DNA of 43,091 nucleotides from Opitutia bacterium (GTDB taxonomy: Bacteria > Verrucomicrobiota > Verrucomicrobiia > Opitutales > JANYDI01). The stretch is taken from the NCBI GenBank assembly GCA_025363695.1, contig JANYDI010000058.1, positions 1-43,091 on the forward strand, given 5' to 3'. Numbering within the stretch: position 1 is the stretch's first letter; each line of letters opens with the position of its first letter. The translations under genes were made by a program, and so were the position numbers. This document shows positions 1-43,091 of the stretch, piece after piece. The notes beneath the pieces are model-generated. The model saw only the letters and a program-made list of their open reading frames with translations, did not search any database and had not been told where the DNA came from.

Positions 1-75
1 TTTAAAAATGCTTTGCATTTTTAAAAATCGCACCCTGTAGGGGATCCTAAGGGGCACGAGTGCCCCTTAGCCCTT
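1..75 (-). repeat. Type-1 palindromic element, half copy truncated by the window edge
   Basis: H2 3' part 1-38, GGATCC 42-47, H1 AAGGGGCACGAGTGCCCCTT 49-68, tip AGCCC. Confidence 0.85.
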
Positions 76-77
76 CC

Positions 78-1472
78 TTACCCTTTCGGAATAGCTTGAC
101 CGTGGGGGTCGCGGCTAGGGAAGTTGAGGGACCTGTCCAGCTCGGCAACGAGGGCGTCGCCCAAAACGTGCTCGATGGCTTCCGCGTCGTCATGGACGTG
201 ATCAGGAGCCATAGCGGCGCTGTGAGTCAGGTAGAGCTCCCAAAGGCGATGGCGGCGAATGACAGCCTGGGCGGTCTGGATGCCTGCCGGGGTAAGCTGC
301 AAAAAGCGCTCTTCCAGCGGTGCTTCGGGGTTAAGGATATCCACCAAGCCCTCTTTTTGGAAGGTTTTTATGGGCTTTGCAAGGGCGTTTGCCAGCAGCC
401 CTGAGTGGTCAGCCAAGCTTTTGAGCAAGAGGCCGTGGTCTTTGCGTTTTTCTAGCAAGGAATAGATGTGCTTGAGGGTGTTTTCCCTGTGGGCCTTGAG
501 GCGGTTTTTCCGATGACGGTAATACTGAGGCAGCCAGCCATGTAGGGGAGAAAACATAAAGGCCAGCAGGAAAAAAACGCCCAAAAAAAGGATCACGCAG
601 GGTCCTGTAGGCATTTGAGCAGCCAAAAACGAGGCAGCCGTGCCCAGCCAGCCCGATAGCAGCGCAAAGAACACGGAAAGCCCAAGCATCTTGGTAAAAG
701 AACGCGTAATCAAAAAAGCCGTAGCTCCTGGAAGCACAAACAAGGCCGACAAAAGTAGGGCCCCAACCGCTTGGAGGGCCACCACCACCGTAAAGGCCAA
801 AAGGGTAATCAAGGCCGCATTGACCCAATCCAGAGGAAGCGCCAAGCTCTGGGCAAAGGCGGGATCAAAGCTCGTTACCAGCAATTCTTTATAAAACAGA
901 CTGATGAGCAACACTAAGGCCACGAGTCCGATGGCCATCAAAGCGACATCCTGGACCCCCAAAGCTGCTGCCTGGCCAAAAAGCAGGCGATCCAACCCCG
1001 CTTTGGCCCCGGCAGGATGTTTTTGTAAGCAGCTGAGTAAAAAGGCTCCCAAGCCATAAAACCCAGACAACACCAAGGCCAAGGCAGCATCGGGCTTTAA
1101 GGGCGTATGGCGCTTGATGGCCTCAAAGACCGTAACGCCCGCCCAGGCCGCCACACTGGCGCCCAAGAGCAAGGCGACGGGGTTTTTCGTCATATTCCAG
1201 CAAAACCCCAAGACCACGCCCGGAAACACCGCATGCGCTAAGGTGTCTCCAATCAGGGCCATACGCCGCACCAGGACATAACAGCCCAGCAAGCCACATT
1301 GAACCCCCAATAGCGTAAACCCCAAAAAAGCCAGACGCAAAGTCACGTCCTGAAAACGCAGCAAGCCCAAAACCTGCTCCACAAAACCGCCTGGCGCCAC
1401 CTGCCCTATCGTCAAGGCCATCAAGGGCACAGGGCACAAAAACCACAAAAGTATTTTTTTATTCTTTAGCAC
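78..1472 (-). CDS. ytgC: ABC-3 family metal (Mn/Zn/Fe) transporter permease fused to a C-terminal DtxR/MntR-like repressor domain (YtgC-YtgR architecture)
   Basis: 464-aa ORF starting with GTG at 1472; an in-frame ATG (MALTIGQ) 17 codons downstream is an alternative start. The first ~300 aa form multiple hydrophobic helices with TroC/ZnuB/MntB-like sequence. The last ~150 aa carry an HTH plus RHRLWELYL and HDDAEAIEH motifs typical of DtxR-family metalloregulators. Confidence 0.85.
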   Translation of the reverse strand: MLKNKKILLWFLCPVPLMALTIGQVAPGGFVEQVLGLLRFQDVTLRLAFLGFTLLGVQCGLLGCYVLVRRMALIGDTLAHAVFPGVVLGFCWNMTKNPVALLLGASVAAWAGVTVFEAIKRHTPLKPDAALALVLSGFYGLGAFLLSCLQKHPAGAKAGLDRLLFGQAAALGVQDVALMAIGLVALVLLISLFYKELLVTSFDPAFAQSLALPLDWVNAALITLLAFTVVVALQAVGALLLSALFVLPGATAFLITRSFTKMLGLSVFFALLSGWLGTAASFLAAQMPTGPCVILFLGVFFLLAFMFSPLHGWLPQYYRHRKNRLKAHRENTLKHIYSLLEKRKDHGLLLKSLADHSGLLANALAKPIKTFQKEGLVDILNPEAPLEERFLQLTPAGIQTAQAVIRRHRLWELYLTHSAAMAPDHVHDDAEAIEHVLGDALVAELDRSLNFPSRDPHGQAIPKG

Positions 1473-1520
1473 ACTCCCATCCTTAAGGGCGGAGTATAGA
1501 AAGGCAAGGAGTTTAAGAAG

Positions 1521-1644
1521 GCTAAGGGGGACAAGTCCCCCTTAGGATCCCCTTTTCGATAGCGATTTACTAAAATGCTACGCATTTTAGGTAAATCGCT
1601 ATCGAGAAGCCTATACTAAGGCCCCTCCAGATCGCGAAGCGATC
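1521..1644 (+). repeat. Type-1 element, half copy
   Basis: H1 1524-1543, GGATCC, H2 1557-1604, ATACTAAGG, H3 GATCGCGAAGCGATC 1630-1644. Confidence 0.9.
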
Positions 1645-1703
1645 AAATAAAGGACTGATTTAGTGCTTGAAACCTGGAGCTCTTCTGCTGTAGGATCCAA
1701 AAC

Positions 1704-2783
1704 ATGACTATAAAAGACCTAAAATGCATTTACGTATTCGCTGTATTTTTCCTGTGCTCTTGCCTCAACGCAACGGATGAAGCCCAGGATGAGCCGTTCC
1801 CGCTGGAAGCGCTCCCCAATGAGCTCATCGTCCTGGTTTATGATTTCCTTGAGCCTCAGGAAAGAATCGCTTTATCCAGCGTAAACACGCAGCTGCGCTC
1901 ATTACGGCCAGTACGAAAAATAACGGTAAAGCACATCGAAGCCCTAAGGTTGATTTTTGAAGGTGCACCAAACGAGGTGGCGTCGTATCTGGATTTTAAT
2001 GCCCTTGTTGAGTTGGATATCGATTTTATGGGAAACGACCTCTATCATGAGATTGATTTTTTAAAGCCTAGAAAAACACATATAAAGGTGCTAAGCCTGC
2101 TAAAGATGCATTTCGGGTCAGATAGTCTGCGAGTAGATAACGCGTTAGTAGCCCTGGCACCTGGATTACTAGAGCTGCAGAGAGTCCATTTTCTCCGGAC
2201 CTATATAAGCGACGAAGGCCTCATTGCCCTGGCAAAATCACCCCAATTGCAGGCCCTCAATTTGTGGAATTTCAATAAAATAACGGATGTAGGCCTAAGG
2301 ACCTTAGCCGAGTGGACACAGTTGCAGCGCCTTGATTTATCCCAGATTTCCGTCAGCGCTATCGGTCTGAGTCCCTTAAGTAGGCTCACGCAATTGCAGC
2401 ACCTCGTTTTATGCAGAACCCGCATAGATAATGCCAGCCTCGTTTACCTGGCCAAACTCACCCAATTGCAATCCCTCGACTTATTCGTCACTGAAATCAG
2501 CGATGCAGGCCTCGTTCACCTGGCAGGGTTATCGGCCTTGAAAGATCTCAATTTGAGCCGAACTTACGTAGGCGACGCAGGCCTCGTTCACCTAGCTGGG
2601 TTAACGGCCTTGAGAAGTCTTGGTTTGTCCGAAACCCGCGTAGGCGACGCAGGCCTGCCCTACCTGGTTGGGTTATCAGCTTTGCAGGCACTTAATTTGT
2701 ACTTCACCCAAGTCACCAACGCCGGCGTCGCGGCCCTCCAAGAACGCCTTCCAGGCCTAAAAATCACCCACATCACCCCATAA
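1704..2783 (+). CDS. F-box-like / leucine-rich-repeat protein (eukaryote-like, FBXL-type architecture) with hydrophobic N-terminus
   Basis: ATG start, 359 aa. The N-terminus is hydrophobic (IYVFAVFFLCSCLNA). An F-box-like motif follows (LPNELIVLVYDFLEPQERIALSSVNTQLRSL). Then come ~8 x 24-25-aa LRRs of the form LxxLxLsxTxvxDaGLvhLagLtaL. Confidence 0.8.
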   Translation: MTIKDLKCIYVFAVFFLCSCLNATDEAQDEPFPLEALPNELIVLVYDFLEPQERIALSSVNTQLRSLRPVRKITVKHIEALRLIFEGAPNEVASYLDFNALVELDIDFMGNDLYHEIDFLKPRKTHIKVLSLLKMHFGSDSLRVDNALVALAPGLLELQRVHFLRTYISDEGLIALAKSPQLQALNLWNFNKITDVGLRTLAEWTQLQRLDLSQISVSAIGLSPLSRLTQLQHLVLCRTRIDNASLVYLAKLTQLQSLDLFVTEISDAGLVHLAGLSALKDLNLSRTYVGDAGLVHLAGLTALRSLGLSETRVGDAGLPYLVGLSALQALNLYFTQVTNAGVAALQERLPGLKITHITP

Positions 2784-2787
2784 AACC

Positions 2788-3858
2788 ATGATCCTAAGAA
2801 GCATTTACGTATTCGCCGCATTTTTCCTGTGTTCTTGCCTCAACGCAACCCATGAAGCTCAGGATGAGCCGTTCCCACTCGAAACGCTCCCCAATGAGGT
2901 CATCGTGATGGTTTATGATTTCCTGAGTCCTCAGGAAACAAGGGCTTTATCCAGCGTGAATAGGCTCCTGCGTTCATTACGGCCCATACGAAAAATAACG
3001 GCAAGACAGATAGGTATACTTAGGTTGATTTTTGAAGATGCGCCGCGTGAGGTGGCGTCGTATCTGAATTTCGATTTGCTTGTTGAGCTGCATGTAAATG
3101 TTCTGACAAGGGAAATATCCAGGAGCTTTAGGGAATCAACACCTAGGGAAGCAAACATAAAAACACTGACAGTATCCTTGTTTTCAATGACAAACGAGGA
3201 CCTGGCAACCCTGGTACCTGGACTCACGCAGTTGCGAAAGCTCGGGTTATCGCGAAACGCAATAAACAATGAAGGCATCGCTCACCTGACCCAACTCACG
3301 CAGTTGCAAAATCTTGATTTATCCTGGACCTACGTAACGGATGCTGGCACCGCTTCCCTAACCCAACTCACGCAGTTGCAGAAACTCAATTTAAGTGGAT
3401 GCACCACGCTGACTGACAGCGGCATTGCTGAATTGGTAAAATTAACTCAATTGCAAAAACTCGGTATGTCCCACACCCGAGTGACCCATGTAGGCATCGC
3501 CCTCCTGGCTGCGTTAACCGCCTTGCAAAAACTCAATCTGTCTTGCACCCAAGTGACCGACGCTGAGATTATTCATCTTGTAAAATTAACTCAATTACAG
3601 AAACTCTACTTATATCACACCCAAGTGAGTGACGAGGGCCTTGCTCAGCTGACTGCGTTATCGGCTTTGCAAAAACTCAATGTGTCCGCCACCCGAGTGA
3701 GCGACGCGGGCCTCGCTCACCTGGCTGAATTAACGGCGTTATGGGAGCTCGATTTGAGTCACACCCCGACAAGCAAAGCCGGCATCGCAGCCCTTCAAGA
3801 ACACCGTCCAGGCCTGAAAATTTTATTGGGAACGCTAGATGCGATGCTCCCTTGGTAA
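2788..3858 (+). CDS. F-box-like / leucine-rich-repeat protein, tandem paralog of 1704-2783
   Basis: Starts 4 nt after the previous stop. The N-terminal ~90 aa are nearly identical to the upstream gene (IYVFAAFFLCSCLNATHEAQDEPFPLETLPNEVIV...). They are followed by ~8 LRRs (LTQLQKLNLSxTxVTDaGiaxL). Confidence 0.8.
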   Translation: MILRSIYVFAAFFLCSCLNATHEAQDEPFPLETLPNEVIVMVYDFLSPQETRALSSVNRLLRSLRPIRKITARQIGILRLIFEDAPREVASYLNFDLLVELHVNVLTREISRSFRESTPREANIKTLTVSLFSMTNEDLATLVPGLTQLRKLGLSRNAINNEGIAHLTQLTQLQNLDLSWTYVTDAGTASLTQLTQLQKLNLSGCTTLTDSGIAELVKLTQLQKLGMSHTRVTHVGIALLAALTALQKLNLSCTQVTDAEIIHLVKLTQLQKLYLYHTQVSDEGLAQLTALSALQKLNVSATRVSDAGLAHLAELTALWELDLSHTPTSKAGIAALQEHRPGLKILLGTLDAMLPW

Positions 3859-3895
3859 AGCTTGCCATAACGCCATCCTTAAAATAGGTTCCACC

Positions 3896-4594
3896 ATGCC
3901 CGAACCCGAAGAAATAAAAACCTTGTTCCAGCGTATTGCCTGGCGTTATGACCGAGCTAACACGGTCCTAAGCCTAGGACTGCACCGTTACTGGCGTTGG
4001 CGAACAGCACGGGTGGTCAAGGCCCTCAAGCCCAAGGTCGTGCTGGATATGGCCACTGGGACGGGTGATTTAGCCTTTGCCCTTGAGCGACAACTCGGGA
4101 AAACCACAAGCATTATGGGTATGGACTTTTGCGAACCCATGTTGGCCTTGGCGCGTAAAAAACAAGGGAATTCCCCTATTCCGTTTACCCTAGGCGATTG
4201 CCTAAATATTCCCCTAGATGACGGCAGTATCGACGTGGTAACTATGGCCTTTGGCTTACGGAATATTCCCCAGCGCAATAAAGCGTTTTTGGAAATCCAC
4301 CGCGTATTACGTCCTGGAGGGTTTTTGGTCCTCCTGGAGTTCAGCCAACCCAGCCGCTGGTTTGCGCCGCTGTATTGGCCGTATTTACACGCTATTTTAC
4401 CCTGGCTCTCAGGCCTCCTTACGGGCCACCAGGAAGCATATCGCTATTTGGGCCGCAGTATTGAGGGCTTTTTAAGCAAAAAAGCCCTCAGTGATGAGCT
4501 GCGTAAGCACGGCTTTGAGCCAGTAAAGGCTGTTGGGCTGTCGGCCTCCGTTGTGGCTATTCATGTAGGAAAGAAAAGGGCCAAGGGGAGCTAG
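3896..4594 (+). CDS. ubiE: Demethylmenaquinone/ubiquinone C-methyltransferase (UbiE/MenG family)
   Basis: ATG at 3896 (MPEPEEIKTLFQRIAWRYDRAN) aligns with UbiE N-termini; the track ORF start at 3839 overlaps the upstream gene. SAM-binding motif VLDMATGTGD is present, and LRPGG and LEFS motifs match the family. The stop codon lies in the loop of a repeat hairpin. Confidence 0.85.
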   Translation: MPEPEEIKTLFQRIAWRYDRANTVLSLGLHRYWRWRTARVVKALKPKVVLDMATGTGDLAFALERQLGKTTSIMGMDFCEPMLALARKKQGNSPIPFTLGDCLNIPLDDGSIDVVTMAFGLRNIPQRNKAFLEIHRVLRPGGFLVLLEFSQPSRWFAPLYWPYLHAILPWLSGLLTGHQEAYRYLGRSIEGFLSKKALSDELRKHGFEPVKAVGLSASVVAIHVGKKRAKGS

Positions 4595-4879
4595 CTCCCC
4601 TTGTATCCCCTATCGGTAGCGATTTATTAAAATGCTAGCGCATTTTAAATAAATCGCTACCGGATGGCGATACAAGGCCCCCCACAGATCGCGAAGCGAT
4701 CCGGGTGTATTTTATGAATTGCTTTGAAAGCTTGGTTTTAACGGAGGCATTTTGACGTTTAGACAAGGAAGGGAAGTGCGTAGCGCACTTTAGGTGCGTG
4801 AGTCACTTCCCTGACGCCGTATAAACTCAAAAGGCCCCGCTAAAACCAAGCTTTAGGGGCGCGAGCGCCCCCTTAGCCC
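4575..4879 (+). repeat. Composite: type-1 half + type-2 hairpin element + inverted terminal H1
   Basis: H1 4582-4603, H2 4612-4665, H3 4687-4701, type-2 hairpin 4727-4854, terminal H1 4855-4873. Same architecture as 33220-33521. Confidence 0.9.
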
Positions 4880-4898
4880 TTCCCTTTCCTCTTTTCGC

Positions 4899-5666
4899 TT
4901 GCAATTTTCAAAAACATGCACATTGTCCTTCCTTATAAAAACCTTCCTTACCCTTACGAAGCATGAGCTTTGGCAACTGATGACCTGGCCTGGGAGCTAT
5001 GCCATGGCTGCTGGATTCCTGGGCTTGATGGGTTTTTTGTTCTTTCTTGTCTTGGAACGATTTCTACATATATCTCAGAATACACCGCTTTTTGAGGGGT
5101 TTTTTGACTTGTTTTGGTTACCGGTTCTTTTTGGAGTCCCCTTGTTGACCTTACGGAGTTTTTCGCAGGAACGGCGTGAGGGGATTTTGGAAAGCGTCTT
5201 GGCAACCGGGGCCTCACTGCAGGCGCTGGTTTGGAGTAAATTTTTAGCCCTGTTTTCCTTTTACTGCCTTCTTTGGCTGCTGTGTCTGAGCTTTCCGCTT
5301 TGGATGCTGGGCGTACTGGGGCAGGCCGCACACAACCACCTCGATGTGGGTATGTTTGTTGGCAGTTACGCGTTTATCGCGCTCAGCGGAGCTTTTTACC
5401 TTTCTGTCGGGATGCTCCTTAGCAGCTTTACCGAAAACGCCACCCTCGCAGGCATGCTTACTTTCTGCGTTTTGTTTATCCTCATTGTAGGCTCGCAACT
5501 CCTTCCCCAGTCGCATCTGCTGCCCGACTGGCTTCAGGCACCTCTGCTGGTCTTGCAAAACCTGCCCCAGCTGGAGGACTTGCGGCATGGGATTTTAGAT
5601 TCCAGACCGGTAGTCTTTTACGGAAGCGGTACACTCTTATGTCTGACCCTCTGCAGGGGGCATTAG
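4899..5666 (+). CDS. ABC-2 type transporter permease (GldF-like)
   Basis: 255-aa polytopic membrane ORF. PLLTLRSFSQERREGILESVLATGAS matches the conserved ABC-2/GldF loop. There is no in-frame ATG upstream of the conserved N-terminal region, so a TTG start at 4899 or 4923 is likely. Start uncertain. Confidence 0.7.
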   Translation: MQFSKTCTLSFLIKTFLTLTKHELWQLMTWPGSYAMAAGFLGLMGFLFFLVLERFLHISQNTPLFEGFFDLFWLPVLFGVPLLTLRSFSQERREGILESVLATGASLQALVWSKFLALFSFYCLLWLLCLSFPLWMLGVLGQAAHNHLDVGMFVGSYAFIALSGAFYLSVGMLLSSFTENATLAGMLTFCVLFILIVGSQLLPQSHLLPDWLQAPLLVLQNLPQLEDLRHGILDSRPVVFYGSGTLLCLTLCRGH

Positions 5667-5670
5667 GTTT

Positions 5671-5942
5671 GCTAAGGGGCGCTTGCGCCCCTTAGGATCC
5701 CCTACAGGTAGCGATTTTGTGAAATACTACGTATTTCAGCAAAATCGCTACCTGGCAGGAAATACTAAGGCCTCCCACGATCCCGAAGGGATCCGGGAGT
5801 ATACCTTAAAATTCGATTCCGAAGGAATCTGTGGGGGGCTTAGTATCTTCTACCAGGTAGCGATTTTATTAAAATGCATCGCATTTTATAAAATCGCTAC
5901 CTGTAGGGGATCCTAAGGGGCACGAGTGCCCCTTAGCCCTTT
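5671..5942. repeat. Type-1 element, head-to-head double (giant imperfect palindrome)
   Basis: H1 5674-5693, H2 5705-5754, H3 5779-5793, H3' 5815-5829, H2' 5854-5903, H1' 5915-5934. Lies between the GldF-like and GldG-like genes. Confidence 0.9.
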
Positions 5943-5963
5943 CGCAACAAACTTTTAAAGTCC

Positions 5964-7370
5964 ATGAACAAACATGATTTCAAATACGTCAACCGGGGAA
6001 ACGCCCTACGCCGTTTTTTGACGTGGGTGCTGAGCTTGCTCTTCTTGGTGGGGCTGCAATACTTGAGCTATCGTTATTTTTGGCGCCACGATATCACGAC
6101 AGCAAAACGCTACGGCCTCAGCGCGCACACGCAGCGTCAGCTAAAACACCTACAAACGCCTACGGAACTTATCCTAGTAATGGATCAAAAAGACCCCAAA
6201 ACGGAGCTCATTAACCATGATATTCATAAGCTCATGAACGAGCTCTGTTTTGCCTCCTACCAGGATGGCGTCCCAAAACTATCGCTGCGTTTTGTAAATC
6301 CTGAACAATCCCTGGAAACACTGGAAGCACGCTGGGGCTCTGGCCTGGAGAACAGCCTCTTGGTTGTGCAGGCTCAGCGCTTTAAAAAACTGCCTTTGTA
6401 TACTTTCTATACGGACAAAGCTGCTGAGCCGACCTTCGGGGCGGAAGCGGCCATCCTATCGGCCTTGCTTGAACTAGAAATGCCGCAGGCCCGTATTGTA
6501 TTCACATCCGGCCATGGAGAAATGGACCCCCAAAGCACAGCAGCGTTGCAGGGTCTTTCCTTGTTTAATCAGGATCTCAAAACGAGTGGCTTTGTTAGTG
6601 AATCTATCGATATACTCAGCAACCCAGAGGCCCTGAGCACGGCCAACTTGGTGATCATCGCTGGCCCCAGGCAAGCCTTTACGCCGGAGGAAGCCCAGGC
6701 GCTGAAGCGTTTTAGCCAAAAAAAAGGGAGCGCTATTTTTGTGTTCTTAGCAGCCTTACGCCCGCATGGTTTAGAAGCGCTTTTTGAGGACTGGGGCCTT
6801 GAAGCTCCGGAGGAACTCATTGAAGAAACACAGGCCCAAAACCAAACCCCTGAAGGCGAACTCCTGCTCCAGGGCTTTGCCCAGCACCCCTTGTGCCAGC
6901 TGATCAAAGACCATAAAATGCCCATCATTACGGGATTAGCTCGCCCCTTATGGATCCAGGAGGAGCAAGAAACCCTACAGGGCCTTGTCTACACCTCCAA
7001 GACAAGCTTTTCACGGCAGGTTTTTCACGAAGGCAAACGCCTTGCCTTTTCACCAGACCCAGCGCATATCGGCCCCTTGTGCGTCGCCGTCTGGGGAAGC
7101 AAGCCCCAAGGCCGGCACTTGTGGGTAGTTGGCAATGCTGATTTCCTGAGTAATCAATACTTCCCCAAGGGCGGGAATGCCCTTTTTGCCCAACAGAGCG
7201 TACGTCATGCCCTTGAAGGGCCGCCGCTAGCAGCGGTTCCGCCAAAAATCCTCAAAGAAAGGCCCCTGCTCCTCACGCAAGCCCAGCTTTTTAAGCTTGC
7301 CCTGGGGCTGTGCGTATTACCCGTTTTACTGCTAGGAGCGGCAGCTGGATGCTACGTTTTGCGCAGATAA
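5964..7370 (+). CDS. GldG-like ABC transporter auxiliary protein (ABC_transp_aux family)
   Basis: 468 aa with N- and C-terminal TM helices around a large soluble domain that carries the FTSGHGE motif typical of GldG-type proteins. It follows the ABC-2 permease gene. Confidence 0.7.
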   Translation: MNKHDFKYVNRGNALRRFLTWVLSLLFLVGLQYLSYRYFWRHDITTAKRYGLSAHTQRQLKHLQTPTELILVMDQKDPKTELINHDIHKLMNELCFASYQDGVPKLSLRFVNPEQSLETLEARWGSGLENSLLVVQAQRFKKLPLYTFYTDKAAEPTFGAEAAILSALLELEMPQARIVFTSGHGEMDPQSTAALQGLSLFNQDLKTSGFVSESIDILSNPEALSTANLVIIAGPRQAFTPEEAQALKRFSQKKGSAIFVFLAALRPHGLEALFEDWGLEAPEELIEETQAQNQTPEGELLLQGFAQHPLCQLIKDHKMPIITGLARPLWIQEEQETLQGLVYTSKTSFSRQVFHEGKRLAFSPDPAHIGPLCVAVWGSKPQGRHLWVVGNADFLSNQYFPKGGNALFAQQSVRHALEGPPLAAVPPKILKERPLLLTQAQLFKLALGLCVLPVLLLGAAAGCYVLRR

Positions 7371-7392
7371 AAACTGCCGCGCAGGTAAAAAA

Positions 7393-7468
7393 TGGTGCCC
7401 CCACTGAGATTCGAACTCAGATTAACGGTTTAGGAAACCGCGGTTCTATCCTATTGAACTATGGGGAC
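7393..7468 (-). tRNA. tRNA-Arg (anticodon CCT), CCA encoded
   Basis: The reverse complement folds by hand into a cloverleaf. Acceptor GTCCCCA/TGGGGGC, D arm GTTC/GAAC, anticodon stem GCGGT/ACCGT with loop TTCCTAA (CCT), T arm CTGAG-TTCGAAT-CTCAG, and 3' ACCA. Confidence 0.9.
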
Positions 7469-7507
7469 TATTTGGTAGCTGAGTGAATAAAATAATTTAA
7501 TCTGTGC

Positions 7508-7535
7508 TTGATTTTACAAAAGACACAGCTACAAT
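7508..7535 (+). promoter_or_regulatory. Putative sigma70-type promoter of the LacI-family gene
   Basis: TTGATT (7508-7513), 16-nt spacer, TACAAT (7530-7535), ~70 nt upstream of the ATG. It is overlapped by the imperfect inverted repeat CTGTGCTT...AAGACACAG. Confidence 0.4.
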
Positions 7536-7607
7536 GAAAAAGAGCGTCTTTGGGTAAAGTCAAGATTAATCCCACTGAGCCTTCGCCGTAGCACGAATAA
7601 AGCTTTT

Positions 7608-8699
7608 ATGAATAAACGCGTCACGATCAAAGACCTGGCCCAGGAAGTTGGATTAAGCCTTGGAGCCGTTTCTCAGGCCCTTAACCCTCGAGAAAGCACC
7701 ATTAAAGTACGCGAAGAAACAATACAGCGTGTCCAAGCTGCCGCCCGGAGAATGGGCTATAGGCCTCACGCAGGGGCTAGCTCGATTCGTTCCAAGCATT
7801 TCCAAAACATTGGGTACTTCATGGCCAGTACAGGCATTCCGGACTATGAACCTGTAGGCTATTCCATAGGACTCCATGATGCTGCGCTGGAACACAATTT
7901 TCGCGTCACCTTGATCCGCTTGCCTTCGGGCAAGTTCAAAAACGCCATCTCGCGCGTCTTCAGAGAAGCCCATCTAGACGCCATGGTCATGGTGAATGCC
8001 TCCATCCTTTTTTCGGAATACAAGGACATTCTCCAAACTTCAGATTTTCCAGTCATTTATTTAAACGATAAACAGGATAATAACTCTGTCTACACCGATG
8101 ATATTTTGGGTGCCAAGCGTGCCACAGAACACTTGATCCAGCGCGGTCATCGCAGTATTTATTTTGTCAAAATCAATAATGCTCCTGTAGTAGACCTACA
8201 TTACAGCATTGCCGATCGCATCCAGGGCTACACAGAAGCCATGCATACCGCAAAGCTCAAACCCGTCATCAAAGCCTACACCTACCCGCAACAAGAAGGC
8301 CCCTTGCTTGATGAGCTTTTTGGTCGCGATAAGCCTGAGGCCATTTTAGCTTATTGCGATGCGGATGCCGCCCAGCTCCTAAAGTTTGCTTATCACCAAG
8401 GCCTTCATGCCCCTGAAGACATCGCCATTATGGGCTATAACGACGATATCTTTTCACGCCACTGCTGGGTCACCCTGTCAACCATGCACATCCCCACCTA
8501 CGATATGGCCCAGGCTGCCTTCCGCATGGTTTTAGCTCAAATTGATGAAAATAGCAACGGCCCTACCGACTCCTGCGTCTTTGTCCCAGAACTCATCGTC
8601 CGCGCTTCTACGGAAAGGGAAAAGGAAACGGAAAAGGAGAAGGAAAGGGCCAAGGGGAGCGAGCTCCCCTTGGATCCCCTACAGGTAGCGATTTTGTGA
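7608..8699 (+). CDS. LacI/GalR family transcriptional regulator
   Basis: N-terminal HTH (VTIKDLAQEVGLSLGAVSQALN) plus a periplasmic-binding-protein-like sugar-binding core. The last ~30 aa (EREKETEKEKERAKGSELPLDPLQVAIL) are translated from a purine-rich tract and a type-1 repeat. Confidence 0.85.
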   Translation: MNKRVTIKDLAQEVGLSLGAVSQALNPRESTIKVREETIQRVQAAARRMGYRPHAGASSIRSKHFQNIGYFMASTGIPDYEPVGYSIGLHDAALEHNFRVTLIRLPSGKFKNAISRVFREAHLDAMVMVNASILFSEYKDILQTSDFPVIYLNDKQDNNSVYTDDILGAKRATEHLIQRGHRSIYFVKINNAPVVDLHYSIADRIQGYTEAMHTAKLKPVIKAYTYPQQEGPLLDELFGRDKPEAILAYCDADAAQLLKFAYHQGLHAPEDIAIMGYNDDIFSRHCWVTLSTMHIPTYDMAQAAFRMVLAQIDENSNGPTDSCVFVPELIVRASTEREKETEKEKERAKGSELPLDPLQVAIL

Positions 8700-8771
8700 A
8701 ATACTGCGTATTTCAACAAAATCGCTACCTGGGTAGGCATACAAGGCCACCCTCCGGATCGCGAAGCGATC
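8644..8771 (+). repeat. Type-1 element, half copy (overlaps the lacI-family 3' end)
   Basis: H1 8652-8671, H2 8682-8731, H3 8757-8771. Preceded by a GGAAA-rich tract at 8612-8643. Confidence 0.9.
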
Positions 8772-8803
8772 GAACTTAGAAAATTTAAGCATTTATCAAG
8801 CTG

Positions 8804-9019
8804 CACATAAGGAGGCCTGAAGGGCCGGCAGATCGTAGCCCAGGGCGTAAGCCCTGGGTCCGGGATGGAAAATAAACCGGAGCCCTGTAAGGGCGGCACT
8901 AAAAATTTGAATAGGAGTGTCGCCCCTGTAGGGCTCAAAATCTTTTTTTACCGTAAACCCAGGGCTTACGCCCTGGGCTGTCATCTGCCGGCCCTTCAGG
9001 CCTCCTTAAGTGTGGTTTG
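8804..9019. mobile_element. Foldback MITE core, CACATAAGGAGGCC-arm subtype
   Basis: ~58-bp arms (CACATAAGGAGGCCTGAAGGGCCGGCAGAT.GTAGCCCAGGGCGTAAGCCCTGGG and its complement) around an inner hairpin GAGCCCTGTAAGGGCGGCAC...GTGTCGCCCCTGTAGGGCTC. Confidence 0.85.
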
Positions 9020-9090
9020 TTGTTATACAAAAAATACAATACGATCATTTTGGTGTGATTGCCCCTTGGCCGCCGAAGCCTTTAGGCGTA

Positions 9091-9138
9091 GGCTGGCTGA
9101 CAAGCATTCGCCCCTTCAGGGCTCTCATTTTGTGGTTT
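9091..9138. repeat. Solo arm of the ACAAAATGAGAGCCC-arm foldback subtype, preceded by a ~30-nt GCCGCCGAAGCC mini-hairpin module
   Basis: GGCTGACAAGCATTCGCCCCTTCAGGGCTCTCATTTTGTGGTTT equals the right arm of the element at 37471-37828. The mini-hairpin module is at 9062-9095. Confidence 0.7.
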
Positions 9139-9186
9139 GAATAAATAATTACATCGAATAGAATTCAACTCAAAGAGATTAAAGTC

Positions 9187-9319
9187 GATCCCTTCGGGAT
9201 CTGTGGGGCGCCTTAGTATATACTTCCCGATAGGCAATTTTACCAAAATGCGCTAGCATTTTGTAAAATTGCCTATCGGAAAGGGGATCCTAAGGGGAGC
9301 GAGCTCCCCTTGGCCCTTT
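9187..9319 (-). repeat. Type-1 element, half copy
   Basis: H3 9187-9201, H2 9227-9279, H1 9292-9311, followed by a pyrimidine-rich tail to 9355. Confidence 0.9.
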
Positions 9320-9355
9320 TCTTCCCCTTCCTTCCTTCTCGCTTCTCCTTTCCGT

Positions 9356-10042
9356 TTAACTCCGATTACGTGACAGCATGAGCATATAGAGGAGGTTGGC
9401 GAGCGTTGCGACAAAGGCTGCGACGTAGGTCCAGGCGGCGGCATCGAGGGTATCGACGACGCCCTTGAGTTCATCGCGATCGATAATCCCGAGGCCTACG
9501 AGCTGTTTTTTGGCGCGCCTGCTGGCGTCGAACTCGACAGGAAGCGTGACTAGTTGGAATACGGTGAGCACCGAATACACCAGGACGCCCAGTTTGACCA
9601 TGCCCATCATGCCAAAGAAGAAACCGCCGATCATAATCATAGGCAAGAGCCCCGAGGCAAACTGGGTGACGGGAATGAGCATCATGCGCAGCTGCAGGGC
9701 CTTGTAGCCGACTTTGTGCTGAATGGCATGACCGGCCTCGTGGGCAGCCACGCCTAGGGCGGCCAGGTTGGTACCGGAGTAATTTTCGCGGCTTAAACGC
9801 AAGCACCTACTGATCGGGTCATAGTGGTCTGAGAGGTGCCCGGGAATGGCTTCGATGCGCACATCGTCGATGCCATAGCTGCGCATAACGGCCATAGCGG
9901 CGTCGTGGCCGCTGAGGCCTCCTCGCGAAGGCACGCGCTTATATTTAGTGTAGGTCGACCCCACACGCATTTGCGCCCAAAGCCCCAGCACGAGTGGTAT
10001 AATAATAAGTACCATGTAAAGCATCATAATTCCCGCATTCAA
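9356..10042 (-). CDS. Membrane zinc metallopeptidase (YugP-like, Zn_peptidase_2 family)
   Basis: 228 aa with an N-terminal TM helix, a HEAGHAIQH zinc motif and C-terminal TM helices, the typical layout of this family. Confidence 0.8.
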   Translation of the reverse strand: MNAGIMMLYMVLIIIPLVLGLWAQMRVGSTYTKYKRVPSRGGLSGHDAAMAVMRSYGIDDVRIEAIPGHLSDHYDPISRCLRLSRENYSGTNLAALGVAAHEAGHAIQHKVGYKALQLRMMLIPVTQFASGLLPMIMIGGFFFGMMGMVKLGVLVYSVLTVFQLVTLPVEFDASRRAKKQLVGLGIIDRDELKGVVDTLDAAAWTYVAAFVATLANLLYMLMLSRNRS

Positions 10043-10083
10043 GCGCGTTCTTCCCCCGATGTCAACAGTATTTTATGAAATTT

Positions 10084-11085
10084 TTAATTAAAACAGGTTC
10101 TTAACAGCGCCTCCGTTTCCTGCCAACCCAAGCAAGCATCGGTGACGCACAGGCCGTAGGCCAGCTCGGAGCCATAGGGGGCTTGGTTGCCGCTATGCAA
10201 AAAGCTTTCGAGCATAAACCCGAGCACATGGGCGTTGGGGCGCTGCAGTTTACGCAGGACCTCGACTTGGGAGTGGGGGTCCTTGCCGCTGTTGCCATGG
10301 GCGCAATCTACGAGGACGCGTTTGGGCAAATGCAGCTCCTGCAGCGCTTTGGCAGCCTTTTGGAGTTGCTCGTTTGAGGCATTGGGCCCGTTGCGGCCTC
10401 CACGCAGAACCAAATGGCCATCGAGCTGTCCAAGCGTGCGTTGGATACAAGGCTGTCCTGTCGGGCTCAAGGACAGGAAGTGCTGCGGTTGTTTAGCAAC
10501 CAATAGGGCGTACAGAGCGCTTTGCAGCTCCCCTGAGGTACTGTTTTTAAACCCAACAGGCATGGGCAAACCAGAAGCCATGCAGCGATGCAGGGACGAC
10601 TGCACCGTACGCGCCCCCACGGCGCTCCAGCTGACAAGATCGGCCAGGTAGTGGGTTGTCAGCGGGTTAATAAATTCCGTAGCTACCGGCAGCCTGAGAG
10701 CCGCCAAGCGGCACAATAGCTGCCGTGCCAGTGCTAGGCCGTCATCGATTTGGTAACTATGATCCAGATACGGATCCGACAAAAGCCCTTGCCAACCGCT
10801 ATGCGTGCGTGGCTTTTCAAAGTAAGTACGCATCACCAAAAAAGCCCTTGGCTCCAGCTTGTCCGCCAAGGCCTTAAGGCGCAGAGCATAATCGTAAGCA
10901 GCCGCACAATCGTGGATAGAGCAGGGGCCCACGATGAGCAAGCGCCTGTCGTCTTGGCCATGAATCAGACGCTGGAGGGTGGCCCTCTGGGCGTCAATCC
11001 AGTAGACATCCTCCTGGCTTAAGGGATAACGCTGCCTGAGCGCTTGCGGCGTTACGAAGCTTTCTGTGTCGATTAAAGAGGTCAA
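10084..11085 (-). CDS. aroG: 3-deoxy-7-phosphoheptulonate (DAHP) synthase, class I (AroG/F/H type)
   Basis: Strong collinear similarity to E. coli AroG (LLIVGPCSIHD, YFEKPRT..GWQGL, GARTVQS, PVGFKNSTSG, LRGG, AHGNS, GFMLESFL..GNQ). It apparently starts at TTG 11085, overlapping the upstream stop (TTGA). Confidence 0.9.
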   Translation of the reverse strand: MTSLIDTESFVTPQALRQRYPLSQEDVYWIDAQRATLQRLIHGQDDRRLLIVGPCSIHDCAAAYDYALRLKALADKLEPRAFLVMRTYFEKPRTHSGWQGLLSDPYLDHSYQIDDGLALARQLLCRLAALRLPVATEFINPLTTHYLADLVSWSAVGARTVQSSLHRCMASGLPMPVGFKNSTSGELQSALYALLVAKQPQHFLSLSPTGQPCIQRTLGQLDGHLVLRGGRNGPNASNEQLQKAAKALQELHLPKRVLVDCAHGNSGKDPHSQVEVLRKLQRPNAHVLGFMLESFLHSGNQAPYGSELAYGLCVTDACLGWQETEALLRTCFN

Positions 11086-11408
11086 AGGTGAGGGTTTTTA
11101 AGCGTTTCTGGAGTCTGAGCGCCGGCAGCGCCGGTAGCCTCGGCTATACGATGGTACTGCCCGCTGGCCTTGTCCCGTATATATTTAGTGAAACCAGCTT
11201 TTTCAATGTTTTTTGTGCTCAATCGCGCTTGCGTGCTGCGTTCCGAGTACTGCGTCAGGATGCCAGGAGCCTCCTTATAATAGCGCTGCAGGGGCTGACC
11301 CGTTTCCGGATGATGACTCAAGGGCGCCAAAGCCATCGCATGTTCGATTTCGAAAGGTTCTGACACACCTTCAGCGTTAAGGCAAGTATAGAGATACGTT
11401 GGAGGCAT
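11082..11408 (-). CDS. Hypothetical protein, FmdB-family-like N-terminus lacking the zinc-ribbon cysteines
   Basis: 108-aa ORF with ATG at 11408. MPPTYLYTCLNAEGVSEPFEIEH resembles the MPIYEY.C..CG..FE start of FmdB-type zinc-ribbon proteins, but the CxxC pairs are absent. Its stop overlaps the aroG start. Confidence 0.5.
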   Translation of the reverse strand: MPPTYLYTCLNAEGVSEPFEIEHAMALAPLSHHPETGQPLQRYYKEAPGILTQYSERSTQARLSTKNIEKAGFTKYIRDKASGQYHRIAEATGAAGAQTPETLKNPHL

Positions 11409-11431
11409 TTTTTTTCTTAAAAATTTTGCTA

Positions 11432-11606
11432 GGGGTGTGAAGAATTAATAATATAACTATTTATTTAAAACCACAAAATGAGAGGCCTGAAGGGGCGAAT
11501 GCTTGTCAGCCCAGGGCTCTCATTTTGTGGTTTGTTTTTAAATAATTATTTATCAACCCTAACGGATCCCTTAAAACAGGTTTTAAACTTAATGGTTCAC
11601 GCACCC
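11432..11606. mobile_element. Foldback MITE with collapsed interior; TA on both flanks
   Basis: TA 11430-11431, left TIR GGGGTGTGAAGAATTAA, collapsed inner hairpin 11467-11533, right TIR ...GGTTCACGCACCC, TA 11607-11608. Confidence 0.8.
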
Positions 11607-11775
11607 TAAATTTTCTCTAAAAAAACTTTTTTCCGTTTTTTATTTTTTTGCCGTTTTTTGACTAAATTTTAAAAAAATTTTTTTCGATTTTCAAAAATTT
11701 TACACTTTTTTTCAAAAAAATGCAAGAAAACATCAAAAAACGCGATAAAAGTGCGTTTTAAAATGAATACACAAA

Positions 11776-11933
11776 ATCCCTTCGGAATCGAAATCAATGT
11801 ACCCCCGGATCGCTTCGCGATCTGTGGGGGGCTTAGTATCCCTCCCCGATAGCGATTTTTATAAAATGCTTTGCATTTTTAAAAATCGCTATCGGAGGGG
11901 ATCCTAAGGGGCGCAAGCGCCCCTTAGCCCTTA
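11776..11933 (-). repeat. Type-1 element, half copy plus remnant of a second H3
   Basis: H3 remnant 11776-11790, H3 11808-11822, H2 11846-11895, H1 11906-11925. Confidence 0.85.
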
Positions 11934-11961
11934 AACCTTAACCAACCATAATCAACCTACC

Positions 11962-13116
11962 ATGAAAACACCGATACGTAACCGTTTTAATCCGATAAAA
12001 AACCTTAACTTGCAAAATCTTGGGCAGTTGCTGGATGATTTTCACGCGGGCTACCTGCACCAGACTGCCCTTGTGTGGGAGGCTATCGAGCGCCGGGACG
12101 ACGTCCTGCAGGGGCTCGTGGCGAAGCGTAAAAAGTCCTTAGCGCGGCTGGACTGGGAAATCGTGTGCTTGGAGGACACGCCTGAGGCGCACGAGCACAA
12201 GGCGTGCTTGAACACGGCCTACCAGAACATCCATGTGGGTAATGCTTACGAGCAAAACGAACAAGGCGGCTTGCGCTTGATGTTGCATCAGATGATGGAT
12301 GCTGTGGGCAAGCGTTATGCGGTGCACAACTTGGTGGTTGAGAAAACCCGGGTTGAGGCGACCTTCGTCCCGCTTTGGTTTTTTGAAAACACCCATGGGC
12401 GCTTGCGCTACGCAGGGGATGACCCTGACAACAGCAGTCAAGCGCTTGAGCCTGGCCACTGGATCATTACTACTGGGGAAGGCCTGATGGAGTCCTCGTC
12501 GATCGCCTACTTGTTCAAGCACCTGCCGTTGCGGGATTGGCTGGTGTATTGCGAACGCAATGGCATGCCTGGCGTCAAAGGCGTTACGGATTTTGCTCCC
12601 GGCTCTCCTCAATGGGAAGCCGCCAAACAAGCTGTGGCGGATTTTGGGGCGGAATTCCATGCCCTCATGTCTCGCGGCACGGATATTGAGCCTATCGACC
12701 TATCCAGTAGCGCGCAATTGCCGTACCCGGCCCTTATTGATCGCATGGATCGCGCTATGATCGCCCTGTGGCGGGGTTCTGACCTGGGCACCTTGTCCCA
12801 CAAAGACGCCACGGGGGCCTCGCTCCAAGCCGATGAAACCGCCCTCATTCAGGAAACCGATGCTGCGCTCATCTCCGAAACCCTCAACCGTCAGCTGGAT
12901 CCCGTCATCCTCGAAAAGACCTTCGGGCCTCAAATCCCCAAAGCCCGCTTTCACTTAAAGCCTCGTGATTGCCGCGATCGCCTAGCCGATGCCCAGCTCT
13001 ACCAAGCCCTCCTCAACATGGGTCTAAACCTCTCACGCTCCGAAATCCTCAAGCGCTTCAGCCTCACCGAAGCCCAAGCCAAGGACACCCTAAGCGCCAA
13101 AAAGTATGAAAATTGA
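11962..13116 (+). CDS. Phage Mu gp29-like portal protein (DUF935 family), isolated and possibly C-terminally truncated
   Basis: 384 aa. LGQLLDDFHAGYL..ALVWEAIERRDDVLQGLVAKRKKSLARLDWEIV matches my memory of the conserved N-terminal DUF935 block. No other phage gene is adjacent. Confidence 0.6.
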   Translation: MKTPIRNRFNPIKNLNLQNLGQLLDDFHAGYLHQTALVWEAIERRDDVLQGLVAKRKKSLARLDWEIVCLEDTPEAHEHKACLNTAYQNIHVGNAYEQNEQGGLRLMLHQMMDAVGKRYAVHNLVVEKTRVEATFVPLWFFENTHGRLRYAGDDPDNSSQALEPGHWIITTGEGLMESSSIAYLFKHLPLRDWLVYCERNGMPGVKGVTDFAPGSPQWEAAKQAVADFGAEFHALMSRGTDIEPIDLSSSAQLPYPALIDRMDRAMIALWRGSDLGTLSHKDATGASLQADETALIQETDAALISETLNRQLDPVILEKTFGPQIPKARFHLKPRDCRDRLADAQLYQALLNMGLNLSRSEILKRFSLTEAQAKDTLSAKKYEN

Positions 13117-13131
13117 AGGGAAAGTAAAGGG

Positions 13132-13260
13132 AAGGGCTAAGGGGCGCTTGCGCCCCTTAGGATCCCCTACCGATAGGCGATTTTCAAAAATGCTAGCGCA
13201 TTTTATAAAAATCGCCTATCGGGAAGGTATACTAAGCCCCCTCCGGATCGCTTCGCGATC
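13132..13260 (+). repeat. Type-1 element, half copy
   Basis: H1 13139-13158, H2 13170-13222, H3 13246-13260. Preceded by GAAGGGAAAGTAAAGGGAAGGG. Confidence 0.9.
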
Positions 13261-13264
13261 GTCA

Positions 13265-13561
13265 AAACAAAATATGGTTATGTATTTATTCAAACCACAC
13301 ATAAGGAGGCCTGAAGGGCCGGCAGATACGTAGCCCAGGGCGTAAGCCCTGGGTTTATGGGTGAAAAAGATTTTGAGCCCTACAGGGGCGACACTCACAC
13401 TTTCTGAAATTTTCTTGAGTGCCGCCCTTACAGGGCTCTGGTCTATTTTCCATGCCAAACCCAGGGCTTACGCCCTGGGCTACGATCTGCCGGCCCTTCA
13501 GGCCTCCCATAGTGTGATTTGAATGAATGACTTAAGCTTAAACTAAAATGAGGACACGCCC
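13265..13561. mobile_element. Foldback MITE, CACATAAGGAGGCC-arm subtype (left TIR missing)
   Basis: Foldback core 13282-13521. Right linker and TIR ...GAGGACACGCCC end at 13561, followed by TA 13562-13563. Confidence 0.85.
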
Positions 13562-13563
13562 TA

Positions 13564-13767
13564 TTTAATCAAACCACACTTTGCCCCGTGGCCGCCGTAG
13601 CCACTTGGCGAAGGCTGGCTGGGTTTACGGGTAAAAAACAAACCAGAGCCCTACAGGGGCGATTCATTAAAATGTATCAAATTTATCTAGAAATTAAAAA
13701 TATGCCTTATATCAGCTTTAGAGAATCGCCCCTGTAGAGCTCTAGGCTCTGTGAAGGAAAATTTTTG
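13564..13767. mobile_element. Foldback MITE variant: GCCGCCG mini-hairpin module + AT-rich-core inverted repeat; right arm missing
   Basis: Mini-hairpin module ~13578-13612. Core inverted repeat GAGCCCTACAGGGGCGATTC ... GAGAATCGCCCCTGTAGAGCTC at 13646-13742. Confidence 0.75.
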
Positions 13768-13769
13768 TA

Positions 13770-14060
13770 ATGTGAACAATTAAGCTATCCAACAAACCAC
13801 ACATAAGGAGGCCTGAAAGGCCGGCAGATATGTAGCCCAGGGCGTAAGCCCTGGGTCTGTAGGTTAAAAAAGATTTAGAGCCCTACAGGGGCGACACTCA
13901 CACTTTCTGAAATTTTCTTAAGTGCCGCCCTTGCAGGGCTCAGGTTTATTTTCCAACCAAAACCCAGGGCTTACGCCCTGGGCTACATATCTGCCAGCCT
14001 TTCAGGCCTCCTTAAGTGCGTTTTAAATAAATAGTTATATTATTATTTGATCACAGCGCC
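13770..14060. mobile_element. Foldback MITE, CACATAAGGAGGCC-arm subtype, near full length; TA on both flanks
   Basis: TA 13768-13769, partial left TIR ATGTGAACAATTAA, foldback core ~13795-14018, right TIR TTATTTGATCACAGCGCC ending at 14060, TA 14061-14062. Confidence 0.85.
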
Positions 14061-14097
14061 TAATTTTTTATTTTTTTTAAAAAACTCAAAGAAAAAC

Positions 14098-14126
14098 TTG
14101 ACGCGCCCTATAGCTTTCTGTAAAAT
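14098..14126 (+). promoter_or_regulatory. Putative sigma70-type promoter of rplY-pth-rpsF-ssb-rplI
   Basis: TTGACG (14098-14103), 17-nt spacer, TAAAAT (14121-14126). It sits just downstream of an A/T-tract and a MITE end, ~120 nt upstream of the rplY ATG. Confidence 0.55.
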
Positions 14127-14245
14127 GTATAGACGAGGACGAGTTGCGGCCAGCCACAAAAACCTCCTCCCCCTTTTTGCCCCAAAGATTTTTGTTGCAT
14201 TTTGCCTAACGGGCATTATTGTCCGCCAAGAGAAGTAATTTTGAA

Positions 14246-14905
14246 ATGAAAAAGCTGACCTTAGCTGTAGTCAATAGAGATAAGTCTGGCAGTTGCTGGG
14301 CGAGACGTTTTAGGCGTGATGGCCGGATTCCTGCCGTGCTGTATGGCAAGTCTGGGAATCGTTTGCTCACGGTGAGTGAGGTCCAGTTCCTTCAACTCAA
14401 GAAGGAAATGGGCGGCCGTACGGCCCTTATCGAGGTGACGGATGAAAAGAACCATCGCATGCTGACCCTCATTCAGGGCATTCAGGCGCACACGCTTTCA
14501 CGCAAACTGCTGAATGTAGACTTTCATGAAGTGGATCCCAATGAGCCCGTGAACTTTACTTCCGTGGTGCACATCAAGGGTGACGCTCCTGGCGTACGCA
14601 GCGAAGGAGGCATGCTGGAAGTGCATGCCCATGAACTCCACGTGAAGGCGCTTCCGGAGTGCATTCCGGAGTTTTTGGAGGTTGACGTCAGTGCGCTCGT
14701 TCTGGGAGGCAGGATTTGCGTGCGAGACCTGCCTGCCATGAAGGGGGTAAGCATTGTCGGGGATCCCGATCAGGTGGTGGTTTCCTGTCAGGCTCCACGT
14801 GCAGGCGGAGGAGACACGGAAGCGAAAGCTGAAGCCGCTCCAGTTGTGGTAGCACCGACAGCGGCTCCGGCGAAGGCAGCCGGTCCGGCCAAGCCCAAGA
14901 GCTAA
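14246..14905 (+). CDS. rplY: 50S ribosomal protein L25 / general stress protein Ctc (long form)
   Basis: ATG at 14246 (MKKLTLAVVNRDKSGS..RRFRRDGRIPAVLYG). L25/Ctc N-domain plus beta-barrel domain, with an Ala/Pro/Lys-rich tail. Confidence 0.9.
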   Translation: MKKLTLAVVNRDKSGSCWARRFRRDGRIPAVLYGKSGNRLLTVSEVQFLQLKKEMGGRTALIEVTDEKNHRMLTLIQGIQAHTLSRKLLNVDFHEVDPNEPVNFTSVVHIKGDAPGVRSEGGMLEVHAHELHVKALPECIPEFLEVDVSALVLGGRICVRDLPAMKGVSIVGDPDQVVVSCQAPRAGGGDTEAKAEAAPVVVAPTAAPAKAAGPAKPKS

Positions 14906-14907
14906 AC

Positions 14908-15035
14908 GATCCCGAAGGGATCTGAGACGGCCTTAGTATGTCCTCCCAGGGTGCGATTTTATTAAAATGCATCGCATTTTATAAAATCGCACCCTGTAGG
15001 GGATCCTAAGGGGTGCCAGCACCCCTTAGCCCTTT
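14908..15035 (-). repeat. Type-1 element, half copy
   Basis: H3 14908-14922, H2 14948-14997, H1 15008-15027. Confidence 0.9.
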
Positions 15036-15045
15036 ATTCATCACT

Positions 15046-15621
15046 ATGTTCCTTCTCGTGGGTCTGGGAAATCCGGGCGATCGTTACCGCAATACGCCGC
15101 ACAACATGGGGTTTGACATCCTCGATGCTTGGGTGGCCTTGTTGGGGCTTACGTGGGAGCGGGATGCTCGGCGCCAGGCCTTGGTGACAACGTTCAAGAG
15201 CTCAGGAGTTCCATGGGTTTTCATAAAGCCTCAGGCGTACATGAATTGCAGTGGAGCTCCCGTCCAGTCGCTTTTACAGTATTATAAGGGTTCACCGGCT
15301 CAGGTGGTGGTGGTGCATGACGACATCGACTTAGCGCTCATGGAGGTCAAAATCCGGCTTTCCGGGGGCGCCGGTGGACATAATGGCGTCCGGGACCTGA
15401 TCGCCCATTTGGGACCGGACTTCATACGTTATCGTGTTGGCATCGGTCCGCGCCCGGAAGGGCCCGAGGCCTCTGAAAGCCTTGCTGATTATGTTTTAAG
15501 ACCCTTCAGTGCCGAGCAAAAGGCGCTTAAGGAAGAAAAAATGCCAAAAATTATTCAAGGTTTGCAGCTTCTTGTTGACAAAGGGCCAGATTCTGCCATG
15601 AATCGGGTACATTCATTATGA
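15046..15621 (+). CDS. pth: Peptidyl-tRNA hydrolase
   Basis: ATG at 15046 (MFLLVGLGNPG..Y..TPHNMGF), the canonical Pth N-terminus. The track ORF start at 15013 lies inside a repeat. Confidence 0.9.
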   Translation: MFLLVGLGNPGDRYRNTPHNMGFDILDAWVALLGLTWERDARRQALVTTFKSSGVPWVFIKPQAYMNCSGAPVQSLLQYYKGSPAQVVVVHDDIDLALMEVKIRLSGGAGGHNGVRDLIAHLGPDFIRYRVGIGPRPEGPEASESLADYVLRPFSAEQKALKEEKMPKIIQGLQLLVDKGPDSAMNRVHSL

Positions 15622-15914
15622 CAAAGACAAAAACTTATAAAGCGATCTTTTTGCTTGATTTAAGAGACCAAGAGAAAAACAGCGTAGAATGGGCAAGCTT
15701 GCTCCAGGACGCTATCAAAAAGTCAGGAGGCCTCCCAGGGAATCCTATTGAGCATGGCCATCGCCAATTGGCGCGCACGCCCAAAAAGGATTTCCAAATG
15801 GGGACCTATGTGGAGATTTCCTTTGACGGGCAGCCCCACACGCCCAACGCTCTGCAGGAAGACCTCAGGCTAGAAAAGGCTGTTAATCGCATTTTTATTG
15901 AACGTGTAAGCTAA
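15618..15914 (+). CDS. rpsF: 30S ribosomal protein S6
   Basis: 98 aa. Its ATG overlaps the pth stop (ATGA). Size, position upstream of ssb/rplI and a YKAIFLL-type N-terminus fit S6. Confidence 0.8.
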   Translation: MTKTKTYKAIFLLDLRDQEKNSVEWASLLQDAIKKSGGLPGNPIEHGHRQLARTPKKDFQMGTYVEISFDGQPHTPNALQEDLRLEKAVNRIFIERVS

Positions 15915-15922
15915 GGGTTTTT

Positions 15923-16366
15923 ATGGCTTCTTACAACAAAGTTACGCTTTTAGGTAATTTGGTCCGTGACCCTGAAATGCGTCAGGGCCAATCTGGGGAT
16001 TCCATCTGTAAGTTCTCCATAGCCACCTCGCGTGAATTCAAGCGCCGAGACGGCACTATGCAAAAGGAAACCACCTACGTAGATGTGGACGCTTTTGGGC
16101 GGCAAGCAGAAATTATCTTCCAATTTCTTAAAAAAGGCCGACCCATTTTGCTCGATGGGCGCTTGCGCCTCGACCAATGGGAAACCCCTTCAGGAGAAAA
16201 ACGCAGCAAACTCTGCGTTGTTTTGGAGAATTTCCAGTTTATAGGCGGCCGCCAAGACGAAGATGGTGGTCATTTTGACGAAGAGGCCGCTCCTATTCGT
16301 TCCAAGGGTTCCGCTATCGATCCGAATGCCTATGCCACGCATGGCTCGGAAGATGTTCCTTTTTAA
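15923..16366 (+). CDS. ssb: Single-stranded DNA-binding protein
   Basis: MASYNKVTLLGNLVRDPEMR..., an OB-fold core, and an acidic C-terminal tip ending DVPF. Confidence 0.9.
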   Translation: MASYNKVTLLGNLVRDPEMRQGQSGDSICKFSIATSREFKRRDGTMQKETTYVDVDAFGRQAEIIFQFLKKGRPILLDGRLRLDQWETPSGEKRSKLCVVLENFQFIGGRQDEDGGHFDEEAAPIRSKGSAIDPNAYATHGSEDVPF

Positions 16367-16373
16367 ATTCTGT

Positions 16374-16847
16374 ATGGCTAAGACAAAAATTCTATTATTA
16401 GAGCCAGTAAGCAACCTTGGCGACGAGGGGCAATCCGTAGAGGTAAAAGCTGGCTATTTCCGTAATTTTCTAGGGCCTAAAGGCAAAGCGATTCCCCTAA
16501 CCCAGGGCAATCGTAAGCAAATCGAGGCCCTTCAAGCTCGGCGTCAGGAACGCAAAGCCAAGGAGCTCGGAGGAGCCCAGGCCATTGCCGCCCAGATAGA
16601 AGCCCTGCGCTTGGTCATTCGCGTCAAAACAGGCGACCAAGGCCGCATGTACGGTGCCGTTACCGCCGCGGAACTCAGCAAGGCCCTGGAGTCCGAGTCG
16701 GCCATTCACATCGATCGCAAGGACATTGCCCTGCACACGCCCATCAAGGCGCTCGGGCAACACACCACGAAGATCCGTCTGCACCCCGAGGTCAGCGCTC
16801 AGTTGCAATTCGAGATCGTTTCGGAGAATGCAGTAGTGGAAGTTTAG
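16374..16847 (+). CDS. rplI: 50S ribosomal protein L9
   Basis: ATG at 16374 (MAKTKILLLEPVSNLGDEGQSVEVKAGYFRNFL), the canonical L9 N-domain. The longer track ORF (16263) overlaps ssb. Confidence 0.9.
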   Translation: MAKTKILLLEPVSNLGDEGQSVEVKAGYFRNFLGPKGKAIPLTQGNRKQIEALQARRQERKAKELGGAQAIAAQIEALRLVIRVKTGDQGRMYGAVTAAELSKALESESAIHIDRKDIALHTPIKALGQHTTKIRLHPEVSAQLQFEIVSENAVVEV

Positions 16848-16862
16848 AAGTGTTAATGCTAA

Positions 16863-17137
16863 GGCCAAGGGGAACTCGTTCCCCTTGGGATCCCCTTTCC
16901 GATAGGCGATTTTTAAAAATGCTGGTGCATTTTATAAAAATCGCCTATCGGGAAGGATATACTAAGGCCCCCACAGATCGCTTCGCGATCCGGGTGTACG
17001 CTTATCTCGATCCCGAAGGGATCTGTGGGGTGCCTTGTATCACCCTCCCCGATAGCGATTTACTTAAAATGCGCTAGCATTTTAATAAATCGCTATCGGA
17101 AAGGGGATCCAAGGGGACAGCGTCCCCTTGGCCCTTT
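16863..17137. repeat. Type-1 element, head-to-head double
   Basis: H1 16867-16886, H3 16976-16990, H3' 17009-17023, H1' 17111-17129, with an H2 hairpin in each half. Confidence 0.9.
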
Positions 17138-17160
17138 ACTTTCTCTCAACCTTCAATCCT

Positions 17161-18537
17161 ATGACCCTAGAACATGAAACACCGGCAGCACCGGCGGGGC
17201 GTGTTTTGCCGCACGACGTTGTGGCGGAGCGTGCCCTGCTGGGGGCCTGCATCTTGGAGGGGGGACAGGAGATGCTGGCGCGCTGCATAGAGGCGCGCTT
17301 GGTCCCGGAGTCATTTTTGAAGGGGAGCCACCAGAGTGTTTATAAGGCCTTGGTAGCGCTTTATGACGTGGGGACGCCGATTGACGACATTACCTTGGCC
17401 AATCAGCTGCAAAAACAGGGGGATTTTGAACGCGTGGAGGGCCATGCGGGGATCAATGCCTTGACGCAGTGGATTGAGACGACGGGGCATGCTCCGTATT
17501 ATTTGCAAATTGTCCGGGATAAATACCTATTGCGGCGCTTGATTCGTACCGCTTCCAAGACGGTAGAAAATTGTTACAGTCAGCAAAATAGCCTAGAGCA
17601 TTTTTTGGAGGAGGTAGAGCAGGAATTTTTCAAAATCAGCGAAGATCGTATTTCGGAGAGCGCCAAGCACGTCAAGGATTCGGTCGACCAAGTCGTGAGC
17701 TTGGTTTATCAGCTGATTGAGCAAAAAAAGCCCAATCATGGGATTTTGAGCGGCTTCAAGGACCTGGACTCGATGACCTTTGGCTTTCATCCGCAGGAAA
17801 TGATCGTGTTGGCGGCGCGGCCTTCCGTGGGGAAAACAGCTTTTGCGATGAATCTAGCTGAAAACGTAGTGGTGCCGCCTGGGCAGCGGGTAAAGCCAGC
17901 AGCCACGCTTGTTTTTAGTTTGGAAATGAACACGGAGTCCTTGGCCATGCGCTTGCTTTCGAGCCATGCACGGATCAACATGAAGCGCATGCGCGATGGT
18001 TTTTTGAGCAATGAGGAAAAAACGGATATGCTCAAGGCCGCTAAACGCCTGAAAGAAGCGCCGTTGTGGATCGATGACTCAGGGGGGCTGAATATTTTGG
18101 AGCTTCGAGCCAAGGCGCGGCGTTTTAAGTCTCGGATGGATTTGGGCCTGATTATTATCGATTATTTGCAATTGATTTCAGGCACGGACAGCAGAACGCC
18201 GCGTGAGCAGCAAATATCCGAGATTTCACGAAGTATCAAGGCGATGGCTAAGGAGCTCAATGTCCCGATCGTCGTACTCAGCCAGCTCAACCGCGATTCT
18301 GAAAGAGAAAAACGCGAGCCCCGTCTTTCTGACTTGCGTGAATCCGGTTCCATCGAACAAGATGCCGATGTTGTCTGCATTCTGCATCGCGTCGGCAATG
18401 GATCCTCCGAGGAAACCCCCTCCGACGATCAATCCGAGCGCATCGATTTGGTCATTGCTAAGCAACGTAACGGCCCCACCGGAAAGGTAGGCCTCGTATT
18501 TAACAGGAATTATACGCGTTTTGAAAGTTTAGGCTAA
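17161..18537 (+). CDS. dnaB: Replicative DNA helicase DnaB
   Basis: ATG at 17161. Motifs: PHDVVAERALLG, Walker A ARPSVGKT, IIIDYLQL, SQLNR. The stop TAA (18535-18537) is the TAA inside the repeat tip GGCTAAGGGG. Confidence 0.95.
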   Translation: MTLEHETPAAPAGRVLPHDVVAERALLGACILEGGQEMLARCIEARLVPESFLKGSHQSVYKALVALYDVGTPIDDITLANQLQKQGDFERVEGHAGINALTQWIETTGHAPYYLQIVRDKYLLRRLIRTASKTVENCYSQQNSLEHFLEEVEQEFFKISEDRISESAKHVKDSVDQVVSLVYQLIEQKKPNHGILSGFKDLDSMTFGFHPQEMIVLAARPSVGKTAFAMNLAENVVVPPGQRVKPAATLVFSLEMNTESLAMRLLSSHARINMKRMRDGFLSNEEKTDMLKAAKRLKEAPLWIDDSGGLNILELRAKARRFKSRMDLGLIIIDYLQLISGTDSRTPREQQISEISRSIKAMAKELNVPIVVLSQLNRDSEREKREPRLSDLRESGSIEQDADVVCILHRVGNGSSEETPSDDQSERIDLVIAKQRNGPTGKVGLVFNRNYTRFESLG

Positions 18538-18769
18538 GGGGCACAAGTGCCCCTTAGGATCCCCTTTCCGATGGGCAATTTTTAAAATACTACGTATTTA
18601 TAAAAATTGCCCATCGGGAACGGAAATACTAAGCCCCTCCACGATCGCGAAGCGATCAAGGGGGTGCCTTGTATCCTGCTACCCAGTAGCGATTTTCCTA
18701 AAATGCGTGCATTTTAGAAAATCGCTACTGGTAGGGGATCCAAGGGGAGCGAGCTCCCCTTGGCCCTTT
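18531..18769. repeat. Type-1 element, head-to-head double with a single central H3
   Basis: H1 18536-18555, central H3 18643-18657, H1' 18742-18761. A pyrimidine-rich stutter tail runs 18770-18820. Confidence 0.9.
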
Positions 18770-18820
18770 ATTTTATTTTCCTTTACTTTCCCTTATTTTC
18801 CCCTATTTTACTTTACTTTT

Positions 18821-21166
18821 ATGTTACGCTTTATTTTAGGAATTCTGCTCCTTTGGAGTTCTGTTTTGGCAGCGCGGGTGGACTTGGCCTCGGCGGTGAT
18901 TGGCGAGGTCAAAACGGAATTTTTGGGCAAAGAGGCGGTGAGCAGGAGTTACTTGGAAAACATCATTCCGCTGACCAAGGGGCAGCCGTACACGGCTTCG
19001 GCGGTCAATGACGCCATCCAGATCCTGTATAATACGGACCATTTTGAAGCGATTCGGGTCCAGGAGGACAAAAAGGACGGCAAGGTGGACCTGACTTTTT
19101 TCCTGACTCCCGGCTACCGTCTTAGCGATGTCACGGTCGAGGGGGTGCGTGGGCTGCGACGCTCGGGCGTTTTGCGTCGTTTGGAAAGCAAGAAGGATAG
19201 CGTTTTGAGTGATTATCGGATACACAAGGACAAGCGTTCCATTTTAGAGTATTACAAAAAGAAGGGCTTTACGCGTGCTACCGTTGATGAGACTATTGTT
19301 TACAATGAGGCTCGTGGGACGGCTCAGATCCTTTATCAAATCCATGAAGGCAAGCGGGCGCGCGTTTCAAAAATTGTTTTCAAGGGCAATAAGCATATTA
19401 AATCAGATCTTTTGCGCAAAGAAATCCGTACTGAAAAACGTGGGTTGCTTTCCTTTTTAAAAGGTAAGGGGTTTTTTGATAAAGCGATTTTTGCCGAGGA
19501 TCTGAAGCGCTTGGAGCTTTTTTACCAAAATCAGGGTTACCTGGATGTGCGTTTCCCGGAAGAAACCCTGGATATTAAACGTTTTGATTCGGGCCAACAC
19601 TGCATTACTATTGGCGTGGAGGAGGGGCCCTGCTACCAGCTTCGGGACGTGACGCTTTCAGGGGCCCAGCTGTTTCGCAGCGATGAGCTCCTAAAGGTTA
19701 CGGCTTTGAAGCTGGGAGAGCCTTTCTCGCCCGAAAAAGTCGAAAAAGCTGAGGATAATATCCGCATGCATTATGGCCAAGATGGCTATCTGGATACCAA
19801 AATAGAGACGAAACGTTATGTCGATATCCAAAACAGGACGGTATCTTTGCATTTTTCCATCCAAGAAGGTCAGCGTAATTGGGTGAATTCCATCAACATA
19901 CAGGGAAATATGCTTACACGCGCTGTGGTGATTTTGAGGGAAATCACCCTACAGCCAGGCGATGTTTTTGACCTAAAACGCGTACGTGCCAGCGAAGGAC
20001 GTTTGCGAGCCACGGGTTTTTTCAAAGAAGTACACATTACGCCTGAAGCTACGGGGATAGAGGGCAAAAAAAATCTACATATAGCGTTAAAGGAAAACCG
20101 TTCCTCCTTGATTTCTTTGGGGGCTCGTGTGAATAGCTTGGATCGCCTGCAAGGCCAAATCGAGTTTGTTCAGCCCAGCTTTGATATCCGTAGTCCGAAG
20201 ACTAAGTTCCGTGGCGGTGGCCAAAAATTCCGCATCGGGGGCAATTTTGGGTCGAAATCGCATGATGTGTATCTGAATTTGGAGGAGCCTTGGCTGTTTG
20301 ATCGTCGTTTAGCTCTGGGTACGGAGCTCAGCCAGCATGCCAATAGTTACGATAGCGATTATTATGCTGAAAAACGCAATGCCGCGATGGTCTACTTGCG
20401 CAAACGCCTCTTTGAGCAAGTCAACGGAACTCTAAGCTATCAGCTGGAAAAGACTTCCATATCGGATGTAGACATTAACGCGCCCAAGCTGATTCGCGAC
20501 GAAGAGGGCCATCGCCTCGCCTCAAAAATGGCCTTTCAGTTGAGCCGCGATACCCGCAATTCCGTATTGCGCCCCACGCAAGGCAATCGCTGGGATGCTA
20601 TGACTCAGGTAGCTGGGGGTATTTTTGGCGGAGATACGGAATATTGGCGCAATGAGCTCAAGGGTATTCAATATTTTATGCTCAATCCGTACCGCAAGCA
20701 AACCGTCTCCCTGATGGGCCGCATCGGTACCGTGGCGCCCTTTGGAGAGGCCAATCGTGTGCCGTTTTTTGACCGCTATTTCCTGGGCGGCAGTAGCAGC
20801 TTACGCGGCTTCAGGCACCGAATGGTCAGCCCCAAAGAACTCGATAAAAACCCCAAAGAACCTAAGGGCCCGCTAATTCCCTTCTCCACAGGGGGTAATT
20901 CCTTCGGGGTAGTTACGGTGGAATACATGATCGACGTCATAGACCTGCTCAGCGTGGCCCTTTTTTACGATATCGGTTTTGTCAATGCCCAAGAATGGAC
21001 CTTTAACCCCGGCCACCCCAGCAGCGACTGGGGCTTTGGCCTCGTTATCCCCTTGATGGGCAGCGCTTTACGTCTAGACTTCGGCTTCCCTATCCAGGGC
21101 GACCAGTACCTCACGAAAAAGAATAAGAAGATGAACTTTGAGTTCTCATTTGGGCTGAGGTATTAA
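18821..21166 (+). CDS. bamA: Outer membrane protein assembly factor BamA (Omp85 family)
   Basis: ATG at 18821 with a signal peptide (MLRFILGILLLWSSVLAA). POTRA repeats are followed by a C-terminal beta-barrel ending in an aromatic residue (FSFGLRY). The upstream part of the track ORF is repeat-derived. Confidence 0.9.
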   Translation: MLRFILGILLLWSSVLAARVDLASAVIGEVKTEFLGKEAVSRSYLENIIPLTKGQPYTASAVNDAIQILYNTDHFEAIRVQEDKKDGKVDLTFFLTPGYRLSDVTVEGVRGLRRSGVLRRLESKKDSVLSDYRIHKDKRSILEYYKKKGFTRATVDETIVYNEARGTAQILYQIHEGKRARVSKIVFKGNKHIKSDLLRKEIRTEKRGLLSFLKGKGFFDKAIFAEDLKRLELFYQNQGYLDVRFPEETLDIKRFDSGQHCITIGVEEGPCYQLRDVTLSGAQLFRSDELLKVTALKLGEPFSPEKVEKAEDNIRMHYGQDGYLDTKIETKRYVDIQNRTVSLHFSIQEGQRNWVNSINIQGNMLTRAVVILREITLQPGDVFDLKRVRASEGRLRATGFFKEVHITPEATGIEGKKNLHIALKENRSSLISLGARVNSLDRLQGQIEFVQPSFDIRSPKTKFRGGGQKFRIGGNFGSKSHDVYLNLEEPWLFDRRLALGTELSQHANSYDSDYYAEKRNAAMVYLRKRLFEQVNGTLSYQLEKTSISDVDINAPKLIRDEEGHRLASKMAFQLSRDTRNSVLRPTQGNRWDAMTQVAGGIFGGDTEYWRNELKGIQYFMLNPYRKQTVSLMGRIGTVAPFGEANRVPFFDRYFLGGSSSLRGFRHRMVSPKELDKNPKEPKGPLIPFSTGGNSFGVVTVEYMIDVIDLLSVALFYDIGFVNAQEWTFNPGHPSSDWGFGLVIPLMGSALRLDFGFPIQGDQYLTKKNKKMNFEFSFGLRY

Positions 21167-21412
21167 GGGCAAGGGGCTAAGGGGCACTCGTGCCCCTTAG
21201 GATCCCCTTCCGATGGGCAATTTTTAAAATACTACGTATTTATAAAAATTGCCCATCGGGTAGGGCATGCTAAGGTCTTCGCCGATCGCAAAGCGATCTG
21301 TGGGGCGCCTTGTATCACCTTTTTCGGTAGCGATTTATCTAAAATGCGTCAGCATTTTAATAAATCGTTACCGATAGGGGATCCAAGGGGTGCGAGCACC
21401 CCTTGGCCCTTT
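21165..21412. repeat. Type-1 element, head-to-head double with a single central H3
   Basis: The tip is duplicated (AAGGGCAAGGGGCTAAGGGG). H1 21179-21198, H3 21284-21298 (AAA loop), H1' 21385-21404. Confidence 0.9.
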
Positions 21413-21439
21413 AAAACCTCTTGACCTATACAACGAACC

Positions 21440-22261
21440 ATGATATTCATACCGGTATTTTTATTCGGGGCCTGCATCGGGAGCTTCTTGAATGTATGCA
21501 TCTTGCGCCTTCCGAAAGGGGAGGATGTTGCCTGCAAGGCGTCTTACTGCTATGGTTGCGGGAAGCGGATTGCTTGGTGTGACCTAATTCCTGTCCTGAG
21601 CTGGTGCTTTTTGAGGGGGAGGAGCCGTTGTTGCAAAAAGCCCTTTAGTGTGCGTTATGCCCTGATCGAATTGCTGACGGGCCTACTGTTTGCGCTGTGC
21701 TGGTGGCAGTTTGAGCCGCGCTTGGCTGTAGTGGGCATGGGGTTTACGGCCTTGCTGCTGGTGGCTTTTTTTATTGATTGCGACCACCTCATGATCCCGG
21801 ACAGCTGCACTGTGGGCGGAGCGTTTTTGGGGCTATGGGTGGCTTTTTTGGTCCCGAGTATGTACTCGTTTTCAGGCGGCTTTTGGATTTCAGATGGCTT
21901 TAGGGCCATGACGCAGGCCTTGACGGGCCTGTTGATCGGCTCTGGGCTTTTGTTATGGATTGCGATTATTGCTGAAGTGTATTTGAAAAAGGAGGCCATT
22001 GGCTTTGGCGATGTGAAGCTGATGGGCTGTATTGGAGCCTTTTGCGGCTGGAAGGGCACGGTGTTTGCTATTTTTGGCGGAGCGATTTTGGGGAGCGCGT
22101 GGATTCTTGTTTTGCTGATTCTGCGGCTGTTTTTTAAGAAAATCCCCAAAGTCAAACGGCATATGGAGCTGCCCTTTGGGCCGTTTTTGGCGACAGCTGC
22201 CTGGATTTGGTGGGTCTTTGACGGGAACGCCTGGGCGCTGAGCACTTTAGGGGCGTTATAA
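21440..22261 (+). CDS. Prepilin peptidase (A24 family, PilD/GspO-like)
   Basis: Polytopic membrane protein with an N-terminal Cys-rich zinc cluster (CYGCG...CCKK) and the GFGDVKL active-site motif. Confidence 0.85.
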   Translation: MIFIPVFLFGACIGSFLNVCILRLPKGEDVACKASYCYGCGKRIAWCDLIPVLSWCFLRGRSRCCKKPFSVRYALIELLTGLLFALCWWQFEPRLAVVGMGFTALLLVAFFIDCDHLMIPDSCTVGGAFLGLWVAFLVPSMYSFSGGFWISDGFRAMTQALTGLLIGSGLLLWIAIIAEVYLKKEAIGFGDVKLMGCIGAFCGWKGTVFAIFGGAILGSAWILVLLILRLFFKKIPKVKRHMELPFGPFLATAAWIWWVFDGNAWALSTLGAL

Positions 22262-22335
22262 TTTATTAAAATTCTCAGAAGTTTATCCTCGAAAAGGCTT
22301 GACTAAGTTGTTAATTTCTGAGGTAATAACCCATT

Positions 22336-22878
22336 ATGAAATTTGGCAAAAAGTACTGGTTTTTTGCAGGCCTCATGGCCTATGTCTTGAGTGTGTCTAC
22401 GTTGGGGGCAAAAAAGTCTTGGCTTGATGAGGCAACGGCTAGTGAGAGAGATCCTCAAGCTAAACGTTTTATTCAGGAGCCCAAAAACACACAGACGCCT
22501 TACGATTTGTATGCCAAAAACAAGGGCCGCTGGCAGTCTATGGTGATTGATCCCCAGAAGCGTTATGCTCCAGAAATTTTGATTGCCAAAGTGGATGCTT
22601 CAAACCTGAGGCGTTTGGTCCATGATTTGGAGCGATTTGCACCCGTATTTTATCCACGGGGTGTTACGGATCTGATTATTGTTATTAAGCCCAGTAGGCT
22701 ACCCAAGAAAGAGGGCAAGCATTTTGACTTTGAGTGGACTTATTTGCTTGAAAAACTGCGAGTAAAGACGATTGAGTTGAAGGACGATAGCCATGGCTGC
22801 GTCTGTGATTCTGAACATATAGGTCCGATTAGGGGTGCCTATTGGTTTAGAGGTTCCATTAAGAGGGTGACCTGGTAG
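22336..22878 (+). CDS. Hypothetical secreted protein (one copy of a novel ~130-aa domain)
   Basis: 180 aa with a signal-peptide-like N-terminus (KKYWFFAGLMAYVLSVSTLGA). The domain IQEPKNTQTPYDLYAKN..W...RYAPEILIAKVDASNLRRLVHDLERFAPVFYPRGV is shared with the next gene. Confidence 0.6.
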   Translation: MKFGKKYWFFAGLMAYVLSVSTLGAKKSWLDEATASERDPQAKRFIQEPKNTQTPYDLYAKNKGRWQSMVIDPQKRYAPEILIAKVDASNLRRLVHDLERFAPVFYPRGVTDLIIVIKPSRLPKKEGKHFDFEWTYLLEKLRVKTIELKDDSHGCVCDSEHIGPIRGAYWFRGSIKRVTW

Positions 22879-22895
22879 TGATTTAGGGCGAAGCA

Positions 22896-24131
22896 ATGGT
22901 GATGAATATAAAAAAATACTGGTTTTTTTCAGGCCTCGTGGCCTACGTCCTGAGCCTGTCTGTGTTGGGGGCTGACATCGATACGGATTGGGCGGTTTAC
23001 ACGACCAAGCCCTTTAAGCACTGGTCTGATCTTTCTAGCGATAACCAGCTTAAATCTCTTATTCAGGAGCCCAAAACCACCGATACGCCTTACGATTTTT
23101 ATGCCAGAAATAACGGCTCCTGGCAGCCTATAGATATATGTATCAATTCTCATGAGCGTTATGCTCCAGAAGTCTTAATTGCCAAAGTAGATGCTCGAAA
23201 CTTGCGTGGCTTGTTCCATGATTTGGAACAGTTTGCTCACGTGTTTCATCCACGCGGCGTCATGCATTTGGTCATTGTTACTCAGTTGAATGGGCTTCCT
23301 AAAGATTTTGACATCGATAGGCTTTTTTCAAAAACAGGAGCTGTATCGGTAGAATTACTGGAGTATGGCAAGGGTGTTATCTCTAAGGGGAATCTACCTT
23401 ACACGAGCAGCTATGGTCCTATGGGGGTCATCAGGCCTAATATGCCTTCGGAATTTTTTCCAGACAGGAGCCCACAGTCTAAGAAGGATTTTCCAGCTCC
23501 TCCTGAAGAACCTCGCAAGAAGAATCGTCAAGAGGATCACGAGAAACGTTACGAGGACTACAAGAAGCGTTACGAGGACTACAAGGAGCGAGTTAAGCTG
23601 CACAAAGAAAAAAGAAAAAATTATGAACATTCTCCTAATGGCTTCGTCCATAAATGGCCCTCTAAAGAGGGCCGGGATTTAGTAGCGCTCATGGCGTCCA
23701 AGAAAGTGAGTGTTGAGCCTTGGGATGTCTACCGTTACGATCTTAACCAAAAGGCTTGGCATTTGTTACCTTTAACTAAAGATGGCGTGGCGGGTTCAAA
23801 GAACCTTTTGGTCAAAACAGATCAGCTCGATAAGCTTTTGGATACGTTTTTTCCTTCTGGGGTTAAGCGCTTAAATGTCGTTGTTGAAAATACGTCTGGG
23901 CGCTTTGCTCAGGGGGCAAAGCACTCTAAGGTCTTTGCTGATCGTTTATCGCGCTATGCAAAACGCTTGGGAGCCGAGTCTGTTCAGCTTATTTTCAAAA
24001 ATGGCAAAAATAGTCATGTTTACGAGTACTTTAGGAATGGGGGGGTTTGGGGTTCTGATGAAGCCTTAGGAGATGTTGCTTGTTGGATCTTGTTTTACGC
24101 AAAGCTCGATGCCCATCGAGGTCAGGCATAA
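22896..24131 (+). CDS. Hypothetical secreted protein, tandem paralog with two copies of the same domain separated by a charged KRYEDYK repeat linker
   Basis: 411 aa with the same signal-like N-terminus and the same domain. The central linker is EDHEKRYEDYKKRYEDYKERVKLHKEKRKNYEH. A second, diverged domain copy sits at the C-terminus. Confidence 0.6.
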   Translation: MVMNIKKYWFFSGLVAYVLSLSVLGADIDTDWAVYTTKPFKHWSDLSSDNQLKSLIQEPKTTDTPYDFYARNNGSWQPIDICINSHERYAPEVLIAKVDARNLRGLFHDLEQFAHVFHPRGVMHLVIVTQLNGLPKDFDIDRLFSKTGAVSVELLEYGKGVISKGNLPYTSSYGPMGVIRPNMPSEFFPDRSPQSKKDFPAPPEEPRKKNRQEDHEKRYEDYKKRYEDYKERVKLHKEKRKNYEHSPNGFVHKWPSKEGRDLVALMASKKVSVEPWDVYRYDLNQKAWHLLPLTKDGVAGSKNLLVKTDQLDKLLDTFFPSGVKRLNVVVENTSGRFAQGAKHSKVFADRLSRYAKRLGAESVQLIFKNGKNSHVYEYFRNGGVWGSDEALGDVACWILFYAKLDAHRGQA

Positions 24132-24163
24132 AAATCCAAAGCTACGTCGCGCCAAGAGCTCCG

Positions 24164-24276
24164 GACTCCTTCGAAATCTTCCCGATGGGCAATTTTATCA
24201 AAATGCGCTTGCGCATTTTGTAAAATTGCCCATCGGAAGGGGATCCTAAGGGGCACGAGTGCCCCTTAGCCCTTAT
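24164..24276 (-). repeat. Type-1 element, half copy with degenerate H3
   Basis: Degenerate H3 24164-24178, H2 24182-24236, H1 24249-24268. Confidence 0.85.
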
Positions 24277-24297
24277 CCTTATCCCTTCCCTACACTT

Positions 24298-25965
24298 ATG
24301 TTACGTGCGATGGAGTTGAAGCATTTTGGGCCTATCGAGGCGCTGAGCTTGGACCTGGAGCCCGGGTTTATCGCGGTCACGGGGGAGACAGGGGCGGGCA
24401 AAAGTGTACTCTTGGGGGCCTTACGTTTTTTGAGCGCGGATCGTGGTGGGCGCGTCGATAAGGCCTTGGTGTCTTCGCAAGCGCATCCGGCTTGGGCGCA
24501 GGCGGTCCTACAGCCCAATGCGGCAATGCTGGCCTTTTTGGAGGAGCAGGCTTTGCCTCTGGAGCCCGAGGGCTTGTGCGTGGCCCGCTCCTTATCGGCA
24601 AAGGGCGTATCCAAAGCTTATATCAATGGCCAGCCGGTGCCCATGACGCTCTTGCAGCAATTAGGAGCTTTATGGATAGATTTTCATGACCCCAGCGCGC
24701 CCATGCGTTGCTTGGACCCCAAGGAACAGCAGGGCTTACTGGATACCTTTGCGGGGATATCGGCTGCTGCCTATCAAGACGCTTATGCGGCCTTTTGTGC
24801 TACGCGTGCGCAGTACCAAACGCTCGTCCAAACCGTGCGCCTGGATGCAGAAGCCCTTAAACGCCTCAAGAAAACTCTCCAGTTGATGACCGGAATAGAC
24901 CTGAGTGACGCGGGCGTGGCCCATCTTGAGCAGCAGGCTGTTGGGCTGCAGCAGGCGCGGGTACGGCAGCAGGTTGCCTCGGAGCTCTACTACGTGTTGC
25001 AATCACAGGCCCTTGAGGCGTGCCGCAAGCAGGCCCTTGACTTGCGGGATGCTGGTAAGGACCCCCAAGTTCAGCCCCTTATGCAGCGTTTGGAGTCCTT
25101 GATGCTCGAGGTGGATGACTTTTCGCAGCAGGCTTATGCGCTCAGCAGGGCCTCAGAATGCCTCGAGGCGCCTTTTATCGAGGAACAACTGGAGCGCTGG
25201 TTTGCGCTCAAACACGCTCATGGAGGCACGGCTCAAGCGGTGCGCGAGAAAAAGGAAGCCCTGGAGCGCAGCATGGCCCTGCAGGATTCCTTAGACGGCA
25301 AGCTCCTGGAGCTGGAGTACCTTTTGCGCACGCAGGAAGCCGCAGCTCGGCACTTGGCCCAGGCGCTCTACGAGCAACGGCAGCAGGCTGCTGGGCGCTT
25401 TGAAAGCGCTATTGCCAAAAAATTGGCCGTTTTAGGACTCAATCAGGCCTACCTGCACGTGCATGTCATGCTTTCACAGGCCTTGATGCCCACAGGCCAA
25501 GACGCGGTGAGCTTCCATTTTGCGCCCAACCCTGGCCATCCAGCGCAGCCTTTGGAAAAAATCGCCTCCAGTGGCGAAAGTGCGCGTGTTTACTTGGCGC
25601 TTATCAGTGCTTTAACGTTAAAGGATGGCATTCCTGTCCTTGTTTTTGACGAAATTGACGCCCACGTAGGCGGCGAGGTCGCCCGTTGCGTCGGCCAAGA
25701 GCTAGCCCTCCTAGGCCAAGGCCGTCAGGTGTTTTGCATTACGCATTTACCCCAGGTAGCCGCTCAAGCCACGCAGCACTACTGCGTTACCAAGACTTAC
25801 GCTCAGGCAGCGACTCACATCCAGGTACTCGCCCTGCCACCCCATTCCCAAGAACGAAAAACCGAGCTAGCTCGCATGATCGGCGACCGCCACGGCCCCT
25901 CGGCGCTGCAACATGCGGGAGTGTTATTGGAAAGTAAAGGGCTAAGGGGCGCTTGCGCCCCTTAG
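24298..25965 (+). CDS. recN: DNA repair protein RecN
   Basis: ATG at 24298 (MLRAMELKHFGPIE), Walker A GETGAGKS, a long coiled-coil middle, and a C-terminal ASSGE..VLVFDEIDAHVGG signature/Walker B. The last ~10 aa (KGLRGACAP) are encoded by a repeat. Confidence 0.9.
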   Translation: MLRAMELKHFGPIEALSLDLEPGFIAVTGETGAGKSVLLGALRFLSADRGGRVDKALVSSQAHPAWAQAVLQPNAAMLAFLEEQALPLEPEGLCVARSLSAKGVSKAYINGQPVPMTLLQQLGALWIDFHDPSAPMRCLDPKEQQGLLDTFAGISAAAYQDAYAAFCATRAQYQTLVQTVRLDAEALKRLKKTLQLMTGIDLSDAGVAHLEQQAVGLQQARVRQQVASELYYVLQSQALEACRKQALDLRDAGKDPQVQPLMQRLESLMLEVDDFSQQAYALSRASECLEAPFIEEQLERWFALKHAHGGTAQAVREKKEALERSMALQDSLDGKLLELEYLLRTQEAAARHLAQALYEQRQQAAGRFESAIAKKLAVLGLNQAYLHVHVMLSQALMPTGQDAVSFHFAPNPGHPAQPLEKIASSGESARVYLALISALTLKDGIPVLVFDEIDAHVGGEVARCVGQELALLGQGRQVFCITHLPQVAAQATQHYCVTKTYAQAATHIQVLALPPHSQERKTELARMIGDRHGPSALQHAGVLLESKGLRGACAP

Positions 25966-26063
25966 AATCCCCTACAGGGTGCGATTTATTAAAATACTAC
26001 GTATTTATAATAAATCGCACCCTGGTAGGCTATGCTAAGGCCCATCCAGATCGCTTCGCGATC
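25936..26063 (+). repeat. Type-1 element, half copy (overlaps the recN 3' end)
   Basis: H1 25944-25963, H2 25975-26024, H3 26049-26063. Confidence 0.9.
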
Positions 26064-26136
26064 GAACCCTTTCCTTCCGAACTTCCTCAGCCCGGGGGTA
26101 GGGGTTCGGACCCTTTCCCTCTCGAACTTGCCCGCA

Positions 26137-26244
26137 GGGGGTAGCGGAGAAATTTTGGGTGCAGGCAAGGCGCTAAGCCCGACGTGTGCTTTTGCACTCG
26201 AGGGCTGCAGCAACGCAGCATCCACCCAAAAGACTCCGCTACCC
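26137..26244 (-). repeat. Type-2 hairpin element, alternative-core variant (CTGCAGCCCTCGAGTGCA core)
   Basis: Its reverse complement aligns along its whole length with 30114-30236. The outer stem is GGGGGTAGCGGAG...CTCCGCTACCC. Confidence 0.8.
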
Positions 26245-27723
26245 TATATAGCCCCATAGCTTTCGTTCTCTGATGGCCTTCGCTACCGAGATGGGGACAA
26301 AGGCCTCCCAGCTGTTGTCTCCGGCCTTGATTTTAGCAAAAATCTCGCGCGAGTTGATGCTCTTGGCTTCTGGGTCGTAGCCGATAATGGGCTCAATGTA
26401 GTGGTTTTCGATCAAGTGGGCATAGAGGTTACGCAGGTGCACGCCGACTTGGACATTTTTGGCCGTGATCATGATTTCGCCCTCGGAGTCAATGATCTGC
26501 TCAGGCATGTAGGAGCCTGGGTGATCCAGGGTAAGCTGCCGGTACTTGTTGTAGCTGGTGCCGCTCATCGGATAGATATAAAGTTTAATGTTACTCTTGA
26601 ACAGGCGTCCAAAGGACTCAAGAATCCCGCCCTGAAGGTCTTCATAGAAGGATCCATTGAAAAGATTTAGTAAATTGTTAATACCCATGACAACGCCGAC
26701 CTTTTCCTTGGTATAGCGCTGAAAATAATTACTGAGCCTGTAGTACTCAAAATAATTTGAAATCAGCGTATAATACCCTAGTGAGTTTATGGTTTCTACC
26801 CGTGAAAGAAAATCATTGGTGTCAATTTTGAACGGCCCCGCTTGTTCTCCACTCAGATTGGTCATGGTGAGCTCCATGACTGAAATCACGGCCTCTCCGG
26901 ATACGCCTTCTTCTTGGATAAACTGGGCTCCGGCTGAGCGCATCATGTCGACATTGACATGGGTTACGGGCCTAAAGCTACCGCGTTCGACCAAAATTGG
27001 TTTTTTGTAAAAAACTTCCGAAGGCTGCACCACCTGGCCCGCTGCATTGAACAAAACCGCTTGGGTGAGGTTGTTTTCTACAAGCTTCAGGCTGACCACT
27101 CTGTTGTCCACGTCGACAAAATCCGGACCCGAAACCGAGATCATGTCCACCTCAATGCGCTTGGAGGACAGGTTGTCCATCAGCGATTTTACAAACAAAT
27201 CATGATCCTTGCAGTAGTAAAAGCAGGCATACAGAAGGTTCACGCCGACAATGCCCAGAGCGTCTTGCTGTTCCACGTTACTATCGTCTAGTAAGCGAAC
27301 ATGGATCATGACATCATTGTAACCTAGGCGTGATGTATGCTCAAATCTCAAGCCCATCCAACCGTGGCATTCGGCGCGTTTTTTGTAGCCCTGAGCCACA
27401 ACGGTGTTCGCGTAGGCAAAAAAGAGGGTTTCGCTGCCCCGGGTTTCACGCAGACGATCGACCAAGAGCGCGTACTCATGTTCGAGCATCTTTTCTAGGC
27501 GTTCTTGTGAGACATAGCGCTTAGTTTTACCATAAATGTCATCGCTAAACTTCATGTCATACGCTGACATGCTCTTGGCGATAGTTCCAGCGGCTCCGCC
27601 TGCTTGAAAAAAATGCCTAGCTACTTCCTGTCCGGCTCCAATTTCAGCAAAAGTGCCGTAACGACTGAGATCTAAGTTAATATCAAGGGCCTTCGTATTG
27701 GTGGGGATAGATTCTTGTATCAT
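26239..27723 (-). CDS. Conserved hypothetical protein (~494 aa), function unknown
   Basis: ATG at 27723 overlaps the upstream stop (ATGA). The N-terminal block EIGAGQEVARHFFQAGGAAGTIAKSMSAYDMKFSDDIYG looks like a widely conserved bacterial family that I cannot name with confidence. No TM segments are evident. Confidence 0.7.
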   Translation of the reverse strand: MIQESIPTNTKALDINLDLSRYGTFAEIGAGQEVARHFFQAGGAAGTIAKSMSAYDMKFSDDIYGKTKRYVSQERLEKMLEHEYALLVDRLRETRGSETLFFAYANTVVAQGYKKRAECHGWMGLRFEHTSRLGYNDVMIHVRLLDDSNVEQQDALGIVGVNLLYACFYYCKDHDLFVKSLMDNLSSKRIEVDMISVSGPDFVDVDNRVVSLKLVENNLTQAVLFNAAGQVVQPSEVFYKKPILVERGSFRPVTHVNVDMMRSAGAQFIQEEGVSGEAVISVMELTMTNLSGEQAGPFKIDTNDFLSRVETINSLGYYTLISNYFEYYRLSNYFQRYTKEKVGVVMGINNLLNLFNGSFYEDLQGGILESFGRLFKSNIKLYIYPMSGTSYNKYRQLTLDHPGSYMPEQIIDSEGEIMITAKNVQVGVHLRNLYAHLIENHYIEPIIGYDPEAKSINSREIFAKIKAGDNSWEAFVPISVAKAIRERKLWGYIG

Positions 27724-28226
27724 GGTGGGGTTGTGTTGTTTTTTTGGGTGAGCCAAGTCAGCTGCTCCAGTTTTTGCTCCAGTACGCGACGCTTATCCTC
27801 GTCCATCTGCTGCACAGCCTGCTGCACCTCTTGAGCCGTTAGGGCAAGAGAGTCCATTCTCGTATGAACGGCCTCGTTGCTGCTGGAGGGCCTAATAAGG
27901 AACAGTATCTGGGAGAAAAGATCGGACAAATTTATCTGCACTTGATTAAATAATTGTAAATCTATAAATTTAAGCGTTCCATCATTGTTATACTTAGGTG
28001 AACCATCAGCATTTGTGTCTACTAAATTTCCGGTATTTACGTCCATGAGGTAGTTTTGTCCTTGATATTGAATCAGTAAAAATTGGTTACCCTTCGCATC
28101 TTGCACGACAGGAGCCCCGTTCAGGGTCTGGCCCGTAGCCACAAGCCCTTTGGGCAAAGGGGGGCTGTTGGGGTCAAGGGGAGGTAAAGGGGCTTGTTCA
28201 GAGCTGGAGCTTGTTGGGTCTATCAT
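27720..28226 (-). CDS. Hypothetical protein with Pro-rich N-terminus and coiled-coil C-terminus
   Basis: 168 aa, ATG at 28226, located 2 nt after the upstream stop and translationally coupled to the downstream gene. No recognisable family. Confidence 0.55.
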   Translation of the reverse strand: MIDPTSSSSEQAPLPPLDPNSPPLPKGLVATGQTLNGAPVVQDAKGNQFLLIQYQGQNYLMDVNTGNLVDTNADGSPKYNNDGTLKFIDLQLFNQVQINLSDLFSQILFLIRPSSSNEAVHTRMDSLALTAQEVQQAVQQMDEDKRRVLEQKLEQLTWLTQKNNTTPP

Positions 28227-28228
28227 GG

Positions 28229-28456
28229 TTATATCAAAAATTTATGGCTACCAGGCGTAAATACCCTTCCCGTACTTTCCCTGTACTCCTGCTGCAGGCT
28301 ATCCGCAGCGTGTTTATTGTGGATTTTTTTAGAAAGCGCCAACATGCGCTCCAGGCGCTCACCCACGAGGCCTCGATTTTTCATAAAATCATGACTGCGC
28401 CGCAAGGAAGTCCACGCCTCTTTGCATATCGATACCACGTCTTCAGGAATAAGCAT
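28229..28456 (-). CDS. Hypothetical small basic protein (75 aa)
   Basis: ATG at 28456. First ORF of a tightly packed three-gene unit on the minus strand. No recognisable family. Confidence 0.4.
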   Translation of the reverse strand: MLIPEDVVSICKEAWTSLRRSHDFMKNRGLVGERLERMLALSKKIHNKHAADSLQQEYRESTGRVFTPGSHKFLI

Positions 28457-28497
28457 TTCTGAGAATATAATATTAAATCATTCTCGTCAAGGAAAAA

Positions 28498-28768
28498 GGT
28501 TTTAGCGGGCTATTCTGGGTTGATGCTTCGTCATGGAAGTGACTCACGCACCGTAGTGCGCTACGCACTTCCCTTCCTTGCCTGAACCAAGAATAGCCCG
28601 CTAAAACCGGCTCAAAGCACGTCTTCCCAATTTCCCGGATCGCTTCGCGATCTGTGAGGGTCTTAGTATCCACCTACCCCGATAGCGATTTTGCCAAAAT
28701 ACGTAGTATTTTGCAAAATCGCTATCGGAAAGGGGATCCTAAGGGGCGCAAGCGCCCCTTGGCCCTTT
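28498..28768 (-). repeat. Composite: type-2 hairpin element + type-1 half
   Basis: Type-2 28498-28608, H3 28638-28652, H2 28679-28728, H1 28741-28760. Confidence 0.9.
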
Positions 28769-29515
28769 TACCTCTCCGCTGTCCCCTCGATACGCCGTGT
28801 GCCAGCCCGATTTATTTTCTGTCAACAGTCCCTCGAAGGCTTCCTGCAGGTAGGTAACCAGAGGGGCGGCGGCAGGACTAGCCTTGCCTGAGGCGTAGAG
28901 CATGGCCGACAGGGAGGCTTTTCCTGGAGAGGTGAGGGCGTTGGCTTCTTCCCAGTCCTTGAAGTGGCCGGCTTCTAGAGAGCCGCCGACGCACAGGCCC
29001 TTGGCGCTGGAATAGAAGTAGAAAGGCGGATGCCGACCTTCGAGGTGTTGGGCATGATTTTGACCAACCGTGCCAATAACCGCGCCATAATCCATGCCAG
29101 ATTTAACCTTTCGGCCCTCGAGCAGGCGTAAGGCGGAATCATCCATGAGCAGCCAAATACTGCTGGCATTTTTGGCACCGAGTTGTAGGCCTAGCCCTAG
29201 GCTGTTCTCGCGCAAGAAAATGGGAGCTTGTTCTTGGGGTTTACCGTCCTGAAGCAAGACGGCAAAGCCTCGGGCTTTTTTGAGGCTAGCAGGGCCGACT
29301 CCGGCCAAAAAGGAATCCATGTAGATGACAGCTTTGGCTTGAAGCAGTTGTTCCTTGGAAATCAGCCGCTTGGAGCCGTACATGAAGGCCTGCAATTGTC
29401 GGGTGCCTTTGCCCAAAAGCTCCCGAAGTTCGGGGACATCTACAGGGGTGCTTTGGCGTCCATAGACCGAGACAAGGCTTAAAAAATACAACGAAAAAAC
29501 AATGAGCAGACGCAT
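28739..29515 (-). CDS. SYLF (Ysc84/DUF500) lipid-binding domain protein with signal peptide
   Basis: Signal-like N-terminus MRLLIVFSLYFLSLVSVYG. Gly-rich beta repeats (GLGLQLGAK..., DYGAVIGTVG, GLCVGGSLEAG) are typical of the SYLF domain. The C-terminal KGPRGACAP is repeat-encoded. Confidence 0.7.
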   Translation of the reverse strand: MRLLIVFSLYFLSLVSVYGRQSTPVDVPELRELLGKGTRQLQAFMYGSKRLISKEQLLQAKAVIYMDSFLAGVGPASLKKARGFAVLLQDGKPQEQAPIFLRENSLGLGLQLGAKNASSIWLLMDDSALRLLEGRKVKSGMDYGAVIGTVGQNHAQHLEGRHPPFYFYSSAKGLCVGGSLEAGHFKDWEEANALTSPGKASLSAMLYASGKASPAAAPLVTYLQEAFEGLLTENKSGWHTAYRGDSGEVKGPRGACAP

Positions 29516-29685
29516 ACCTACCTATCTAAATCTTTTTTGGCCCCATGTCTAGCTGTTTTTTAAAAAATCGAAAAAGCCTTGCGTAATTATTAAATCTCAG
29601 TGTAGATCGCAGAAAATACGTAATATCAGCAGAAAAAAACAGCAGCCCTTGGGCGCTTTATTCCCAGATTTTTTTGAAATAACCT

Positions 29686-29714
29686 TGCAAGCCGAGCTTA
29701 TTTTTTGTACACTG
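29686..29714 (+). promoter_or_regulatory. Putative sigma70-type promoter of hpf
   Basis: TTGCAA (29686-29691), 17-nt spacer, TACACT (29709-29714), ~40 nt upstream of the ATG. Confidence 0.4.
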
Positions 29715-29752
29715 ACTCAGAGCTCCGGAAAGGACGCTCAGAACCTGTTTAA

Positions 29753-30127
29753 ATGACCGTTATGAAAAATCAAAACATTATTATACTGGGAGTGCATCTC
29801 CCCCTTACCGAGGCGATAAAGAACACGGTTCATGAAAAAGTACAGCGTTTATTTCATCATGAAGCCCGTATTCTTAGAATCAGAATCGAGCTGACTAAAG
29901 ATTCCTGCGAAAAACGCGAGGACAATTTCTGCGCCTGTGGTATTATTGAAATCAATGGCCCTAATTTGGTTGTGAAAGAAAAAAGTGGCGACCTTTACAA
30001 GTCCATAGACCGCATGGTGGATAAGCTGGACCGCAAACTCAACCAACGCGCTCGGCTTATCCGCGTGAAACGCCACTACCTACATCCCATAGATTTATCA
30101 TGCTCCCTCCCGAAGGTTGGGGTTTAG
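29753..30127 (+). CDS. hpf: Ribosome hibernation promoting factor / RaiA (short HPF, S30AE family)
   Basis: IIILGVHLPLTEAIKNTVHEKVQRL...DLYKSIDRMVDKLDRKLNQ matches the S30AE fold pattern. ATG at 29753, or alternatively 29762. The stop lies inside a type-2 hairpin element. Confidence 0.85.
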   Translation: MTVMKNQNIIILGVHLPLTEAIKNTVHEKVQRLFHHEARILRIRIELTKDSCEKREDNFCACGIIEINGPNLVVKEKSGDLYKSIDRMVDKLDRKLNQRARLIRVKRHYLHPIDLSCSLPKVGV

Positions 30128-30388
30128 CGGGTTATTTTGGGTTGATGCTGCGTCGCTGCAGCCCTCGAGTGCAGAAGCACACGTCGGGCTTAGCTCCTTG
30201 CCTGAACCCAAAATTCCTCCGCTAAACCCCAACCTTCCAAGGCAATTCAAAAAACATTCGATCGCGATACAATCTGTGGGGTGCCTTGTATACCTACTCC
30301 CGATAGCGATTTATCTAAAATGCGTTAGCATTTTAATAAATCGCTATCGGAAAGGGGATCCAAGGGGAGCAAGCTCCCCTTGGCCCTT
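30114..30388 (-). repeat. Composite: type-2 hairpin element (alternative core) + type-1 half
   Basis: Type-2 variant 30114-30236, degenerate H3 ~30259-30274, H2 30300-30350, H1 30362-30381. Confidence 0.85.
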
Positions 30389-31303
30389 CCTTCCTTCCTT
30401 AACGTCTTCGTCGAACAAAAAGAACAACGGTTCGCCGTAGTGGCGATTGGGAGTGGCCATGGCGTGGAAGACGCAGCGGACGACCTCGAAGCGTGGGAGG
30501 AGTTGGGCCTTGCTTTCGGGGCGGATGTAGTAGCGGTTGAGTTGATCGTCGAATACAAAGAGGTAGCCAGCATCGGTGAGCAGGGGTTCCCAGGAGCTGT
30601 GGCTTTTTTCGTGGGTATTGAGTTCGCGGGCTTCTACGAGGATGACGCAGGGGCGATGTTTCTTGAAGTCCAGGCCTTCGAGCACTTCACGTTCAGCGCC
30701 TTCGACGTCGATTTTCAGAAAAGCGATTTCTTGTCCCGGAATATGGGTTTCGATGAGGGTGCTTAGGGGGCATAGGTCTACCGTGATGGCCCGGCTTTTG
30801 ATACCTAAGTTGTTGGTTAGCAAGCCATTACGCTCAGGGCTCAGGGTGGAGGCTTCCTTGGAGTCCGACTGATATAATATGCTAACTCCTGTCTTATTAC
30901 TGGCTGCGAGCTGAAGGTTGATGTCCTCAGGCCGATGATCCTGAAACTGCTGCCATAGCTCTGGGATGGGCTCAATGTTCATCCCGCGCCATCCGCGTTT
31001 ATAGAAAAACTGCGTCACCGAGAGGGTACTGGGGTGGTAAGCCCCCACGTCTACGTAGCAGCAGCGGTCATAAAGTTTATCAGCAAAAACAATGGCCAGG
31101 GCCATGTCTTCTCCTACCTGGGAGAAAAATATGCCTCCCGAGTTAAACATAAAGGAGCGCGCCCATAAGACGGTGGGGCTTGCTTTTTCCAGCCTTTTTT
31201 TGTTAAAAAAGCCCATCAAAGCTTCTGCGCTCAAAAGGCAAAGAACGGTGATTATGGCTCCTAAAAAAGGCAACCAAATTCGAGGAGATTTTAATAATTT
31301 CAT
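30344..31303 (-). CDS. FkbM-family SAM-dependent methyltransferase with N-terminal TM anchor
   Basis: Motifs VDVGAYHP...GWRGMNIEP...FLKIDVEGAEREVLEGL are typical of FkbM methyltransferases. The C-terminal GRKGQGELAPLGSPFR is repeat-encoded. Confidence 0.8.
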   Translation of the reverse strand: MKLLKSPRIWLPFLGAIITVLCLLSAEALMGFFNKKRLEKASPTVLWARSFMFNSGGIFFSQVGEDMALAIVFADKLYDRCCYVDVGAYHPSTLSVTQFFYKRGWRGMNIEPIPELWQQFQDHRPEDINLQLAASNKTGVSILYQSDSKEASTLSPERNGLLTNNLGIKSRAITVDLCPLSTLIETHIPGQEIAFLKIDVEGAEREVLEGLDFKKHRPCVILVEARELNTHEKSHSSWEPLLTDAGYLFVFDDQLNRYYIRPESKAQLLPRFEVVRCVFHAMATPNRHYGEPLFFLFDEDVKEGRKGQGELAPLGSPFR

Positions 31304-31398
31304 GAGGGGGGTAAGAAACAGATACTACAGAAAAATATTTTTATGTCAAACAATAAAGGCTTGACCTTTGGTGCATCTGCTGCTGGTATGGCGCTATT

Positions 31399-32421
31399 AT
31401 GCGAAAGAAAAATCTTTTAGTTACGGTGCTTGTTGCGGTGTTTATCAGTATGGCTTACTACTTCATGAACATGGGTAAGTCCTCGAGGCCTATCGTTGAT
31501 TCACCGAAAATCACAAGTCCCAAGAAAGGCTTAAGTGAGCCAAATGAAGTAGCCCCCAAAAAACAGGGTGCTCAGGCTCCTGCTGATGAAGTGGCGGTGT
31601 TTACTCACCTAGGCCATTCCATGACGCATGAGCTTGGACGCTATCAGTGGAGCAACACGGAGCTCGATGCCATTTTGACGGCCGCCTCAGCAGGCATGCA
31701 AGGTGCCATTCAGGGGAAAAATCCCATCGAGTTTATCTTTAAAATGCAAAATAGTATCGAAGCGCGTGAGGCGGCTATGGAAAAAAATGAGCCCCTCGAG
31801 CCGCTGGGCCCCGAAGACACTGAAGCCCTCGGATTTATTTTGGCCATGCAATCGCCAATCAACCCCTGGAAGCCCTCAAAGGAGGAACAACAAGCTTTTC
31901 TTGACGGAGTCCGTTTAGGACTGAGTAACCAAAAACCTGCTCAAACGTTTAGCGAAGAAAGCATCGAGGCTTTCATTCAAAAACGCACCCAGCAAATAGA
32001 AACTGAAATGCAAAAAGAAATCACTGCTAATAGAGAAAAAAATGCCGCGTTTTTGGCTGAGCTGGTAAAAGATCCAGCCGTAAAAGAAGAGGCTAGGGAA
32101 GATGGTAGCGGATTTTATTATAAAATCATCGAGCCAGGACAAGGCCCGCATCCCAAAGATACCGATACCGTAAACGTACACTATCACGGCACGCTGACCA
32201 ACGGCACGGTTTTTGACAGTTCTAAGGATCGCAATGAACCCATTTCCTTTGGCATGGGACAGGTGATCAAGGCCTTTTCAGGCGGCTTATCCAAAATCGG
32301 CGCTGGCGGACGCGTTATGATTTATGCCCCTCCGGGAGCTGCTTATGGAGATCGTGCTGCAGGGAAAATCCCGCCCTCAAGCCTCCTGATCTTTGACTGC
32401 GAGCTCCTTGCCATCGAGTAG
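31399..32421 (+). CDS. mip: FKBP-type peptidyl-prolyl cis-trans isomerase (Mip-like)
   Basis: N-terminal TM/signal segment, a long helical region, and a C-terminal FKBP domain (VNVHYHGTLTNGTVFDSS...ISFGMGQVIKAF..GL..IGAGGRVMIYAPPGAAYG). Confidence 0.85.
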   Translation: MRKKNLLVTVLVAVFISMAYYFMNMGKSSRPIVDSPKITSPKKGLSEPNEVAPKKQGAQAPADEVAVFTHLGHSMTHELGRYQWSNTELDAILTAASAGMQGAIQGKNPIEFIFKMQNSIEAREAAMEKNEPLEPLGPEDTEALGFILAMQSPINPWKPSKEEQQAFLDGVRLGLSNQKPAQTFSEESIEAFIQKRTQQIETEMQKEITANREKNAAFLAELVKDPAVKEEAREDGSGFYYKIIEPGQGPHPKDTDTVNVHYHGTLTNGTVFDSSKDRNEPISFGMGQVIKAFSGGLSKIGAGGRVMIYAPPGAAYGDRAAGKIPPSSLLIFDCELLAIE

Positions 32422-32430
32422 CCGCTTTTT

Positions 32431-33273
32431 ATGGAAAACCCCTACTGGGTGCACCATCTGGATCCTGTCGCTTTGGCTATAGGGTCCACCGGTTTGGCCA
32501 TTCGCTGGTATGGGCTGGCCTATTTTGTAGGCCTACTCAGTGCCGCGGCGCTCCTATCGCTTTACTACAAAAAGCAGCGCTCACCCCTAAATCCTGAACT
32601 TCAGGCGACTTACCTGACCACGGGCTTATTCGGAGTGCTCATCGGCGGACGCCTCGGCAGTGTCCTTTTTTATGGCCTGCCTCCTTTGGAGGCCCTCCAA
32701 ATCTGGAAGCCTGGCATGGCCAGCCATGGCGGTTTTGTGGGTGTCGCTTTGGGAACGCTTTATTTTTGCTGGAAATACAAGCAACCCTTTCTGAGCACGA
32801 GTGACATCATCTGCACACTTCCCAATGTCGGGTTTTTCCTGGGTCGCATCGCAAACTTCATCAACGGAGAACTCTGGGGCAAAGTAACGACGCTACGCTG
32901 GGCCGTGATCTTCCCTCATAGCCCTCTGCCACTTCAGCCCCGGCACCCCTCGCAGCTCTACGAAGCTGCCCTCGAAGGGCTGTTTATGCTCATTTATACC
33001 CAAATACGCTTTTGGCGCAGCAACGTCTGCAACCGCTATCCCGGGCAGCTCTCCGGAGAATTCCTCTGCCTCTATGCCCTCGCACGCATCCTGTGCGACT
33101 GCTTCCGCGAGCCCGACTCCGCAAGCATCCTTCACCTGCCCAGGGGTACCTTTTTGTCGCTTATTTTGCTGGGATTCGGGGTGGGCGTAGTGGTGGTAAG
33201 TAGGGGTAGGGCTAAGTTTAAGGCCAAGGGGCGCTTGCGCCCCTTAGGATCCCCTACGGGTAGCGATTTTTAA
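32431..33273 (+). CDS. lgt: Prolipoprotein diacylglyceryl transferase
   Basis: IRWYGLAYFVG, GGRLG, GMASHGG, GRIANFINGELWG and HPSQLYEA motifs. The last ~26 aa (..SRGRAKFKAKGRLRPLGSPTGSDF) are translated from a purine-rich tract plus a type-1 repeat. Confidence 0.9.
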   Translation: MENPYWVHHLDPVALAIGSTGLAIRWYGLAYFVGLLSAAALLSLYYKKQRSPLNPELQATYLTTGLFGVLIGGRLGSVLFYGLPPLEALQIWKPGMASHGGFVGVALGTLYFCWKYKQPFLSTSDIICTLPNVGFFLGRIANFINGELWGKVTTLRWAVIFPHSPLPLQPRHPSQLYEAALEGLFMLIYTQIRFWRSNVCNRYPGQLSGEFLCLYALARILCDCFREPDSASILHLPRGTFLSLILLGFGVGVVVVSRGRAKFKAKGRLRPLGSPTGSDF

Positions 33274-33521
33274 AAATGCAAAGCATTTTGTAAAAATCGC
33301 TACCCGGTAGCATATACTAAGGCCCCCACAGATCGCGAAGCGATCCGAGTGTATCTTATGAATTGCTTCGAGCCGGTTTTAGGGGAGGCATTGGGGGTTC
33401 AGGCAAGGAAGGGAAGTGCGTAGCGCACTTAAGGTGCGTGAGTCACTTCCATTCCGCAGCATCAACCCCCAATGTGCCCCTAAAACCATCCTAAGGGGAG
33501 CGAGTGCCCCCTTAGCCCTTT
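33220..33521 (+). repeat. Composite: type-1 half + type-2 hairpin element + inverted terminal H1
   Basis: H1 33225-33244, H2 33257-33306, H3 33331-33345, type-2 33375-33487, H1' 33493-33513. Confidence 0.9.
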
Positions 33522-33526
33522 ATACC

Positions 33527-34210
33527 TTATAGCCGCACCAAACTGCCACTCGTTGCTTGGCTTTCAGCACAGGCCAAAAAGTACACCCAGTGGGCGACCT
33601 GCTCGGGGCTGCCCATGGGGCCCTCGAAGGGACCCCTATTCAGGGCCTTCAGGATGCGTTGGGTCAACGGCGTATCGATGGTTCCGGGGCACACGGCGTT
33701 GACACGGATGCCTTTGCCCGTTAAATCTAGCGCAAGGGACTGCGTCATCATCGCAATGGCGCCTTTGCTCGTGGCATAGGCAGCGCTTTGAGCACGGGGC
33801 GCGAAGGATTGGTCGGACCCGATCAGCACTATGCTCCCGCTGCCTTGTCGGAGCATCCAAGGGACGCCGTGCTTAAGCGTGAGGAAAACGCCTTTGACAT
33901 TGACCTCCAAAATCCGGTCAAAAGTTTTTTCCGAAACCTCCCAAAGCGTCCCCAGTTCATGGATCCCCGCACAAGGGCACAGCACATCCAGGCGTCCAAA
34001 GCGCGCCACCGTAGCCTCCAAAGCCGCTGCGACCGCAGCGCTGTCCGTAGTATCCCCCAAAAAATGCTGCACGCGCTCCTCCCCAACAAAGGCCGTCGCC
34101 ACCTGCTGGTCAAAAAGACCGACCTTATAGCCTTTTTCCAAAAATAACGCCACGCAGGCCCGGCCTATGCCTTGCGCGCCTCCAGTAATGAAAAGAACAG
34201 GATTGTGCAT
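33527..34210 (-). CDS. SDR-family oxidoreductase (short-chain dehydrogenase/reductase)
   Basis: ATG at 34210 (MHNPVLFITGGAQGIGRA), with YATSKGA catalytic motif. The longer track ORF (to 34264) starts inside a repeat. Confidence 0.85.
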   Translation of the reverse strand: MHNPVLFITGGAQGIGRACVALFLEKGYKVGLFDQQVATAFVGEERVQHFLGDTTDSAAVAAALEATVARFGRLDVLCPCAGIHELGTLWEVSEKTFDRILEVNVKGVFLTLKHGVPWMLRQGSGSIVLIGSDQSFAPRAQSAAYATSKGAIAMMTQSLALDLTGKGIRVNAVCPGTIDTPLTQRILKALNRGPFEGPMGSPEQVAHWVYFLACAESQATSGSLVRL

Positions 34211-34247
34211 GAGAGGGTTGAGTAAGGGAGTAAGGGAAGGTTGAGTT

Positions 34248-34505
34248 AAAGGGCTAAGGGGCACTTGTGCCCCTTAGGATCCCCTCCGATGGGCAATTTT
34301 TAAAATACTACGTATTTATAAAAATTGCCCATCGGGGAGGGTGATACTAAGGTCTCCCTCGATCGCGAAGCGATCCGGGGGGGTCCTTGTATAGGCTTCC
34401 CGATAGCGATTTATCTAAAATGCGCTAGCATTGGGATGCTAAAGCATTTTAATAAATCGCTATCGGAAAGGGGATCCAAGGGGAGCTTGCTCCCCTTGGC
34501 CCTTT
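34248..34505. repeat. Type-1 element, head-to-head double with a single central H3
   Basis: H1 34256-34275, H3 34361-34375, H1' 34478-34497. The right H2 carries a ~16-nt internal stutter (GCTAGCATTGGGATGCTAAAGCATT). Confidence 0.9.
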
Positions 34506-36046
34506 ATCAAATTTTGCCCGGTCATAGCTTCTGGCTTTGGTAGTCCCATCAATGCCAAAACCGTGGGGGCGATGTCGGCTAGGCGGCCGTCGGGGCTAAG
34601 CCGCGTGCCTTGGAGGCCGGGGCCGTAGAGGATGATGTCTACGGGGTTGCAGGTGTGGCGGGTGTGGGGGCTGTGGGAGTCTGGGTCCCAGAGCATTTCG
34701 GCGTTGCCGTGATCGGCGGTGATGAGGGCTTGGCCGTTGGTGGCATCGATGGCGTCTAGGAGCTCACGGACGCCGGCGTCGACGGCCTCGCAGGCGGCTA
34801 TGGTGGCTGGGAGGGAACCCGTGTGCCCGACCATGTCAGCATTGGCGTAATTAACGACGATGAGCGCGTAGCGGCCTGAAAGGATGGCGGCTTTGGTGGC
34901 TTGGGTGACGGCTGCTGCGCTCATTTCAGGGGCTAAGTCGTAGGTCGGGACGTTTCGGGGGCTGGGGATGAGGCAACGTTCTTCACCGGGGAAGGGGTCT
35001 TCGCGGTAATCGTTAAAGAAAAACGTGACGTGGGGGTATTTTTCCGTTTCAGCGCAACGGAACTGCAAAAGACCGGCCTTGGAGACGACTTCGCCTAGGG
35101 TGTCCTGCATTTTTGGTTTTTTTGGAAACAATACCTGCGGGCACAGGCCTTCTTGGTAGTCCGTGAGGGTGGCAAAAAAGACTTTTGGAGCACGGGGGCG
35201 TGGAAAGGCGGAAAAGTTGGGGTCCACAAAGGCTTGGATGAGCTGACGGGGCCTATCGCCACGGAAATTAAAAAAGACTACCGCGTCGCCATCTTGGATA
35301 CGGGAATCCCCTTCAGCGAAGCGTAGGGGAGGGAGGAATTCGTCACTGACGGGGTCTTTTGCGGAAAGGTAGTAGGCTTTGAGGGCTTCTTGAGGGCTTT
35401 GGGAGCTTGTAGCGTCTCCGGTAAGCATCGTGTAGGCTTTTTGGACGCGGTCCCAGCGTTCATCGCGGTCCATGGCATAAAAGCGTCCGCACAAGCTGGC
35501 TAGCGTTCCGGCCCCCAGCTGAGTCAGCTGCGTTTCTAAGGCCTGCACGTAGCCTAGGGCGCTTTGAGGAGGCGTATCGCGTCCGTCGGTAAATCCGTGG
35601 ATGAAAATCGACGTGAGTCCGGCATTTTTTAAAATAGCGACAAGGGCATAGAGGTGTGCTAGGGCTGAATGCACACCGCCGTCCGAAAGCAGGCCCATGA
35701 GGTGTACACGTCCATGGGTGGCGTATTTTTTGAGGGCTTCGAGCGCAGCGGTATTTTCAACCTGAAGCTTTCCTAGGGCCGCATCGAGGCGAACGCGTTC
35801 CTGTAGGACAATACGGCCAGCGCCTATATTTTGGTGCCCGACTTCGCTGTTTCCCATAATGCCTTCGGGCAGACCAACATCCCGTCCGCAGGTCTTCAGG
35901 GTTGTATGCGGCCACTGCTGCTTTAGGGCCAGGGCGCAGGGAGCTTTTGCTTGCCTTAGGGCGTTATACCTGTCATCGGTATCCGTAGGGGCTTCTCCCC
36001 ACCCGTCGCGAATAATCAGTAAAACAGCCTTTACTTTTTTTAGCAT
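34460..36046 (-). CDS. gpmI: 2,3-bisphosphoglycerate-independent phosphoglycerate mutase
   Basis: LLIIRDGWG, NSEVGHQNIGAGR, GLLSDGGVHS, DGRDTPP and ADHGNAE motifs. The C-terminal KGQGEQAPLGSPFR is repeat-encoded. Confidence 0.95.
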   Translation of the reverse strand: MLKKVKAVLLIIRDGWGEAPTDTDDRYNALRQAKAPCALALKQQWPHTTLKTCGRDVGLPEGIMGNSEVGHQNIGAGRIVLQERVRLDAALGKLQVENTAALEALKKYATHGRVHLMGLLSDGGVHSALAHLYALVAILKNAGLTSIFIHGFTDGRDTPPQSALGYVQALETQLTQLGAGTLASLCGRFYAMDRDERWDRVQKAYTMLTGDATSSQSPQEALKAYYLSAKDPVSDEFLPPLRFAEGDSRIQDGDAVVFFNFRGDRPRQLIQAFVDPNFSAFPRPRAPKVFFATLTDYQEGLCPQVLFPKKPKMQDTLGEVVSKAGLLQFRCAETEKYPHVTFFFNDYREDPFPGEERCLIPSPRNVPTYDLAPEMSAAAVTQATKAAILSGRYALIVVNYANADMVGHTGSLPATIAACEAVDAGVRELLDAIDATNGQALITADHGNAEMLWDPDSHSPHTRHTCNPVDIILYGPGLQGTRLSPDGRLADIAPTVLALMGLPKPEAMTGQNLIKGQGEQAPLGSPFR

Positions 36047-36107
36047 ATTGCTTATATTTGTACAATTGTAGGAGTAAAGGCAAGCTTATGTTTTTTGGGC
36101 CTGTCTT

Positions 36108-36196
36108 AGGGGATCCATTAGGGTTGATAAATAATTATTTAAAAACAAACCACAAAAATTTTGTGGTTTTAAGCTTAGTTAATTGATGACACGAAC
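36108..36196. mobile_element. Foldback MITE reduced to linkers (interior fully collapsed; left TIR missing)
   Basis: ...GATCCATTAGGGTTGATAAATAATTATTTAAAAACAAACCACAAAAATTTTGTGGTTTTAAGCTTAGTTAATTGATGACACGAAC followed by TA 36197-36198. Collinear with both ends of 37471-37828. Confidence 0.7.
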
Positions 36197-36208
36197 TACT
36201 TCAGGCCA

Positions 36209-36317
36209 GTTTTAGGGGGGCATTGGGGCTTCGGACAAGGAAGTGAAGTGCGTAGCGCACTACGGTGCGTGAGTCACTTCAATGACGCCGTCCCAAACCC
36301 CAATGCCCCCCTAAAAC
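36209..36317 (+). repeat. Type-2 hairpin element (GAAGTGCGTAGCGCAC core)
   Basis: Outer stem AGTTTTAGGGGGGCATTGGGG / CCCCAATGCCCCCCTAAAACT. The core is identical to the copies at 4727, 28498 and 33375. It overlaps the stop of the OppB-like gene. Confidence 0.85.
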
Positions 36318-37238
36318 TCACTGCAATTTTTGAGATGGGTTCAACCAGGCTTGAAGGATATCCACACACAGATTAAACCCCACAACCGCCACGGCGTAGA
36401 CGATGACGGTGCCCATAATAAGCGTATAGTCTCGGTTAAAGGCAGAGGTCACATAAAATAAGCCCAAACCCGGGATGTTAAAAATCGTTTCGGTCACAAA
36501 GGAACCACTAACCATGGCCGCTGCAATCGGGCCCATAACGTTGAGGGCCGGACCCAGACTCCCACGCAGCCCATGGACCAGAAAAATCCGCAGCTCTCCC
36601 AGCCCTTTAGCTCGGGCCGTACGGATATAATCTTGTGATCGCGCCCGCACCAGGCTGGTACGGATAAATTTCGCTGCATAAGCGGCATAAAAAAACCCCA
36701 AGCTCAAGGCCGGCAAGACACGATCTCCCAGGCTATGCCACCCTGAGGCATGAAACCCATTCAGCTTGATGGCAAATACCAAAATCAATAAGGGCCCCGT
36801 AACAAAGGTCGGCAGGCACATCCCCAGCGTCGTCGCCCCCACCCCCACTTTGTCCCAGTAACCACCAGGGTTAAGCGCTCCCATAAGCCCCGCAAGCACC
36901 CCCAGGCCCATAGCCACACACAGCGACCAAAGCGTCAACTCCAAACTCACAGGCAAAGTCTCCTTGATGATAGTATTCACCCGTGTGGCCGGATAACGGA
37001 AGGACAGCCCCAAGTCCCCCTCCAAAACCAAGTGTTTGAGGAAGTACGCATACTGCACATACGTAGGCTGATCCAAGCGATAATGCCGCTCAAGGCTCTC
37101 CTTCATGCCCTCAGGTAAGGCACGCTCGCTATCAAAGGGCCCCCCAGGCGCCAAACGCGTCATAAAAAATACAAGCGTCACGACCCCCAGCAAAACCGGA
37201 ATCGACTGCGCCACACGTTTGAGAATAAAGGTAAGCAT
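36318..37238 (-). CDS. ABC transporter permease, OppB/DppB (peptide/nickel) family; no partner genes adjacent
   Basis: MLTFILKRVAQSIPVLLGVVTLVFFM is the canonical OppB/DppB N-terminus, and an EAA-loop region is present (YIRTARAKGL). Repeats flank it on both sides. Confidence 0.85.
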   Translation of the reverse strand: MLTFILKRVAQSIPVLLGVVTLVFFMTRLAPGGPFDSERALPEGMKESLERHYRLDQPTYVQYAYFLKHLVLEGDLGLSFRYPATRVNTIIKETLPVSLELTLWSLCVAMGLGVLAGLMGALNPGGYWDKVGVGATTLGMCLPTFVTGPLLILVFAIKLNGFHASGWHSLGDRVLPALSLGFFYAAYAAKFIRTSLVRARSQDYIRTARAKGLGELRIFLVHGLRGSLGPALNVMGPIAAAMVSGSFVTETIFNIPGLGLFYVTSAFNRDYTLIMGTVIVYAVAVVGFNLCVDILQAWLNPSQKLQ

Positions 37239-37295
37239 GCGACAAAGACCCTATAAGGCTTTTGCGATGGAGCTCAATCTAAAAAATAGAGTTTA

Positions 37296-37429
37296 AAAGG
37301 GCCAAGGGGCGCTTGCGCCCCTTGGATCCCCTACCGATAGGCAATTTTACAAAATGCTAGCGCATTTTGGTAAAATTGCCTATCGGGAAGGGCGATACAA
37401 GACCCATCCTCTCGATCCCTACGGGATCG
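37296..37429 (+). repeat. Type-1 element, half copy
   Basis: H1 37304-37323, H2 37334-37386, H3 variant CGATCCCTACGGGATCG 37413-37429. Confidence 0.9.
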
Positions 37430-37470
37430 ATTTTTTCATTTAATTTACCTTGAAAAACCCCATTAATCTA

Positions 37471-37828
37471 GGGCGTGTGATCAATTAAATTTAAAACCTG
37501 TTTTAATAGATCCATTAGTATTGATAAACGATTATTTAAAAACAAACCACAAAATGAGAGCCCTGTAGGGGCGAATGCTTGTTAGCCCAGGGCTTTAGCC
37601 CTGGGTTTACGGTGAAAAATAAACCAGAGCCCTACAGGGGCGATTCATTAAAATATATCAAAATCTTGTTAAGTATGTTCTGTATATCAGATTATGAGAA
37701 TCGCCCTTACAGGGCTCTAAATCTTTTTTCTATGCCTAACCCAGGGCTAAAGCCCTGGGCTGACAAGCATTCGCCCCTTCAGGGCTCTCATTTTGTGGTT
37801 TTAAGCTTAGTTAATTGATCACACGCCC
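37471..37828. mobile_element. Full-length nested foldback MITE, ACAAAATGAGAGCCC-arm subtype; TA on both flanks
   Basis: TA 37469-37470, TIR GGGCGTGTGATCAATTAA 37471-37488, arms AAACCACAAAATGAGAGCCCTG.AGGGGCGAATGCTTGT.AGCCCAGGGCT..AGCCCTGGG, core inverted repeat 37627-37717, TIR TTAATTGATCACACGCCC 37811-37828, TA 37829-37830. Confidence 0.9.
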
Positions 37829-37830
37829 TA

Positions 37831-38121
37831 AATTGTTTATTCAAAACACACATAAGGAGGCCTGAAAGGCCGGCAGATACGTAGCCCAGGGCGTGAGCCC
37901 TGGGTCCGGGATCAAAAATAAACCAGAGCCCTGTAAGGGCGGCACACAAGAAAATTCCAGAAAATAGGAGTGTCGCCCCTGTAGGGCTCAAAATCTTTTT
38001 TCTACTGGAACCCAGGGCTCACGCCCTGGGCTACGTATCTGCCGGCCCTTCAGGCCTCCTTAAGTGTGTTTTTAATCAACAACTTAGGCACTCTATCAAC
38101 CCCAACCTCTCATTTACGCCC
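37831..38121. mobile_element. Foldback MITE, CACATAAGGAGGCC-arm subtype, abutting the previous MITE
   Basis: Foldback core ~37846-38070. The right end ...CTCTCATTTACGCCC finishes at 38121, followed by TA 38122-38123. The left TIR is absent, and it shares TA 37829-37830 with the neighbouring MITE. Confidence 0.8.
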
Positions 38122-38164
38122 TAAACTTTTTTTGAAAAAAATTTAATTTTTTTTAAAAAACTCC

Positions 38165-38192
38165 TTGACAATCGATATTTTTTTGGTATAAT
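38165..38192 (+). promoter_or_regulatory. Near-consensus extended -10 sigma70 promoter of an orphan transcript
   Basis: TTGACA (38165-38170), 16-nt spacer ending in TGG, TATAAT (38187-38192). An A/T-rich UP-like tract lies upstream (38124-38160). Confidence 0.65.
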
Positions 38193-38198
38193 TATGGG

Positions 38199-38611
38199 GA
38201 CAGGGACAAATCCCAGTTGGCCAGCAACAAAAAAATCATCATGAAAACTCAAAACGACCAAGCTCTTTTACTCGAAATAATGCCCGGATTCTGTACTAGG
38301 GAACTCACGACAACCCTTTCTCGCCGGCTTAAGAAGCGAATCTAGCCCGAGAACTCAGATAGTGAATACGTGTTCTCGGGCGTCCTGACCCCCTATCTTT
38401 ACACAAAGATAGGTTAGCTAAATAAAACCTTAGAGCTCCGTAAGGGCGATTCTCGACTTGATACATAATAAAATTTAATAAATAAATAAAAAAGCCTAAG
38501 CCTACAAGCATAAATCAACAAGAGAATCGCCCTTACACGCTTAAAACTTAAAAAAATCTATTGAGAATACTTCACGCTTAAAGCCCTGGATATCAAAATC
38601 CAGGGCTTTTT
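38199..38611 (+). ncRNA. Candidate orphan structured transcript (~410 nt, class unknown); could alternatively encode a 34-aa peptide (38241-38345)
   Basis: Bounded by the strong promoter and an intrinsic terminator. Hand-folded hairpins at 38203-38214, 38346-38380 and 38393-38412, and a long inverted repeat at 38440-38536. The only ORF on this strand starts at 38241 and has no Shine-Dalgarno sequence. No tmRNA, RNase P, 6S or SRP signature motifs are present. Confidence 0.4.
38580..38611 (+). terminator. Rho-independent terminator
   Basis: AAAGCCCTGGA-tatcaaaa-TCCAGGGCTTTTT: a 9-bp GC-rich stem, an 8-nt loop and a T5 run. Confidence 0.75.
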
Positions 38612-38670
38612 CATGAAAAAACGCTAAAAACCTGAAAAATATATCATAAAACCTTAAAAACATTATAACA

Positions 38671-38922
38671 AGGCGTGCTCCTAATCGATAATATAACTAT
38701 TTATTCAAAACACAAAATGAGAGCCCTGAAGGGGCGAATGCTTGTCAGCCCAGGGCTTTAGCCCTGGGTTTGGCATAGAAAAAAGATTTAGAGCCCTACA
38801 GGGGCGATTCTCACAACTTAATATATAGAATATATTTAACAAGATTTTGGTACACTTTAATGAATCGCCCCTGTAGGGCTCTCATTTTGTGTTTTTAAGT
38901 TTAGTTAATTGTTCACACGCCT
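38671..38922. mobile_element. Foldback MITE, ACAAAATGAGAGCCC-arm subtype with right-arm deletion
   Basis: Degenerate left TIR AGGCGTGCTCCTAATCGATAA, complete left arm, core inverted repeat 38791-38881 joined directly to TCATTTTGTG, right TIR TTAATTGTTCACACGCC. Confidence 0.8.
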
Positions 38923-38956
38923 TAACCCCAATCCCCCCCTTTTATTGACAGCAACC

Positions 38957-39117
38957 GATCGCGAAGCGATCTGTGCCGCCTTCGCCAAGGCTTCGGCGCG
39001 CCCATGGGAGGCCCTTGTATCACCCTTCTTGATAGGCGATTTTTATAAAATGCATCGCATTTTTAAAAATCGCCTATCAATAGGGGATCCAAGGGGAGCT
39101 GGCTCCCCTTGGCCTTC
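38957..39117 (-). repeat. Type-1 element, half copy carrying a ~32-nt nested insertion
   Basis: H3 38957-38971, inserted mini-hairpin module 38976-39007, H2 39029-39080, H1 39091-39110. Overlaps the murJ 3' end. Confidence 0.85.
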
Positions 39118-40609
39118 CTTTCCCCTTCCCAACCCCCACGCCGTACACGCCAACGCCGAGTGGGATAAGCACGACGAGGGCGCCTAGGAGGCTGAGCTTG
39201 GAGGGGGGCAGCAGGTGGGCCCAGAGCTTCCAGCTGGCGTAGGTGATGACGCCCATGAGGAGGGCTTGGAGCCAGAGTCGGGCCTGCAGGGCGCTCAGGG
39301 GGTGGATCTGAGGGTTTTTTTTGCACAGCGCCAGGTGTAGGGCGACGGACTGAAATAGCGCACTGAGCAGGTTGGCAGCGGCCAGGCCGGAGGTTTTAAA
39401 CCCGGGTAAAAGTAGGAGGCTCAGTAGGACATGTAGGATAAGTGTCATGACAGCCATGCGAGCGGGCAGACGCGCTTCGTGGAGGGCATGCAGGGTGCGC
39501 GTGGCCAGCAGGCTCATAGAATAAAAGGGAATACTCGCCGCATAGAGGCATAAGGGCCCTTGGGCGATGAGGGGGTTGGAAAATTTACCCCATTGGAAGA
39601 GCCCCAGCAAAATGGGCTCACTAAGGGCAATGAGCCCCAAAGCCGCTGGAATACTGATCCCCAATGAGTAACGCAGGCCTTGGGTGTAGGTGTGGGCAAG
39701 GCCGTGGACATCGTCTTTGGCGGCTTGGTCGGAAAGGCGAGGGAACAACACGCTGACAATGGCGCTGCTAAAAACACCCAAAGGAAACTCAATAAGGCGA
39801 TTGGCTAGGTACAAAACGGCCGTAGCGCTTGGGTCAATACCAAAGGCCAAAAAGCGCGAAAACACACTATTGAGCTGCAAAATACTGGCACCCCAAAGCC
39901 CAGGGATAAAACGTTTTTTCCAGTTTTTAAGCGCCTCAGAGCCTCCCCAGTCGATTCTGAAGCAAAAGTGCTCCTGCTTGCAAGCCCAAACGAGCATGCC
40001 CAGCTGCACCATGCCGCCCACAAGGACGCCTGCACACAGGATCCAAGCGCGTTTGGGGCCGTTATCGCACGCAAACCCGGCTCCCAGCGCGAAAATCATC
40101 GCCAAATTAAGCGCTATGGGTGAAAACGCCGCCCAACCAAAGCGCTGCCGTACGTTCAAAGCCGCACTGAGTGCCGCCGCCAGGCATATCAGCCACAAAT
40201 ACGGCATCAGCACCAGGCCCATATCGGCAGCCCAGTACCAGCGCTCGCTCAAGCCCGGAATATAACGTACACAAAGCAGTCCGGGCATCACGACTCCCAG
40301 GGTCCCCAAAATCAGGATACTCAGCCGTGTCAGTACTTGATTAAAGAATCTATTAAGCGTGGCTTGGCAGTCTTTTTGCGCCTCCGCTGCCAAGCTCGGG
40401 ATCAACGCAGACGTCAGCGCCCCCTCACCCAGTAGGCGTCTAAACAGGTTCGGAAGCGTAAAGGCCAGCAAAAATGCCGAGTTGAGCCCGCTAGCCCCCA
40501 GCGAGGCAAACAGCAGGCTGTCCCGCAGCAGCCCCAGGATCCGCGACCCCAGGGTCAACCCCGAAATGAGCGACACAGGCCTTATGAAGGTCGATTGTTT
40601 AAAAGACAT
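39077..40609 (-). CDS. murJ: Lipid II flippase MurJ (MviN family)
   Basis: 510-aa polytopic protein. The N-terminus SLISGLTLGSRILGLLRD..LFASLGAS is canonical MurJ. The last ~20 aa (KGKGRPRGASSPWIPY) are translated from a type-1 repeat. Confidence 0.85.
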   Translation of the reverse strand: MSFKQSTFIRPVSLISGLTLGSRILGLLRDSLLFASLGASGLNSAFLLAFTLPNLFRRLLGEGALTSALIPSLAAEAQKDCQATLNRFFNQVLTRLSILILGTLGVVMPGLLCVRYIPGLSERWYWAADMGLVLMPYLWLICLAAALSAALNVRQRFGWAAFSPIALNLAMIFALGAGFACDNGPKRAWILCAGVLVGGMVQLGMLVWACKQEHFCFRIDWGGSEALKNWKKRFIPGLWGASILQLNSVFSRFLAFGIDPSATAVLYLANRLIEFPLGVFSSAIVSVLFPRLSDQAAKDDVHGLAHTYTQGLRYSLGISIPAALGLIALSEPILLGLFQWGKFSNPLIAQGPLCLYAASIPFYSMSLLATRTLHALHEARLPARMAVMTLILHVLLSLLLLPGFKTSGLAAANLLSALFQSVALHLALCKKNPQIHPLSALQARLWLQALLMGVITYASWKLWAHLLPPSKLSLLGALVVLIPLGVGVYGVGVGKGKGRPRGASSPWIPY

Positions 40610-40628
40610 AGGAAGTGAAGGGAAGTTT

Positions 40629-40871
40629 AAGGGCCAAGGGGAGCTAGCTCCCCTTGGATCCCCTTTCCGATGGGCGATTTTCTAAAATGCTGGCGCATTT
40701 TAGGAAAATCGCCCATCGGCTTAGATGGATACAAGGCGCCATCCTGATCGCTTCGCGATCGTGGGGGGGCTTAGTATATGCTTATCGATAGCGATTTATC
40801 TAAAATGCGCTAGCATTTTAATAAATCGCTATCGAAAGGGGATCCTAAGGGGCACGAGTGCCCCTTAGCCC
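40629..40871. repeat. Type-1 element, head-to-head double with a single central H3
   Basis: H1 40636-40655, H3 40746-40760, H1' 40847-40866. Lies between the murJ start and the hisS end. Confidence 0.9.
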
Positions 40872-42141
40872 TTAGCCATTCTACCACTACATCCTCCTTC
40901 ACCACTTCGCTGTGGCCGTTCCGTAAATCCTTGGCCACGAGGCCTTCGGGGCTGACGGTGAGGGCGTGGTGGGCGCCTACGTGCTGGGCTTGTTCGAGTT
41001 GCTTGTTGAGGCTGGTGGGCTTAAGGGTGCCCTGGACTTGCAGGCCATGGCGACGGAGTTGTTGGGTGAGGCGCAGGGCTTGTGGGCGTAGCGATTCCTC
41101 GGTAATGGCGATGAACACTGCCGCCTGGGGGGCTTGCGCAGGCAGACAGTTATGGGCTTGGAGGCAGTCCTGGAGCGTGACATCGCCCATGGCAAAGCCA
41201 GCGGCTGGGAGCTGGGGCCCGCCTAGTTTTTCGACCAAGGTATCATAACGGCCACCACCGGCTAAGGCGCGTCCTTGGCCACTGCGTTCAAAGGCTTCGT
41301 AGACAAAACCGGTATAATAAGCAAGTCCTCGGACAATGCCCAAATCGATCGTAATAAAGGGAAGCAGCTCCATGGCTTCCAGTTGGGCCATGAGGACCTT
41401 CCAGTCCTCCAGGCGGCTAATCAAGGGCTCATGGTGCTTGTTGGTGTTTAAAAAGGCTTCAATGGCTTGTAGGCTGCGCAGACTACTGAGGTGATCGATA
41501 GCTTGTAGGAGTTTTTCACCTTCAAGATGTAGGGCTTCTAGCTTTGCAATGACCTGCTGGGCTGCTTCCCGTTCGCGCTTGTCAATAATATTCAGGACGG
41601 CAAAAAGCTGCTCTTGCGGGACTCCCCAGCTGCTCAGCGCCTGTAGCCACAAAGTTCGGTCGCTCAGGCGGATATGGACCTGTTGCTCGGTGAGGCCAAA
41701 GTTCTGAAACGTAGTGATCATCAGGGCTATGAGCTCCGCATCGGCTCCAGGACCGGCTTCTCCCAGGATATCGGCATTGAATTGATAAAAGGCTCGCAAA
41801 CGCCCTTTTTGCGGGCGTTCGTAGCGGTAGCACTCACCCACGTTAAACCACTTGATGGGCCGCTTCAAAGCCGCTGCCTTTGCTCCCACCATCGCCGCCA
41901 AAGAGGGCGTCAGCTCTGGCCTCAACGCGATAGCCCGACCGCCTTTGTCCTGGAAACAAAAGAGCTGGTCGACGACTTCCTGGCCGGATTTTTCGATATA
42001 TAATTCGAGCGGTTCCAATGTGGGCGCCTCATAAGGCTGAAAAGCAAAGGCCTTGGCCGTTCGCCGCCACGTATCAAAAATGTTATCACGTAACGCGCAT
42101 TCCTGTGGAAAAAATTGCCGAAACCCTGGTAGTGTCCCCAT
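40810..42141 (-). CDS. hisS: Histidine--tRNA ligase
   Basis: Class II aaRS motifs (LRPELTPS, YRYERPQKGRLRAF, GGGRYD) plus a C-terminal anticodon-binding domain. The last ~20 aa (RAKGHSCPLGSPFDSDLLKC) are repeat-encoded. Confidence 0.9.
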   Translation of the reverse strand: MGTLPGFRQFFPQECALRDNIFDTWRRTAKAFAFQPYEAPTLEPLELYIEKSGQEVVDQLFCFQDKGGRAIALRPELTPSLAAMVGAKAAALKRPIKWFNVGECYRYERPQKGRLRAFYQFNADILGEAGPGADAELIALMITTFQNFGLTEQQVHIRLSDRTLWLQALSSWGVPQEQLFAVLNIIDKREREAAQQVIAKLEALHLEGEKLLQAIDHLSSLRSLQAIEAFLNTNKHHEPLISRLEDWKVLMAQLEAMELLPFITIDLGIVRGLAYYTGFVYEAFERSGQGRALAGGGRYDTLVEKLGGPQLPAAGFAMGDVTLQDCLQAHNCLPAQAPQAAVFIAITEESLRPQALRLTQQLRRHGLQVQGTLKPTSLNKQLEQAQHVGAHHALTVSPEGLVAKDLRNGHSEVVKEDVVVEWLRAKGHSCPLGSPFDSDLLKC

Positions 42142-42204
42142 AAGCCAGCCACCCTAAAGGCTGTAGGCGCCGAAATCAATCTCTTTTGTGGGGAAATTTT
42201 GTTG

Positions 42205-42252
42205 AAAGGGAAAGGGAAAGGGAAAGGGAAAGGGAAAGGGAAAGGGAAAGGG
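42205..42252. repeat. Perfect hexanucleotide microsatellite (AAAGGG)x8 fused to the tip of a type-1 element
   Basis: Counted by hand: eight uninterrupted AAAGGG units running into H1 (42248-42267). Located ~65-110 nt upstream of the hisS start codon. Confidence 0.9.
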
Positions 42253-42370
42253 GCGCTGGCGCCCCTTAGGATCCCCTACCGATAGGCGATTTTTAAAAAT
42301 GCGATGCATTTTATAAAAATCGCCTATCGGGAAGGGTGATACTAAGGCCTCCACAGATCGCTTCGCGATC
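42248..42370 (+). repeat. Type-1 element, half copy
   Basis: H1 42248-42267, H2 42279-42330, H3 42356-42370. Confidence 0.9.
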
Positions 42371-42394
42371 GAACATTATCAATATAAGTGTTTA

Positions 42395-42433
42395 TTTAAA
42401 CCACACTATGGGAGGCCTCCTTAACTGTGGTTT
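42395..42433. repeat. Collapsed CACATAAGGAGGCC-arm foldback (mini hairpin)
   Basis: AAACCACACTATGGGAGGCC|TCCTTAACTGTGGTTT: the outermost ~18 bp of both arms are joined at an AGGCCT microhomology. Confidence 0.7.
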
Positions 42434-42454
42434 GTTGTTATATAAAAAATACAA

Positions 42455-42890
42455 TACGATCATTCTGATGCTATTTTTGTATTTAAAATCACATACATAT
42501 AAGTTGTTTATCAACAACAAAGTACACTTTGATCGCCCTGAAAGGGCGAAGGATGATAGCCCAGGGCGACTCTTGGGTCGCCCTGGGTTTGCTGTGAAAA
42601 AAGACTAGAGCCCTACAGGGGCGATTCTTAAAATGTATTAAATTTATCTTAAAATTAACAAAATATTGCAATAAAATTTAAAATATATGCTCTATATCAA
42701 CTCTATTGAATCGCCCCTGTAGGGCTCTAAATCTCTACCTACCAGAACCCAGGGCGACCCAAGAGTCGCCCTGGGCTATCATCCTTCGCCCCTTCAGGGC
42801 GATCATTTTGTGTTTTGAATCAAAAAGTTAGACTGCCTTCAGCACGATAGACTTAGACGCATGTGATTTTTAAAGACAAAAATAGCATCA
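42455..42890. mobile_element. Third foldback subtype (GATCGCCCTGAAAGGGCG arm) nested inside a larger inverted repeat
   Basis: Outer inverted repeat ATTCTGATGCTATTTTTGTATTTAAAATCACAT (42462-42494) / ATGTGATTTTTAAAGACAAAAATAGCATCAGAAT (42861-42894). Inner foldback ~42515-42815 with core inverted repeat 42608-42727. Confidence 0.75.
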
Positions 42891-42896
42891 GAATTA

Positions 42897-43091
42897 GGGC
42901 GTGTGATCAATTAAGCTATCAACAAAACGCACATAAGGAGGCCTGAAGGGCCGGCATATCGTAGCCCGGGGCGTAAGCCCTGGGTTTACAGGTGAAAATT
43001 TTTTGAGCCCTACAGGGGCGACACTCGTATTCAAATTCTGAGTGCCGCCCTTACAGGGCTCCGGTTTGTTTTTCATATCAAACCCAGGGCT
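42897..43091. mobile_element. Foldback MITE, CACATAAGGAGGCC-arm subtype, truncated by the window end
   Basis: TA 42895-42896, then TIR GGGCGTGTGATCAATTAA, linker, left arm, inner hairpin, and the start of the right arm. Confidence 0.85.

Follow-up and report, generated by a model that had tools for sequence, protein, structure and literature searches.

Correia elements of Neisseria, ERIC/IRU, RUP and the Rickettsia palindromic elements (RPEs) are 100-300 bp long, have inverted-repeat ends, lie between genes, are co-transcribed and can alter gene ends. Such MITE and RPE elements are abundant in host-associated bacteria. Correia and RUP elements are flanked by TA duplications, and their ends match known insertion sequences (IS). 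The BIMEs of E. coli alternate two REP types with short linker motifs, and the BOX elements of Streptococcus pneumoniae are built as A-Bn-C and are not palindromic overall. GC-cluster or double-hairpin elements of fungal mitochondria are short, densely fill the intergenic space of a compact genome and keep their stems by compensatory change; we know of no dedicated transposase identified for them. Bacterial MITEs and related palindromic elements have been reviewed (PMC3184786, PMC10969869). The transposase of REPINs is encoded by a single gene elsewhere in the genome (PMC3116915, PMC3337134), and GTAG REPs were reported to abound in Opitutus terrae, which belongs to the same phylum as the bacterium studied here (Verrucomicrobia) (PMC3733652).

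The window, a 43,091-nucleotide contig of an Opitutia bacterium analysed at its full length, carries repeats, here called type-1, which are best read as a new MITE/REPIN-like family. A half unit consists of the tip AAAGGGC, the hairpin H1, the linker GGATCCCCT, the hairpin H2, the segment ATACTAAGGCCCC and the mini-hairpin H3. In four of the six doubles, the two halves have one common central H3, so that the full element can be described as a five-hairpin palindrome of about 240-280 bp centred on H3, with the order H1, H2, central H3, H2' and H1' and with the H1 tips facing outward; since H3 is single in these four doubles, only 22 physical H3 hairpins are present. The element ends are conserved as AAAGGGC[Y]AAGGGG..CCCCTT, and the inverted AAAGGGCYAAGGGG..CCCCTT tips found at either end of the doubles and of two composites represent terminal inverted repeats. 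The arms of one double are only 65-80% alike, yet the local hairpins are all nearly perfect, and five of them form when a heterodimer double is folded. H2 has a 1-nt bulge on the 3' arm in 26 of 27 aligned copies, and RNAfold places a small internal loop at the bulge spot in the remaining copy (u13139p). A previous sequence-only reading had described a three-hairpin unit, six head-to-head doubles and a recurrent bulge or mismatch in H2. H1, H2 and H3 are indeed found in the half units, whereas H3 is single and central in four doubles; the number and the listed positions of the doubles (5671-5942, 16863-17137, 18531-18769, 21165-21412, 34248-34505 and 40629-40871) stand, but their halves are arranged tail-to-tail with the tips outward; and the H2 irregularity is recurrent and can now be specified as the 3'-arm bulge.

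The double at 5666..5942 is of the two-H3 type and is built as tip-H1-linker-H2-L2-H3-spacer-H3'-L2'-H2'-linker'-H1'-tip. Its halves match the type-1 profile at E 9e-34 and 2e-35, its predicted fold has an energy of -181 kcal/mol (z = -19.8), and the double matches its own reverse complement at an identity of 0.75. H1 (5672..5695) is a GC-rich subterminal hairpin, CTAAGGGG-CGC-TT-GCG-CCCCTTAG, which lies about 7 nt from the end and whose inner pairs (columns 15/22 and 16/21) covary. It is followed by the nearly invariant, GATC-containing linker GGATCCCCT (5695..5703, plus strand) and by H2 (5705..5754), a hairpin of about 23 bp with a GC-rich foot, an AT-rich middle, the 1-nt bulge on the 3' arm and a GC-clamped loop of 3-4 nt. 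The L2 segment, ..ATACTAAGGCC(N)CCAC (5755..5778, plus strand), leads to the mini-hairpin H3, GATCCC-GAA-GGGATC (5779..5793); in the single-H3 doubles, L2 pairs with its mirror copy, thereby lengthening the H3 stem. The right half comprises a second H3, GATTCC-GAA-GGAATC (5815..5829), H2' (u5934m, 5854..5903) and H1' with the right tip GCCCTTT (5913..5942).

A profile built from the copies detected 28 half units (E <= 1e-19) and two lone tips in the 43-kb window, and nothing else. They form 12 halves, 6 doubles and 4 composites with about 30 H1 and 28 H2 hairpins, figures that had been counted by hand before and proved exact. The motif AAGGGG-N8-CCCCTT occurs 27 times compared with 0.01 expected from shuffles, 29 occurrences are found if AAGGGG and CCCCTT are separated by N4-10, and one further H1 tip at 4856-4875 is degenerate; GATCNC-N3-GNGATC occurs 20 times with 0 expected. 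Nearly every intergenic region had been said to be occupied, and of the 26 regions that exceed 30 bp in length, 20 contain at least one copy. Half units add up to 3765 bp, which is 8.7% of the window, type-1 elements make up about 40% of its intergenic DNA, and together with two other families repeats are estimated to account for roughly two thirds of it. The presence of copies within apparent operons was likewise borne out, as they lie between co-directional, tightly linked genes at ABC-2 permease/GldG-like, rplI/dnaB and dnaB/bamA. The elements of 240-280 bp are non-coding and multi-copy, and their AT-rich H2 has stop codons in most frames. The mean identity among copies is 72%, and the most similar pair reaches at most 91%.

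Besides the double described above, a second two-H3 double (16859..17137) fills the gap between rplI and dnaB. The other four have a single central H3: the double at 18528..18769 (H3 18643-18657) lies between dnaB and bamA and provides the stop codon of dnaB with its left tip; that at 21171..21412 (H3 21284-21298) separates bamA and pilD; that at 34248..34505 (H3 34361-34375) has a 17-nt insertion in the right H2 loop and contains the iPGM stop codon in its right arm; and that at 40628..40874 (H3 40746-40760) lies between murJ and hisS, with the hisS stop codon 64 nt inside. Half units on the plus strand are found at 1518..1644 (E 1e-34), at 13132..13260, where two Acido-Lenti-type elements follow, at 25937..26063, with the recN stop codon within H1, and at 42242..42370, preceded by (GGGAAA)n at 42200-42247. 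Those on the minus strand lie at 3..75, where the copy is clipped by the contig start and its tip is 2 nt from the ytgC-dtxR stop codon, at 11808..11932, at 14908..15034, where the copy occupies the entire rplY-pth gap, and at 24147..24274, where H3 is degenerate. The remaining four belong to two split doubles (8645/9318 and 37297/39116). In one of them, Acido-Lenti-type elements lie between the left arm (8645..8771, plus strand) and the right arm (9187..9318, minus strand); in the other, about 1.6 kb of nested repeats separate the left arm (37297..37428, plus strand) from the right arm (38957..39116, minus strand, H3 38957-38971), whose H1 region contains the murJ stop codon. Most of the halves look like the outer parts of doubles that have been split or shortened.

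The four composites had been described as combinations with a second hairpin family. All four are present at the listed positions (4575-4879, 28498-28768, 30114-30388 and 33220-33521); the second component, however, is an independent palindromic element of about 125 bp (element X), which also occurs alone at 36204-36318. Element X precedes a minus-strand half unit in the composites at 28498..28767 (half unit 28638-28767) and 30114..30388 (half unit 30260-30388), and it lies between a half unit and a lone inverted H1 tip in those at 4576..4881 (tip 4853-4881) and 33220..33520 (half unit 33220-33345, tip 33488-33520). The latter variant, with two H1 tips and one H2/H3, recurs at 83-84% identity at 4576-4881, at 33220-33520 and in L006, a contig of the metagenome-assembled genome JANXME01, whose copy is 84% identical to 33220-33520 over about 250 bp; since it recurs with both H1 tips, it has spread as a unit bounded by them. 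A third family in the window, which shares intergenic regions with type-1, consists of matches to the Rfam family Acido-Lenti-1 with GTAG and a hairpin. Apart from one tRNA, these matches, which lie on this different repeat family, are the only ones in the window above the Rfam gathering score, and these repeats show that what Rfam lists as the 'Acido-Lenti-1 RNA' motif can form the terminal hairpin of palindromic elements. The type-1 copies themselves gave only sub-threshold Rfam matches to generic microRNA-hairpin models, and blastn searches of plasmids and phages returned no match, in agreement with the earlier statement that no named family is recognised.

The hairpins have been conserved as structures. 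In the alignment, 98.1% of the stem cells are paired, compared with 86.5% in shuffles and 34-47% if the partners are slid. Both sides have changed in 20 of the 41 pairs, which was equalled by none of 500 shuffles; both partners differ in 2235 comparisons where independence predicts 470, and only one partner differs in 567 where 4098 are expected. Divergence is 0.187 in stems and 0.341 at unpaired positions, and RNAalifold independently predicts the same three hairpins. Swapping H2 arms between copies destabilises the fold from -31.2 to -18.2 kcal/mol. That the two arms of H2 change together had been noted across copies, and the pairing, the two-sided changes and the arm swaps all agree with it; covariation, arm swaps and RNAalifold likewise support the view of one modular family which keeps structure rather than sequence. 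An asymmetry of G·U wobbles was considered as a way of distinguishing RNA from DNA but was dropped, since the U·G that recurs beside the H2 bulge vanishes if the bulge is shifted by one position.

To compare orthologous sites, two relatives were used, L015 (DnaB 80% identical) and L016 (DnaB 69% identical). The rplY-pth junction is 42 bp long in L015 and 34 bp in L016 but 107 bp and element-filled in the window; rplI and dnaB are separated by 42 bp and 28 bp but by about 280 bp of element-filled sequence in the window; and dnaB and bamA overlap in L015 and are 10 bp apart in L016, compared with about 240 bp, again element-filled. As these three junctions are free of elements in both relatives, the elements represent lineage-specific insertions, and the empty-site comparison that had been proposed as a test of mobility came out in favour of it between lineages rather than between strains. 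The window DnaB ends in ..FESLG* with its TAA stop codon within the element tip, while the proteins of the two relatives end in ..FENLSKSDAHA* and ..FENFAY*; one element has thus rewritten the end of DnaB. The stop codon lies inside an element for 11 of 34 genes, with all three reading frames represented, and in six further genes the tip begins 2-37 nt past the stop codon.

Copies beyond the window, which had been asked for, were found by a scan of a genome collection with H1 and the linker: among the matches listed, four type-1 copies lie on at least three contigs of JANXME01. Assemblers typically break at high-copy repeats. The window starts in a type-1 copy and ends in an Acido-Lenti-type repeat region, four Logan contigs from two SRA runs (100% identical to the window) have most of their ends at type-1 elements, and in the JANXME01 contigs the copies lie at, or within about 80 bp of, contig ends. 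Look-ups of exact proteins returned only short, 100%-identical Logan contigs of the same strain, which is present in the samples SRR23617308 and SRR20627849; that the only other samples of the strain are 100% identical counts against the mobility reading. Ten hairpins of the type CCAAGGGG..CCCCTTGGATCCCC from unrelated phyla, among the matches listed, were rejected as evidence of a widespread motif, as none has H2 or H3 and their extra CC/GG is a stem extension forced by the search pattern. In JGI metagenomes, a strict pattern gave no matches and a relaxed one gave three, none of which is a true copy; a pattern scan of IMG/VR yielded no copies, a 571-amino acid concatenate of element translations had no match at E <= 0.001 among 5.8 billion proteins, and literature searches found no description of the type-1 family.

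The type-1 repeats are probably lineage-specific, small, non-coding, non-autonomous mobile elements of the MITE/REPIN kind in a Verrucomicrobiota host related to Opitutae; the modular family, the empty orthologous junctions and the copies outside the window support this reading, which had been suggested before. The element would have spread through the chromosome and landed at gene boundaries, often in the last few codons. Half units would be outer arms that arose when the centre of a double was split by small nested palindromic elements or when one arm was lost. Movement probably occurs in trans through a protein encoded elsewhere, which would recognise folded hairpins on single-stranded DNA, with an HUH/Y1 transposase of the RAYT or IS200/IS605 type as the likeliest candidate. 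The H1 tips would then serve as minimal cis-acting ends and the bulged H2 as a recognition or stability module, while selection that favours transposition competence and disfavours long perfect palindromes could have produced near-perfect hairpins, yet arms that differ by 20-35%. As had been stated before, the ORFs of the window include no transposase, RAYT or integrase, nor any IS, and no transposase is present on the three short JANXME01 contigs. No target-site duplication above chance was detected in the flank comparison, in which the longest string common to both flanks was 3.6 compared with 3.7 in mismatched-pair controls, and the terminal hairpins are subterminal; these two features, the co-resident GTAG REP-like family and the GTAG REPs reported from O. 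terrae point towards an HUH enzyme that recognises hairpins. Palindrome-associated elements derived from IS200/IS605 have subterminal hairpins, require no inverted repeats, make no duplication and insert 3' of a fixed tetra- or pentanucleotide; the hairpin position and the lack of a duplication above chance fit this, but no such fixed tetranucleotide was detected next to the copies, whose flanks are purine-rich (AAGG 37 times, 8.9 expected). A GTAG or CGTC tag is absent from H1 and H3, and H2, at about 50 nt, is roughly twice as large as a REP and has a base-paired, variable foot, G(A/T)TAG (or GATGG, GGGTG). The TIRYT motif GGGGWSAS (PMC3733652) fits one H1 copy only and was rejected. Since no pair of copies is more than 91% identical, nothing shows recent activity, and near-perfect stems at 72% identity could instead result from host selection or from palindrome correction by template switching.

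A rather unlikely alternative is that the repeats are classical MITEs, derivatives of a DDE insertion sequence that were moved as double-stranded DNA via terminal inverted repeats containing H1 and that left a very short duplication such as TA, as relatives of IS630/Tc1-mariner do. The clear terminal inverted repeats, the size, the differing interiors between common ends and the nested insertions are all typical of MITE families and MITE-rich genomes, and in five of the six doubles TA lies just outside A(0-3)GGGC at both ends. No duplication longer than chance was detected, however, and the TA may equally belong to two tip sub-families, AGTTTAAGGGC and AAAGTAAAGGGC, from whose sequence it is inseparable; as the tip region (T)TTAAAGGGC reads as a palindrome at this point, a 2-bp TA duplication would be invisible. 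If such a duplication were present, it would point to a DDE enzyme instead. Furthermore, DDE transposases need neither three internally covarying hairpins nor a conserved bulge, and the window is devoid of any IS. Even less probable is an old, non-mobile intergenic motif that was spread or homogenised by recombination or gene conversion, or that was lost in the sampled relatives, an explanation to which we give very little credence. It would account for the absence of identical copies and of a transposase in the window, and weakly similar hairpin repeats do occur elsewhere in the 80% relative L015 (20-85, nhmmer E 1.7e-4). Nevertheless, independent loss at three tight junctions in two relatives, leaving spacers of 10-42 bp, is far less parsimonious than gain, the displaced DnaB C-terminus and the 11 ORFs that end in copies in all three frames argue for insertion, and a mean identity of 72% is the opposite of homogenisation.

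The elements could also be gene-boundary punctuation used by the host at the RNA or DNA level, for example as hairpins that stabilise or attenuate transcript 3' ends, as bidirectional terminators of convergent genes or as sites for nucleoid or methylation proteins, with mobility being historical. At 17 of 34 gene 3' ends, an H1 tip overlaps the stop codon or lies within 40 nt, each of the four convergent gene pairs has elements whose tips point to the gene ends, the four top terminator-like matches are outward-reading H1 hairpins with CCCTTTAYTT, the stems are kept at 28% sequence divergence, and GATC reaches 17.3 per kb within elements compared with 3.0 per kb outside. This role is distinctly improbable, however: the same junctions lack elements in close relatives, copies are found in either orientation and also within essential-gene operons, the count of terminator-like sites is 29 compared with 27.4 in shuffled sequence, and a transcript arriving from a gene would meet an inward-facing H1 that no U tract follows. 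Both flipped states occur in the loops of H1 and H3, which argues against a strand-specific RNA signal. It is an improbable idea that the repeats are self-maintaining structured punctuation at gene boundaries rather than just selfish DNA; selection or hairpin-templated correction would keep the hairpins perfect, the lineage would use the H1 tips as its general signal for 3' ends or insulation, as half of the gene ends are capped, and an enzyme or a cruciform/ssDNA process new for bacterial repeats would have spread them.

If the window is typical, the genome would have roughly 650 half units per Mb and would be a very repeat-dense bacterial genome. Type-1 elements break short-read assemblies and mislead gene callers, as eleven ORFs end and several predicted starts fall inside copies. 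With 27 diverged copies, 20 covarying pairs and a bulge kept almost universally, the data raise the question of what keeps the hairpins of mobile palindromes intact, and the elements offer a defined substrate for finding the responsible enzyme. As a side observation, the host encodes F-box/LRR proteins, which hint at a eukaryote-associated lifestyle; if true, this would be in line with the proliferation of repeats known from symbionts.

Among the known systems, mosaics of short modules in variable arrangements, which also lie between genes of the same operon, are shared by type-1 with the BIMEs of E. coli and the BOX elements of S. pneumoniae; there is no sequence relation to either, and the whole type-1 element is one palindrome centred on a mini-hairpin. 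In contrast to Correia and RUP elements, type-1 shows no evidence of a TA duplication or of a match to known IS ends. RPEs and type-1 both contribute codons to ORFs, but RPEs insert in frame within genes, whereas type-1 replaces 0-21 C-terminal codons. The fungal mitochondrial elements are organellar, much shorter and unrelated in sequence, and thus provide an analogy only. Classical REP families are not known to reach the density extrapolated here for type-1. The REPINs or REP doublets with RAYTs of Pseudomonas and Enterobacteria (PMC3116915, PMC3337134) are, like type-1, high-copy non-coding extragenic palindromes in which two inverted hairpin units and a spacer form a larger hairpin; in both, sequence drifts while structure is kept; the singlets of REPINs are remnants of doublets, as most type-1 halves look to be, and REPINs make no target duplication, of which none above chance was found for type-1. 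However, the type-1 unit of about 125 nt contains three different hairpins, whereas a REP is one hairpin of 20-40 nt, and type-1 lacks a free GTAG/CGTC tail, has no RAYT beside it in the window and carries an additional GC-rich H1 at its ends. The dimers of GTAG/CGTC-tagged REPs described by Di Nocera et al. 2013 (PMC3733652) occur in the same phylum, in head-to-head and tail-to-tail arrangements with a predominance of heterodimers, and, as in type-1, their spacers can be structured and their insertions reach into ORFs. The type-1 hairpins differ from them in the unpaired tetranucleotide tag, which is missing in type-1 and is carried, as GTAG with a hairpin, by the co-resident Acido-Lenti-type family.

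The double at 5666-5942 consists of a tip, the hairpin H1 (CTAAGGGG-CGC-TT-GCG-CCCCTTAG), the linker GGATCCCCT, the ~50-nt hairpin H2, a segment with ..ATACTAAGGCC.., the mini-hairpin H3 (GATCCC-GAA-GGGATC) and a 21-nt spacer, followed by the mirror image, and reads as described in the sequence-only reading. The motif AAGGGG-N8-CCCCTT occurs 27 times in the window (0.01 expected from shuffles), the H1 pattern with a spacing of N4-10 29 times and the H3 pattern 20 times (0 expected). Altogether, 27 complete type-1 copies can be aligned end to end across ~130 nt, and the profile built from them recovers 28 half units (E <= 1e-19) and two lone tips in the window, with no further degenerate copies. 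This census yields exactly the classes and counts proposed previously: 12 halves, six doubles and four composites. At least one type-1 copy is present in 20 of 26 intergenic regions, and the half units add up to 3765 bp or 8.7% of the window. GATC, supplied by the GGATCC linker and both H3 arms, is found at 65 sites in the elements (17.3 per kb); elsewhere in the window it is mildly scarce, with 119 sites versus 153 expected from base composition.

In four of the six doubles (18528-18769, 21171-21412, 34248-34505 and 40628-40874), a single H3 lies at the exact centre, so the full element is one long palindrome with the mini-hairpin as apex and the H1 tips pointing outward; the other two contain two H3 about 20 bp apart. 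Among the oriented half units, about half have the H3 loop GAA and the others TTC, because the same central hairpin is read from either side of the palindrome. The H3 core GCGAAGC is the classic, extraordinarily stable DNA mini-hairpin, and this stability would suit folding nucleation at the palindrome centre, which is suggestive only. The arms of a double share 65-80% identity; each local hairpin is nonetheless near perfect. DNA folding of a heterodimer double predicts five separate hairpins, H1, H2, L2-H3-L2', H2' and H1' (-77.6 kcal/mol, z = -13; L2 is the segment between H2 and H3, L2' its mirror copy), and the unusually symmetric double at 5666-5942 can also fold into one giant hairpin. 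Essentially all H2 copies are built from a GC-rich foot, an AT-rich stretch, a bulge in the 3' arm, six to seven more pairs and a loop of 3-4 nt; the bulge is a single base in 26 of 27 copies, and the aligned copy u13139p has a small internal loop instead. The conserved sequence ends 7-8 nt beyond H1, at (A)AAGGGC.

When the three-hairpin structure is imposed, standard pairs fill 98.1% of the stem cells, compared to 86.5% in column shuffles and 34-47% with slid partners, and 20 of 41 pairs have changed on both sides; none of 500 shuffles matched the observed values. RNAalifold, to which the structure was not supplied, predicted the same hairpins with 19 compensatory pairs. Over all copy-versus-copy comparisons, both partners differ 2235 times (470 expected if independent) and one partner alone 567 times (4098 expected), counts of events that are non-independent because the copies have common ancestry, and double changes in DNA palindromes can come from template switching as well as from selection. 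Chimeric H2 hairpins, combining the 5' arm of one copy with the 3' arm of another, have a mean energy of -18.2 kcal/mol versus -31.2 kcal/mol for native ones. Stem positions have diverged at about half the rate of unpaired ones (0.187 versus 0.341), and pairwise identity between copies averages 72%, with a maximum of 91%. The proposal that structure, not sequence, is preserved stands on these covariation data despite both caveats.

Past the tips, purines predominate in the non-coding flanks on the strand that reads into the element (37 AAGG versus 8.9 expected; one CCTT), and these flanks hold degenerate tip repeats as well as a (GGGAAA)8 microsatellite at 42200-42247. Degenerate AAGG- or AAAGGG-type runs abut many tips, e.g., at 8605-8644, 9320-9355, 18770-18820 and 30389-30400, with the purines on that strand in every case; the runs may stem from slippage at the tip, be footprints left by earlier copies or mark a preferred target. 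With few exceptions, the tips are directed towards genes and the H3 sides towards the intergenic interior. The half-unit pairs 8645/9318 and 37297/39116 flank 0.4 and 1.6 kb of another repeat family, as if nested insertions had split two doubles. The second hairpin family noted in the composites is present; it is, more precisely, an independent palindromic element X of ~125 bp with a central GC hairpin and the ends GGTTTTAGCGGG..CCCGCTAAAACC, which is also found alone. Element X is nested beside the type-1 H3 in the four composites (4745-4850, 28498-28608, 30114-30230 and 33372-33487) and solo at 36204-36318; the solo copy shares 95.7% identity with positions 1-110 of L006, a contig of the metagenome-assembled genome (MAG) JANXME01. 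The arrangement of a half unit, element X and a lone H1 tip recurs at 4576-4881, 33220-33520 and on L006; therefore, this variant spread as one unit with an H1 tip at each end, which is the best hint that the tips are cis-acting ends.

A second repeat family, of Acido-Lenti type, comprises palindromic elements of ~245 bp at 8808-9032, 13289-13534, 13791-14038, 37541-37790, 37840-38086, 38704-38950, 42534-42830 and 42900-43091 (partial), with remnants at 9089-9152 and 11465-11518. Their ends constitute the 14 matches to Rfam Acido-Lenti-1 (RF01687), in inverted pairs, and each carries the GTAG-tagged hairpin GTAGCCCAGGGC-GTAA-GCCCTGGG, a REP-like unit. In the window, the 'Acido-Lenti-1 RNA' motif appears to be the terminal module of a REPIN/MITE-like element and not a small RNA gene in its own right.

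The window, a complete NCBI contig of 43,091 bp, carries ordinary chromosomal genes: rplY-pth-rpsF-ssb-rplI-dnaB-bamA, recN, lgt, hisS, murJ, iPGM and those for an ABC-2 permease and its GldG-like partner, for two F-box/LRR proteins and for a YtgC-DtxR fusion; as noted before, no transposase, RAYT or integrase is among them. Among named Opitutales/Verrucomicrobiota proteins, none exceeds 58-60% identity to the window DnaB. Gene order is conserved in two relatives found via DnaB, L015 (80% identical DnaB) and L016 (69%), whose spacers measure 42 and 34 bp for rplY-pth and 42 and 28 bp for rplI-dnaB, respectively, with dnaB-bamA overlapping in L015 and 10 bp apart in L016. Comparison of orthologous sites, which the sequence-only reading had suggested, revealed that these three junctions are empty in both relatives and filled in the window by one half unit and two doubles. 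The window DnaB ends in ..YTRFESLG*, with its stop codon within an element tip, and those of the relatives in ..YTRFENLSKSDAHA* and ..YTRFENFAY*. The stop codon lies 0-64 nt inside an element in 11 of 34 window genes, in all three frames, and in six more a tip follows the stop after 2-37 nt. The empty junctions in the relatives and the stops inside elements show that the elements landed at gene ends, frequently a little way inside them, and are tolerated in operons. Mechanically called ORFs end within repeats at 4594, 5666, 8699, 18537, 25965, 28739, 30344, 33273, 34460, 39077 and 40810 and start within them at 15013, 17128, 18707, 24259 and 34264. Several upstream-most start codons inside elements are GTG or TTG; bamA, for example, probably has its true start at the ATG near 18821, ahead of a signal-peptide-like sequence. 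Repeat-encoded ORF extensions of this kind will enter the automatic annotation of this Opitutia genome.

Several genes deserve separate mention. Two adjacent paralogues at 1704-3858, 82% identical across 300 nt, encode an F-box ahead of leucine-rich repeats with a 72-nt DNA period; these domains are eukaryote-like and typical of bacteria living with or in eukaryotic cells. The minus-strand gene at 78-1472 encodes an ABC-3 metal-transporter permease that carries a DtxR-type iron-dependent repressor domain at its C-terminus, a fusion best known as YtgC-YtgR of Chlamydia. A lone gene at 11962-13116 matches the phage Mu portal family over its full length (PF06074, E 4e-55) and has a type-1 tip on either side and no phage genes around it. 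Adjacent hypothetical genes of 180 and 411 aa, without Pfam matches, have a 222-nt segment in common (22469-22684 and 23059-23280, 77% identity) and are therefore partial paralogues.

Outside the window, true copies with H1, linker, H2 and H3 are located on at least three short JANXME01 contigs among the matches listed, all at contig ends; this MAG, labelled Actinomycetes, is probably mis-binned or mislabelled. Between the L006 copy and the composite at 33220-33520, identity is 84% along ~250 bp. The Logan contigs of SRR23617308 and SRR20627849 match the window at 100% identity, and most of their ends fall within elements or at tips, except for the far end of L021, which lies in coding sequence; the start of the window itself falls inside a type-1 element. 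No type-1 copies were found in JGI metagenomes, IMG/VR, plasmids or phages, and translated elements have no similar entry in the protein database. The family appears to be confined to the lineage of the window. L015 lacks type-1 elements and carries other hairpin repeats faintly resembling the type-1 profile (E 1.7e-4). These repeats, a GC hairpin plus an AT-rich hairpin (1-90, 1524-1700 and 8171-8202; e.g., TCAAGGGGCGGGCCCCTTG..TTTTAAAAAAGG..), lie at contig ends and upstream of rplY and may represent a diverged cousin family. GC-rich CCAAGGGG..CCCCTTGGATCCCC hairpins from unrelated phyla (L003, L005, L009-L013 and L017-L019), which often sit within arrays of other small hairpins, were judged to be pattern-driven look-alikes rather than relatives.

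Type-1 is a multi-copy, non-coding palindromic element that was gained in the lineage of the window and whose local hairpins are strongly constrained. It would be mobilised in trans, and an enzyme of the HUH/Y1 type recognising folded single-stranded hairpins (RAYT or IS200/IS605) is favoured as the mover because no target duplication above chance was found in the element flanks, the terminal hairpins are subterminal, nearly all H2 retain the asymmetric bulge, and local hairpins are conserved instead of long-range symmetry. The same preference follows from the GTAG-tagged REP-like family in the same intergenic regions and from Opitutus terrae, a member of the same phylum (Verrucomicrobia), in which GTAG REPs are abundant (PMC3733652). 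Alternatively, the elements may be DDE-type MITEs with a TA duplication. A primary function for the host is less likely, since relatives lack the elements, both orientations are seen, loops occur in both flipped states, and terminator-like sites are not enriched (29 versus 27.4). However, secondary effects on transcripts are plausible, as an outward-facing H1 followed by CCCTTTAYTT is the best terminator look-alike.

In line with the earlier statement that no named family was recognised, no Rfam family matches the type-1 element, and literature searches found no published description. Type-1 is filed as a new family among interspersed palindromic non-autonomous elements. Its five-hairpin architecture and its density are notable, as is the quality of the covariation signal. 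In behaviour, it resembles REPINs, BIMEs and bacterial MITEs. It does not qualify as a REP, because a free GTAG or CGTC tag is missing and the unit has three times the size.

Follow-up and report, generated by a model that had tools for sequence, protein, structure and literature searches.

A mosaic, high-copy hairpin repeat in an Opitutia genome with a strand-asymmetric apical tip that recurs in other bacterial phyla

The window, that is, the whole 43,091-nt stretch of DNA analysed here, is contig C30 of a 1.28-Mb draft genome of an Opitutia bacterium (180 contigs, ~81% complete), and it contains six long hairpin elements of the class termed type-2, all of which are intergenic and have ubiE, ABC-2, recN-like, lgt, SDR, iPGM and permease genes as their neighbours. 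All six elements listed in a first-pass annotation of the sequence were recovered where it had placed them (Table 1). Each element forms one long hairpin, with an RNA fold of -59 to -74 kcal/mol and a z score of about -9 to -10, and the six elements folded as DNA gave z scores of -7 to -10. Core A, GGAAGTGCGTAGCGCAC-loop-GTGCGTGAGTCACTTCC, is present in four copies distributed over the plus and minus strands of the window, and no match to it was obtained in 100 shuffles of the sequence. These are the four copies to which a common core had been ascribed, with the correction that the copy at 28498-28608 is inverted with respect to the other three. The asymmetric internal loop described for this core also exists, but one strand reads CGTAG opposite TGAGT, and the ACTCA originally given is the complement of the latter. 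The copy at 36209-36317 has a U-A basal pair (TGAAGTG...CACTTCA), and the outer stem of the copy at 4727-4854 represents a divergent subfamily (AAAGCTTGGTTTTAACGGAGGCATTTTGACG...). Of the two elements carrying core B, the one at 26137-26244 has its scaffold in the orientation of the plus-strand A copies.

Table 1. Coordinates of the type-2 hairpins of the window and of the modules that flank one of them.
Feature	Position	Strand	Details
Type-2 hairpin, core A	4727..4854	+	core 4772-4810; loop TTTAG
Type-2 hairpin, core A	28498..28608	-	tip 28532-28576; loop TACG (4 nt); copy named in the first-pass annotation
Type-2 hairpin, core A	33375..33487	+	tip 33408-33453; core 33412-33450; loop TTAAG; outer stem GGTTTTAGGGGAGGCATTGGGGGTT / AACCCCCAATGTGCCCCTAAAACC; inner clamp CAGGCAAGGAAG / ATTCCGCAGCATC
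Type-2 hairpin, core A variant	36209..36317	+	tip ~36240-36284; 4-nt loop
Same scaffold, core B	26137..26244	+	core 26172-26211; left CAGGCAAGG, right ACGCAGCATC
Same scaffold, core B	30114..30236	-	core 30155-30194; scaffold in the opposite orientation to that of the plus-strand A copies
Type-1 half	33228..33374	+	upstream of the type-2 copy at 33375..33487; H1 GGGGCGCTTGCGCCCC 33228-33243; H2 AT-rich hairpin 33256-33307, then TATACTAAG; H3 GATCGCGAAGCGATC 33331-33345; linker ...GAATTGCTTCGAGCC 33346-33374
H1' hairpin (ATCCTAAGGGGAGCGAGTGCCCCCTTAGCC)	33488..33517	+	downstream of the type-2 copy at 33375..33487

Three layers can be distinguished in a type-2 element: a copy-specific outermost stem, a conserved asymmetric clamp (CAGGCAAGG... 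/ ...ACGCAGCATC) and an exchangeable apical module. A pattern scan of the draft genome gave 102 matches to core A, with an identical core sequence in 66 and the loop TACG in 83 of them, and a count anchored on the scaffold found core A in 98 elements, core B in 39 and rare covarying cores in five (~140 scaffolds); 21 contig ends fall within an element. The core position can be occupied by A, by B, by a rare covarying tip or, in one copy, by the H1 hairpin, which forms the core of a scaffold on contig C141 (found on both strands, near 52 and 4876). The sequence on C141 is a perfect palindrome, in which two right arms face each other across the H1 hairpin (GGGGCGCAAGCGCCCC) and the usual tip is absent. 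Cores A and B are interchangeable, as had been proposed, but the accompanying view that B is unrelated to A is doubtful, because a copy on contig C68 bridges the two: it carries an A-type tip in a B-type sub-scaffold and shares 29 of 40 positions with B, whereas 300 shuffles reached 28 at most.

The type-2 hairpin is frequently part of a larger composite. The type-1 half, which consists in order of H1 (GGGGnGC..GCnCCCC), the AT-rich H2, TATACTAAG, H3 (GATCGCGAAGCGATC) and the GAAYTGCTTCGAGCC linker, precedes 59 of the 80 type-2 copies that have enough flank to judge, so that linkage to a type-1 half, which the first-pass annotation gave as constant except where a gene end took its place, holds for most but not all of them, and the H1' hairpin closes the composite in 23 of the 80. 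Half elements fused to type-1 also occur, head-to-head doublets lie ~140-210 nt apart, and some type-2 arms are cut by a different MITE (226 copies). As in BIMEs, these are extragenic mosaics in which palindromic units and short motifs are combined in varied order, and the type-2 hairpin is one building block of a REP/BIME/MITE-like repeat system that is palindromic, non-coding, high-copy and mosaic in build.

Two further observations concern the type-1 half. The lgt (PF01790) ORF at 32431-33273 runs into the H2 hairpin and stops inside the repeat, so that both the stop codon and the C-terminal tail of lgt come from the repeat. The H3 hairpin carries GCGAAGC, which is known as a very stable DNA mini-hairpin; its loop is flipped from GAA to TTC in many copies and its stem is changed to GATCCCGAAGGGATC in others, the flanks keeping their orientation, and this variation is a small-scale loop inversion together with covariation inside the type-1 half.

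Covariation within the genome was evaluated for 30 gapless full-length copies chosen for at least 18 of 24 outer pairs. Standard pairs fill 96.8% of the cells, compared with 84.9% in shuffled sets, a percentage that is inflated by the choice of copies; the two-sided changes, which occur in 24 of 42 pairs, are not. The covariation score was 0.313 against 0.092 for shuffled sets, none of 500 shuffles reached it, and slid controls gave at most 0.074. The compensatory variation that had been reported for the outer stem is therefore real in so far as both sides change, but it consists mostly of copy-specific blocks and module swaps, the outermost 8-12 bp being copy-specific yet complementary and the inner stem being shared (GGATAAGTAGGG, GAGAACAAGGAG, GTGGCGACAAGGG, GGCAGGAAGGGG, CTTGCTGCATGGAGG). 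In view of these outermost blocks and of the visible shuffling of modules, nesting of copies into other hairpins, or extension of a palindrome, accounts for the covariation of the outer stem better than stepwise compensatory mutation does, and since copy-specific blocks and swaps need no selection for folding, the covariation argues only weakly for such selection. This serves as a warning for RNA-motif discovery, as a striking outer-stem covariation is here largely the product of mosaic assembly.

The mismatches and the rare cores carry a different signal. On the tip-sense strand, outer-stem mismatches comprise 53 G·T against 13 A·C, the G·T mismatches being common to whole subfamilies and the A·C mismatches mostly singletons. 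In the rare cores the internal loop is kept and both tip helices are altered by true double substitutions, as in TGAAGCG-CGTCG-CGTAC-TACG-GTACG-TGAGC-GCTTCA and TTAAGGG-CGTAG-CGTGC-TGCG-GCACG-TGAGC-CCTTAA, and over the genome the apical stem occurs as CGCAC/GTGCG, CGTAC/GTACG or CGTGC/GCACG and the basal pair as G-C, U-A or A-U. The G·T bias and the double substitutions of the rare cores point to a strand-specific single strand. The initial description of the core as strand-asymmetric and structure-conserving, with covarying stems and not a plain palindrome, is borne out.

With regard to genomic placement, 25 of 73 copies (34%) lie in convergent-gene spacers, which account for 16% of all spacers, and divergent-gene spacers are depleted, as is usual for tolerated selfish repeats. 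The flanking genes are ordinary housekeeping genes. In tandem gene contexts, 15 copies are sense and 25 antisense, which is not significant, and neither is the orientation relative to the GC skew of the contig (52:34, p 0.07-0.16); of the 22 contigs that carry multiple copies, 12 have both orientations. No promoter or terminator of the element's own recurred consistently among the copies. Genes bracketed by type-2 pairs are likewise ordinary, and include an ORF for a XerD-like tyrosine recombinase (305 aa) between two same-orientation copies on contig C49 (~3664-4915), an arrangement that is probably a coincidence given the high density of the repeat.

Homologues of the apical tip were then found in other phyla. 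An exact-pattern scan for GCGTAGCGCAC-N3-6-GTGCGTGAG over genome and metagenome collections gave 18 genome loci and 31 metagenome loci, with ~4 matches expected by chance in the genome collection for a uniform base composition. Matches in GC-rich coding DNA (e.g. L018, L022 and L025) are probably due to chance; the others form the apex of long imperfect hairpins in the seven foreign genomes listed below and on unassigned metagenome contigs. The covariance model R1, which describes the tip with 45 positions and 12 pairs, had its seed drawn from a fixed 20-nt pattern, so that the conservation of the tip is partly by construction. R1 detected 109 copies in the genome of the window, 13 in Cerasicoccus maritimus, nine in a Gordonibacter MAG, 19 in an Atopobiaceae MAG, ten in a Rikenellaceae MAG, two in each of two Campylobacter genomes and 11 in a deltaproteobacterial MAG, and all of the foreign copies that were fetched cap hairpins with 27-72 enclosing pairs. 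Matches were also found in nine of 40 further genomes of the Coriobacteriales, the order of the Atopobiaceae MAG (1-5 copies each), in only two of 41 Campylobacter genomes and, under stricter filters, in none of 200 genomes of the window's own phylum. These searches gave a clean control on the fixed-pattern seed, and they show the distribution of the tip across these samples to be patchy and multi-copy.

Among 43 distinct tips, the consensus reads, in order, basal stem, G-C-[GNA]-G, CGYRC, loop, GYRCG and U-[GA]-G-C. The apical stem is changed from C-G to U-A in 16 sequences and from A-U to G-C in two, five basal pairs are changed on both sides, and the closing G·U is invariant (42 of 42 tips). 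The tip cells are paired in 89.5% of cases compared with 75.9% in shuffled sets, with a covariation score of 0.371 against 0.147, which none of 500 shuffles reached. The internal loops are purine-rich and of the GA type, and the sequence of the apical loop differs between phyla. A second module with counterparts in several lineages is the inner clamp: CAGGCAAGG... / ...ACGCAGCATC is similar to (G)TCAGCGAGG... / ...CCGCAGCGTCGAC, which forms the base of the elements in Coriobacteriales, and to GCAAGGCG / ACGCAGCA in loci L017 and L032. As judged from these sequence comparisons, apical module A is an uncatalogued, patchily distributed, cross-phylum family with a strand-asymmetric structure. Dispersed hairpin repeats are common, but as a rule each is confined to one lineage and linked to a RAYT or an IS; this tip recurs nearly letter for letter in Cerasicoccus, Coriobacteriales, Rikenellaceae, Campylobacter and a deltaproteobacterium (labels as given in the records) on stems that are otherwise unrelated.

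A repeat of this kind could also be read as a duplex-DNA site to which a dimeric regulator, or a protein acting on the nucleoid or on DNA topology, binds, in which case the covariation would reflect matched half-sites. BIMEs bind gyrase and IHF, the placement of the present repeat is extragenic, high-copy and regardless of orientation, and its inverted-repeat arms would suit a dimer. However, the dyad symmetry is broken by GNA opposite GA and by the G opposite T in 42 of 42 tips, G·T is preferred over A·C on one strand, and the same tip recurs in phyla whose regulators would differ, so that recognition as a duplex seems hardly probable at all.

One foreign copy lies within a ribosomal RNA gene. 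The 23S rRNA gene of Campylobacter troglodytis (4807-8000, minus strand; model positions 488-2925, 2340 bits) contains a tip (L026, 6574-6619, minus strand) that reads in the sense direction of the gene and is followed closely by the conserved GGUAGGAGAGCGUUC block, the alignment of which begins at model position ~1232. This is the helix-45 region, a known site of intervening sequences (IVSs) in Campylobacter (PMC2801512), and IVSs of 23S rRNA at helices 25 and 45 have been described in Campylobacter, Salmonella and Coxiella (PMC2801512; PMC4990558). In an uncultured Campylobacter, a sister copy lies between genes, with a dnaX-like gene downstream of it. The likeness to an IVS, an insertion that RNase III removes from the rRNA precursor, resides in the long hairpin at a helix tip, and a position inside a 23S gene is seen for the C. 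troglodytis homologue alone, whereas the window copies are all intergenic and 39 of the 41 sampled Campylobacter genomes are without the tip, from which it follows that classical IVSs are not generally members of the tip family. A search for a gene of the IVS protein family PF05635 found none, and our literature search found no paper linking MITEs and IVSs; through the C. troglodytis copy, a connection of intergenic hairpin repeats with rRNA intervening sequences becomes testable.

The sense copy in an rRNA gene is also among the points in favour of a cellular RNA role, in which the hairpin would serve in cis as a 3'-end or intercistronic module (a stabilizer, an RNase III site or a terminator helper) or would be a small RNA, the tip then being an RNA motif to which a protein binds. 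A UACG loop closed by C-G is the RNA-stabilizing cUNCGg tetraloop, and it is found in 83 of the 102 copies; the invariant closing G·U, the tolerance of G·U far above that of A·C, the purine-rich GA-type internal loops and the position of copies behind genes lean in the same direction. A cellular function of this kind is nevertheless unlikely, considering that sense copies do not predominate in the genome of the window (15 against 25) and orientations are mixed in the other phyla, that no consistent promoter or terminator was found, that the loop sequence is not kept between phyla, that the distribution is patchy, and that the mosaic build and the copy-specific outer stems have the appearance of selfish spread.

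Known families and mobilizing enzymes were searched for. The comparison with Rfam covariance models that the first-pass annotation had proposed was carried out: Rfam 15 gave no match for the elements at the gathering threshold and only generic hairpin matches to miRNA models at E<=10, and no match was obtained for the foreign copies. In an unsystematic comparison, no IS end matching the core was found; the flanks of the type-2 elements contain no consistent direct repeat, and their arms are inverted repeats. Among 72,556 plasmids, 50,697 phages and the IMG/VR viral contigs, none matched the tip, and on the basis of this lack of sequence matches a plasmid or phage vector, or identity with an sso, was rejected. 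A literature search for the tip sequence returned only chance matches to primers. Integron attC sites (R and L boxes) and K-turn geometry did not fit the sequence on inspection, and resemblances to 16S rRNA, SRP RNA, domain V of group II introns and dif are presumably coincidences of short words. Reverse transcriptase is absent from the genome of the window and from five of the seven foreign carriers, and retro-mobility was rejected because most carriers lack this enzyme.

Several known repeat systems resemble the type-2 elements in part. The REP/BIME/REPIN repeats of Enterobacteria and Pseudomonas, which are mobilized by Y1 transposases of the RAYT type, are also extragenic, high-copy imperfect palindromes arranged in mosaics, with some head-to-head doublets and an enrichment behind genes, and core A has GTAG 5' of the apical stem (before CGCAC), as in REPs. 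In contrast, the type-2 unit is ~110 nt in length with three nested layers, and homologous tips read GAAG, GGAG, GTCG, GTGG or GTTG at the position of the REP GT[AG]G head. The genome of the window contains a single Y1 (PF01797) gene (contig C149:1664-2005), which is flanked by inverted copies of the 226-copy Acido-Lenti-1 MITE and not by type-2 elements, and Y1 is missing from six of the seven foreign carriers; a RAYT/REPtron system was rejected on these grounds. Ssn nucleases recognize NTS/SRM repeats as ssDNA (Chenal et al., 2025; PMC11893778), and in these systems, too, oriented hairpin repeats number in the hundreds, are flanked by non-palindromic sequence and occur in several phyla (PMC11893778). 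The NTS, CGTCATTCCCGCGMAVGCGGGAATCYRG, is unlike the tip, and GIY-YIG domains (PF01541) were found only in frames of 493-819 aa, the size of UvrC, in all eight genomes, with no small GIY-YIG gene in the genome of the window or in the seven foreign carriers, and an Ssn/NTS system was rejected accordingly. Bacterial foldback MITEs such as Correia/NEMIS, RPE, Nezha and Chunjie share the non-coding character, the length of ~100-150 nt, the end-to-end fold, the location between or behind genes and the mutual nesting. They differ in that the conserved part is here the tip and the inner clamp and not the termini, that the tip is shared across phyla, and that no parent IS, empty site or target-site duplication was identified, the comparison genomes being no nearer than the same order. 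The usual mobilizing enzymes therefore do not accompany the tip across its carriers.

A partner provided by every host would dispense with such enzymes. In one form of this idea, the tip would be an sso-like signal for single-strand initiation, at which host RNA polymerase or primase would prime the complementary strand on excised or displaced ssDNA, and the universality of the host enzyme would explain the conservation across phyla without a dedicated gene. The hairpins of sso elements, ~160 nt long and orientation-specific, are primed by RNA polymerase (PMC5703833), and the CS-6 motif of ssoA hairpins is TAGCGA/T (PMC10378824), which the TAGCGC/TAGCGT of the tip resembles; the structure is strand-specific, no dedicated enzyme co-occurs, and the neighbouring H3 module carries GCGAAGC. 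The likeness nevertheless amounts to a single 6-mer, which spans the internal loop and the stem as TAGCG[C/T], being partly base-paired, whereas CS-6 of ssoA lies in the terminal loop, alongside an RSB element and in a rolling-circle replicon context. The 6-mer also varies between homologues (GAAGCG, GGAGCG and GTCGCG), the plasmid, phage and viral collections contain no match, and the stems have no visible promoter-like duplex; an sso-like function is very unlikely. More broadly, the tip and the GCAAGG / CGCAGC clamp might together be a universal handle for a host machine conserved in all bacteria, the candidates being an RNA-processing enzyme or, on ssDNA, primase or RNA polymerase. We consider this quite unlikely, but if it were true, gene-less hairpins could multiply and cross phyla without an enzyme encoded by the element, and rRNA IVSs would be one landing outcome of protein-free mobile hairpins.

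The reading that we favour, with a probability of roughly 0.55, is that of a REP/BIME/MITE-like selfish hairpin, the folded, single-stranded tip of which is recognized by a putative trans-acting factor that drives or accompanies its spread. A folded single strand, RNA or ssDNA, bound by a putative protein is the best reading of the tip, and we infer mobility, single-strand recognition and the existence of the partner from the features of the repeat. On this selfish reading, the element would spread through gene spacers, with the tip, folded in a single strand, as the recognition handle for the putative protein, and gene ends and the tips of hairpins would be the landing sites of new copies. 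Landing at tips would nest copies within other hairpins, giving rise to interchangeable cores and copy-specific outer stems, and landing on the tip of an rRNA helix would turn the element into an intervening sequence. R1 provides a searchable motif with which the partner of the tip may be traced.

The MITE flanking the Y1 gene is also present in the window, where Rfam Acido-Lenti-1 (RF01687) gave 14 matches in inverted pairs at 8813-9003, 13307-14009, 37559-38768 and 42534-42984. These matches belong to a MITE-like repeat of ~226 genome copies with CTGCCGGCCCTTCAGGCCTCCTTAAGTG ends and hairpins that contain CCCTGTAGGGC, and this repeat might be the REP-like substrate of the only Y1 (IS200/RAYT-like) gene of the genome.

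Some of the loci found in the tip scan are of interest in themselves. The type-2 elements of loci L012, L023 and L027, on JANXME01 contigs of the MAG 'Actinomycetes bacterium 336R_concoct_83_sub', are identical to those found in the genome of the window; either the organism is the same and the label of the MAG doubtful, or the contigs were mis-binned. The deltaproteobacterial MAG has a tandem pair of tip-family hairpins, ~115 nt apart (L017, 2162-2321), directly 3' of a cluster of three tRNA genes. In the Gordonibacter MAG, one tip hairpin (L010, 3236-3280) lies between a 185-aa frr-like ORF and a 261-aa uppS-like ORF and another (L016, 2385-2429) just after a 542-aa groEL-like ORF, names that we presume by eye from the translated N-termini; both tips are antisense to the upstream gene, and both stand in conserved operon contexts.

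Follow-up and report, generated by a model that had tools for sequence, protein, structure and literature searches.

Repeats have replaced the DNA behind most genes of the genome analysed here, and as a result about 45% of its genes take their stop codon, and often a junk C-terminal tail with it, from a repeat. The window, the whole 43,091-nt stretch of DNA that was analysed, is contig C30 of a MAG of 1.28 Mb in 180 contigs, about 81% complete and with a G+C content of 51%. We consider it probable, at roughly 0.6, that this state of affairs would have come about through colonization of the 3' flanks of genes by the repeats, deletion of the spacer DNA along with the native stops, rescue by stops that the element itself supplies and selection for short tails. 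The effect as such is known from GTAG REPs, the QMITEs of Coxiella and the palindromic elements of Rickettsia (RPEs); what is unusual is its scale and the fact that the selection on tail length can be measured.

A self-comparison of the genome recovered three main repeat families, termed types 1-3. The outermost part of the type-1 element is a purine-rich, C-poor arm of about 10-40 nt, followed inward by a tip, TAAAGGGCY, and a GC hairpin, H1 (AAGGGG-N8-CCCCTT), whereas its interior consists, in order, of a linker (RGGATCCCCT), a long AT-rich hairpin (H2), a segment X and a central hairpin, H3 (GATCGCGAAGCGATC). Full copies, such as those at 18527-18775, 21170-21415 and 40625-40875 of the window, are palindromes of about 250 nt with an H1 at each end, and hence possess MITE-like terminal inverted repeats made up of H1, tip and arm; half copies and composites with type-2 elements are also present. 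The genome contains 534 exact H1 cores, in which the inner three stem pairs are complementary in 97% of the copies, with 7 stem variants, and the predicted fold has an energy of about -17 kcal/mol. H2 starts with GGTAG, GATAG or GATGG in many copies, and the H1 tip carries no GTAG/CGTC tag. A triplex (BoxC/PIT-like) reading of the arm together with H1 was dropped upon inspection by eye, because the tip is a direct rather than a mirror repeat of the stem. Neither type 1 nor type 2 has a matching family in Rfam, the sole Rfam match among the repeat types being that of Acido-Lenti-1 to the type-3 hairpins. Altogether, DNA present in at least 5 copies accounts for 17% of the assembly and 66% of the non-coding DNA, and the gaps that hold repeats have a median length of 312 nt with a unique part of only 15 nt. 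The type-1 element was not found in 40 genomes of the same order, and the pattern of H1 plus linker had zero matches among JGI metagenome contigs. The type-1 element is probably a lineage-private, multi-hairpin palindromic repeat that lies behind most genes.

The preliminary description of the window had listed 14 genes whose stops and tails were attributed to repeats. On checking the sequence, with the gene identities established by means of NCBIfam and Pfam, all 14 of these stop inside or against a repeat, OppB being a borderline case. Seven extra stops lie in or at repeats (at 78, 5664, 13114, 14903, 16845 and 33527, with that at 9356 being adjacent), and in all 21 of the 33 gene 3' ends in the window stop in or at a repeat; the earlier description is borne out, and it had understated the extent. 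The arrangement is well illustrated by lgt (plus strand; tail AKFKAKGRLRPLGSPTGSDF), to which a type-1 half element on the same strand (33192-33346) contributes the last 25 codons and the TAA at 33271-33273 (33196-33273 in all), the reading passing from its arm through the tip and H1 into the first arm of H2. In this element the arm (33192-33216) is followed by the tip TTTAAGGCC (33217-33225), H1 (33226-33245), the linker AGGATCCCCTAC, the AT-rich H2 (33258-33306) and H3 (GATCGCGAAGCGATC, 33332-33346). Beyond it, on the minus strand, the segment 33375-33529 holds a type-2 element (33375-33487) and then an inverted H1' (33493-33513), tip and arm, and it is in this arm, outside H1', that the minus-strand SDR gene has its TAA (33527-33529).

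The other genes stop as follows. On the plus strand, ubiE (tail RAKGS, 4577-4594) has its TAG, 4592-4594, in the H1 loop; the LacI-family gene has a tail of about 26 residues (8613-8699) that passes through arm, H1 and H2 to a TGA at 8697-8699 in H2, so that the final 87 nt of its coding sequence are repeat DNA; dnaB stops at the TAA of GGCTAAGGGG (18535-18537), position -1 relative to H1; bamA stops at a TAA in the arm (21164-21166), 15 nt before H1, and keeps its native C-terminal aromatic residue (..GLRY); and recN (tail KGLRGACAP, 25936-25965) ends at a TAG, 25963-25965, at H1 position +19. On the minus strand, the SYLF/Ysc84 gene (tail KGPRGACAP, 28739-28768) likewise has its TAG at H1 position +19, the FkbM-family gene (tail GQGELAPLGSPFR, 30344-30385) and gpmI (tail KGQGEQAPLGSPFR, 34460-34504) each end at the TAG in CGATAG of H2, murJ (tail GRPRGASSPWIPY, 39077-39118) has a TGA between H1 and H2, and hisS (tail RAKGHSCPLGSPFDSDLLKC, 40810-40872) has a TAG in H2. 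Type-2 elements serve three genes: hpf (30109-30127, plus strand), with the TAG at 30125-30127 inside a type-2 terminus; a minus-strand gene for a 505-aa product, whose TAG (26239-26241) is the last triplet of a type-2-like element at 26142-26241; and the minus-strand OppB gene, considered borderline because its TGA (36318-36320) directly abuts the type-2 end (36209-36317) and there is no tail. Among the extra cases, an ABC permease-MntR fusion gene (minus strand) has its TAA at 78-80, in an arm 10-12 nt outside H1 (49-68); the rplI (L9) gene (plus strand) has its TAG at 16845-16847, in an arm 22 nt before H1, with a 6-residue tail; and a Mu-like portal gene (plus strand) has its TGA at 13114-13116, in the outer arm 25 nt before H1.

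Profile and ortholog comparisons show the tails to be derived rather than ancestral, with the ancestral stop lying 0-15 codons past the junction. In 20 genes of the window and 7 elsewhere, the family profile has been matched in full by the time the junction is reached: for instance, TIGR01934 is matched over 223/223 positions by residue 246 of the 251 of UbiE, TIGR01307 over 504/504 by residue 514 of the 528 of GpmI, the NCBIfam profile of RecN over 562/563 by residue 558 of 568, and TIGR00158 over 148/148 by residue 188 of the 194 of L9, while TIGR00544 ends at residue 261 of the 280 of Lgt, TIGR00665 reaches residue 468 of the 469 of DnaB and the profiles of the LacI-family protein end at residues 337-347 of 363. 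The same pattern is seen on other contigs in GyrA, a P-type ATPase, ThrRS, IspG, ClpC, SppA and YidC. The orthologs of four proteins bear directly on the earlier claim that the tails are not ancestral, and in all four the tail is missing from the orthologs. The 11 GpmI orthologs stop mostly 2-4, and at most 6, residues past the conserved ..SLI, where the protein encoded here adds KGQGEQAPLGSPFR; all 14 Lgt homologs (at most 55% identical) lack the tail; for RecN, the conserved ..ELL is followed by the end of the protein after no more than about 5 residues in 9 orthologs and about 12 residues later in 2 others; and no HisS ortholog from the 40 genomes of the same order aligns past residue 432 of 443. 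Comparison of the C-termini indicates that in HisS 20 element-encoded residues stand in place of about 5-15 native ones, while in RecN and GpmI the junction and the ancestral stop are about 3 codons apart at most. In each protein the conserved part now leads directly into an element; the ancestral stop has been lost, in some cases together with the final native codons. Translation must then stop at whichever in-frame stop triplet of the element comes first, yielding tails of 0-30 residues in which G, K, R and E abound and which recur across unrelated proteins.

Genome-wide, tail length has its median at 4.3 codons and its 90th percentile at 15, the longest tails being of about 30 codons, and G, K, R and E are over-represented among their residues. 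Terminal RGA(C/S)AP constitutes the C-terminus of 32 proteins and PLGSP is present in 17, which accords with the earlier proposal that the shared tail peptides are alternative frames of one and the same repeat DNA. Read from the open frames, which is the basis on which we regard the tails as probable translation products, the proteome would bear recurrent junk C-termini. This calls for caution in annotation and in homology-based studies of C-termini in repeat-rich MAGs.

For the genome-wide counts we called genes with our own heuristic hexamer model and marked repeat DNA by blastn self-coverage; arm boundaries are fuzzy. The whole stop codon lies in DNA repeated at least 5 times at 409 of 900 complete gene 3' ends (45%), and in DNA with at least 50 copies in 262 of the 900; among high-confidence genes the proportion is 363/694 (52%). 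When there is a repeat near the 3' end it overlaps the stop in 424 of 546 cases, as against an overlap in 111 of 386 at 5' ends, counted with the longest possible start (Fisher p=4e-51), and in just 122 further genes is a downstream repeat, at a distance of up to 400 nt, clear of the stop. The stop lies in a repeat in 253 of the 386 genes with a downstream gap of more than 150 nt, roughly two thirds, and in 4 of the 269 with a gap of at most 60 nt. The genome is an extreme case of gene ends supplied by repeats. Among the stops that lie in repeats, TAG is over-represented and TGA under-represented (p=1e-8).

Among gaps longer than 60 nt, repeats are present in 92 of 99 convergent (93%), 174 of 245 tandem (71%) and 42 of 110 divergent ones (38%), and 284 H1 ends face the 3' end of a gene versus 177 facing a 5' end (p=7e-7), with 27 being gene-free. 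The elements are thus concentrated at gene 3' ends, as had been stated for the window, and we conclude that they have colonized the DNA downstream of genes in the manner of REPs. Anchoring the stop positions on H1 showed that at the 284 3'-facing ends 56% of the stops are at or inside the conserved part of the element, 39% are scattered in the arm and 5% lie further upstream, with peaks at -9, -8, -7, -1 and +19. The earlier statement that the stops and tails derive from repeat DNA is supported. The TAAA of the tip and the C-poor arm have equal composition at 3'-facing, 5'-facing and gene-free ends, and a stop triplet at -9 is equally common at 5'-facing and 3'-facing ends (34% vs 31%). Since these features are shared by ends that do not face a gene 3' end, the stops evidently belong to the element. 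A copy combining TAA at -9 with the T/A variant of H1, which offers TAA at -1 and TAG at +19, has stops in all three frames within 30 nt, and H2 supplies additional ones (GATAG, TAA, TGA).

The T/A variant of H1, with its stops, is found at 56% of 3'-facing vs 38% of 5'-facing ends (p=5e-4). In the frame that is actually used the stop is at a median position of -1, with 46% at the tip, as against +19 and 14% for the unused frames of the same copies (p=7e-14). Selection on the tails is visible in both of these statistics; it is the many independent junctions that make selection on C-terminal extensions measurable in this system. Where an open reading frame enters the core, the arm has a median length of 15 nt; the median is 24 nt for ends that face a gene start (p=5e-11) and 6 nt for random coding DNA. 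Instead of trimming at 3' ends, this difference in arm length could reflect selection for a leader at the 5'-facing ends.

The source organism is a small-genome, uncultured, Opitutia-like member of the Verrucomicrobiota. The closest matches of its GpmI are from Opitutia and other Verrucomicrobiota, at a best identity of 60%, and a search among 5.8 billion proteins gave a best identity of 54% for Lgt. These values indicate a lineage without a close sequenced relative; there is accordingly no empty site for comparison, and the arguments that separate deletion from direct insertion are indirect. Three observations lead us to infer that the junctions arose by deletions that fused coding sequences to the interior of the element, namely the near-absence of unique spacer, the loss of codons in HisS and the shortened arms; that the far side of the elements holds no displaced remnant speaks for deletion as well. 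In the account that we favor, the repeats would first have spread, like REPs, into the 3' flanks of genes; deletions in a shrinking genome would then have taken the native stop, the unique spacer and part of the arm; the genes so affected would have been rescued by the element's own stop triplets, of which every frame has one; and selection would subsequently have favored copies and frames that stop early, resulting in short tails. The losses of native stops would presumably have been tolerated because the element has stop triplets in three frames.

Of the alternatives, the one that survives best, as a minority possibility that may also coexist with the favored account, is that the host keeps the elements at the ends of its genes for their three-frame stop and their hairpin, which would terminate transcription, stabilize mRNA or attenuate translation, the tails being a tolerated by-product. 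The strong 3'-end bias of the repeats, the virtual disappearance of native intergenic DNA and the resemblance of an outward-read H1 to an intrinsic terminator speak for such a role, as does the regulation of translation in E. coli by REPs within 15 nt of a stop (Liang 2015, as summarized in PMC5082802). Maintenance by selection is argued from the covariation within the H1 stem and from the greater share of H1 variants with stops at 3'-facing ends. Nonetheless, a requirement for mobility predicts the conservation of the hairpin equally well, as many as 177 H1 ends point toward a gene start, which does not fit, and in a scan for promoters and terminators the hits were not clearly above those in shuffled sequences, terminator-like sites being only about 1.5 sd higher. 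A fuller version appears to us a little less probable than the general idea. In it the repeat would be a standardized gene-end cassette, kept by selection, on which this reduced genome depends; in about half of the genes it would stand in for the native stop, for the terminator or RNA-stability hairpin and for the leader downstream, and the strong hairpin that it puts on the stop codon would tune termination or tmRNA tagging genome-wide.

More doubtful is targeted insertion, whereby a mobilizing enzyme would place the element at or into the TA of a stop codon or the last codons of a gene, so that the junctions would be primary and no deletion would be needed. Insertion into the TA of stop codons had been suggested as the cause of the pattern in the preliminary description. 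A TA is indeed found at -9/-8 in 43-58% of copies, though it looks like a part of the consensus, and the fuzzy arm ends leave the flanks undefined; stops at the tip are used in frame in more than a third of the cases that offer them (22/46 at -9, 23/35 at -8 and 17/22 at -7); and the RecN and GpmI junctions are about 3 codons or less from the ancestral stop. Against this, the TAAA of the tip is just as frequent where it faces a gene start or no gene, and the stops are spread uniformly over the three frames relative to H1 (80/104/100, p=0.17). Moreover, 39% of the stops are scattered within arms, 72 of the 112 arm stops being well inside the arm and not at its edge, and in HisS the junction falls within the ancestral gene, 5-15 codons before its stop. 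On the far side of the elements no displaced native 3' fragment was found, the DNA from the hisS element to the start of murJ being arm only. The arms are, furthermore, inverted-symmetric, which makes them look like a part of the element and not like a target duplication. On the strength of the tip composition, the uniform frame, the arm-internal stops and the truncation of HisS we regard targeting of the stop-codon TA as unsupported, and targeted insertion in general appears unlikely. An artefact of repeat-induced misassembly or wrong gene calls, for which the fragmentation of the MAG into contigs that end in repeats might speak (131 of the 188 contig-last genes, i.e. those without a downstream gene on their own contig, stop in a repeat), is highly improbable, given that the junctions join unique coding sequence to the first 10-60 nt of an element, within read length, that they recur with copy-specific sequences at hundreds of independent genes and that curated profiles validate 27 genes up to the junction.

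Rickettsia palindromic elements are said to be selfish palindromic repeats that are translated within housekeeping proteins, and a parallel with them had been drawn at the outset. It is only loosely supported: palindromic repeats are here too found in the ends of proteins, but RPEs form in-frame internal segments of genes that are translated through. Genome-wide we found no internal read-through copy, and an H1 reaches no deeper than about 70 nt into any called gene. Among control copies, which do not face a gene 3' end, there is a stop within 70 nt of H1 in 86% of the frames. Because stops are present in all frames, the elements can only cap genes.

REPINs reportedly come with RAYT transposases. 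In a search confined to the Y1 family, the present genome yielded a single Y1 (RAYT-like) transposase gene (PF01797, C149:1572-2020, 109 bits), which is embedded in a type-3 (Acido-Lenti-1) element and flanked by its arms rather than by type-1 modules. Like REPs and REPINs, the type-1 repeats prefer gaps downstream of genes and overlap gene ends. The GTAG/CGTC REPs favor unidirectional and convergent gaps, lie near or overlap coding sequences, and their termini often provide the TAG of the flanking open reading frame (PMC3733652); Opitutus terrae, of the same class as the organism studied here, is REP-rich (Di Nocera et al. 2013, PMC3733652). The likeness extends to H2, which often starts with G(G/A)TAG and gives TAG stops, and to the presence of one Y1 transposase. 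However, the type-1 units measure 140-250 nt, as against 20-40 nt for the short REP palindrome, and are multi-hairpin composites with purine arms and a tip devoid of the GTAG tag, the lone transposase is not flanked by them, and the share of genes affected here, about 45%, is far beyond that described in PMC3733652.

A further precedent in terms of gene ends comes from Coxiella burnetii, where the MITEs QMITE1 and QMITE2 extend 1-50 bp into the 3' ends of functional genes (Wachter et al. 2018, PMC5896051). About a dozen genes owe them a stop or as many as 16 residues, with EnhC having an extension of 33 residues, and the genes so capped include ubiB, pntAA, mutT, nagZ, recN and enhC, whereas no QMITE affects the 5' end of a known gene (PMC5896051). 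The element described here similarly supplies a stop codon or a short C-terminal extension, but its sequence is unrelated to those of the QMITEs, and the about 12 genes and 0.9% of the genome concerned in Coxiella contrast with about 400 genes and repeats amounting to 17% of the genome in our case.

Finally, a stable hairpin at or just after the stop recalls the REPs of E. coli, which, according to Liang, Rudd & Deutscher 2015 as summarized in PMC5082802, stall ribosomes and trigger trans-translation when located within 15 nt of a stop codon. The difference is that an E. coli REP follows the native stop and does not supply it. About 170 genes of the present genome have an H1 that either encloses the stop or begins no more than about 15 nt behind it, and on the analogy with E. 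coli it is likely that it may stall ribosomes there. The system would permit testing whether hairpins at stop codons affect termination, and a tmRNA is encoded in the genome.

The GC-rich terminal hairpin of the type-1 elements, H1, was scored as an intrinsic-terminator-like structure when read outward, i.e. from inside the element toward its exterior, with GGCCCTTT(A/T) being part of the scored configuration; such copies are found at positions 17109-17140, 18740-18775 and 25942-25965 of the window, among others. Read inward from the adjoining gene, the same hairpin is followed by GGATCCCC and was not scored as terminator-like. Other H1 ends face gene starts, for example those at 5935-5963, 11926-11961, 17130-17161 and 21405-21439, and at such ends the start codon mostly lies 20-50 nt past H1. 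The intervening leader is the complement of the element's purine-rich arm and is pyrimidine-rich (CCCTTTxCTTTCC..), with neither unique promoter DNA nor an obvious Shine-Dalgarno sequence in these start-facing leaders.

One H1 has an arm made up of about 8 perfect GAAAGG units, a (GAAAGG)n microsatellite (42205-42250), and type-1 arms look like slippage-prone expansions of an AAGGG motif. GATC-containing palindromes are also conserved in the type-1 copies, namely GGATCC in the linker between H1 and the AT-rich hairpin H2, and GATCGC..GCGATC in the central hairpin H3 (33247-33252 and 33332-33346, respectively, in one example copy); these could be methylation or protein-binding sites.

The genome encodes a single Y1/RAYT-like transposase (PF01797, 109 bits; about 149 aa), whose gene lies on the minus strand of another contig, C149, at 1572-2020. 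This gene, in the region C149:1434-2140, occupies the center of an element of the type-3 family, with arms on both sides bearing hairpins of the Acido-Lenti-1 type (..CCACACTTAAGGAGGCCTGAAGGGCCGGCAGAT.. and ..GAGCCCTACAGGGGCG..). Its position between two type-3 arms suggests that the type-3 "MITEs" are REP/IS200-like partners of this transposase and not elements of the IS5 type.

Among the genes of the window, that for a Mu-type phage portal protein (11962-13116; PF06074, 188 bits) has its TGA within a type-1 element arm; this portal gene is solitary in the reduced genome. The 237-nt repeat-free gap after the gene ending at 7370 is explained by a minus-strand tRNA gene (7396-7468; Rfam RF00005, 61 bits). 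One minus-strand ORF (78-1472) appears to be a fusion: residues 45-310 correspond to the permease of a metal ABC transporter, and residues 328-463 to a repressor domain of the MntR/DtxR type. Two tandem genes for leucine-rich-repeat proteins (1704-3858), with 72-nt internal repeats, share 82% identity across their first 300 nt.

Follow-up and report, generated by a model that had tools for sequence, protein, structure and literature searches.

We conclude that the feature at 37471-37828 of the window (the whole stretch of DNA analyzed here, an entire contig of 43,091 bp) is very probably a non-autonomous transposon (MITE) of the IS5 family, IS427 group. We are likewise fairly confident that it is mobilized in trans by an IS427-group DDE transposase, which would bind the 18-bp ends, insert at the TA of a YTAR target and duplicate that TA. 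The element is 358 bp long, is bounded by terminal inverted repeats (TIRs) that are perfect over 18/18 positions, is flanked by TA on both sides, exists in multiple copies and is noncoding (it holds only short or TTG-start ORFs, within the palindrome, and no plausible gene). An earlier note on this DNA had described a MITE with a TIR pair and TA immediately outside both ends, and this description stands. From left to right, the parts of the element are:

37469-37470, no strand: TA outside the left end, a putative target-site duplication
37471-37488, plus strand: left TIR, GGGCGTGTGATCAATTAA, exact 18-mer
37489-37543, plus strand: left subterminal "frame d," AT-rich, 55 nt, recurring at 11532-11588 and 36100-36147
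37544-37607, minus strand: left arm, 64 nt, with a match to Acido-Lenti-1 (RF01687) at 37559-37605 on the minus strand, 37.2 bits
37614-37646, plus strand: inner left arm, an A-run and then the second copy of a small hairpin (GAGCCCTACAGGGGCG)
37647-37697, no strand: AT-rich asymmetric center, without a sigma-70-like promoter
37698-37730, plus strand: inner right arm, complementary to 37614-37646 (76%)
37738-37801, plus strand: right arm, 64 nt, with a match to Acido-Lenti-1 at 37740-37786 on the plus strand, 37.8 bits
37802-37810, plus strand: right subterminal "frame c" (TAAGCTTAG), common to the copies ending at 36196 and 38922
37811-37828, minus strand: right TIR, an exact copy of GGGCGTGTGATCAATTAA
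37829-37830, no strand: TA outside the right end

The family of the mobilizing enzyme is indicated by complete insertion sequences (ISs) that share these ends. When 185,579 species genomes were scanned for the exact 18-mer, 30 loci matched, and in nearly all of them TA lies just outside the match. At several of these loci the 18-mer is followed by an antisense transposase C-terminus (...RHLIENFFAKLKQYRAIATRYDK...VIWLN*) matching Pfam DDE_Tnp_1_2. Complete ISs with the same 18-mer or a one-mismatch variant plus TA are present on three metagenomic contigs (L036 602-1458, L050 772-1626, and L063 247-1101), and two ISs of Leptolyngbya plasmids, which carry the annotation IS5-family transposase, are bounded by the same ends and TA. 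The complete ISs are 833-857 bp long, have two ORFs, one in the 0 and one in the -1 frame, that are joined at A AAA AAG, and end on both sides in GGGCGTGT(G/C)ATCAATT(A/G)(A/G) with TA on both flanks; indeed, TA occupies all 10 ends of the 5 complete aligned ISs and both ends of ISPssp5. The fused transposase scores 303.8 bits (1e-90, cut-off 110) against NCBIfam NF033580 (transpos_IS5_3) and matches DUF4096 and DDE_Tnp_1 in Pfam. ISPssp5 itself, from the Psychrobacter plasmid pP32BP2, is an ISfinder-deposited, 837-bp member of the IS5 family/IS427 group with a TA direct repeat, an IRL of GGGTGTGTCATCAATTA and an IRR of GGGCGTGTCATCAATTA (PMC6514802), and we confirmed its ends and TA in the plasmid sequence. 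The focal left TIR equals the IRR of L036, L050, and L063 (18/18), matches the IRL of the complete IS427-group ISs at 17/18 positions and matches the ISPssp5 IRR at 16/17. The focal element therefore shares with ISPssp5 and the other IS427-group ISs the terminal 17-18 bp (GGGCGTGT[G/C]ATCAATTA), the TA flanks and a YTAR-like target context, whereas it differs in its length (358 vs. 833-857 bp), in having no transposase ORFs and in its interior, which is an unrelated foldback. Similarity between MITE and IS ends about 20-24 bp from each tip, with 18 bp near-identical across 9 MITE ends and 10 IS ends.

The earlier note had placed the element in the IS630/Tc1-mariner group, in which case an IS630-family transposase would recognize the TIRs and duplicate the TA. 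TA does lie on both sides of the focal element, as it does in IS630/Tc1-mariner MITEs, and IS630 and Tc1 elements duplicate TA. However, TA duplication is common to the IS427 group, ISPssp5 combining a nearly identical IR with a TA direct repeat, and hence TA does not discriminate in favor of IS630. Against this affiliation, every complete element with these TIRs encodes an IS5-family transposase; the models matched by the transposases between these TIRs belong exclusively to IS5, IS982, and IS4, and no IS630 model matched them at E <= 0.01. The likeness is thus confined to the TA flanks, while the TIRs and the associated transposase are of the IS5 family, and we consider the chance that the IS630 assignment is correct to be negligible.

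The TA flanks are far more regular than the composition of the region predicts. Within the window, GGGCGTGTGATCAATTAA has five matches at <=3 mismatches (0.03 expected) and nine at <=4 mismatches (0.2 expected), and TA lies outside 9 of 10 recognizable ends (binomial P = 6e-10) although the TA dinucleotide frequency is 0.074 in the intergenic zones holding the elements; A/T richness, which the earlier note had named as a possible source of the flanking TA, does not explain these counts. TA is also invariant in the 19 aligned ends (9 MITE ends and 10 IS ends) and stands outside 32 of 42 distinct 18-mer occurrences in other loci. In 30 of these 32 TA-flanked 18-mers a C or a T precedes the TA, implying a YTAR target, and the focal context, CTA on the left and TAA on the right, likewise implies a CTAA target that is compatible with YTAR. 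YTAR resembles the target of IS5 itself. The predicted empty allele of the focal site is ...ATTAATC-TA-AATTGTTT... with a single TA; a search of metagenomes for the two flanks joined across one TA found none, so that the TA could formally belong to the end instead of to a duplication. The two closest relatives (HisRS identities of 66% and 63%) are nonsyntenic at the orthologous site and have no Acido-Lenti-1. By homology with ISPssp5, we infer that the flanking TA is a target-site duplication.

Judging from the HisRS encoded in the window, which is 51-55% identical to HisRS of named Opitutales, Puniceicoccaceae, and Coraliomargarita and at most 66% identical to any database entry, the host is an uncultured, deep-branching Verrucomicrobiota (Opitutae-like) bacterium. 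A cyanobacterial origin of the window, suggested at first by the style of the repeats and by the genome-scan matches, was considered and rejected, given that HIP1 (GCGATCGC) occurs once (0.57 expected) and that the best named HisRS matches are those just listed. Pfam scans covering 35 plausible ORFs of the window returned housekeeping genes and LRR proteins and neither a DDE nor a Y1 transposase, in line with the earlier observation that no transposase is in sight on the contig. This absence means little for the genome as a whole when the fragment is 43 kb long. Scans of genomes and metagenomes for further contigs of the lineage yielded none except L017, a contig of ~1.5 kb (1,561 bp) binned as "Actinomycetes." The search for transposase homologs returned mostly contigs of ~1 kb without organism names and gave no placement of the IS in Verrucomicrobiota, and in IMG/VR two arm patterns gave no match and the TIR pattern gave one unrelated match.

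In the mechanism that we favor, the 18-bp ends would be the binding and cleavage sites of an ISPssp5-type DDE transposase produced from two ORFs by a -1 frameshift on A AAA AAG, and insertion would occur at a TA in a YTAR context, with duplication of the TA. As there is no transposase on the contig, the enzyme must be supplied in trans by a full-length IS located elsewhere in the genome; this partner IS, presumably present in this genome, would be ~840-860 bp long with GGGCGTGTGATCAATTA(A/G) ends, and recent activity of the element can likewise be presumed. The imperfect foldback of ~260 bp between the ends would be copied with them as one unit, as cargo. Each arm of this cargo consists of a two-hairpin Acido-Lenti-1 and an extra small hairpin, with the arms pointing outwards like a head-to-head REP dimer. 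Copies would have landed side by side in AT-rich promoter-proximal DNA, where slippage deletions would since have eroded their long palindromes; the long hairpin is probably behind the frequent internal deletions described below.

The interior was described in the earlier note as a set of nested foldback layers, and its layers are confirmed as a terminal repeat that reaches 24 nt at 96% complementarity (repeat finder, I6), 64-nt arms that are 97% complementary (I3) and 33-nt inner arms that are 76% complementary (I4). The nesting is not fully symmetric, the gap between TIR and arm being 55 nt on the left and 9 nt on the right. The small hairpin is present twice per arm, with its second copy nearer the center (family D3). 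The element folds far more stably than shuffled sequences, with an energy of -121.9 kcal/mol as DNA (z = -18.5) and of -206.6 kcal/mol as RNA (z = -19.1). We searched the AT-rich center for sigma-70-like or divergent promoters and found none, and the arms would accordingly be transcribed by read-through only; the idea of divergent promoters in the center driving both arms as sRNAs was rejected, there being no promoter-like site there. By analogy with Correia and ERIC elements, the foldback may affect read-through transcripts.

At least nine related copies, mostly decayed, lie in the same 43 kb, together with a collapsed copy at 42398-42433 that is treated below. They are distinguished here by the type of their foldback core:

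8797-9019: type-2 foldback with only a left TIR remnant
11429-11608: type-1 deletion derivative, both TIRs degenerate, TA at both ends, interior lost between CAGGGCT direct repeats
13284-13563: type-2 copy with a right TIR only (13544-13561, then TA), foldback at 13284-13528
13766-14062: type-2 copy, both TIRs degenerate, clean right TA, foldback at 13794-14024
36100-36198: collapsed type-1 copy that keeps frames d and c, a right TIR with 3 mismatches and TA, foldback shrunk to AAACCACAAAAATTTTGTGGTTT
37831-38123: type-2 sister abutting the focal element, foldback at 37846-38075, no left TIR, degenerate right end ACGCCC and then TA at 38122-3
37858-37904 (minus strand) and 38011-38057 (plus strand): Acido-Lenti-1 pair of the abutting sister, 49.9 and 49.3 bits, with GTAG-tagged hairpins
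38664-38924: inverted type-1 copy, right TIR at 38905-38922 (2 mismatches) and then TA at 38923-4, left TIR decayed, one arm partly deleted
42518-42817: type-3 foldback, first Acido-Lenti-1 stem longer, ATAG tag, situated between two outward-facing degenerate TIRs
42895-43091, plus strand: type-2 copy truncated at the contig end, with TA and an exact left TIR at 42897, foldback from 42920

The sister subtypes listed in the earlier note are real (8797-9019, 13284-13528, 13794-14024, 37846-38075, 42920 to the contig end, and 42518-42817). Its list of further sites where the TIR is followed by TA fared unevenly: the ends at 11430-11608, 13562, 36197, and 42895 were found, the one at 11431 with its TA and a 1-nt deletion, whereas there is no clean left end at 13768 (13766-13783 has five mismatches and no clean TA) and no full end at 38122, where 38108-38121 is badly decayed and keeps only about ACGCCC. 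Degenerate copies of the 18-mer begin at 36179 and 38905, and the latter, a good copy at 38905-38922 with two mismatches and TA at 38923-4, was absent from that list. On L017 we found a perfectly symmetric 340-bp sister with exact TIRs and TA on both sides, which abuts a type-2 foldback, and three Acido-Lenti-1 matches.

The copies occur in both orientations, and the same arm is 88-98% identical between copies while left and right arms within a copy are 76-85% identical. Taken together, these two observations are as expected for an imperfect foldback that is copied as a whole unit. Concerted evolution or re-palindromization of the arms was considered and set aside as unneeded, since identity of the same arm between copies exceeds identity within copies. 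The elements cluster and abut one another in AT-rich promoter-proximal DNA (37471-38123, 42380-43091, and L017), which fits a TA target. At the T1/T2 junctions (37829, L017 158, and 42500), removal of T1 and one TA did not restore a clean sister end.

The arms of the element match an Rfam family, Acido-Lenti-1, which was described from Acidobacteria and Lentisphaerae as a likely RNA that acts in trans, has no known function and is sometimes found near group II introns (Weinberg et al. 2010). The gathering score of RF01687 is 37 bits, and 14 sites in the window reach it, namely both focal arms and 12 further sites, with two hairpins and the conserved GGCUA, CG, and CU positions; the best score among the sister copies is 60.6 bits. 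With 14 copies in 43 kb, the motif behaves as repetitive DNA. As described, Acido-Lenti-1 forms mostly same-strand tandem arrays and is a candidate sRNA of Acidobacteria/Lentisphaerae, and the RF01687 seed consists mostly of many copies from one Lentisphaera genome, in same-strand arrays with few minus/plus pairs. Here, by contrast, it occurs in Verrucomicrobiota, always as outward inverted pairs, each arm having a third hairpin, within an element bounded by TIRs. The matches in the window are always paired, with a minus-strand copy on the left and a plus-strand copy on the right, and the 3' hairpin of the motif hence faces outwards on both sides. Types 1 and 2 have the same stem 1 (CCCAGGGC/GCCCTGGG), which is longer in type 3; in stem 2 the types differ by a compensatory change (GGCC/GGCC vs. 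GCCC/GGGC), and their linkers are wholly different. The h2-spacer-h1-linker-h2 plan is also present in a hypersaline-mat sequence of the original Acido-Lenti-1 seed alignment. The swapped arm modules of the earlier note are variants of Acido-Lenti-1 and not unrelated cassettes, although the mosaicism of frames and cores is real. The literature that we searched contained no paper tying Acido-Lenti-1 to repeats or transposons.

Ends and cores are separable elsewhere, and within the lineage they form mosaics. In this lineage the family comprises three or more core types and some five end frames; the type-1 core is joined to frames a, c, and d, and frame a is found with both type-1 and type-2 cores. 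Several sister copies retain a single recognizable TIR or lack one altogether, and the type-3 foldback is not within TIR-bounded DNA, so that the foldback core is not strictly tied to the ends. Beyond the window, Lentisphaera, Koribacter, and metagenomes contain Acido-Lenti-1 that is not accompanied by this TIR; the flanks of Weinberg's Acido-Lenti-1 sequences showed no sign of the TIR, and a search of 20 other TIR loci (114 kb) found no Acido-Lenti-1, against 14 matches in the 43-kb window. Among the loci compared, TIR and Acido-Lenti-1 are combined in this lineage only. The "empty" frames were also considered as unoccupied sites for core insertion, an idea rejected on finding that two of the three arose by deletion between direct repeats (AGGCC for the collapsed copy at 42398-42433 and CAGGGCT for that at 11470-11535); the third, at 36148-36171, is ambiguous between a deletion and an unoccupied site.

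The core also resembles a REP. On the other strand, hairpin 1 reads (G/T/A)TAG, then an 8-bp GC stem with a 4-nt loop; its tag is GTAG in nearly all type-2 arms, whereas type 3 has ATAG and the focal element TTAG/TCAG, and all Acido-Lenti-1 pairs are head-to-head with their tags outward. GTAG REPs are defined in published work by stems of 6-9 bp and by often forming head-to-head dimers able to fold into a single hairpin; they are abundant in the PVC group, including Opitutus terrae, and form dimers nested in longer palindromes in Anabaena, and their spread is attributed to RAYT tyrosine transposases. Like REPs, REPINs, and BIMEs, the core has a short GC hairpin after a (G)TAG tag, a head-to-head dimer with a structured spacer, nesting of the dimer in a longer palindrome and a host from a group in which such repeats abound. 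Unlike them, the focal element has a tag other than GTAG, a spacer of ~130 nt (20-100 in REPs), DDE-type TIRs, which REPs do not have, and no RAYT on its 43-kb contig. Given the TTAG/TCAG tag of the focal element and the absence of RAYT on the contig, we treat the likeness as a functional resemblance and not as membership.

Two readings of this core compete with a foldback carried as cargo by IS427-type ends. The arms could be genuine Acido-Lenti-1 sRNA genes, or cis-acting RNA structures in mRNA stability or processing, under selection, with the TIRs as incidental relics. Such a role would agree with the Rfam scores, which reach the gathering threshold and rise to 60 bits in sister copies, with the compensatory change in stem 2, with the rating as a likely RNA that the original authors gave on covariation (Weinberg et al. 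2010) and with the position of the elements in transcribed-looking intergenic DNA that adjoins a perfect promoter. We nevertheless find it improbable, in that there is no promoter inside the element, the motif always occurs as an inverted pair within a repeat and in no fixed relation to genes, the focal arms reach only 37.2 and 37.8 bits against the cut-off of 37, and DNA hairpins that a protein recognizes should likewise show covariation between repeat subfamilies.

Alternatively, the element could be a two-tier composite in which a REPIN-like core, spread by a RAYT/HUH tyrosine transposase that works on hairpins in single-stranded DNA, was captured by or inserted into IS427 MITE frames, such that two unrelated enzymes were involved. 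The GTAG tag, 8-bp stem and head-to-head pairing of type 2 match the published definition of GTAG REPs, the same core is found with different end frames and the same frame with different cores, and Acido-Lenti-1 and the TIR occur apart elsewhere (the former in Lentisphaera, Koribacter, and metagenomes, the latter throughout the 114 kb of TIR loci). These points are offset by the focal tag, which is not GTAG, and by the absence of RAYT and Y1 transposases from the window; moreover, deletions explain the "empty" frames with AGGCC and CAGGGCT repeats, the pattern of arm identities needs whole-unit copying only, and the frame/core mosaicism could have arisen by homologous recombination at a shared AAACCACA box. 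We hold this history to be rather unlikely, and note that a REPIN-like life of the core overlaps our main explanation, an IS427-group MITE mobilized in trans, instead of replacing it. More broadly, it is conceivable, although less likely than not, that Acido-Lenti-1 is not an RNA gene but the arm of a REP/REPIN-like mobile hairpin repeat found widely among PVC bacteria and Acidobacteria, fused here into IS427-type MITE frames, with frames and cores reassorting. If true, this would make the family a hybrid non-autonomous element that is a substrate for two transposition chemistries (DDE at the TIRs and HUH at the hairpins).

Correia elements are also TA-flanked. The focal element has much in common with the structured bacterial MITEs: all are small, noncoding, TIR-bounded, multicopy and intergenic, with long hairpins. 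Among these MITEs, Correia/NEMIS (of Neisseria), ERIC, RUP, and the cyanobacterial Nezha are listed (PMC3733652). The focal element differs from them in its TIRs, in having an identifiable source IS family and a Verrucomicrobiota host, and in an interior that is built from a two-hairpin motif cataloged in Rfam.

The element is hence of an ordinary kind, a further IS5/IS427-derived MITE in an uncultured Verrucomicrobiota bacterium, and the result leaves the general understanding of MITEs unchanged. It does emphasize that TA flanks alone are not diagnostic of IS630/Tc1, as the IS427 group leaves the same footprint and the sequence of the TIR decides. The TA-flanked 18-bp end is found in loci assigned to cyanobacteria, to Paracaedibacteraceae and Finniella (alphaproteobacterial lineages), to Chloroflexia, and to others, as well as in this Verrucomicrobiota contig, and an end shared across phyla in this way points to a widespread IS clade that has spawned several unrelated MITE families. 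For Acido-Lenti-1, which has been without a function since 2010, the present data provide a genomic context, that of a module of repetitive, probably mobile, REP-like DNA, and its nature can now be tested through RAYT association and insertion polymorphism.

Directly to the right of the type-2 element, the sister foldback that abuts the 358-bp TIR element, lies a sigma-70 consensus promoter that matches at 12 of 12 positions and carries an extended -10 TG, and a strong intrinsic terminator follows further downstream. The promoter would drive a predicted unit of ~410 nt that stops at this terminator; the features of the stretch (38165-38612) are as follows:

38165-38192: sigma-70 consensus promoter
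38244-38336: 30-codon ORF inside the predicted unit
38580-38612: strong intrinsic terminator

The predicted unit has a fold z-score of -5.95, and no Rfam family matched it. Also within it, at 38425-38545, is a lone degenerate copy of the innermost layer of the foldback alone, consisting of a small hairpin, the AT-rich centre and a second small hairpin, without stem 1 of the Acido-Lenti-1 motif and without TIRs. A 24-nt AT-rich stretch (ATTTAATTT..TT.AAAAAC.CC) is common to 37438-37461, directly left of the TIR element, and 38141-38164, directly right of its type-2 neighbour; the two copies are 79% identical and are possibly a duplicated segment upstream of the promoter.

Besides the TIR element, the window holds a second repeat of composite build, which is unrelated to that element and much commoner (~25 sites), with examples at:

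5674-5934
13139-13270
16870-17116
37304-37430
39020-39110
42248-42370

This repeat begins with the hairpin AAGGGG(NNC)TNG(GNN)CCCCTT, which has compensatory stem variants and 36 strand-matches in the window (vs 0.03 expected), and continues through AGGATCCCCT and a ~75-bp palindrome (CCGATAGGCGATTTT...AAAATCGCCTATCGG; 12 pairs) to a final hairpin, GGATCGCTTCGCGATC. Most genes in the window have a copy immediately past the 3′ end, at times overlapping the gene, as at 33226-33245, which falls within the final 25 codons of the lgt ORF. This second repeat resembles BIME/REP elements and could serve as a terminator. Between hisS and a repeat cluster there is, in addition, a (GGGAAA)n microsatellite of ~7 units (42206-42250). 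Elsewhere, an ORF at 11962-13116, with a repeat cluster on each side and housekeeping genes around it, encodes a Mu-type portal domain (PF06074, 3.9e-55) and may be a prophage remnant.

The identical 18-bp TIR with TA is used by several unrelated cyanobacterial MITE families, found at the following loci of the Pleurocapsa MAG CAKZYI01 and Cyanobacteria bacterium P01_G01_bin.19:

L014, ~4010-4064
L013, L018, L019, L024-L026, L028 and L030

These families include a micro-MITE of ~55 bp, and in some copies the interior has an insertion, a small GC-rich hairpin. A further locus, L060 (Ga0137420_1372528), carries two exact copies of the 18-mer, at 621-638 and 5131-5148, inverted relative to each other and with 4.5 kb between them; the flank is TG, not TA, and the sequence inward of both is near-identical over >100 bp. 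This pair may mark a larger element, or a composite, with the same ends as the TIR element.

Follow-up and report, generated by a model that had tools for sequence, protein, structure and literature searches.

An orphan transcription unit with a consensus promoter and an embedded, diverged MITE-core copy in an Opitutia contig: a probable lineage-specific gene for a small protein, a regulatory RNA, or both

Background

Several short bacterial transcripts are dual-function small RNAs that also carry a small ORF, as exemplified by RNAIII of Staphylococcus aureus (hld), SgrS of Escherichia coli (SgrT) and SR1 of Bacillus subtilis (SR1P). Other transcripts carry sequences of small mobile elements. 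In Coxiella burnetii, the sRNAs Cbsr3, Cbsr13 and Cbsr16 derive from QMITE1/QMITE2 (Wachter et al. 2018, PMC5896051, as related in PMC10969869). In Neisseria, Correia repeat-enclosed elements are co-transcribed into mRNAs, and their hairpins are bound or cleaved by RNase III, which alters the fate of the transcript (PMC2649163; PMC10969869).

In this report, we analyze a locus that belongs to known classes on both sides: genes for orphan sRNAs or small ORFs, and transcripts with a MITE hairpin. It occupies positions 38165-38611 of the window, by which we mean the whole stretch of 43,091 nucleotides that was analyzed (contig JANYDI010000058.1 of GenBank assembly GCA_025363695.1, from an Opitutia bacterium). 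With RNAIII, SgrS and SR1 the locus has in common that a dedicated promoter and an intrinsic terminator delimit a short orphan transcript, in whose open 5' part a small ORF precedes structured RNA; it has no sequence or structural homology to them, its translation is predicted and a regulatory activity is possible. Like the QMITE sRNAs, it would yield an sRNA-sized bacterial transcript that contains MITE sequence. In Coxiella, however, the sRNA arises from the MITE itself, whereas in the present unit unique sequence makes up the promoter, the initial 221 nt and the terminator, and the MITE appears as an internal, decayed passenger. The resemblance to Correia elements is that the inverted repeat of a small mobile element lies within a transcript, where it would form a long hairpin, and that MITE nests are found beside genes. 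Correia elements nevertheless carry their own outward promoters, while the promoter of the present unit is not repeat-derived; the sequences are unrelated, and cleavage by RNase III, known in Neisseria, is a possibility for the hairpin described here.

Our main finding is that the layout of the unit goes well past what chance would give, and that it most likely represents a real short gene, lineage-specific and strongly transcribed, which would encode a small protein, a regulatory RNA, or both. The analysis also delimits the MITE-derived portion of the unit, which looks like an old insertion rather than the origin of the transcript.

Results

Layout of the predicted transcription unit

A preliminary description of the locus, made from the sequence, had proposed an orphan unit of about 410 nt running from a promoter to a terminator and placed between two MITEs. 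As a description of a self-contained transcription unit that matches no known RNA family this holds: the predicted transcript measures ~413 nt, from about G38199 to the intrinsic terminator at 38580-38611 on the plus strand. An intergenic position, a promoter of its own and a Rho-independent terminator, which are the marks of a trans-acting sRNA, are all found here as sequence predictions. The features of the unit and of its immediate surroundings are as follows:

37827..38088, no strand: left flanking MITE, outside the unit, with Acido-Lenti-1 matches at 37858-37904 (-) and 38011-38057 (+)
38128..38164, plus strand: A/T-rich UP-like tract immediately 5' of the -35 hexamer, a putative UP element
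38165..38192, plus strand: sigma-70 promoter, TTGACA-16 nt-TATAAT with extended -10 (TGn), activity predicted from sequence
38199..38240, plus strand: predicted transcription start (G38199, placed 7 nt past the -10 hexamer from promoter geometry) and 42-nt 5' leader
38241..38345, plus strand: 34-codon ORF (MKTQNDQALLLEIMPGFCTRELTTTLSRRLKKRI), candidate small basic protein
38345..38381, plus strand: perfect 10-bp hairpin GCCCGAGAAC-N17-GTTCTCGGGC, present in the sequence and in all folds
38392..38413, plus strand: perfect 9-bp hairpin CCTATCTTT-ACAC-AAAGATAGG, present in the sequence and in the folds
38420..38549, plus strand: diverged MITE-core relic with arms at 38440-38462 and 38514-38536 (alignment A1)
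38580..38611, plus strand: intrinsic terminator whose 12-bp stem closes a 6-nt loop and is accompanied by a T5 run, present in the sequence and in the folds
38704..38898, no strand: right flanking MITE, outside the unit, with an Acido-Lenti-1 match at 38722-38768 (-)

A unique consensus promoter

The -35 hexamer TTGACA lies at 38165-38170 and the -10 hexamer TATAAT at 38187-38192, separated by a 16-nt spacer that ends in TGg. In a sigma-70 consensus scan this candidate scored 12/12 in addition to its extended -10 TG, at exactly the coordinates originally proposed. It is the sole 12/12 match on both strands of the 43-kb window, the runners-up reaching 10/12, and from the local base composition we calculate that ~0.004-0.02 such sites would be expected by chance.

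The A/T-rich tract that had been noticed 5' of the promoter is indeed present, and is palindromic at 38128-38160. An 18-nt part of it (38146-38163) is identical to the tract at 14070-14087, upstream of the promoter of the L25/CTC ribosomal protein gene, which is the second-best promoter in the window. This identity supports the notion that strong promoters of this genome are marked by such a tract, and it may act as an UP element. A likeness between the leader of the unit and that of the L25 gene (GGCCAGCnACAAAAA) was also considered and is not significant (E 0.8).

Hairpins, terminator and overall folding

The leader is A-rich and G-poor, resembling the upstream regions of the real genes of the window, and contains a 4-bp hairpin at 38203-38214. 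The 10-bp hairpin begins at the final base of the ORF stop codon. All three small hairpins had been placed exactly in the preliminary description (38203-38214, 38346-38380 and 38393-38412). The terminator, likewise predicted there, reads AAAGCCCTGGAT-ATCAAA-ATCCAGGGCTTT at 38580-38609, with the T run extending to 38611, and forms in every predicted fold; a simple scanner missed it, most likely because the stem runs into the T run. Derivation of the terminator or of the left hairpins from MITE arms was rejected, as no significant alignment was obtained.

Compared with shuffled sequences, the whole unit folds with a z of -6.9, and this stability is unevenly distributed. The leader and ORF (38199-38345, 147 nt) are less structured than shuffles (z +1.5), and the unique 5' part taken alone has no significant fold (z -1.2 to -1.4). 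The segment that follows the stop codon (38340-38419), with its two perfect hairpins, reaches -4.8, the MITE segment (38420-38549) -8.2 and the terminator segment (38550-38614) -4.9. The stability of the whole unit thus originates in two small hairpins, the MITE-core hairpin and the terminator, and the overall value does not point to an RNA that is structured throughout.

A mosaic unit with an embedded MITE-core relic

When the unit was compared with the window by BLAST, positions 38199-38419 (221 nt) proved unique, and in local alignments with shuffling controls the similarity to MITEs was significant within 38412/38420-38549 only. Four segments therefore make up a mosaic unit:

38128-38192: promoter and upstream tract, unique
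38199-38419 (221 nt): 5' transcribed part, unique
38420-38549 (130 nt): MITE-core segment, repeat-derived
38550-38611: 3' part with the terminator, unique

The inverted repeat reported earlier at 38440-38536 is exact. Its 23-nt arms pair over 15 uninterrupted positions and, beyond a 3x3 internal loop, over 5 more, and enclose an A/T-rich apical loop of 51 nt; this places the hairpin among the long, near-perfect duplexes of Correia type (~20 bp or more). The proposed homology to the MITE core was confirmed by aligning the relic with the four other ATTC-type core copies (alignment A1), in which both arms and the adjoining linker are clearly homologous, while the interior of the relic is largely unrelated to those of the other four. 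With inverted-repeat arms around an A/T-rich interior, the relic conforms to the family core (GAGCCCTACAGGGGCGATTC), though in a diverged form: its arms carry 7 and 9 mismatches out of 26 relative to the family consensus, compared with 1-5 for the eight other arms, and are thus the most diverged of the 10 arms in the window. The outer CCCAGGGC...GCCCTGGG hairpin arms, which occur as inverted pairs and constitute the Acido-Lenti-1 module, are absent from the relic, which gives no RF01687 match. A candidate target-site duplication around the core, TAAAAC(C)TTA, was dropped; no such duplication can be claimed because these flanks are themselves homologous to the MITE linker. Taken as a whole, the MITE piece gives the impression of a passenger that entered the 3' part of an already existing unit long ago and is tolerated there, where its hairpin could act as a stabilising element or as an RNase III-sensitive one.

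The two MITEs between which the preliminary description had placed the unit lie at 37827-38088 and 38704-38898. Both are intact and adjoin the ends of the unit, leaving promoter, ORF and terminator uninterrupted. Rfam RF01687 (Acido-Lenti-1) is the only Rfam family that matches the neighbourhood, on the outer arms of these flanking MITEs; all 14 of its matches in the window are outer arms of MITEs other than the embedded copy, and none lies within 38165-38611. As a side observation, the 'Acido-Lenti-1 sRNA' of Rfam turns out in this DNA to be a MITE's terminal arm.

Coding potential of the 34-codon ORF

The ORF at 38241-38345 is, as previously stated, the sole plus-strand ORF of the unit with at least 25 aa. 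It had been considered unconvincing because it lacks a Shine-Dalgarno sequence. This argument is not valid here, since the bona fide genes of the window are mostly preceded by A/C-rich, G-poor sequence with no Shine-Dalgarno motif. We scored start contexts with a position weight matrix trained on 20 real ATG-start genes, a crude model that separates real starts from decoys only weakly (left out one at a time, real genes score between -9 and +5). By this weakly discriminating measure the ORF has a start context like that of real genes: the ATG at 38241 obtains 9.1 bits, above all 1182 other ATGs of the window, and 7.5 bits with an intergenic background, above all 208 intergenic ATGs. The predicted transcription start is 42 nt away from this ATG, the stretch around it is unstructured, and the stop codon directly adjoins the first stable hairpin. 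AlphaFold2, run on the single sequence, models the product as a helix-loop-helix with a pLDDT of 79.7 for the best model and 64-68 for the others, which is weak evidence.

Other features speak against translation. The codon score of the ORF, -0.7, is typical of stop-free intergenic windows, and only 3.4% of internal windows from real genes score as low, although the opening 34 codons of such genes vary widely enough to include it. GC content is 45%, versus 53% in genes. A phmmer search of 1.84 billion representative proteins with the 42-aa form of the ORF returned 0 matches, and the peptide matched no family in Pfam or NCBIfam, so that neither homologues nor family membership were found. For this region the protein collection holds just minus-strand ORFs (60 aa and 40 aa), both singletons; the plus-strand ORF is absent from it, which we take to mean that it was never called as a gene. 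By our estimate, the occurrence of a 34-codon ORF by chance in 413 nt at 40% GC is not improbable. We also considered that the ORF might be the N-terminal remnant of a neighbouring gene, and rejected this as tblastn against the relatives' contigs found nothing.

Searches for known RNA families and mobile elements

At the gathering score, Rfam 15, with its riboswitches and named sRNAs as well as tmRNA, RNase P, 6S and SRP RNA, yielded no match in 38050-38700, and at E<=10 it gave only noise far below threshold, the best being BTnc060 with 28 bits against a threshold of 229. ARAGORN found no tmRNA, its sole match in the window being a tRNA-Arg at 7393-7468. These results agree with the initial impression that signatures of tmRNA, RNase P, 6S and SRP RNA are absent. 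No 3' complement to the GGGGACA at the 5' end of the unit is visible in the sequence, and BLAST against phage and plasmid records revealed no similarity to the unit.

Genomic context and distribution in relatives

The unit sits in a 1.8-kb MITE nest between murJ and oppB. The nearest homologues of the encoded proteins are 57-59% identical for MurJ and 67-68% for OppB; to judge by those that carry a name, they place the organism near Opitutales/Puniceicoccales. In none of the four nearest contigs does murJ adjoin oppB: other genes come after murJ, and a hydrolase gene, across a short spacer, precedes oppB. As the surroundings of both genes differ in the relatives, the MITE nest is therefore at a synteny breakpoint. 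The unit and the MITEs are both absent from these four contigs. Wider searches were carried out at several levels. A scan of GTDB genomes with MurJ peptide patterns found no relative, and exact look-ups of MurJ and OppB retrieved only a 1-kb Logan contig that ends at a repeat. Sample SRR23617308 contains an identical oppB contig and is among those in which this organism is present. Scanning JGI metagenome and viral contigs for exact patterns of the 5' end of the unit and its hairpin gave 0 matches. A 21-mer of the MITE core was found in two 1.5-kb repeat-only contigs of MAG JANXME01, probably mis-binned, and in one 1.9-kb JGI contig, and in none of the viral contigs. The unique region of the unit is absent from all three of these contigs; a 22-nt match in one of them turned out to be a chance one.

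Discussion

What kind of gene would the unit be?

A novel sRNA and a small basic peptide gene, both suggested earlier, are still candidates, and the small-protein or dual-function reading appears slightly ahead of a non-coding sRNA, which is nearly as likely. We therefore set out the small-protein reading before weighing the others, and regard it as a tentative preference: the unit would be a lineage-specific small-protein mRNA, possibly dual-function, with a 5' ORF and a structured 3' UTR. A near-perfect sigma-70 promoter, composed of the UP-like tract, the -35 hexamer and the extended -10, would drive synthesis of the ~413-nt RNA. Its 5' third would present an open, A-rich leader of 42 nt and then the 34-codon ORF, which may be translated in the manner that most genes of this genome appear to be, that is, with no Shine-Dalgarno sequence, to give a small basic peptide modelled as a helix-loop-helix. 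The 3' two-thirds would constitute the structured 3' UTR, in which two perfect hairpins after the stop codon are followed by the decayed MITE-core copy, presumably inserted between these hairpins and the terminator and now predicted to form a ~20-bp hairpin. Most plausibly the hairpins would set the stability of the transcript, whose 3' end they would protect and in which they may provide a site for RNase III, and the RNA may have a regulatory role in addition.

In the non-coding reading, the same ~413-nt RNA, which would have measured ~283 nt before the MITE insertion, is a trans-acting sRNA and the ORF is fortuitous; the unstructured A/C-rich 5' region would pair with target mRNAs, and the hairpins and terminator would confer stability. 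We consider this possible. The arrangement of an orphan promoter and an intrinsic terminator in an intergenic region is classic for sRNAs, the ORF has neither gene-like codon usage nor homologues, and the single-stranded 5' region could serve as a seed; as no known family was matched, such an sRNA would be new if real. An unstructured 5' stretch of 147 nt is nevertheless long for an sRNA, and the unique 5' part has no significant fold of its own. That the ORF should combine the best ATG context of the window with a stop codon adjoining the first hairpin is also unexpected if it is fortuitous. Pairing of the RNA to the translation-start regions of the 31 genes of the window, a weak test, gave -39.2 kcal/mol, which does not improve on the -40.4 +/- 3.5 kcal/mol of shuffled RNA. 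An unlikely alternative to both readings is that the unit is a non-functional remnant: formation of the MITE nest would have destroyed or displaced a gene and left behind its terminator and its promoter, along with a few codons, and any transcription would be vestigial. It would fit the position of the nest between two genes that are not neighbours in the nearest relatives, the lack of homologues for anything in the unit, and the presence of a MITE relic inside it. It fits poorly with the state of the parts: a useless 12/12 promoter with TG and UP-like tract should decay or be selected against, yet decay is seen in the embedded MITE copy and not in the promoter, the ORF, the two perfect hairpins or the terminator. 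Moreover, the flanking MITEs inserted beside the unit and not within it, and the peptide is unlike the products of genes adjoining murJ or oppB in relatives.

The remaining explanations give the transcript a different identity altogether. The preliminary description favoured an expressed master copy of the MITE core, whose RNA would act on the dispersed copies as an antisense or guide RNA, and it is true that a MITE-core-like inverted repeat lies within the only strongly promoted orphan unit, that its inner 15 bp are perfectly complementary though both arms differ from the consensus, and that its arms match MITE1 arm sequences over 16-25 nt. We find this proposal unsupported and highly improbable. 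One would expect the sequence of a master copy to follow the family consensus closely, an expectation that the relic does not fit: it has the most diverged arms, lacks the outer arms and has an interior unrelated to those of the other copies. Its arms would also be poorly available for pairing in trans, because they pair with each other, in a hairpin of marked predicted stability. MITEs move as DNA by means of a transposase supplied in trans, so that transcription of a copy plays no role in copying, and we know of no bacterial pathway that turns such a hairpin into guides. Somewhat less improbable, but still very doubtful, is that the MITE-core hairpin has been co-opted as a functional domain of a highly expressed lineage-specific RNA, for example as a decoy. 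The sole hint of constraint is in the inner 15 bp, which have kept perfect pairing despite the drift of both arms from the family consensus and the decay of the outer arm. If true, the decoy version would titrate RNase III or a MITE-hairpin-binding protein off the numerous MITE-bearing transcripts of a genome rich in repeats, and would thereby link the fate of all MITE-containing transcripts to a single strong promoter. Finally, a housekeeping RNA (tmRNA, RNase P, 6S or SRP) disguised by the MITE insertion might be suspected from a promoter strength typical of stable-RNA genes and from the region 38226-38290, which by eye looks like a tmRNA tag region (AAAAAAAUC...AACGAC...GCUCUU..AAUAA). This reading is effectively refuted. 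None of these families was matched in Rfam even at E<=10, and ARAGORN found nothing in the unit; there is no T-arm or acceptor 3' end, no frame has a plausible tmRNA-like tag ending, the 147 nt at the 5' end are unstructured, and the resemblance at 38226-38290, with no covariance-model match, was rejected.

Conclusions

The unit is a single locus in one metagenome-assembled contig, and its main value is as a target for the mapping of metatranscriptomes. Two side observations, the identity of the Acido-Lenti-1 matches with MITE arms and the fact that the genes of this window are largely devoid of Shine-Dalgarno sequences, may be more broadly useful than the locus itself. If expressed, however, a short gene for a small protein, a regulatory RNA or both at this position would join a very small number of sRNA or small-protein candidates described for Verrucomicrobiota (Opitutae/Puniceicoccales-like), and would illustrate cleanly how a short transcript can tolerate, or recruit, a MITE fragment.

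Acido-Lenti-1 motifs in the MITEs

A search of Rfam returned 14 matches above the gathering score in the window for RF01687, the 'Acido-Lenti-1 RNA', which that database classes as an sRNA gene, and all 14 fall within MITEs, the local mobile repeats of this genome. They occupy the following regions.

Regions matching RF01687 (Rfam)
8813-9003, 13307-13505, 13809-14009, 37559-37786, 37858-38057, 38722-38768, 42534-42801, 42939-42984

The matches form divergent pairs (minus strand, then plus strand), spaced 100 to 160 nt, around the GAGCCCTACAGGGGCGA core of the MITEs. In the window, RF01687 corresponds to the module that forms the terminal inverted repeats of a mobile element. Weinberg 2010 (PMC2864571) gives Acidobacteria and Lentisphaerae as the sole sources of Acido-Lenti-1; its host here is a verrucomicrobial genome, beyond both phyla for which the family is named. 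The MITEs themselves seem to have a modular make-up, in which a core is combined with exchangeable arms, and one core copy (13560-13760) has a deviant left arm (GCCCCGTGGCCGCCGTAGCCACTTGGCGAAGGCTGG...) and is devoid of the right outer arm.

Repeats at gene ends and in another MAG

A second palindromic repeat family, about 130 nt long and far commoner than the MITEs, lies at nearly all gene ends in the window, with at least 18 copies in the 43 kb. Its centre reads GATAGGCGATTTTTATAAAATGC...GCATTTTTAAAAATCGCCTATC, with hairpins of the form CCAAGGGG-N-CCCCTTGG on either side.

Examples of the ~130-nt palindromic repeat
4569-4701, 8645-8778, 13126-13261, 16861-17143, 21283-21390, 37318-37434, 39010-39116
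25930-26066, 30256-30389, 33214-33345, 34359-34504, 40629-40873, 42234-42387

This family was picked up through a copy at 153-290 of JANXME010000164.1, a contig that, like JANXME010000019.1 (1.5 kb each), contains the MITE and REP-like families of the window at 77 to 94% identity. The MAG containing both contigs is labelled 'Actinomycetes bacterium'; they are probably mis-binned and derived from a relative of the organism studied here.

Coding signals and promoters

The protein collection lists two ORFs from within the candidate promoter-to-terminator unit.

38332-38511, minus strand, ORF of 60 aa
38544-38663, minus strand, ORF of 40 aa

Both are singletons that have no relatives, and they coincide with the hairpins, MITE core and terminator of the unit; they are almost certainly spurious calls.

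Inspection upstream of gene starts revealed that most protein-coding genes of the window are devoid of a Shine-Dalgarno sequence. These regions are G-poor and A/C-rich, and ATGAAA starts are frequent; judged from sequence, translation initiation in this genome appears to proceed largely without this signal.

One promoter lies immediately 3' of a MITE.

14060-14130, promoter of the ribosomal protein L25/CTC gene, TTGACG-17-TAAAAT

It shares an 18-nt tract, TTTTTTTTAAAAAACTC, with the A/T-rich UP-like tract upstream of the candidate, placed about 9 to 10 nt (one helical turn) farther from the -35 than in the candidate.

Synteny around the MITE nest

Compared with four contigs of the nearest relatives (L002, L003, L007 and L008), the adjacency of murJ and oppB (37239-39076) is restricted to the genome of the window. 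On those contigs each gene has other neighbours and short spacers, and MITEs were not found there. Since murJ and oppB lie apart and MITEs are absent in these relatives, the MITE nest at 37239-39076 marks a synteny breakpoint.
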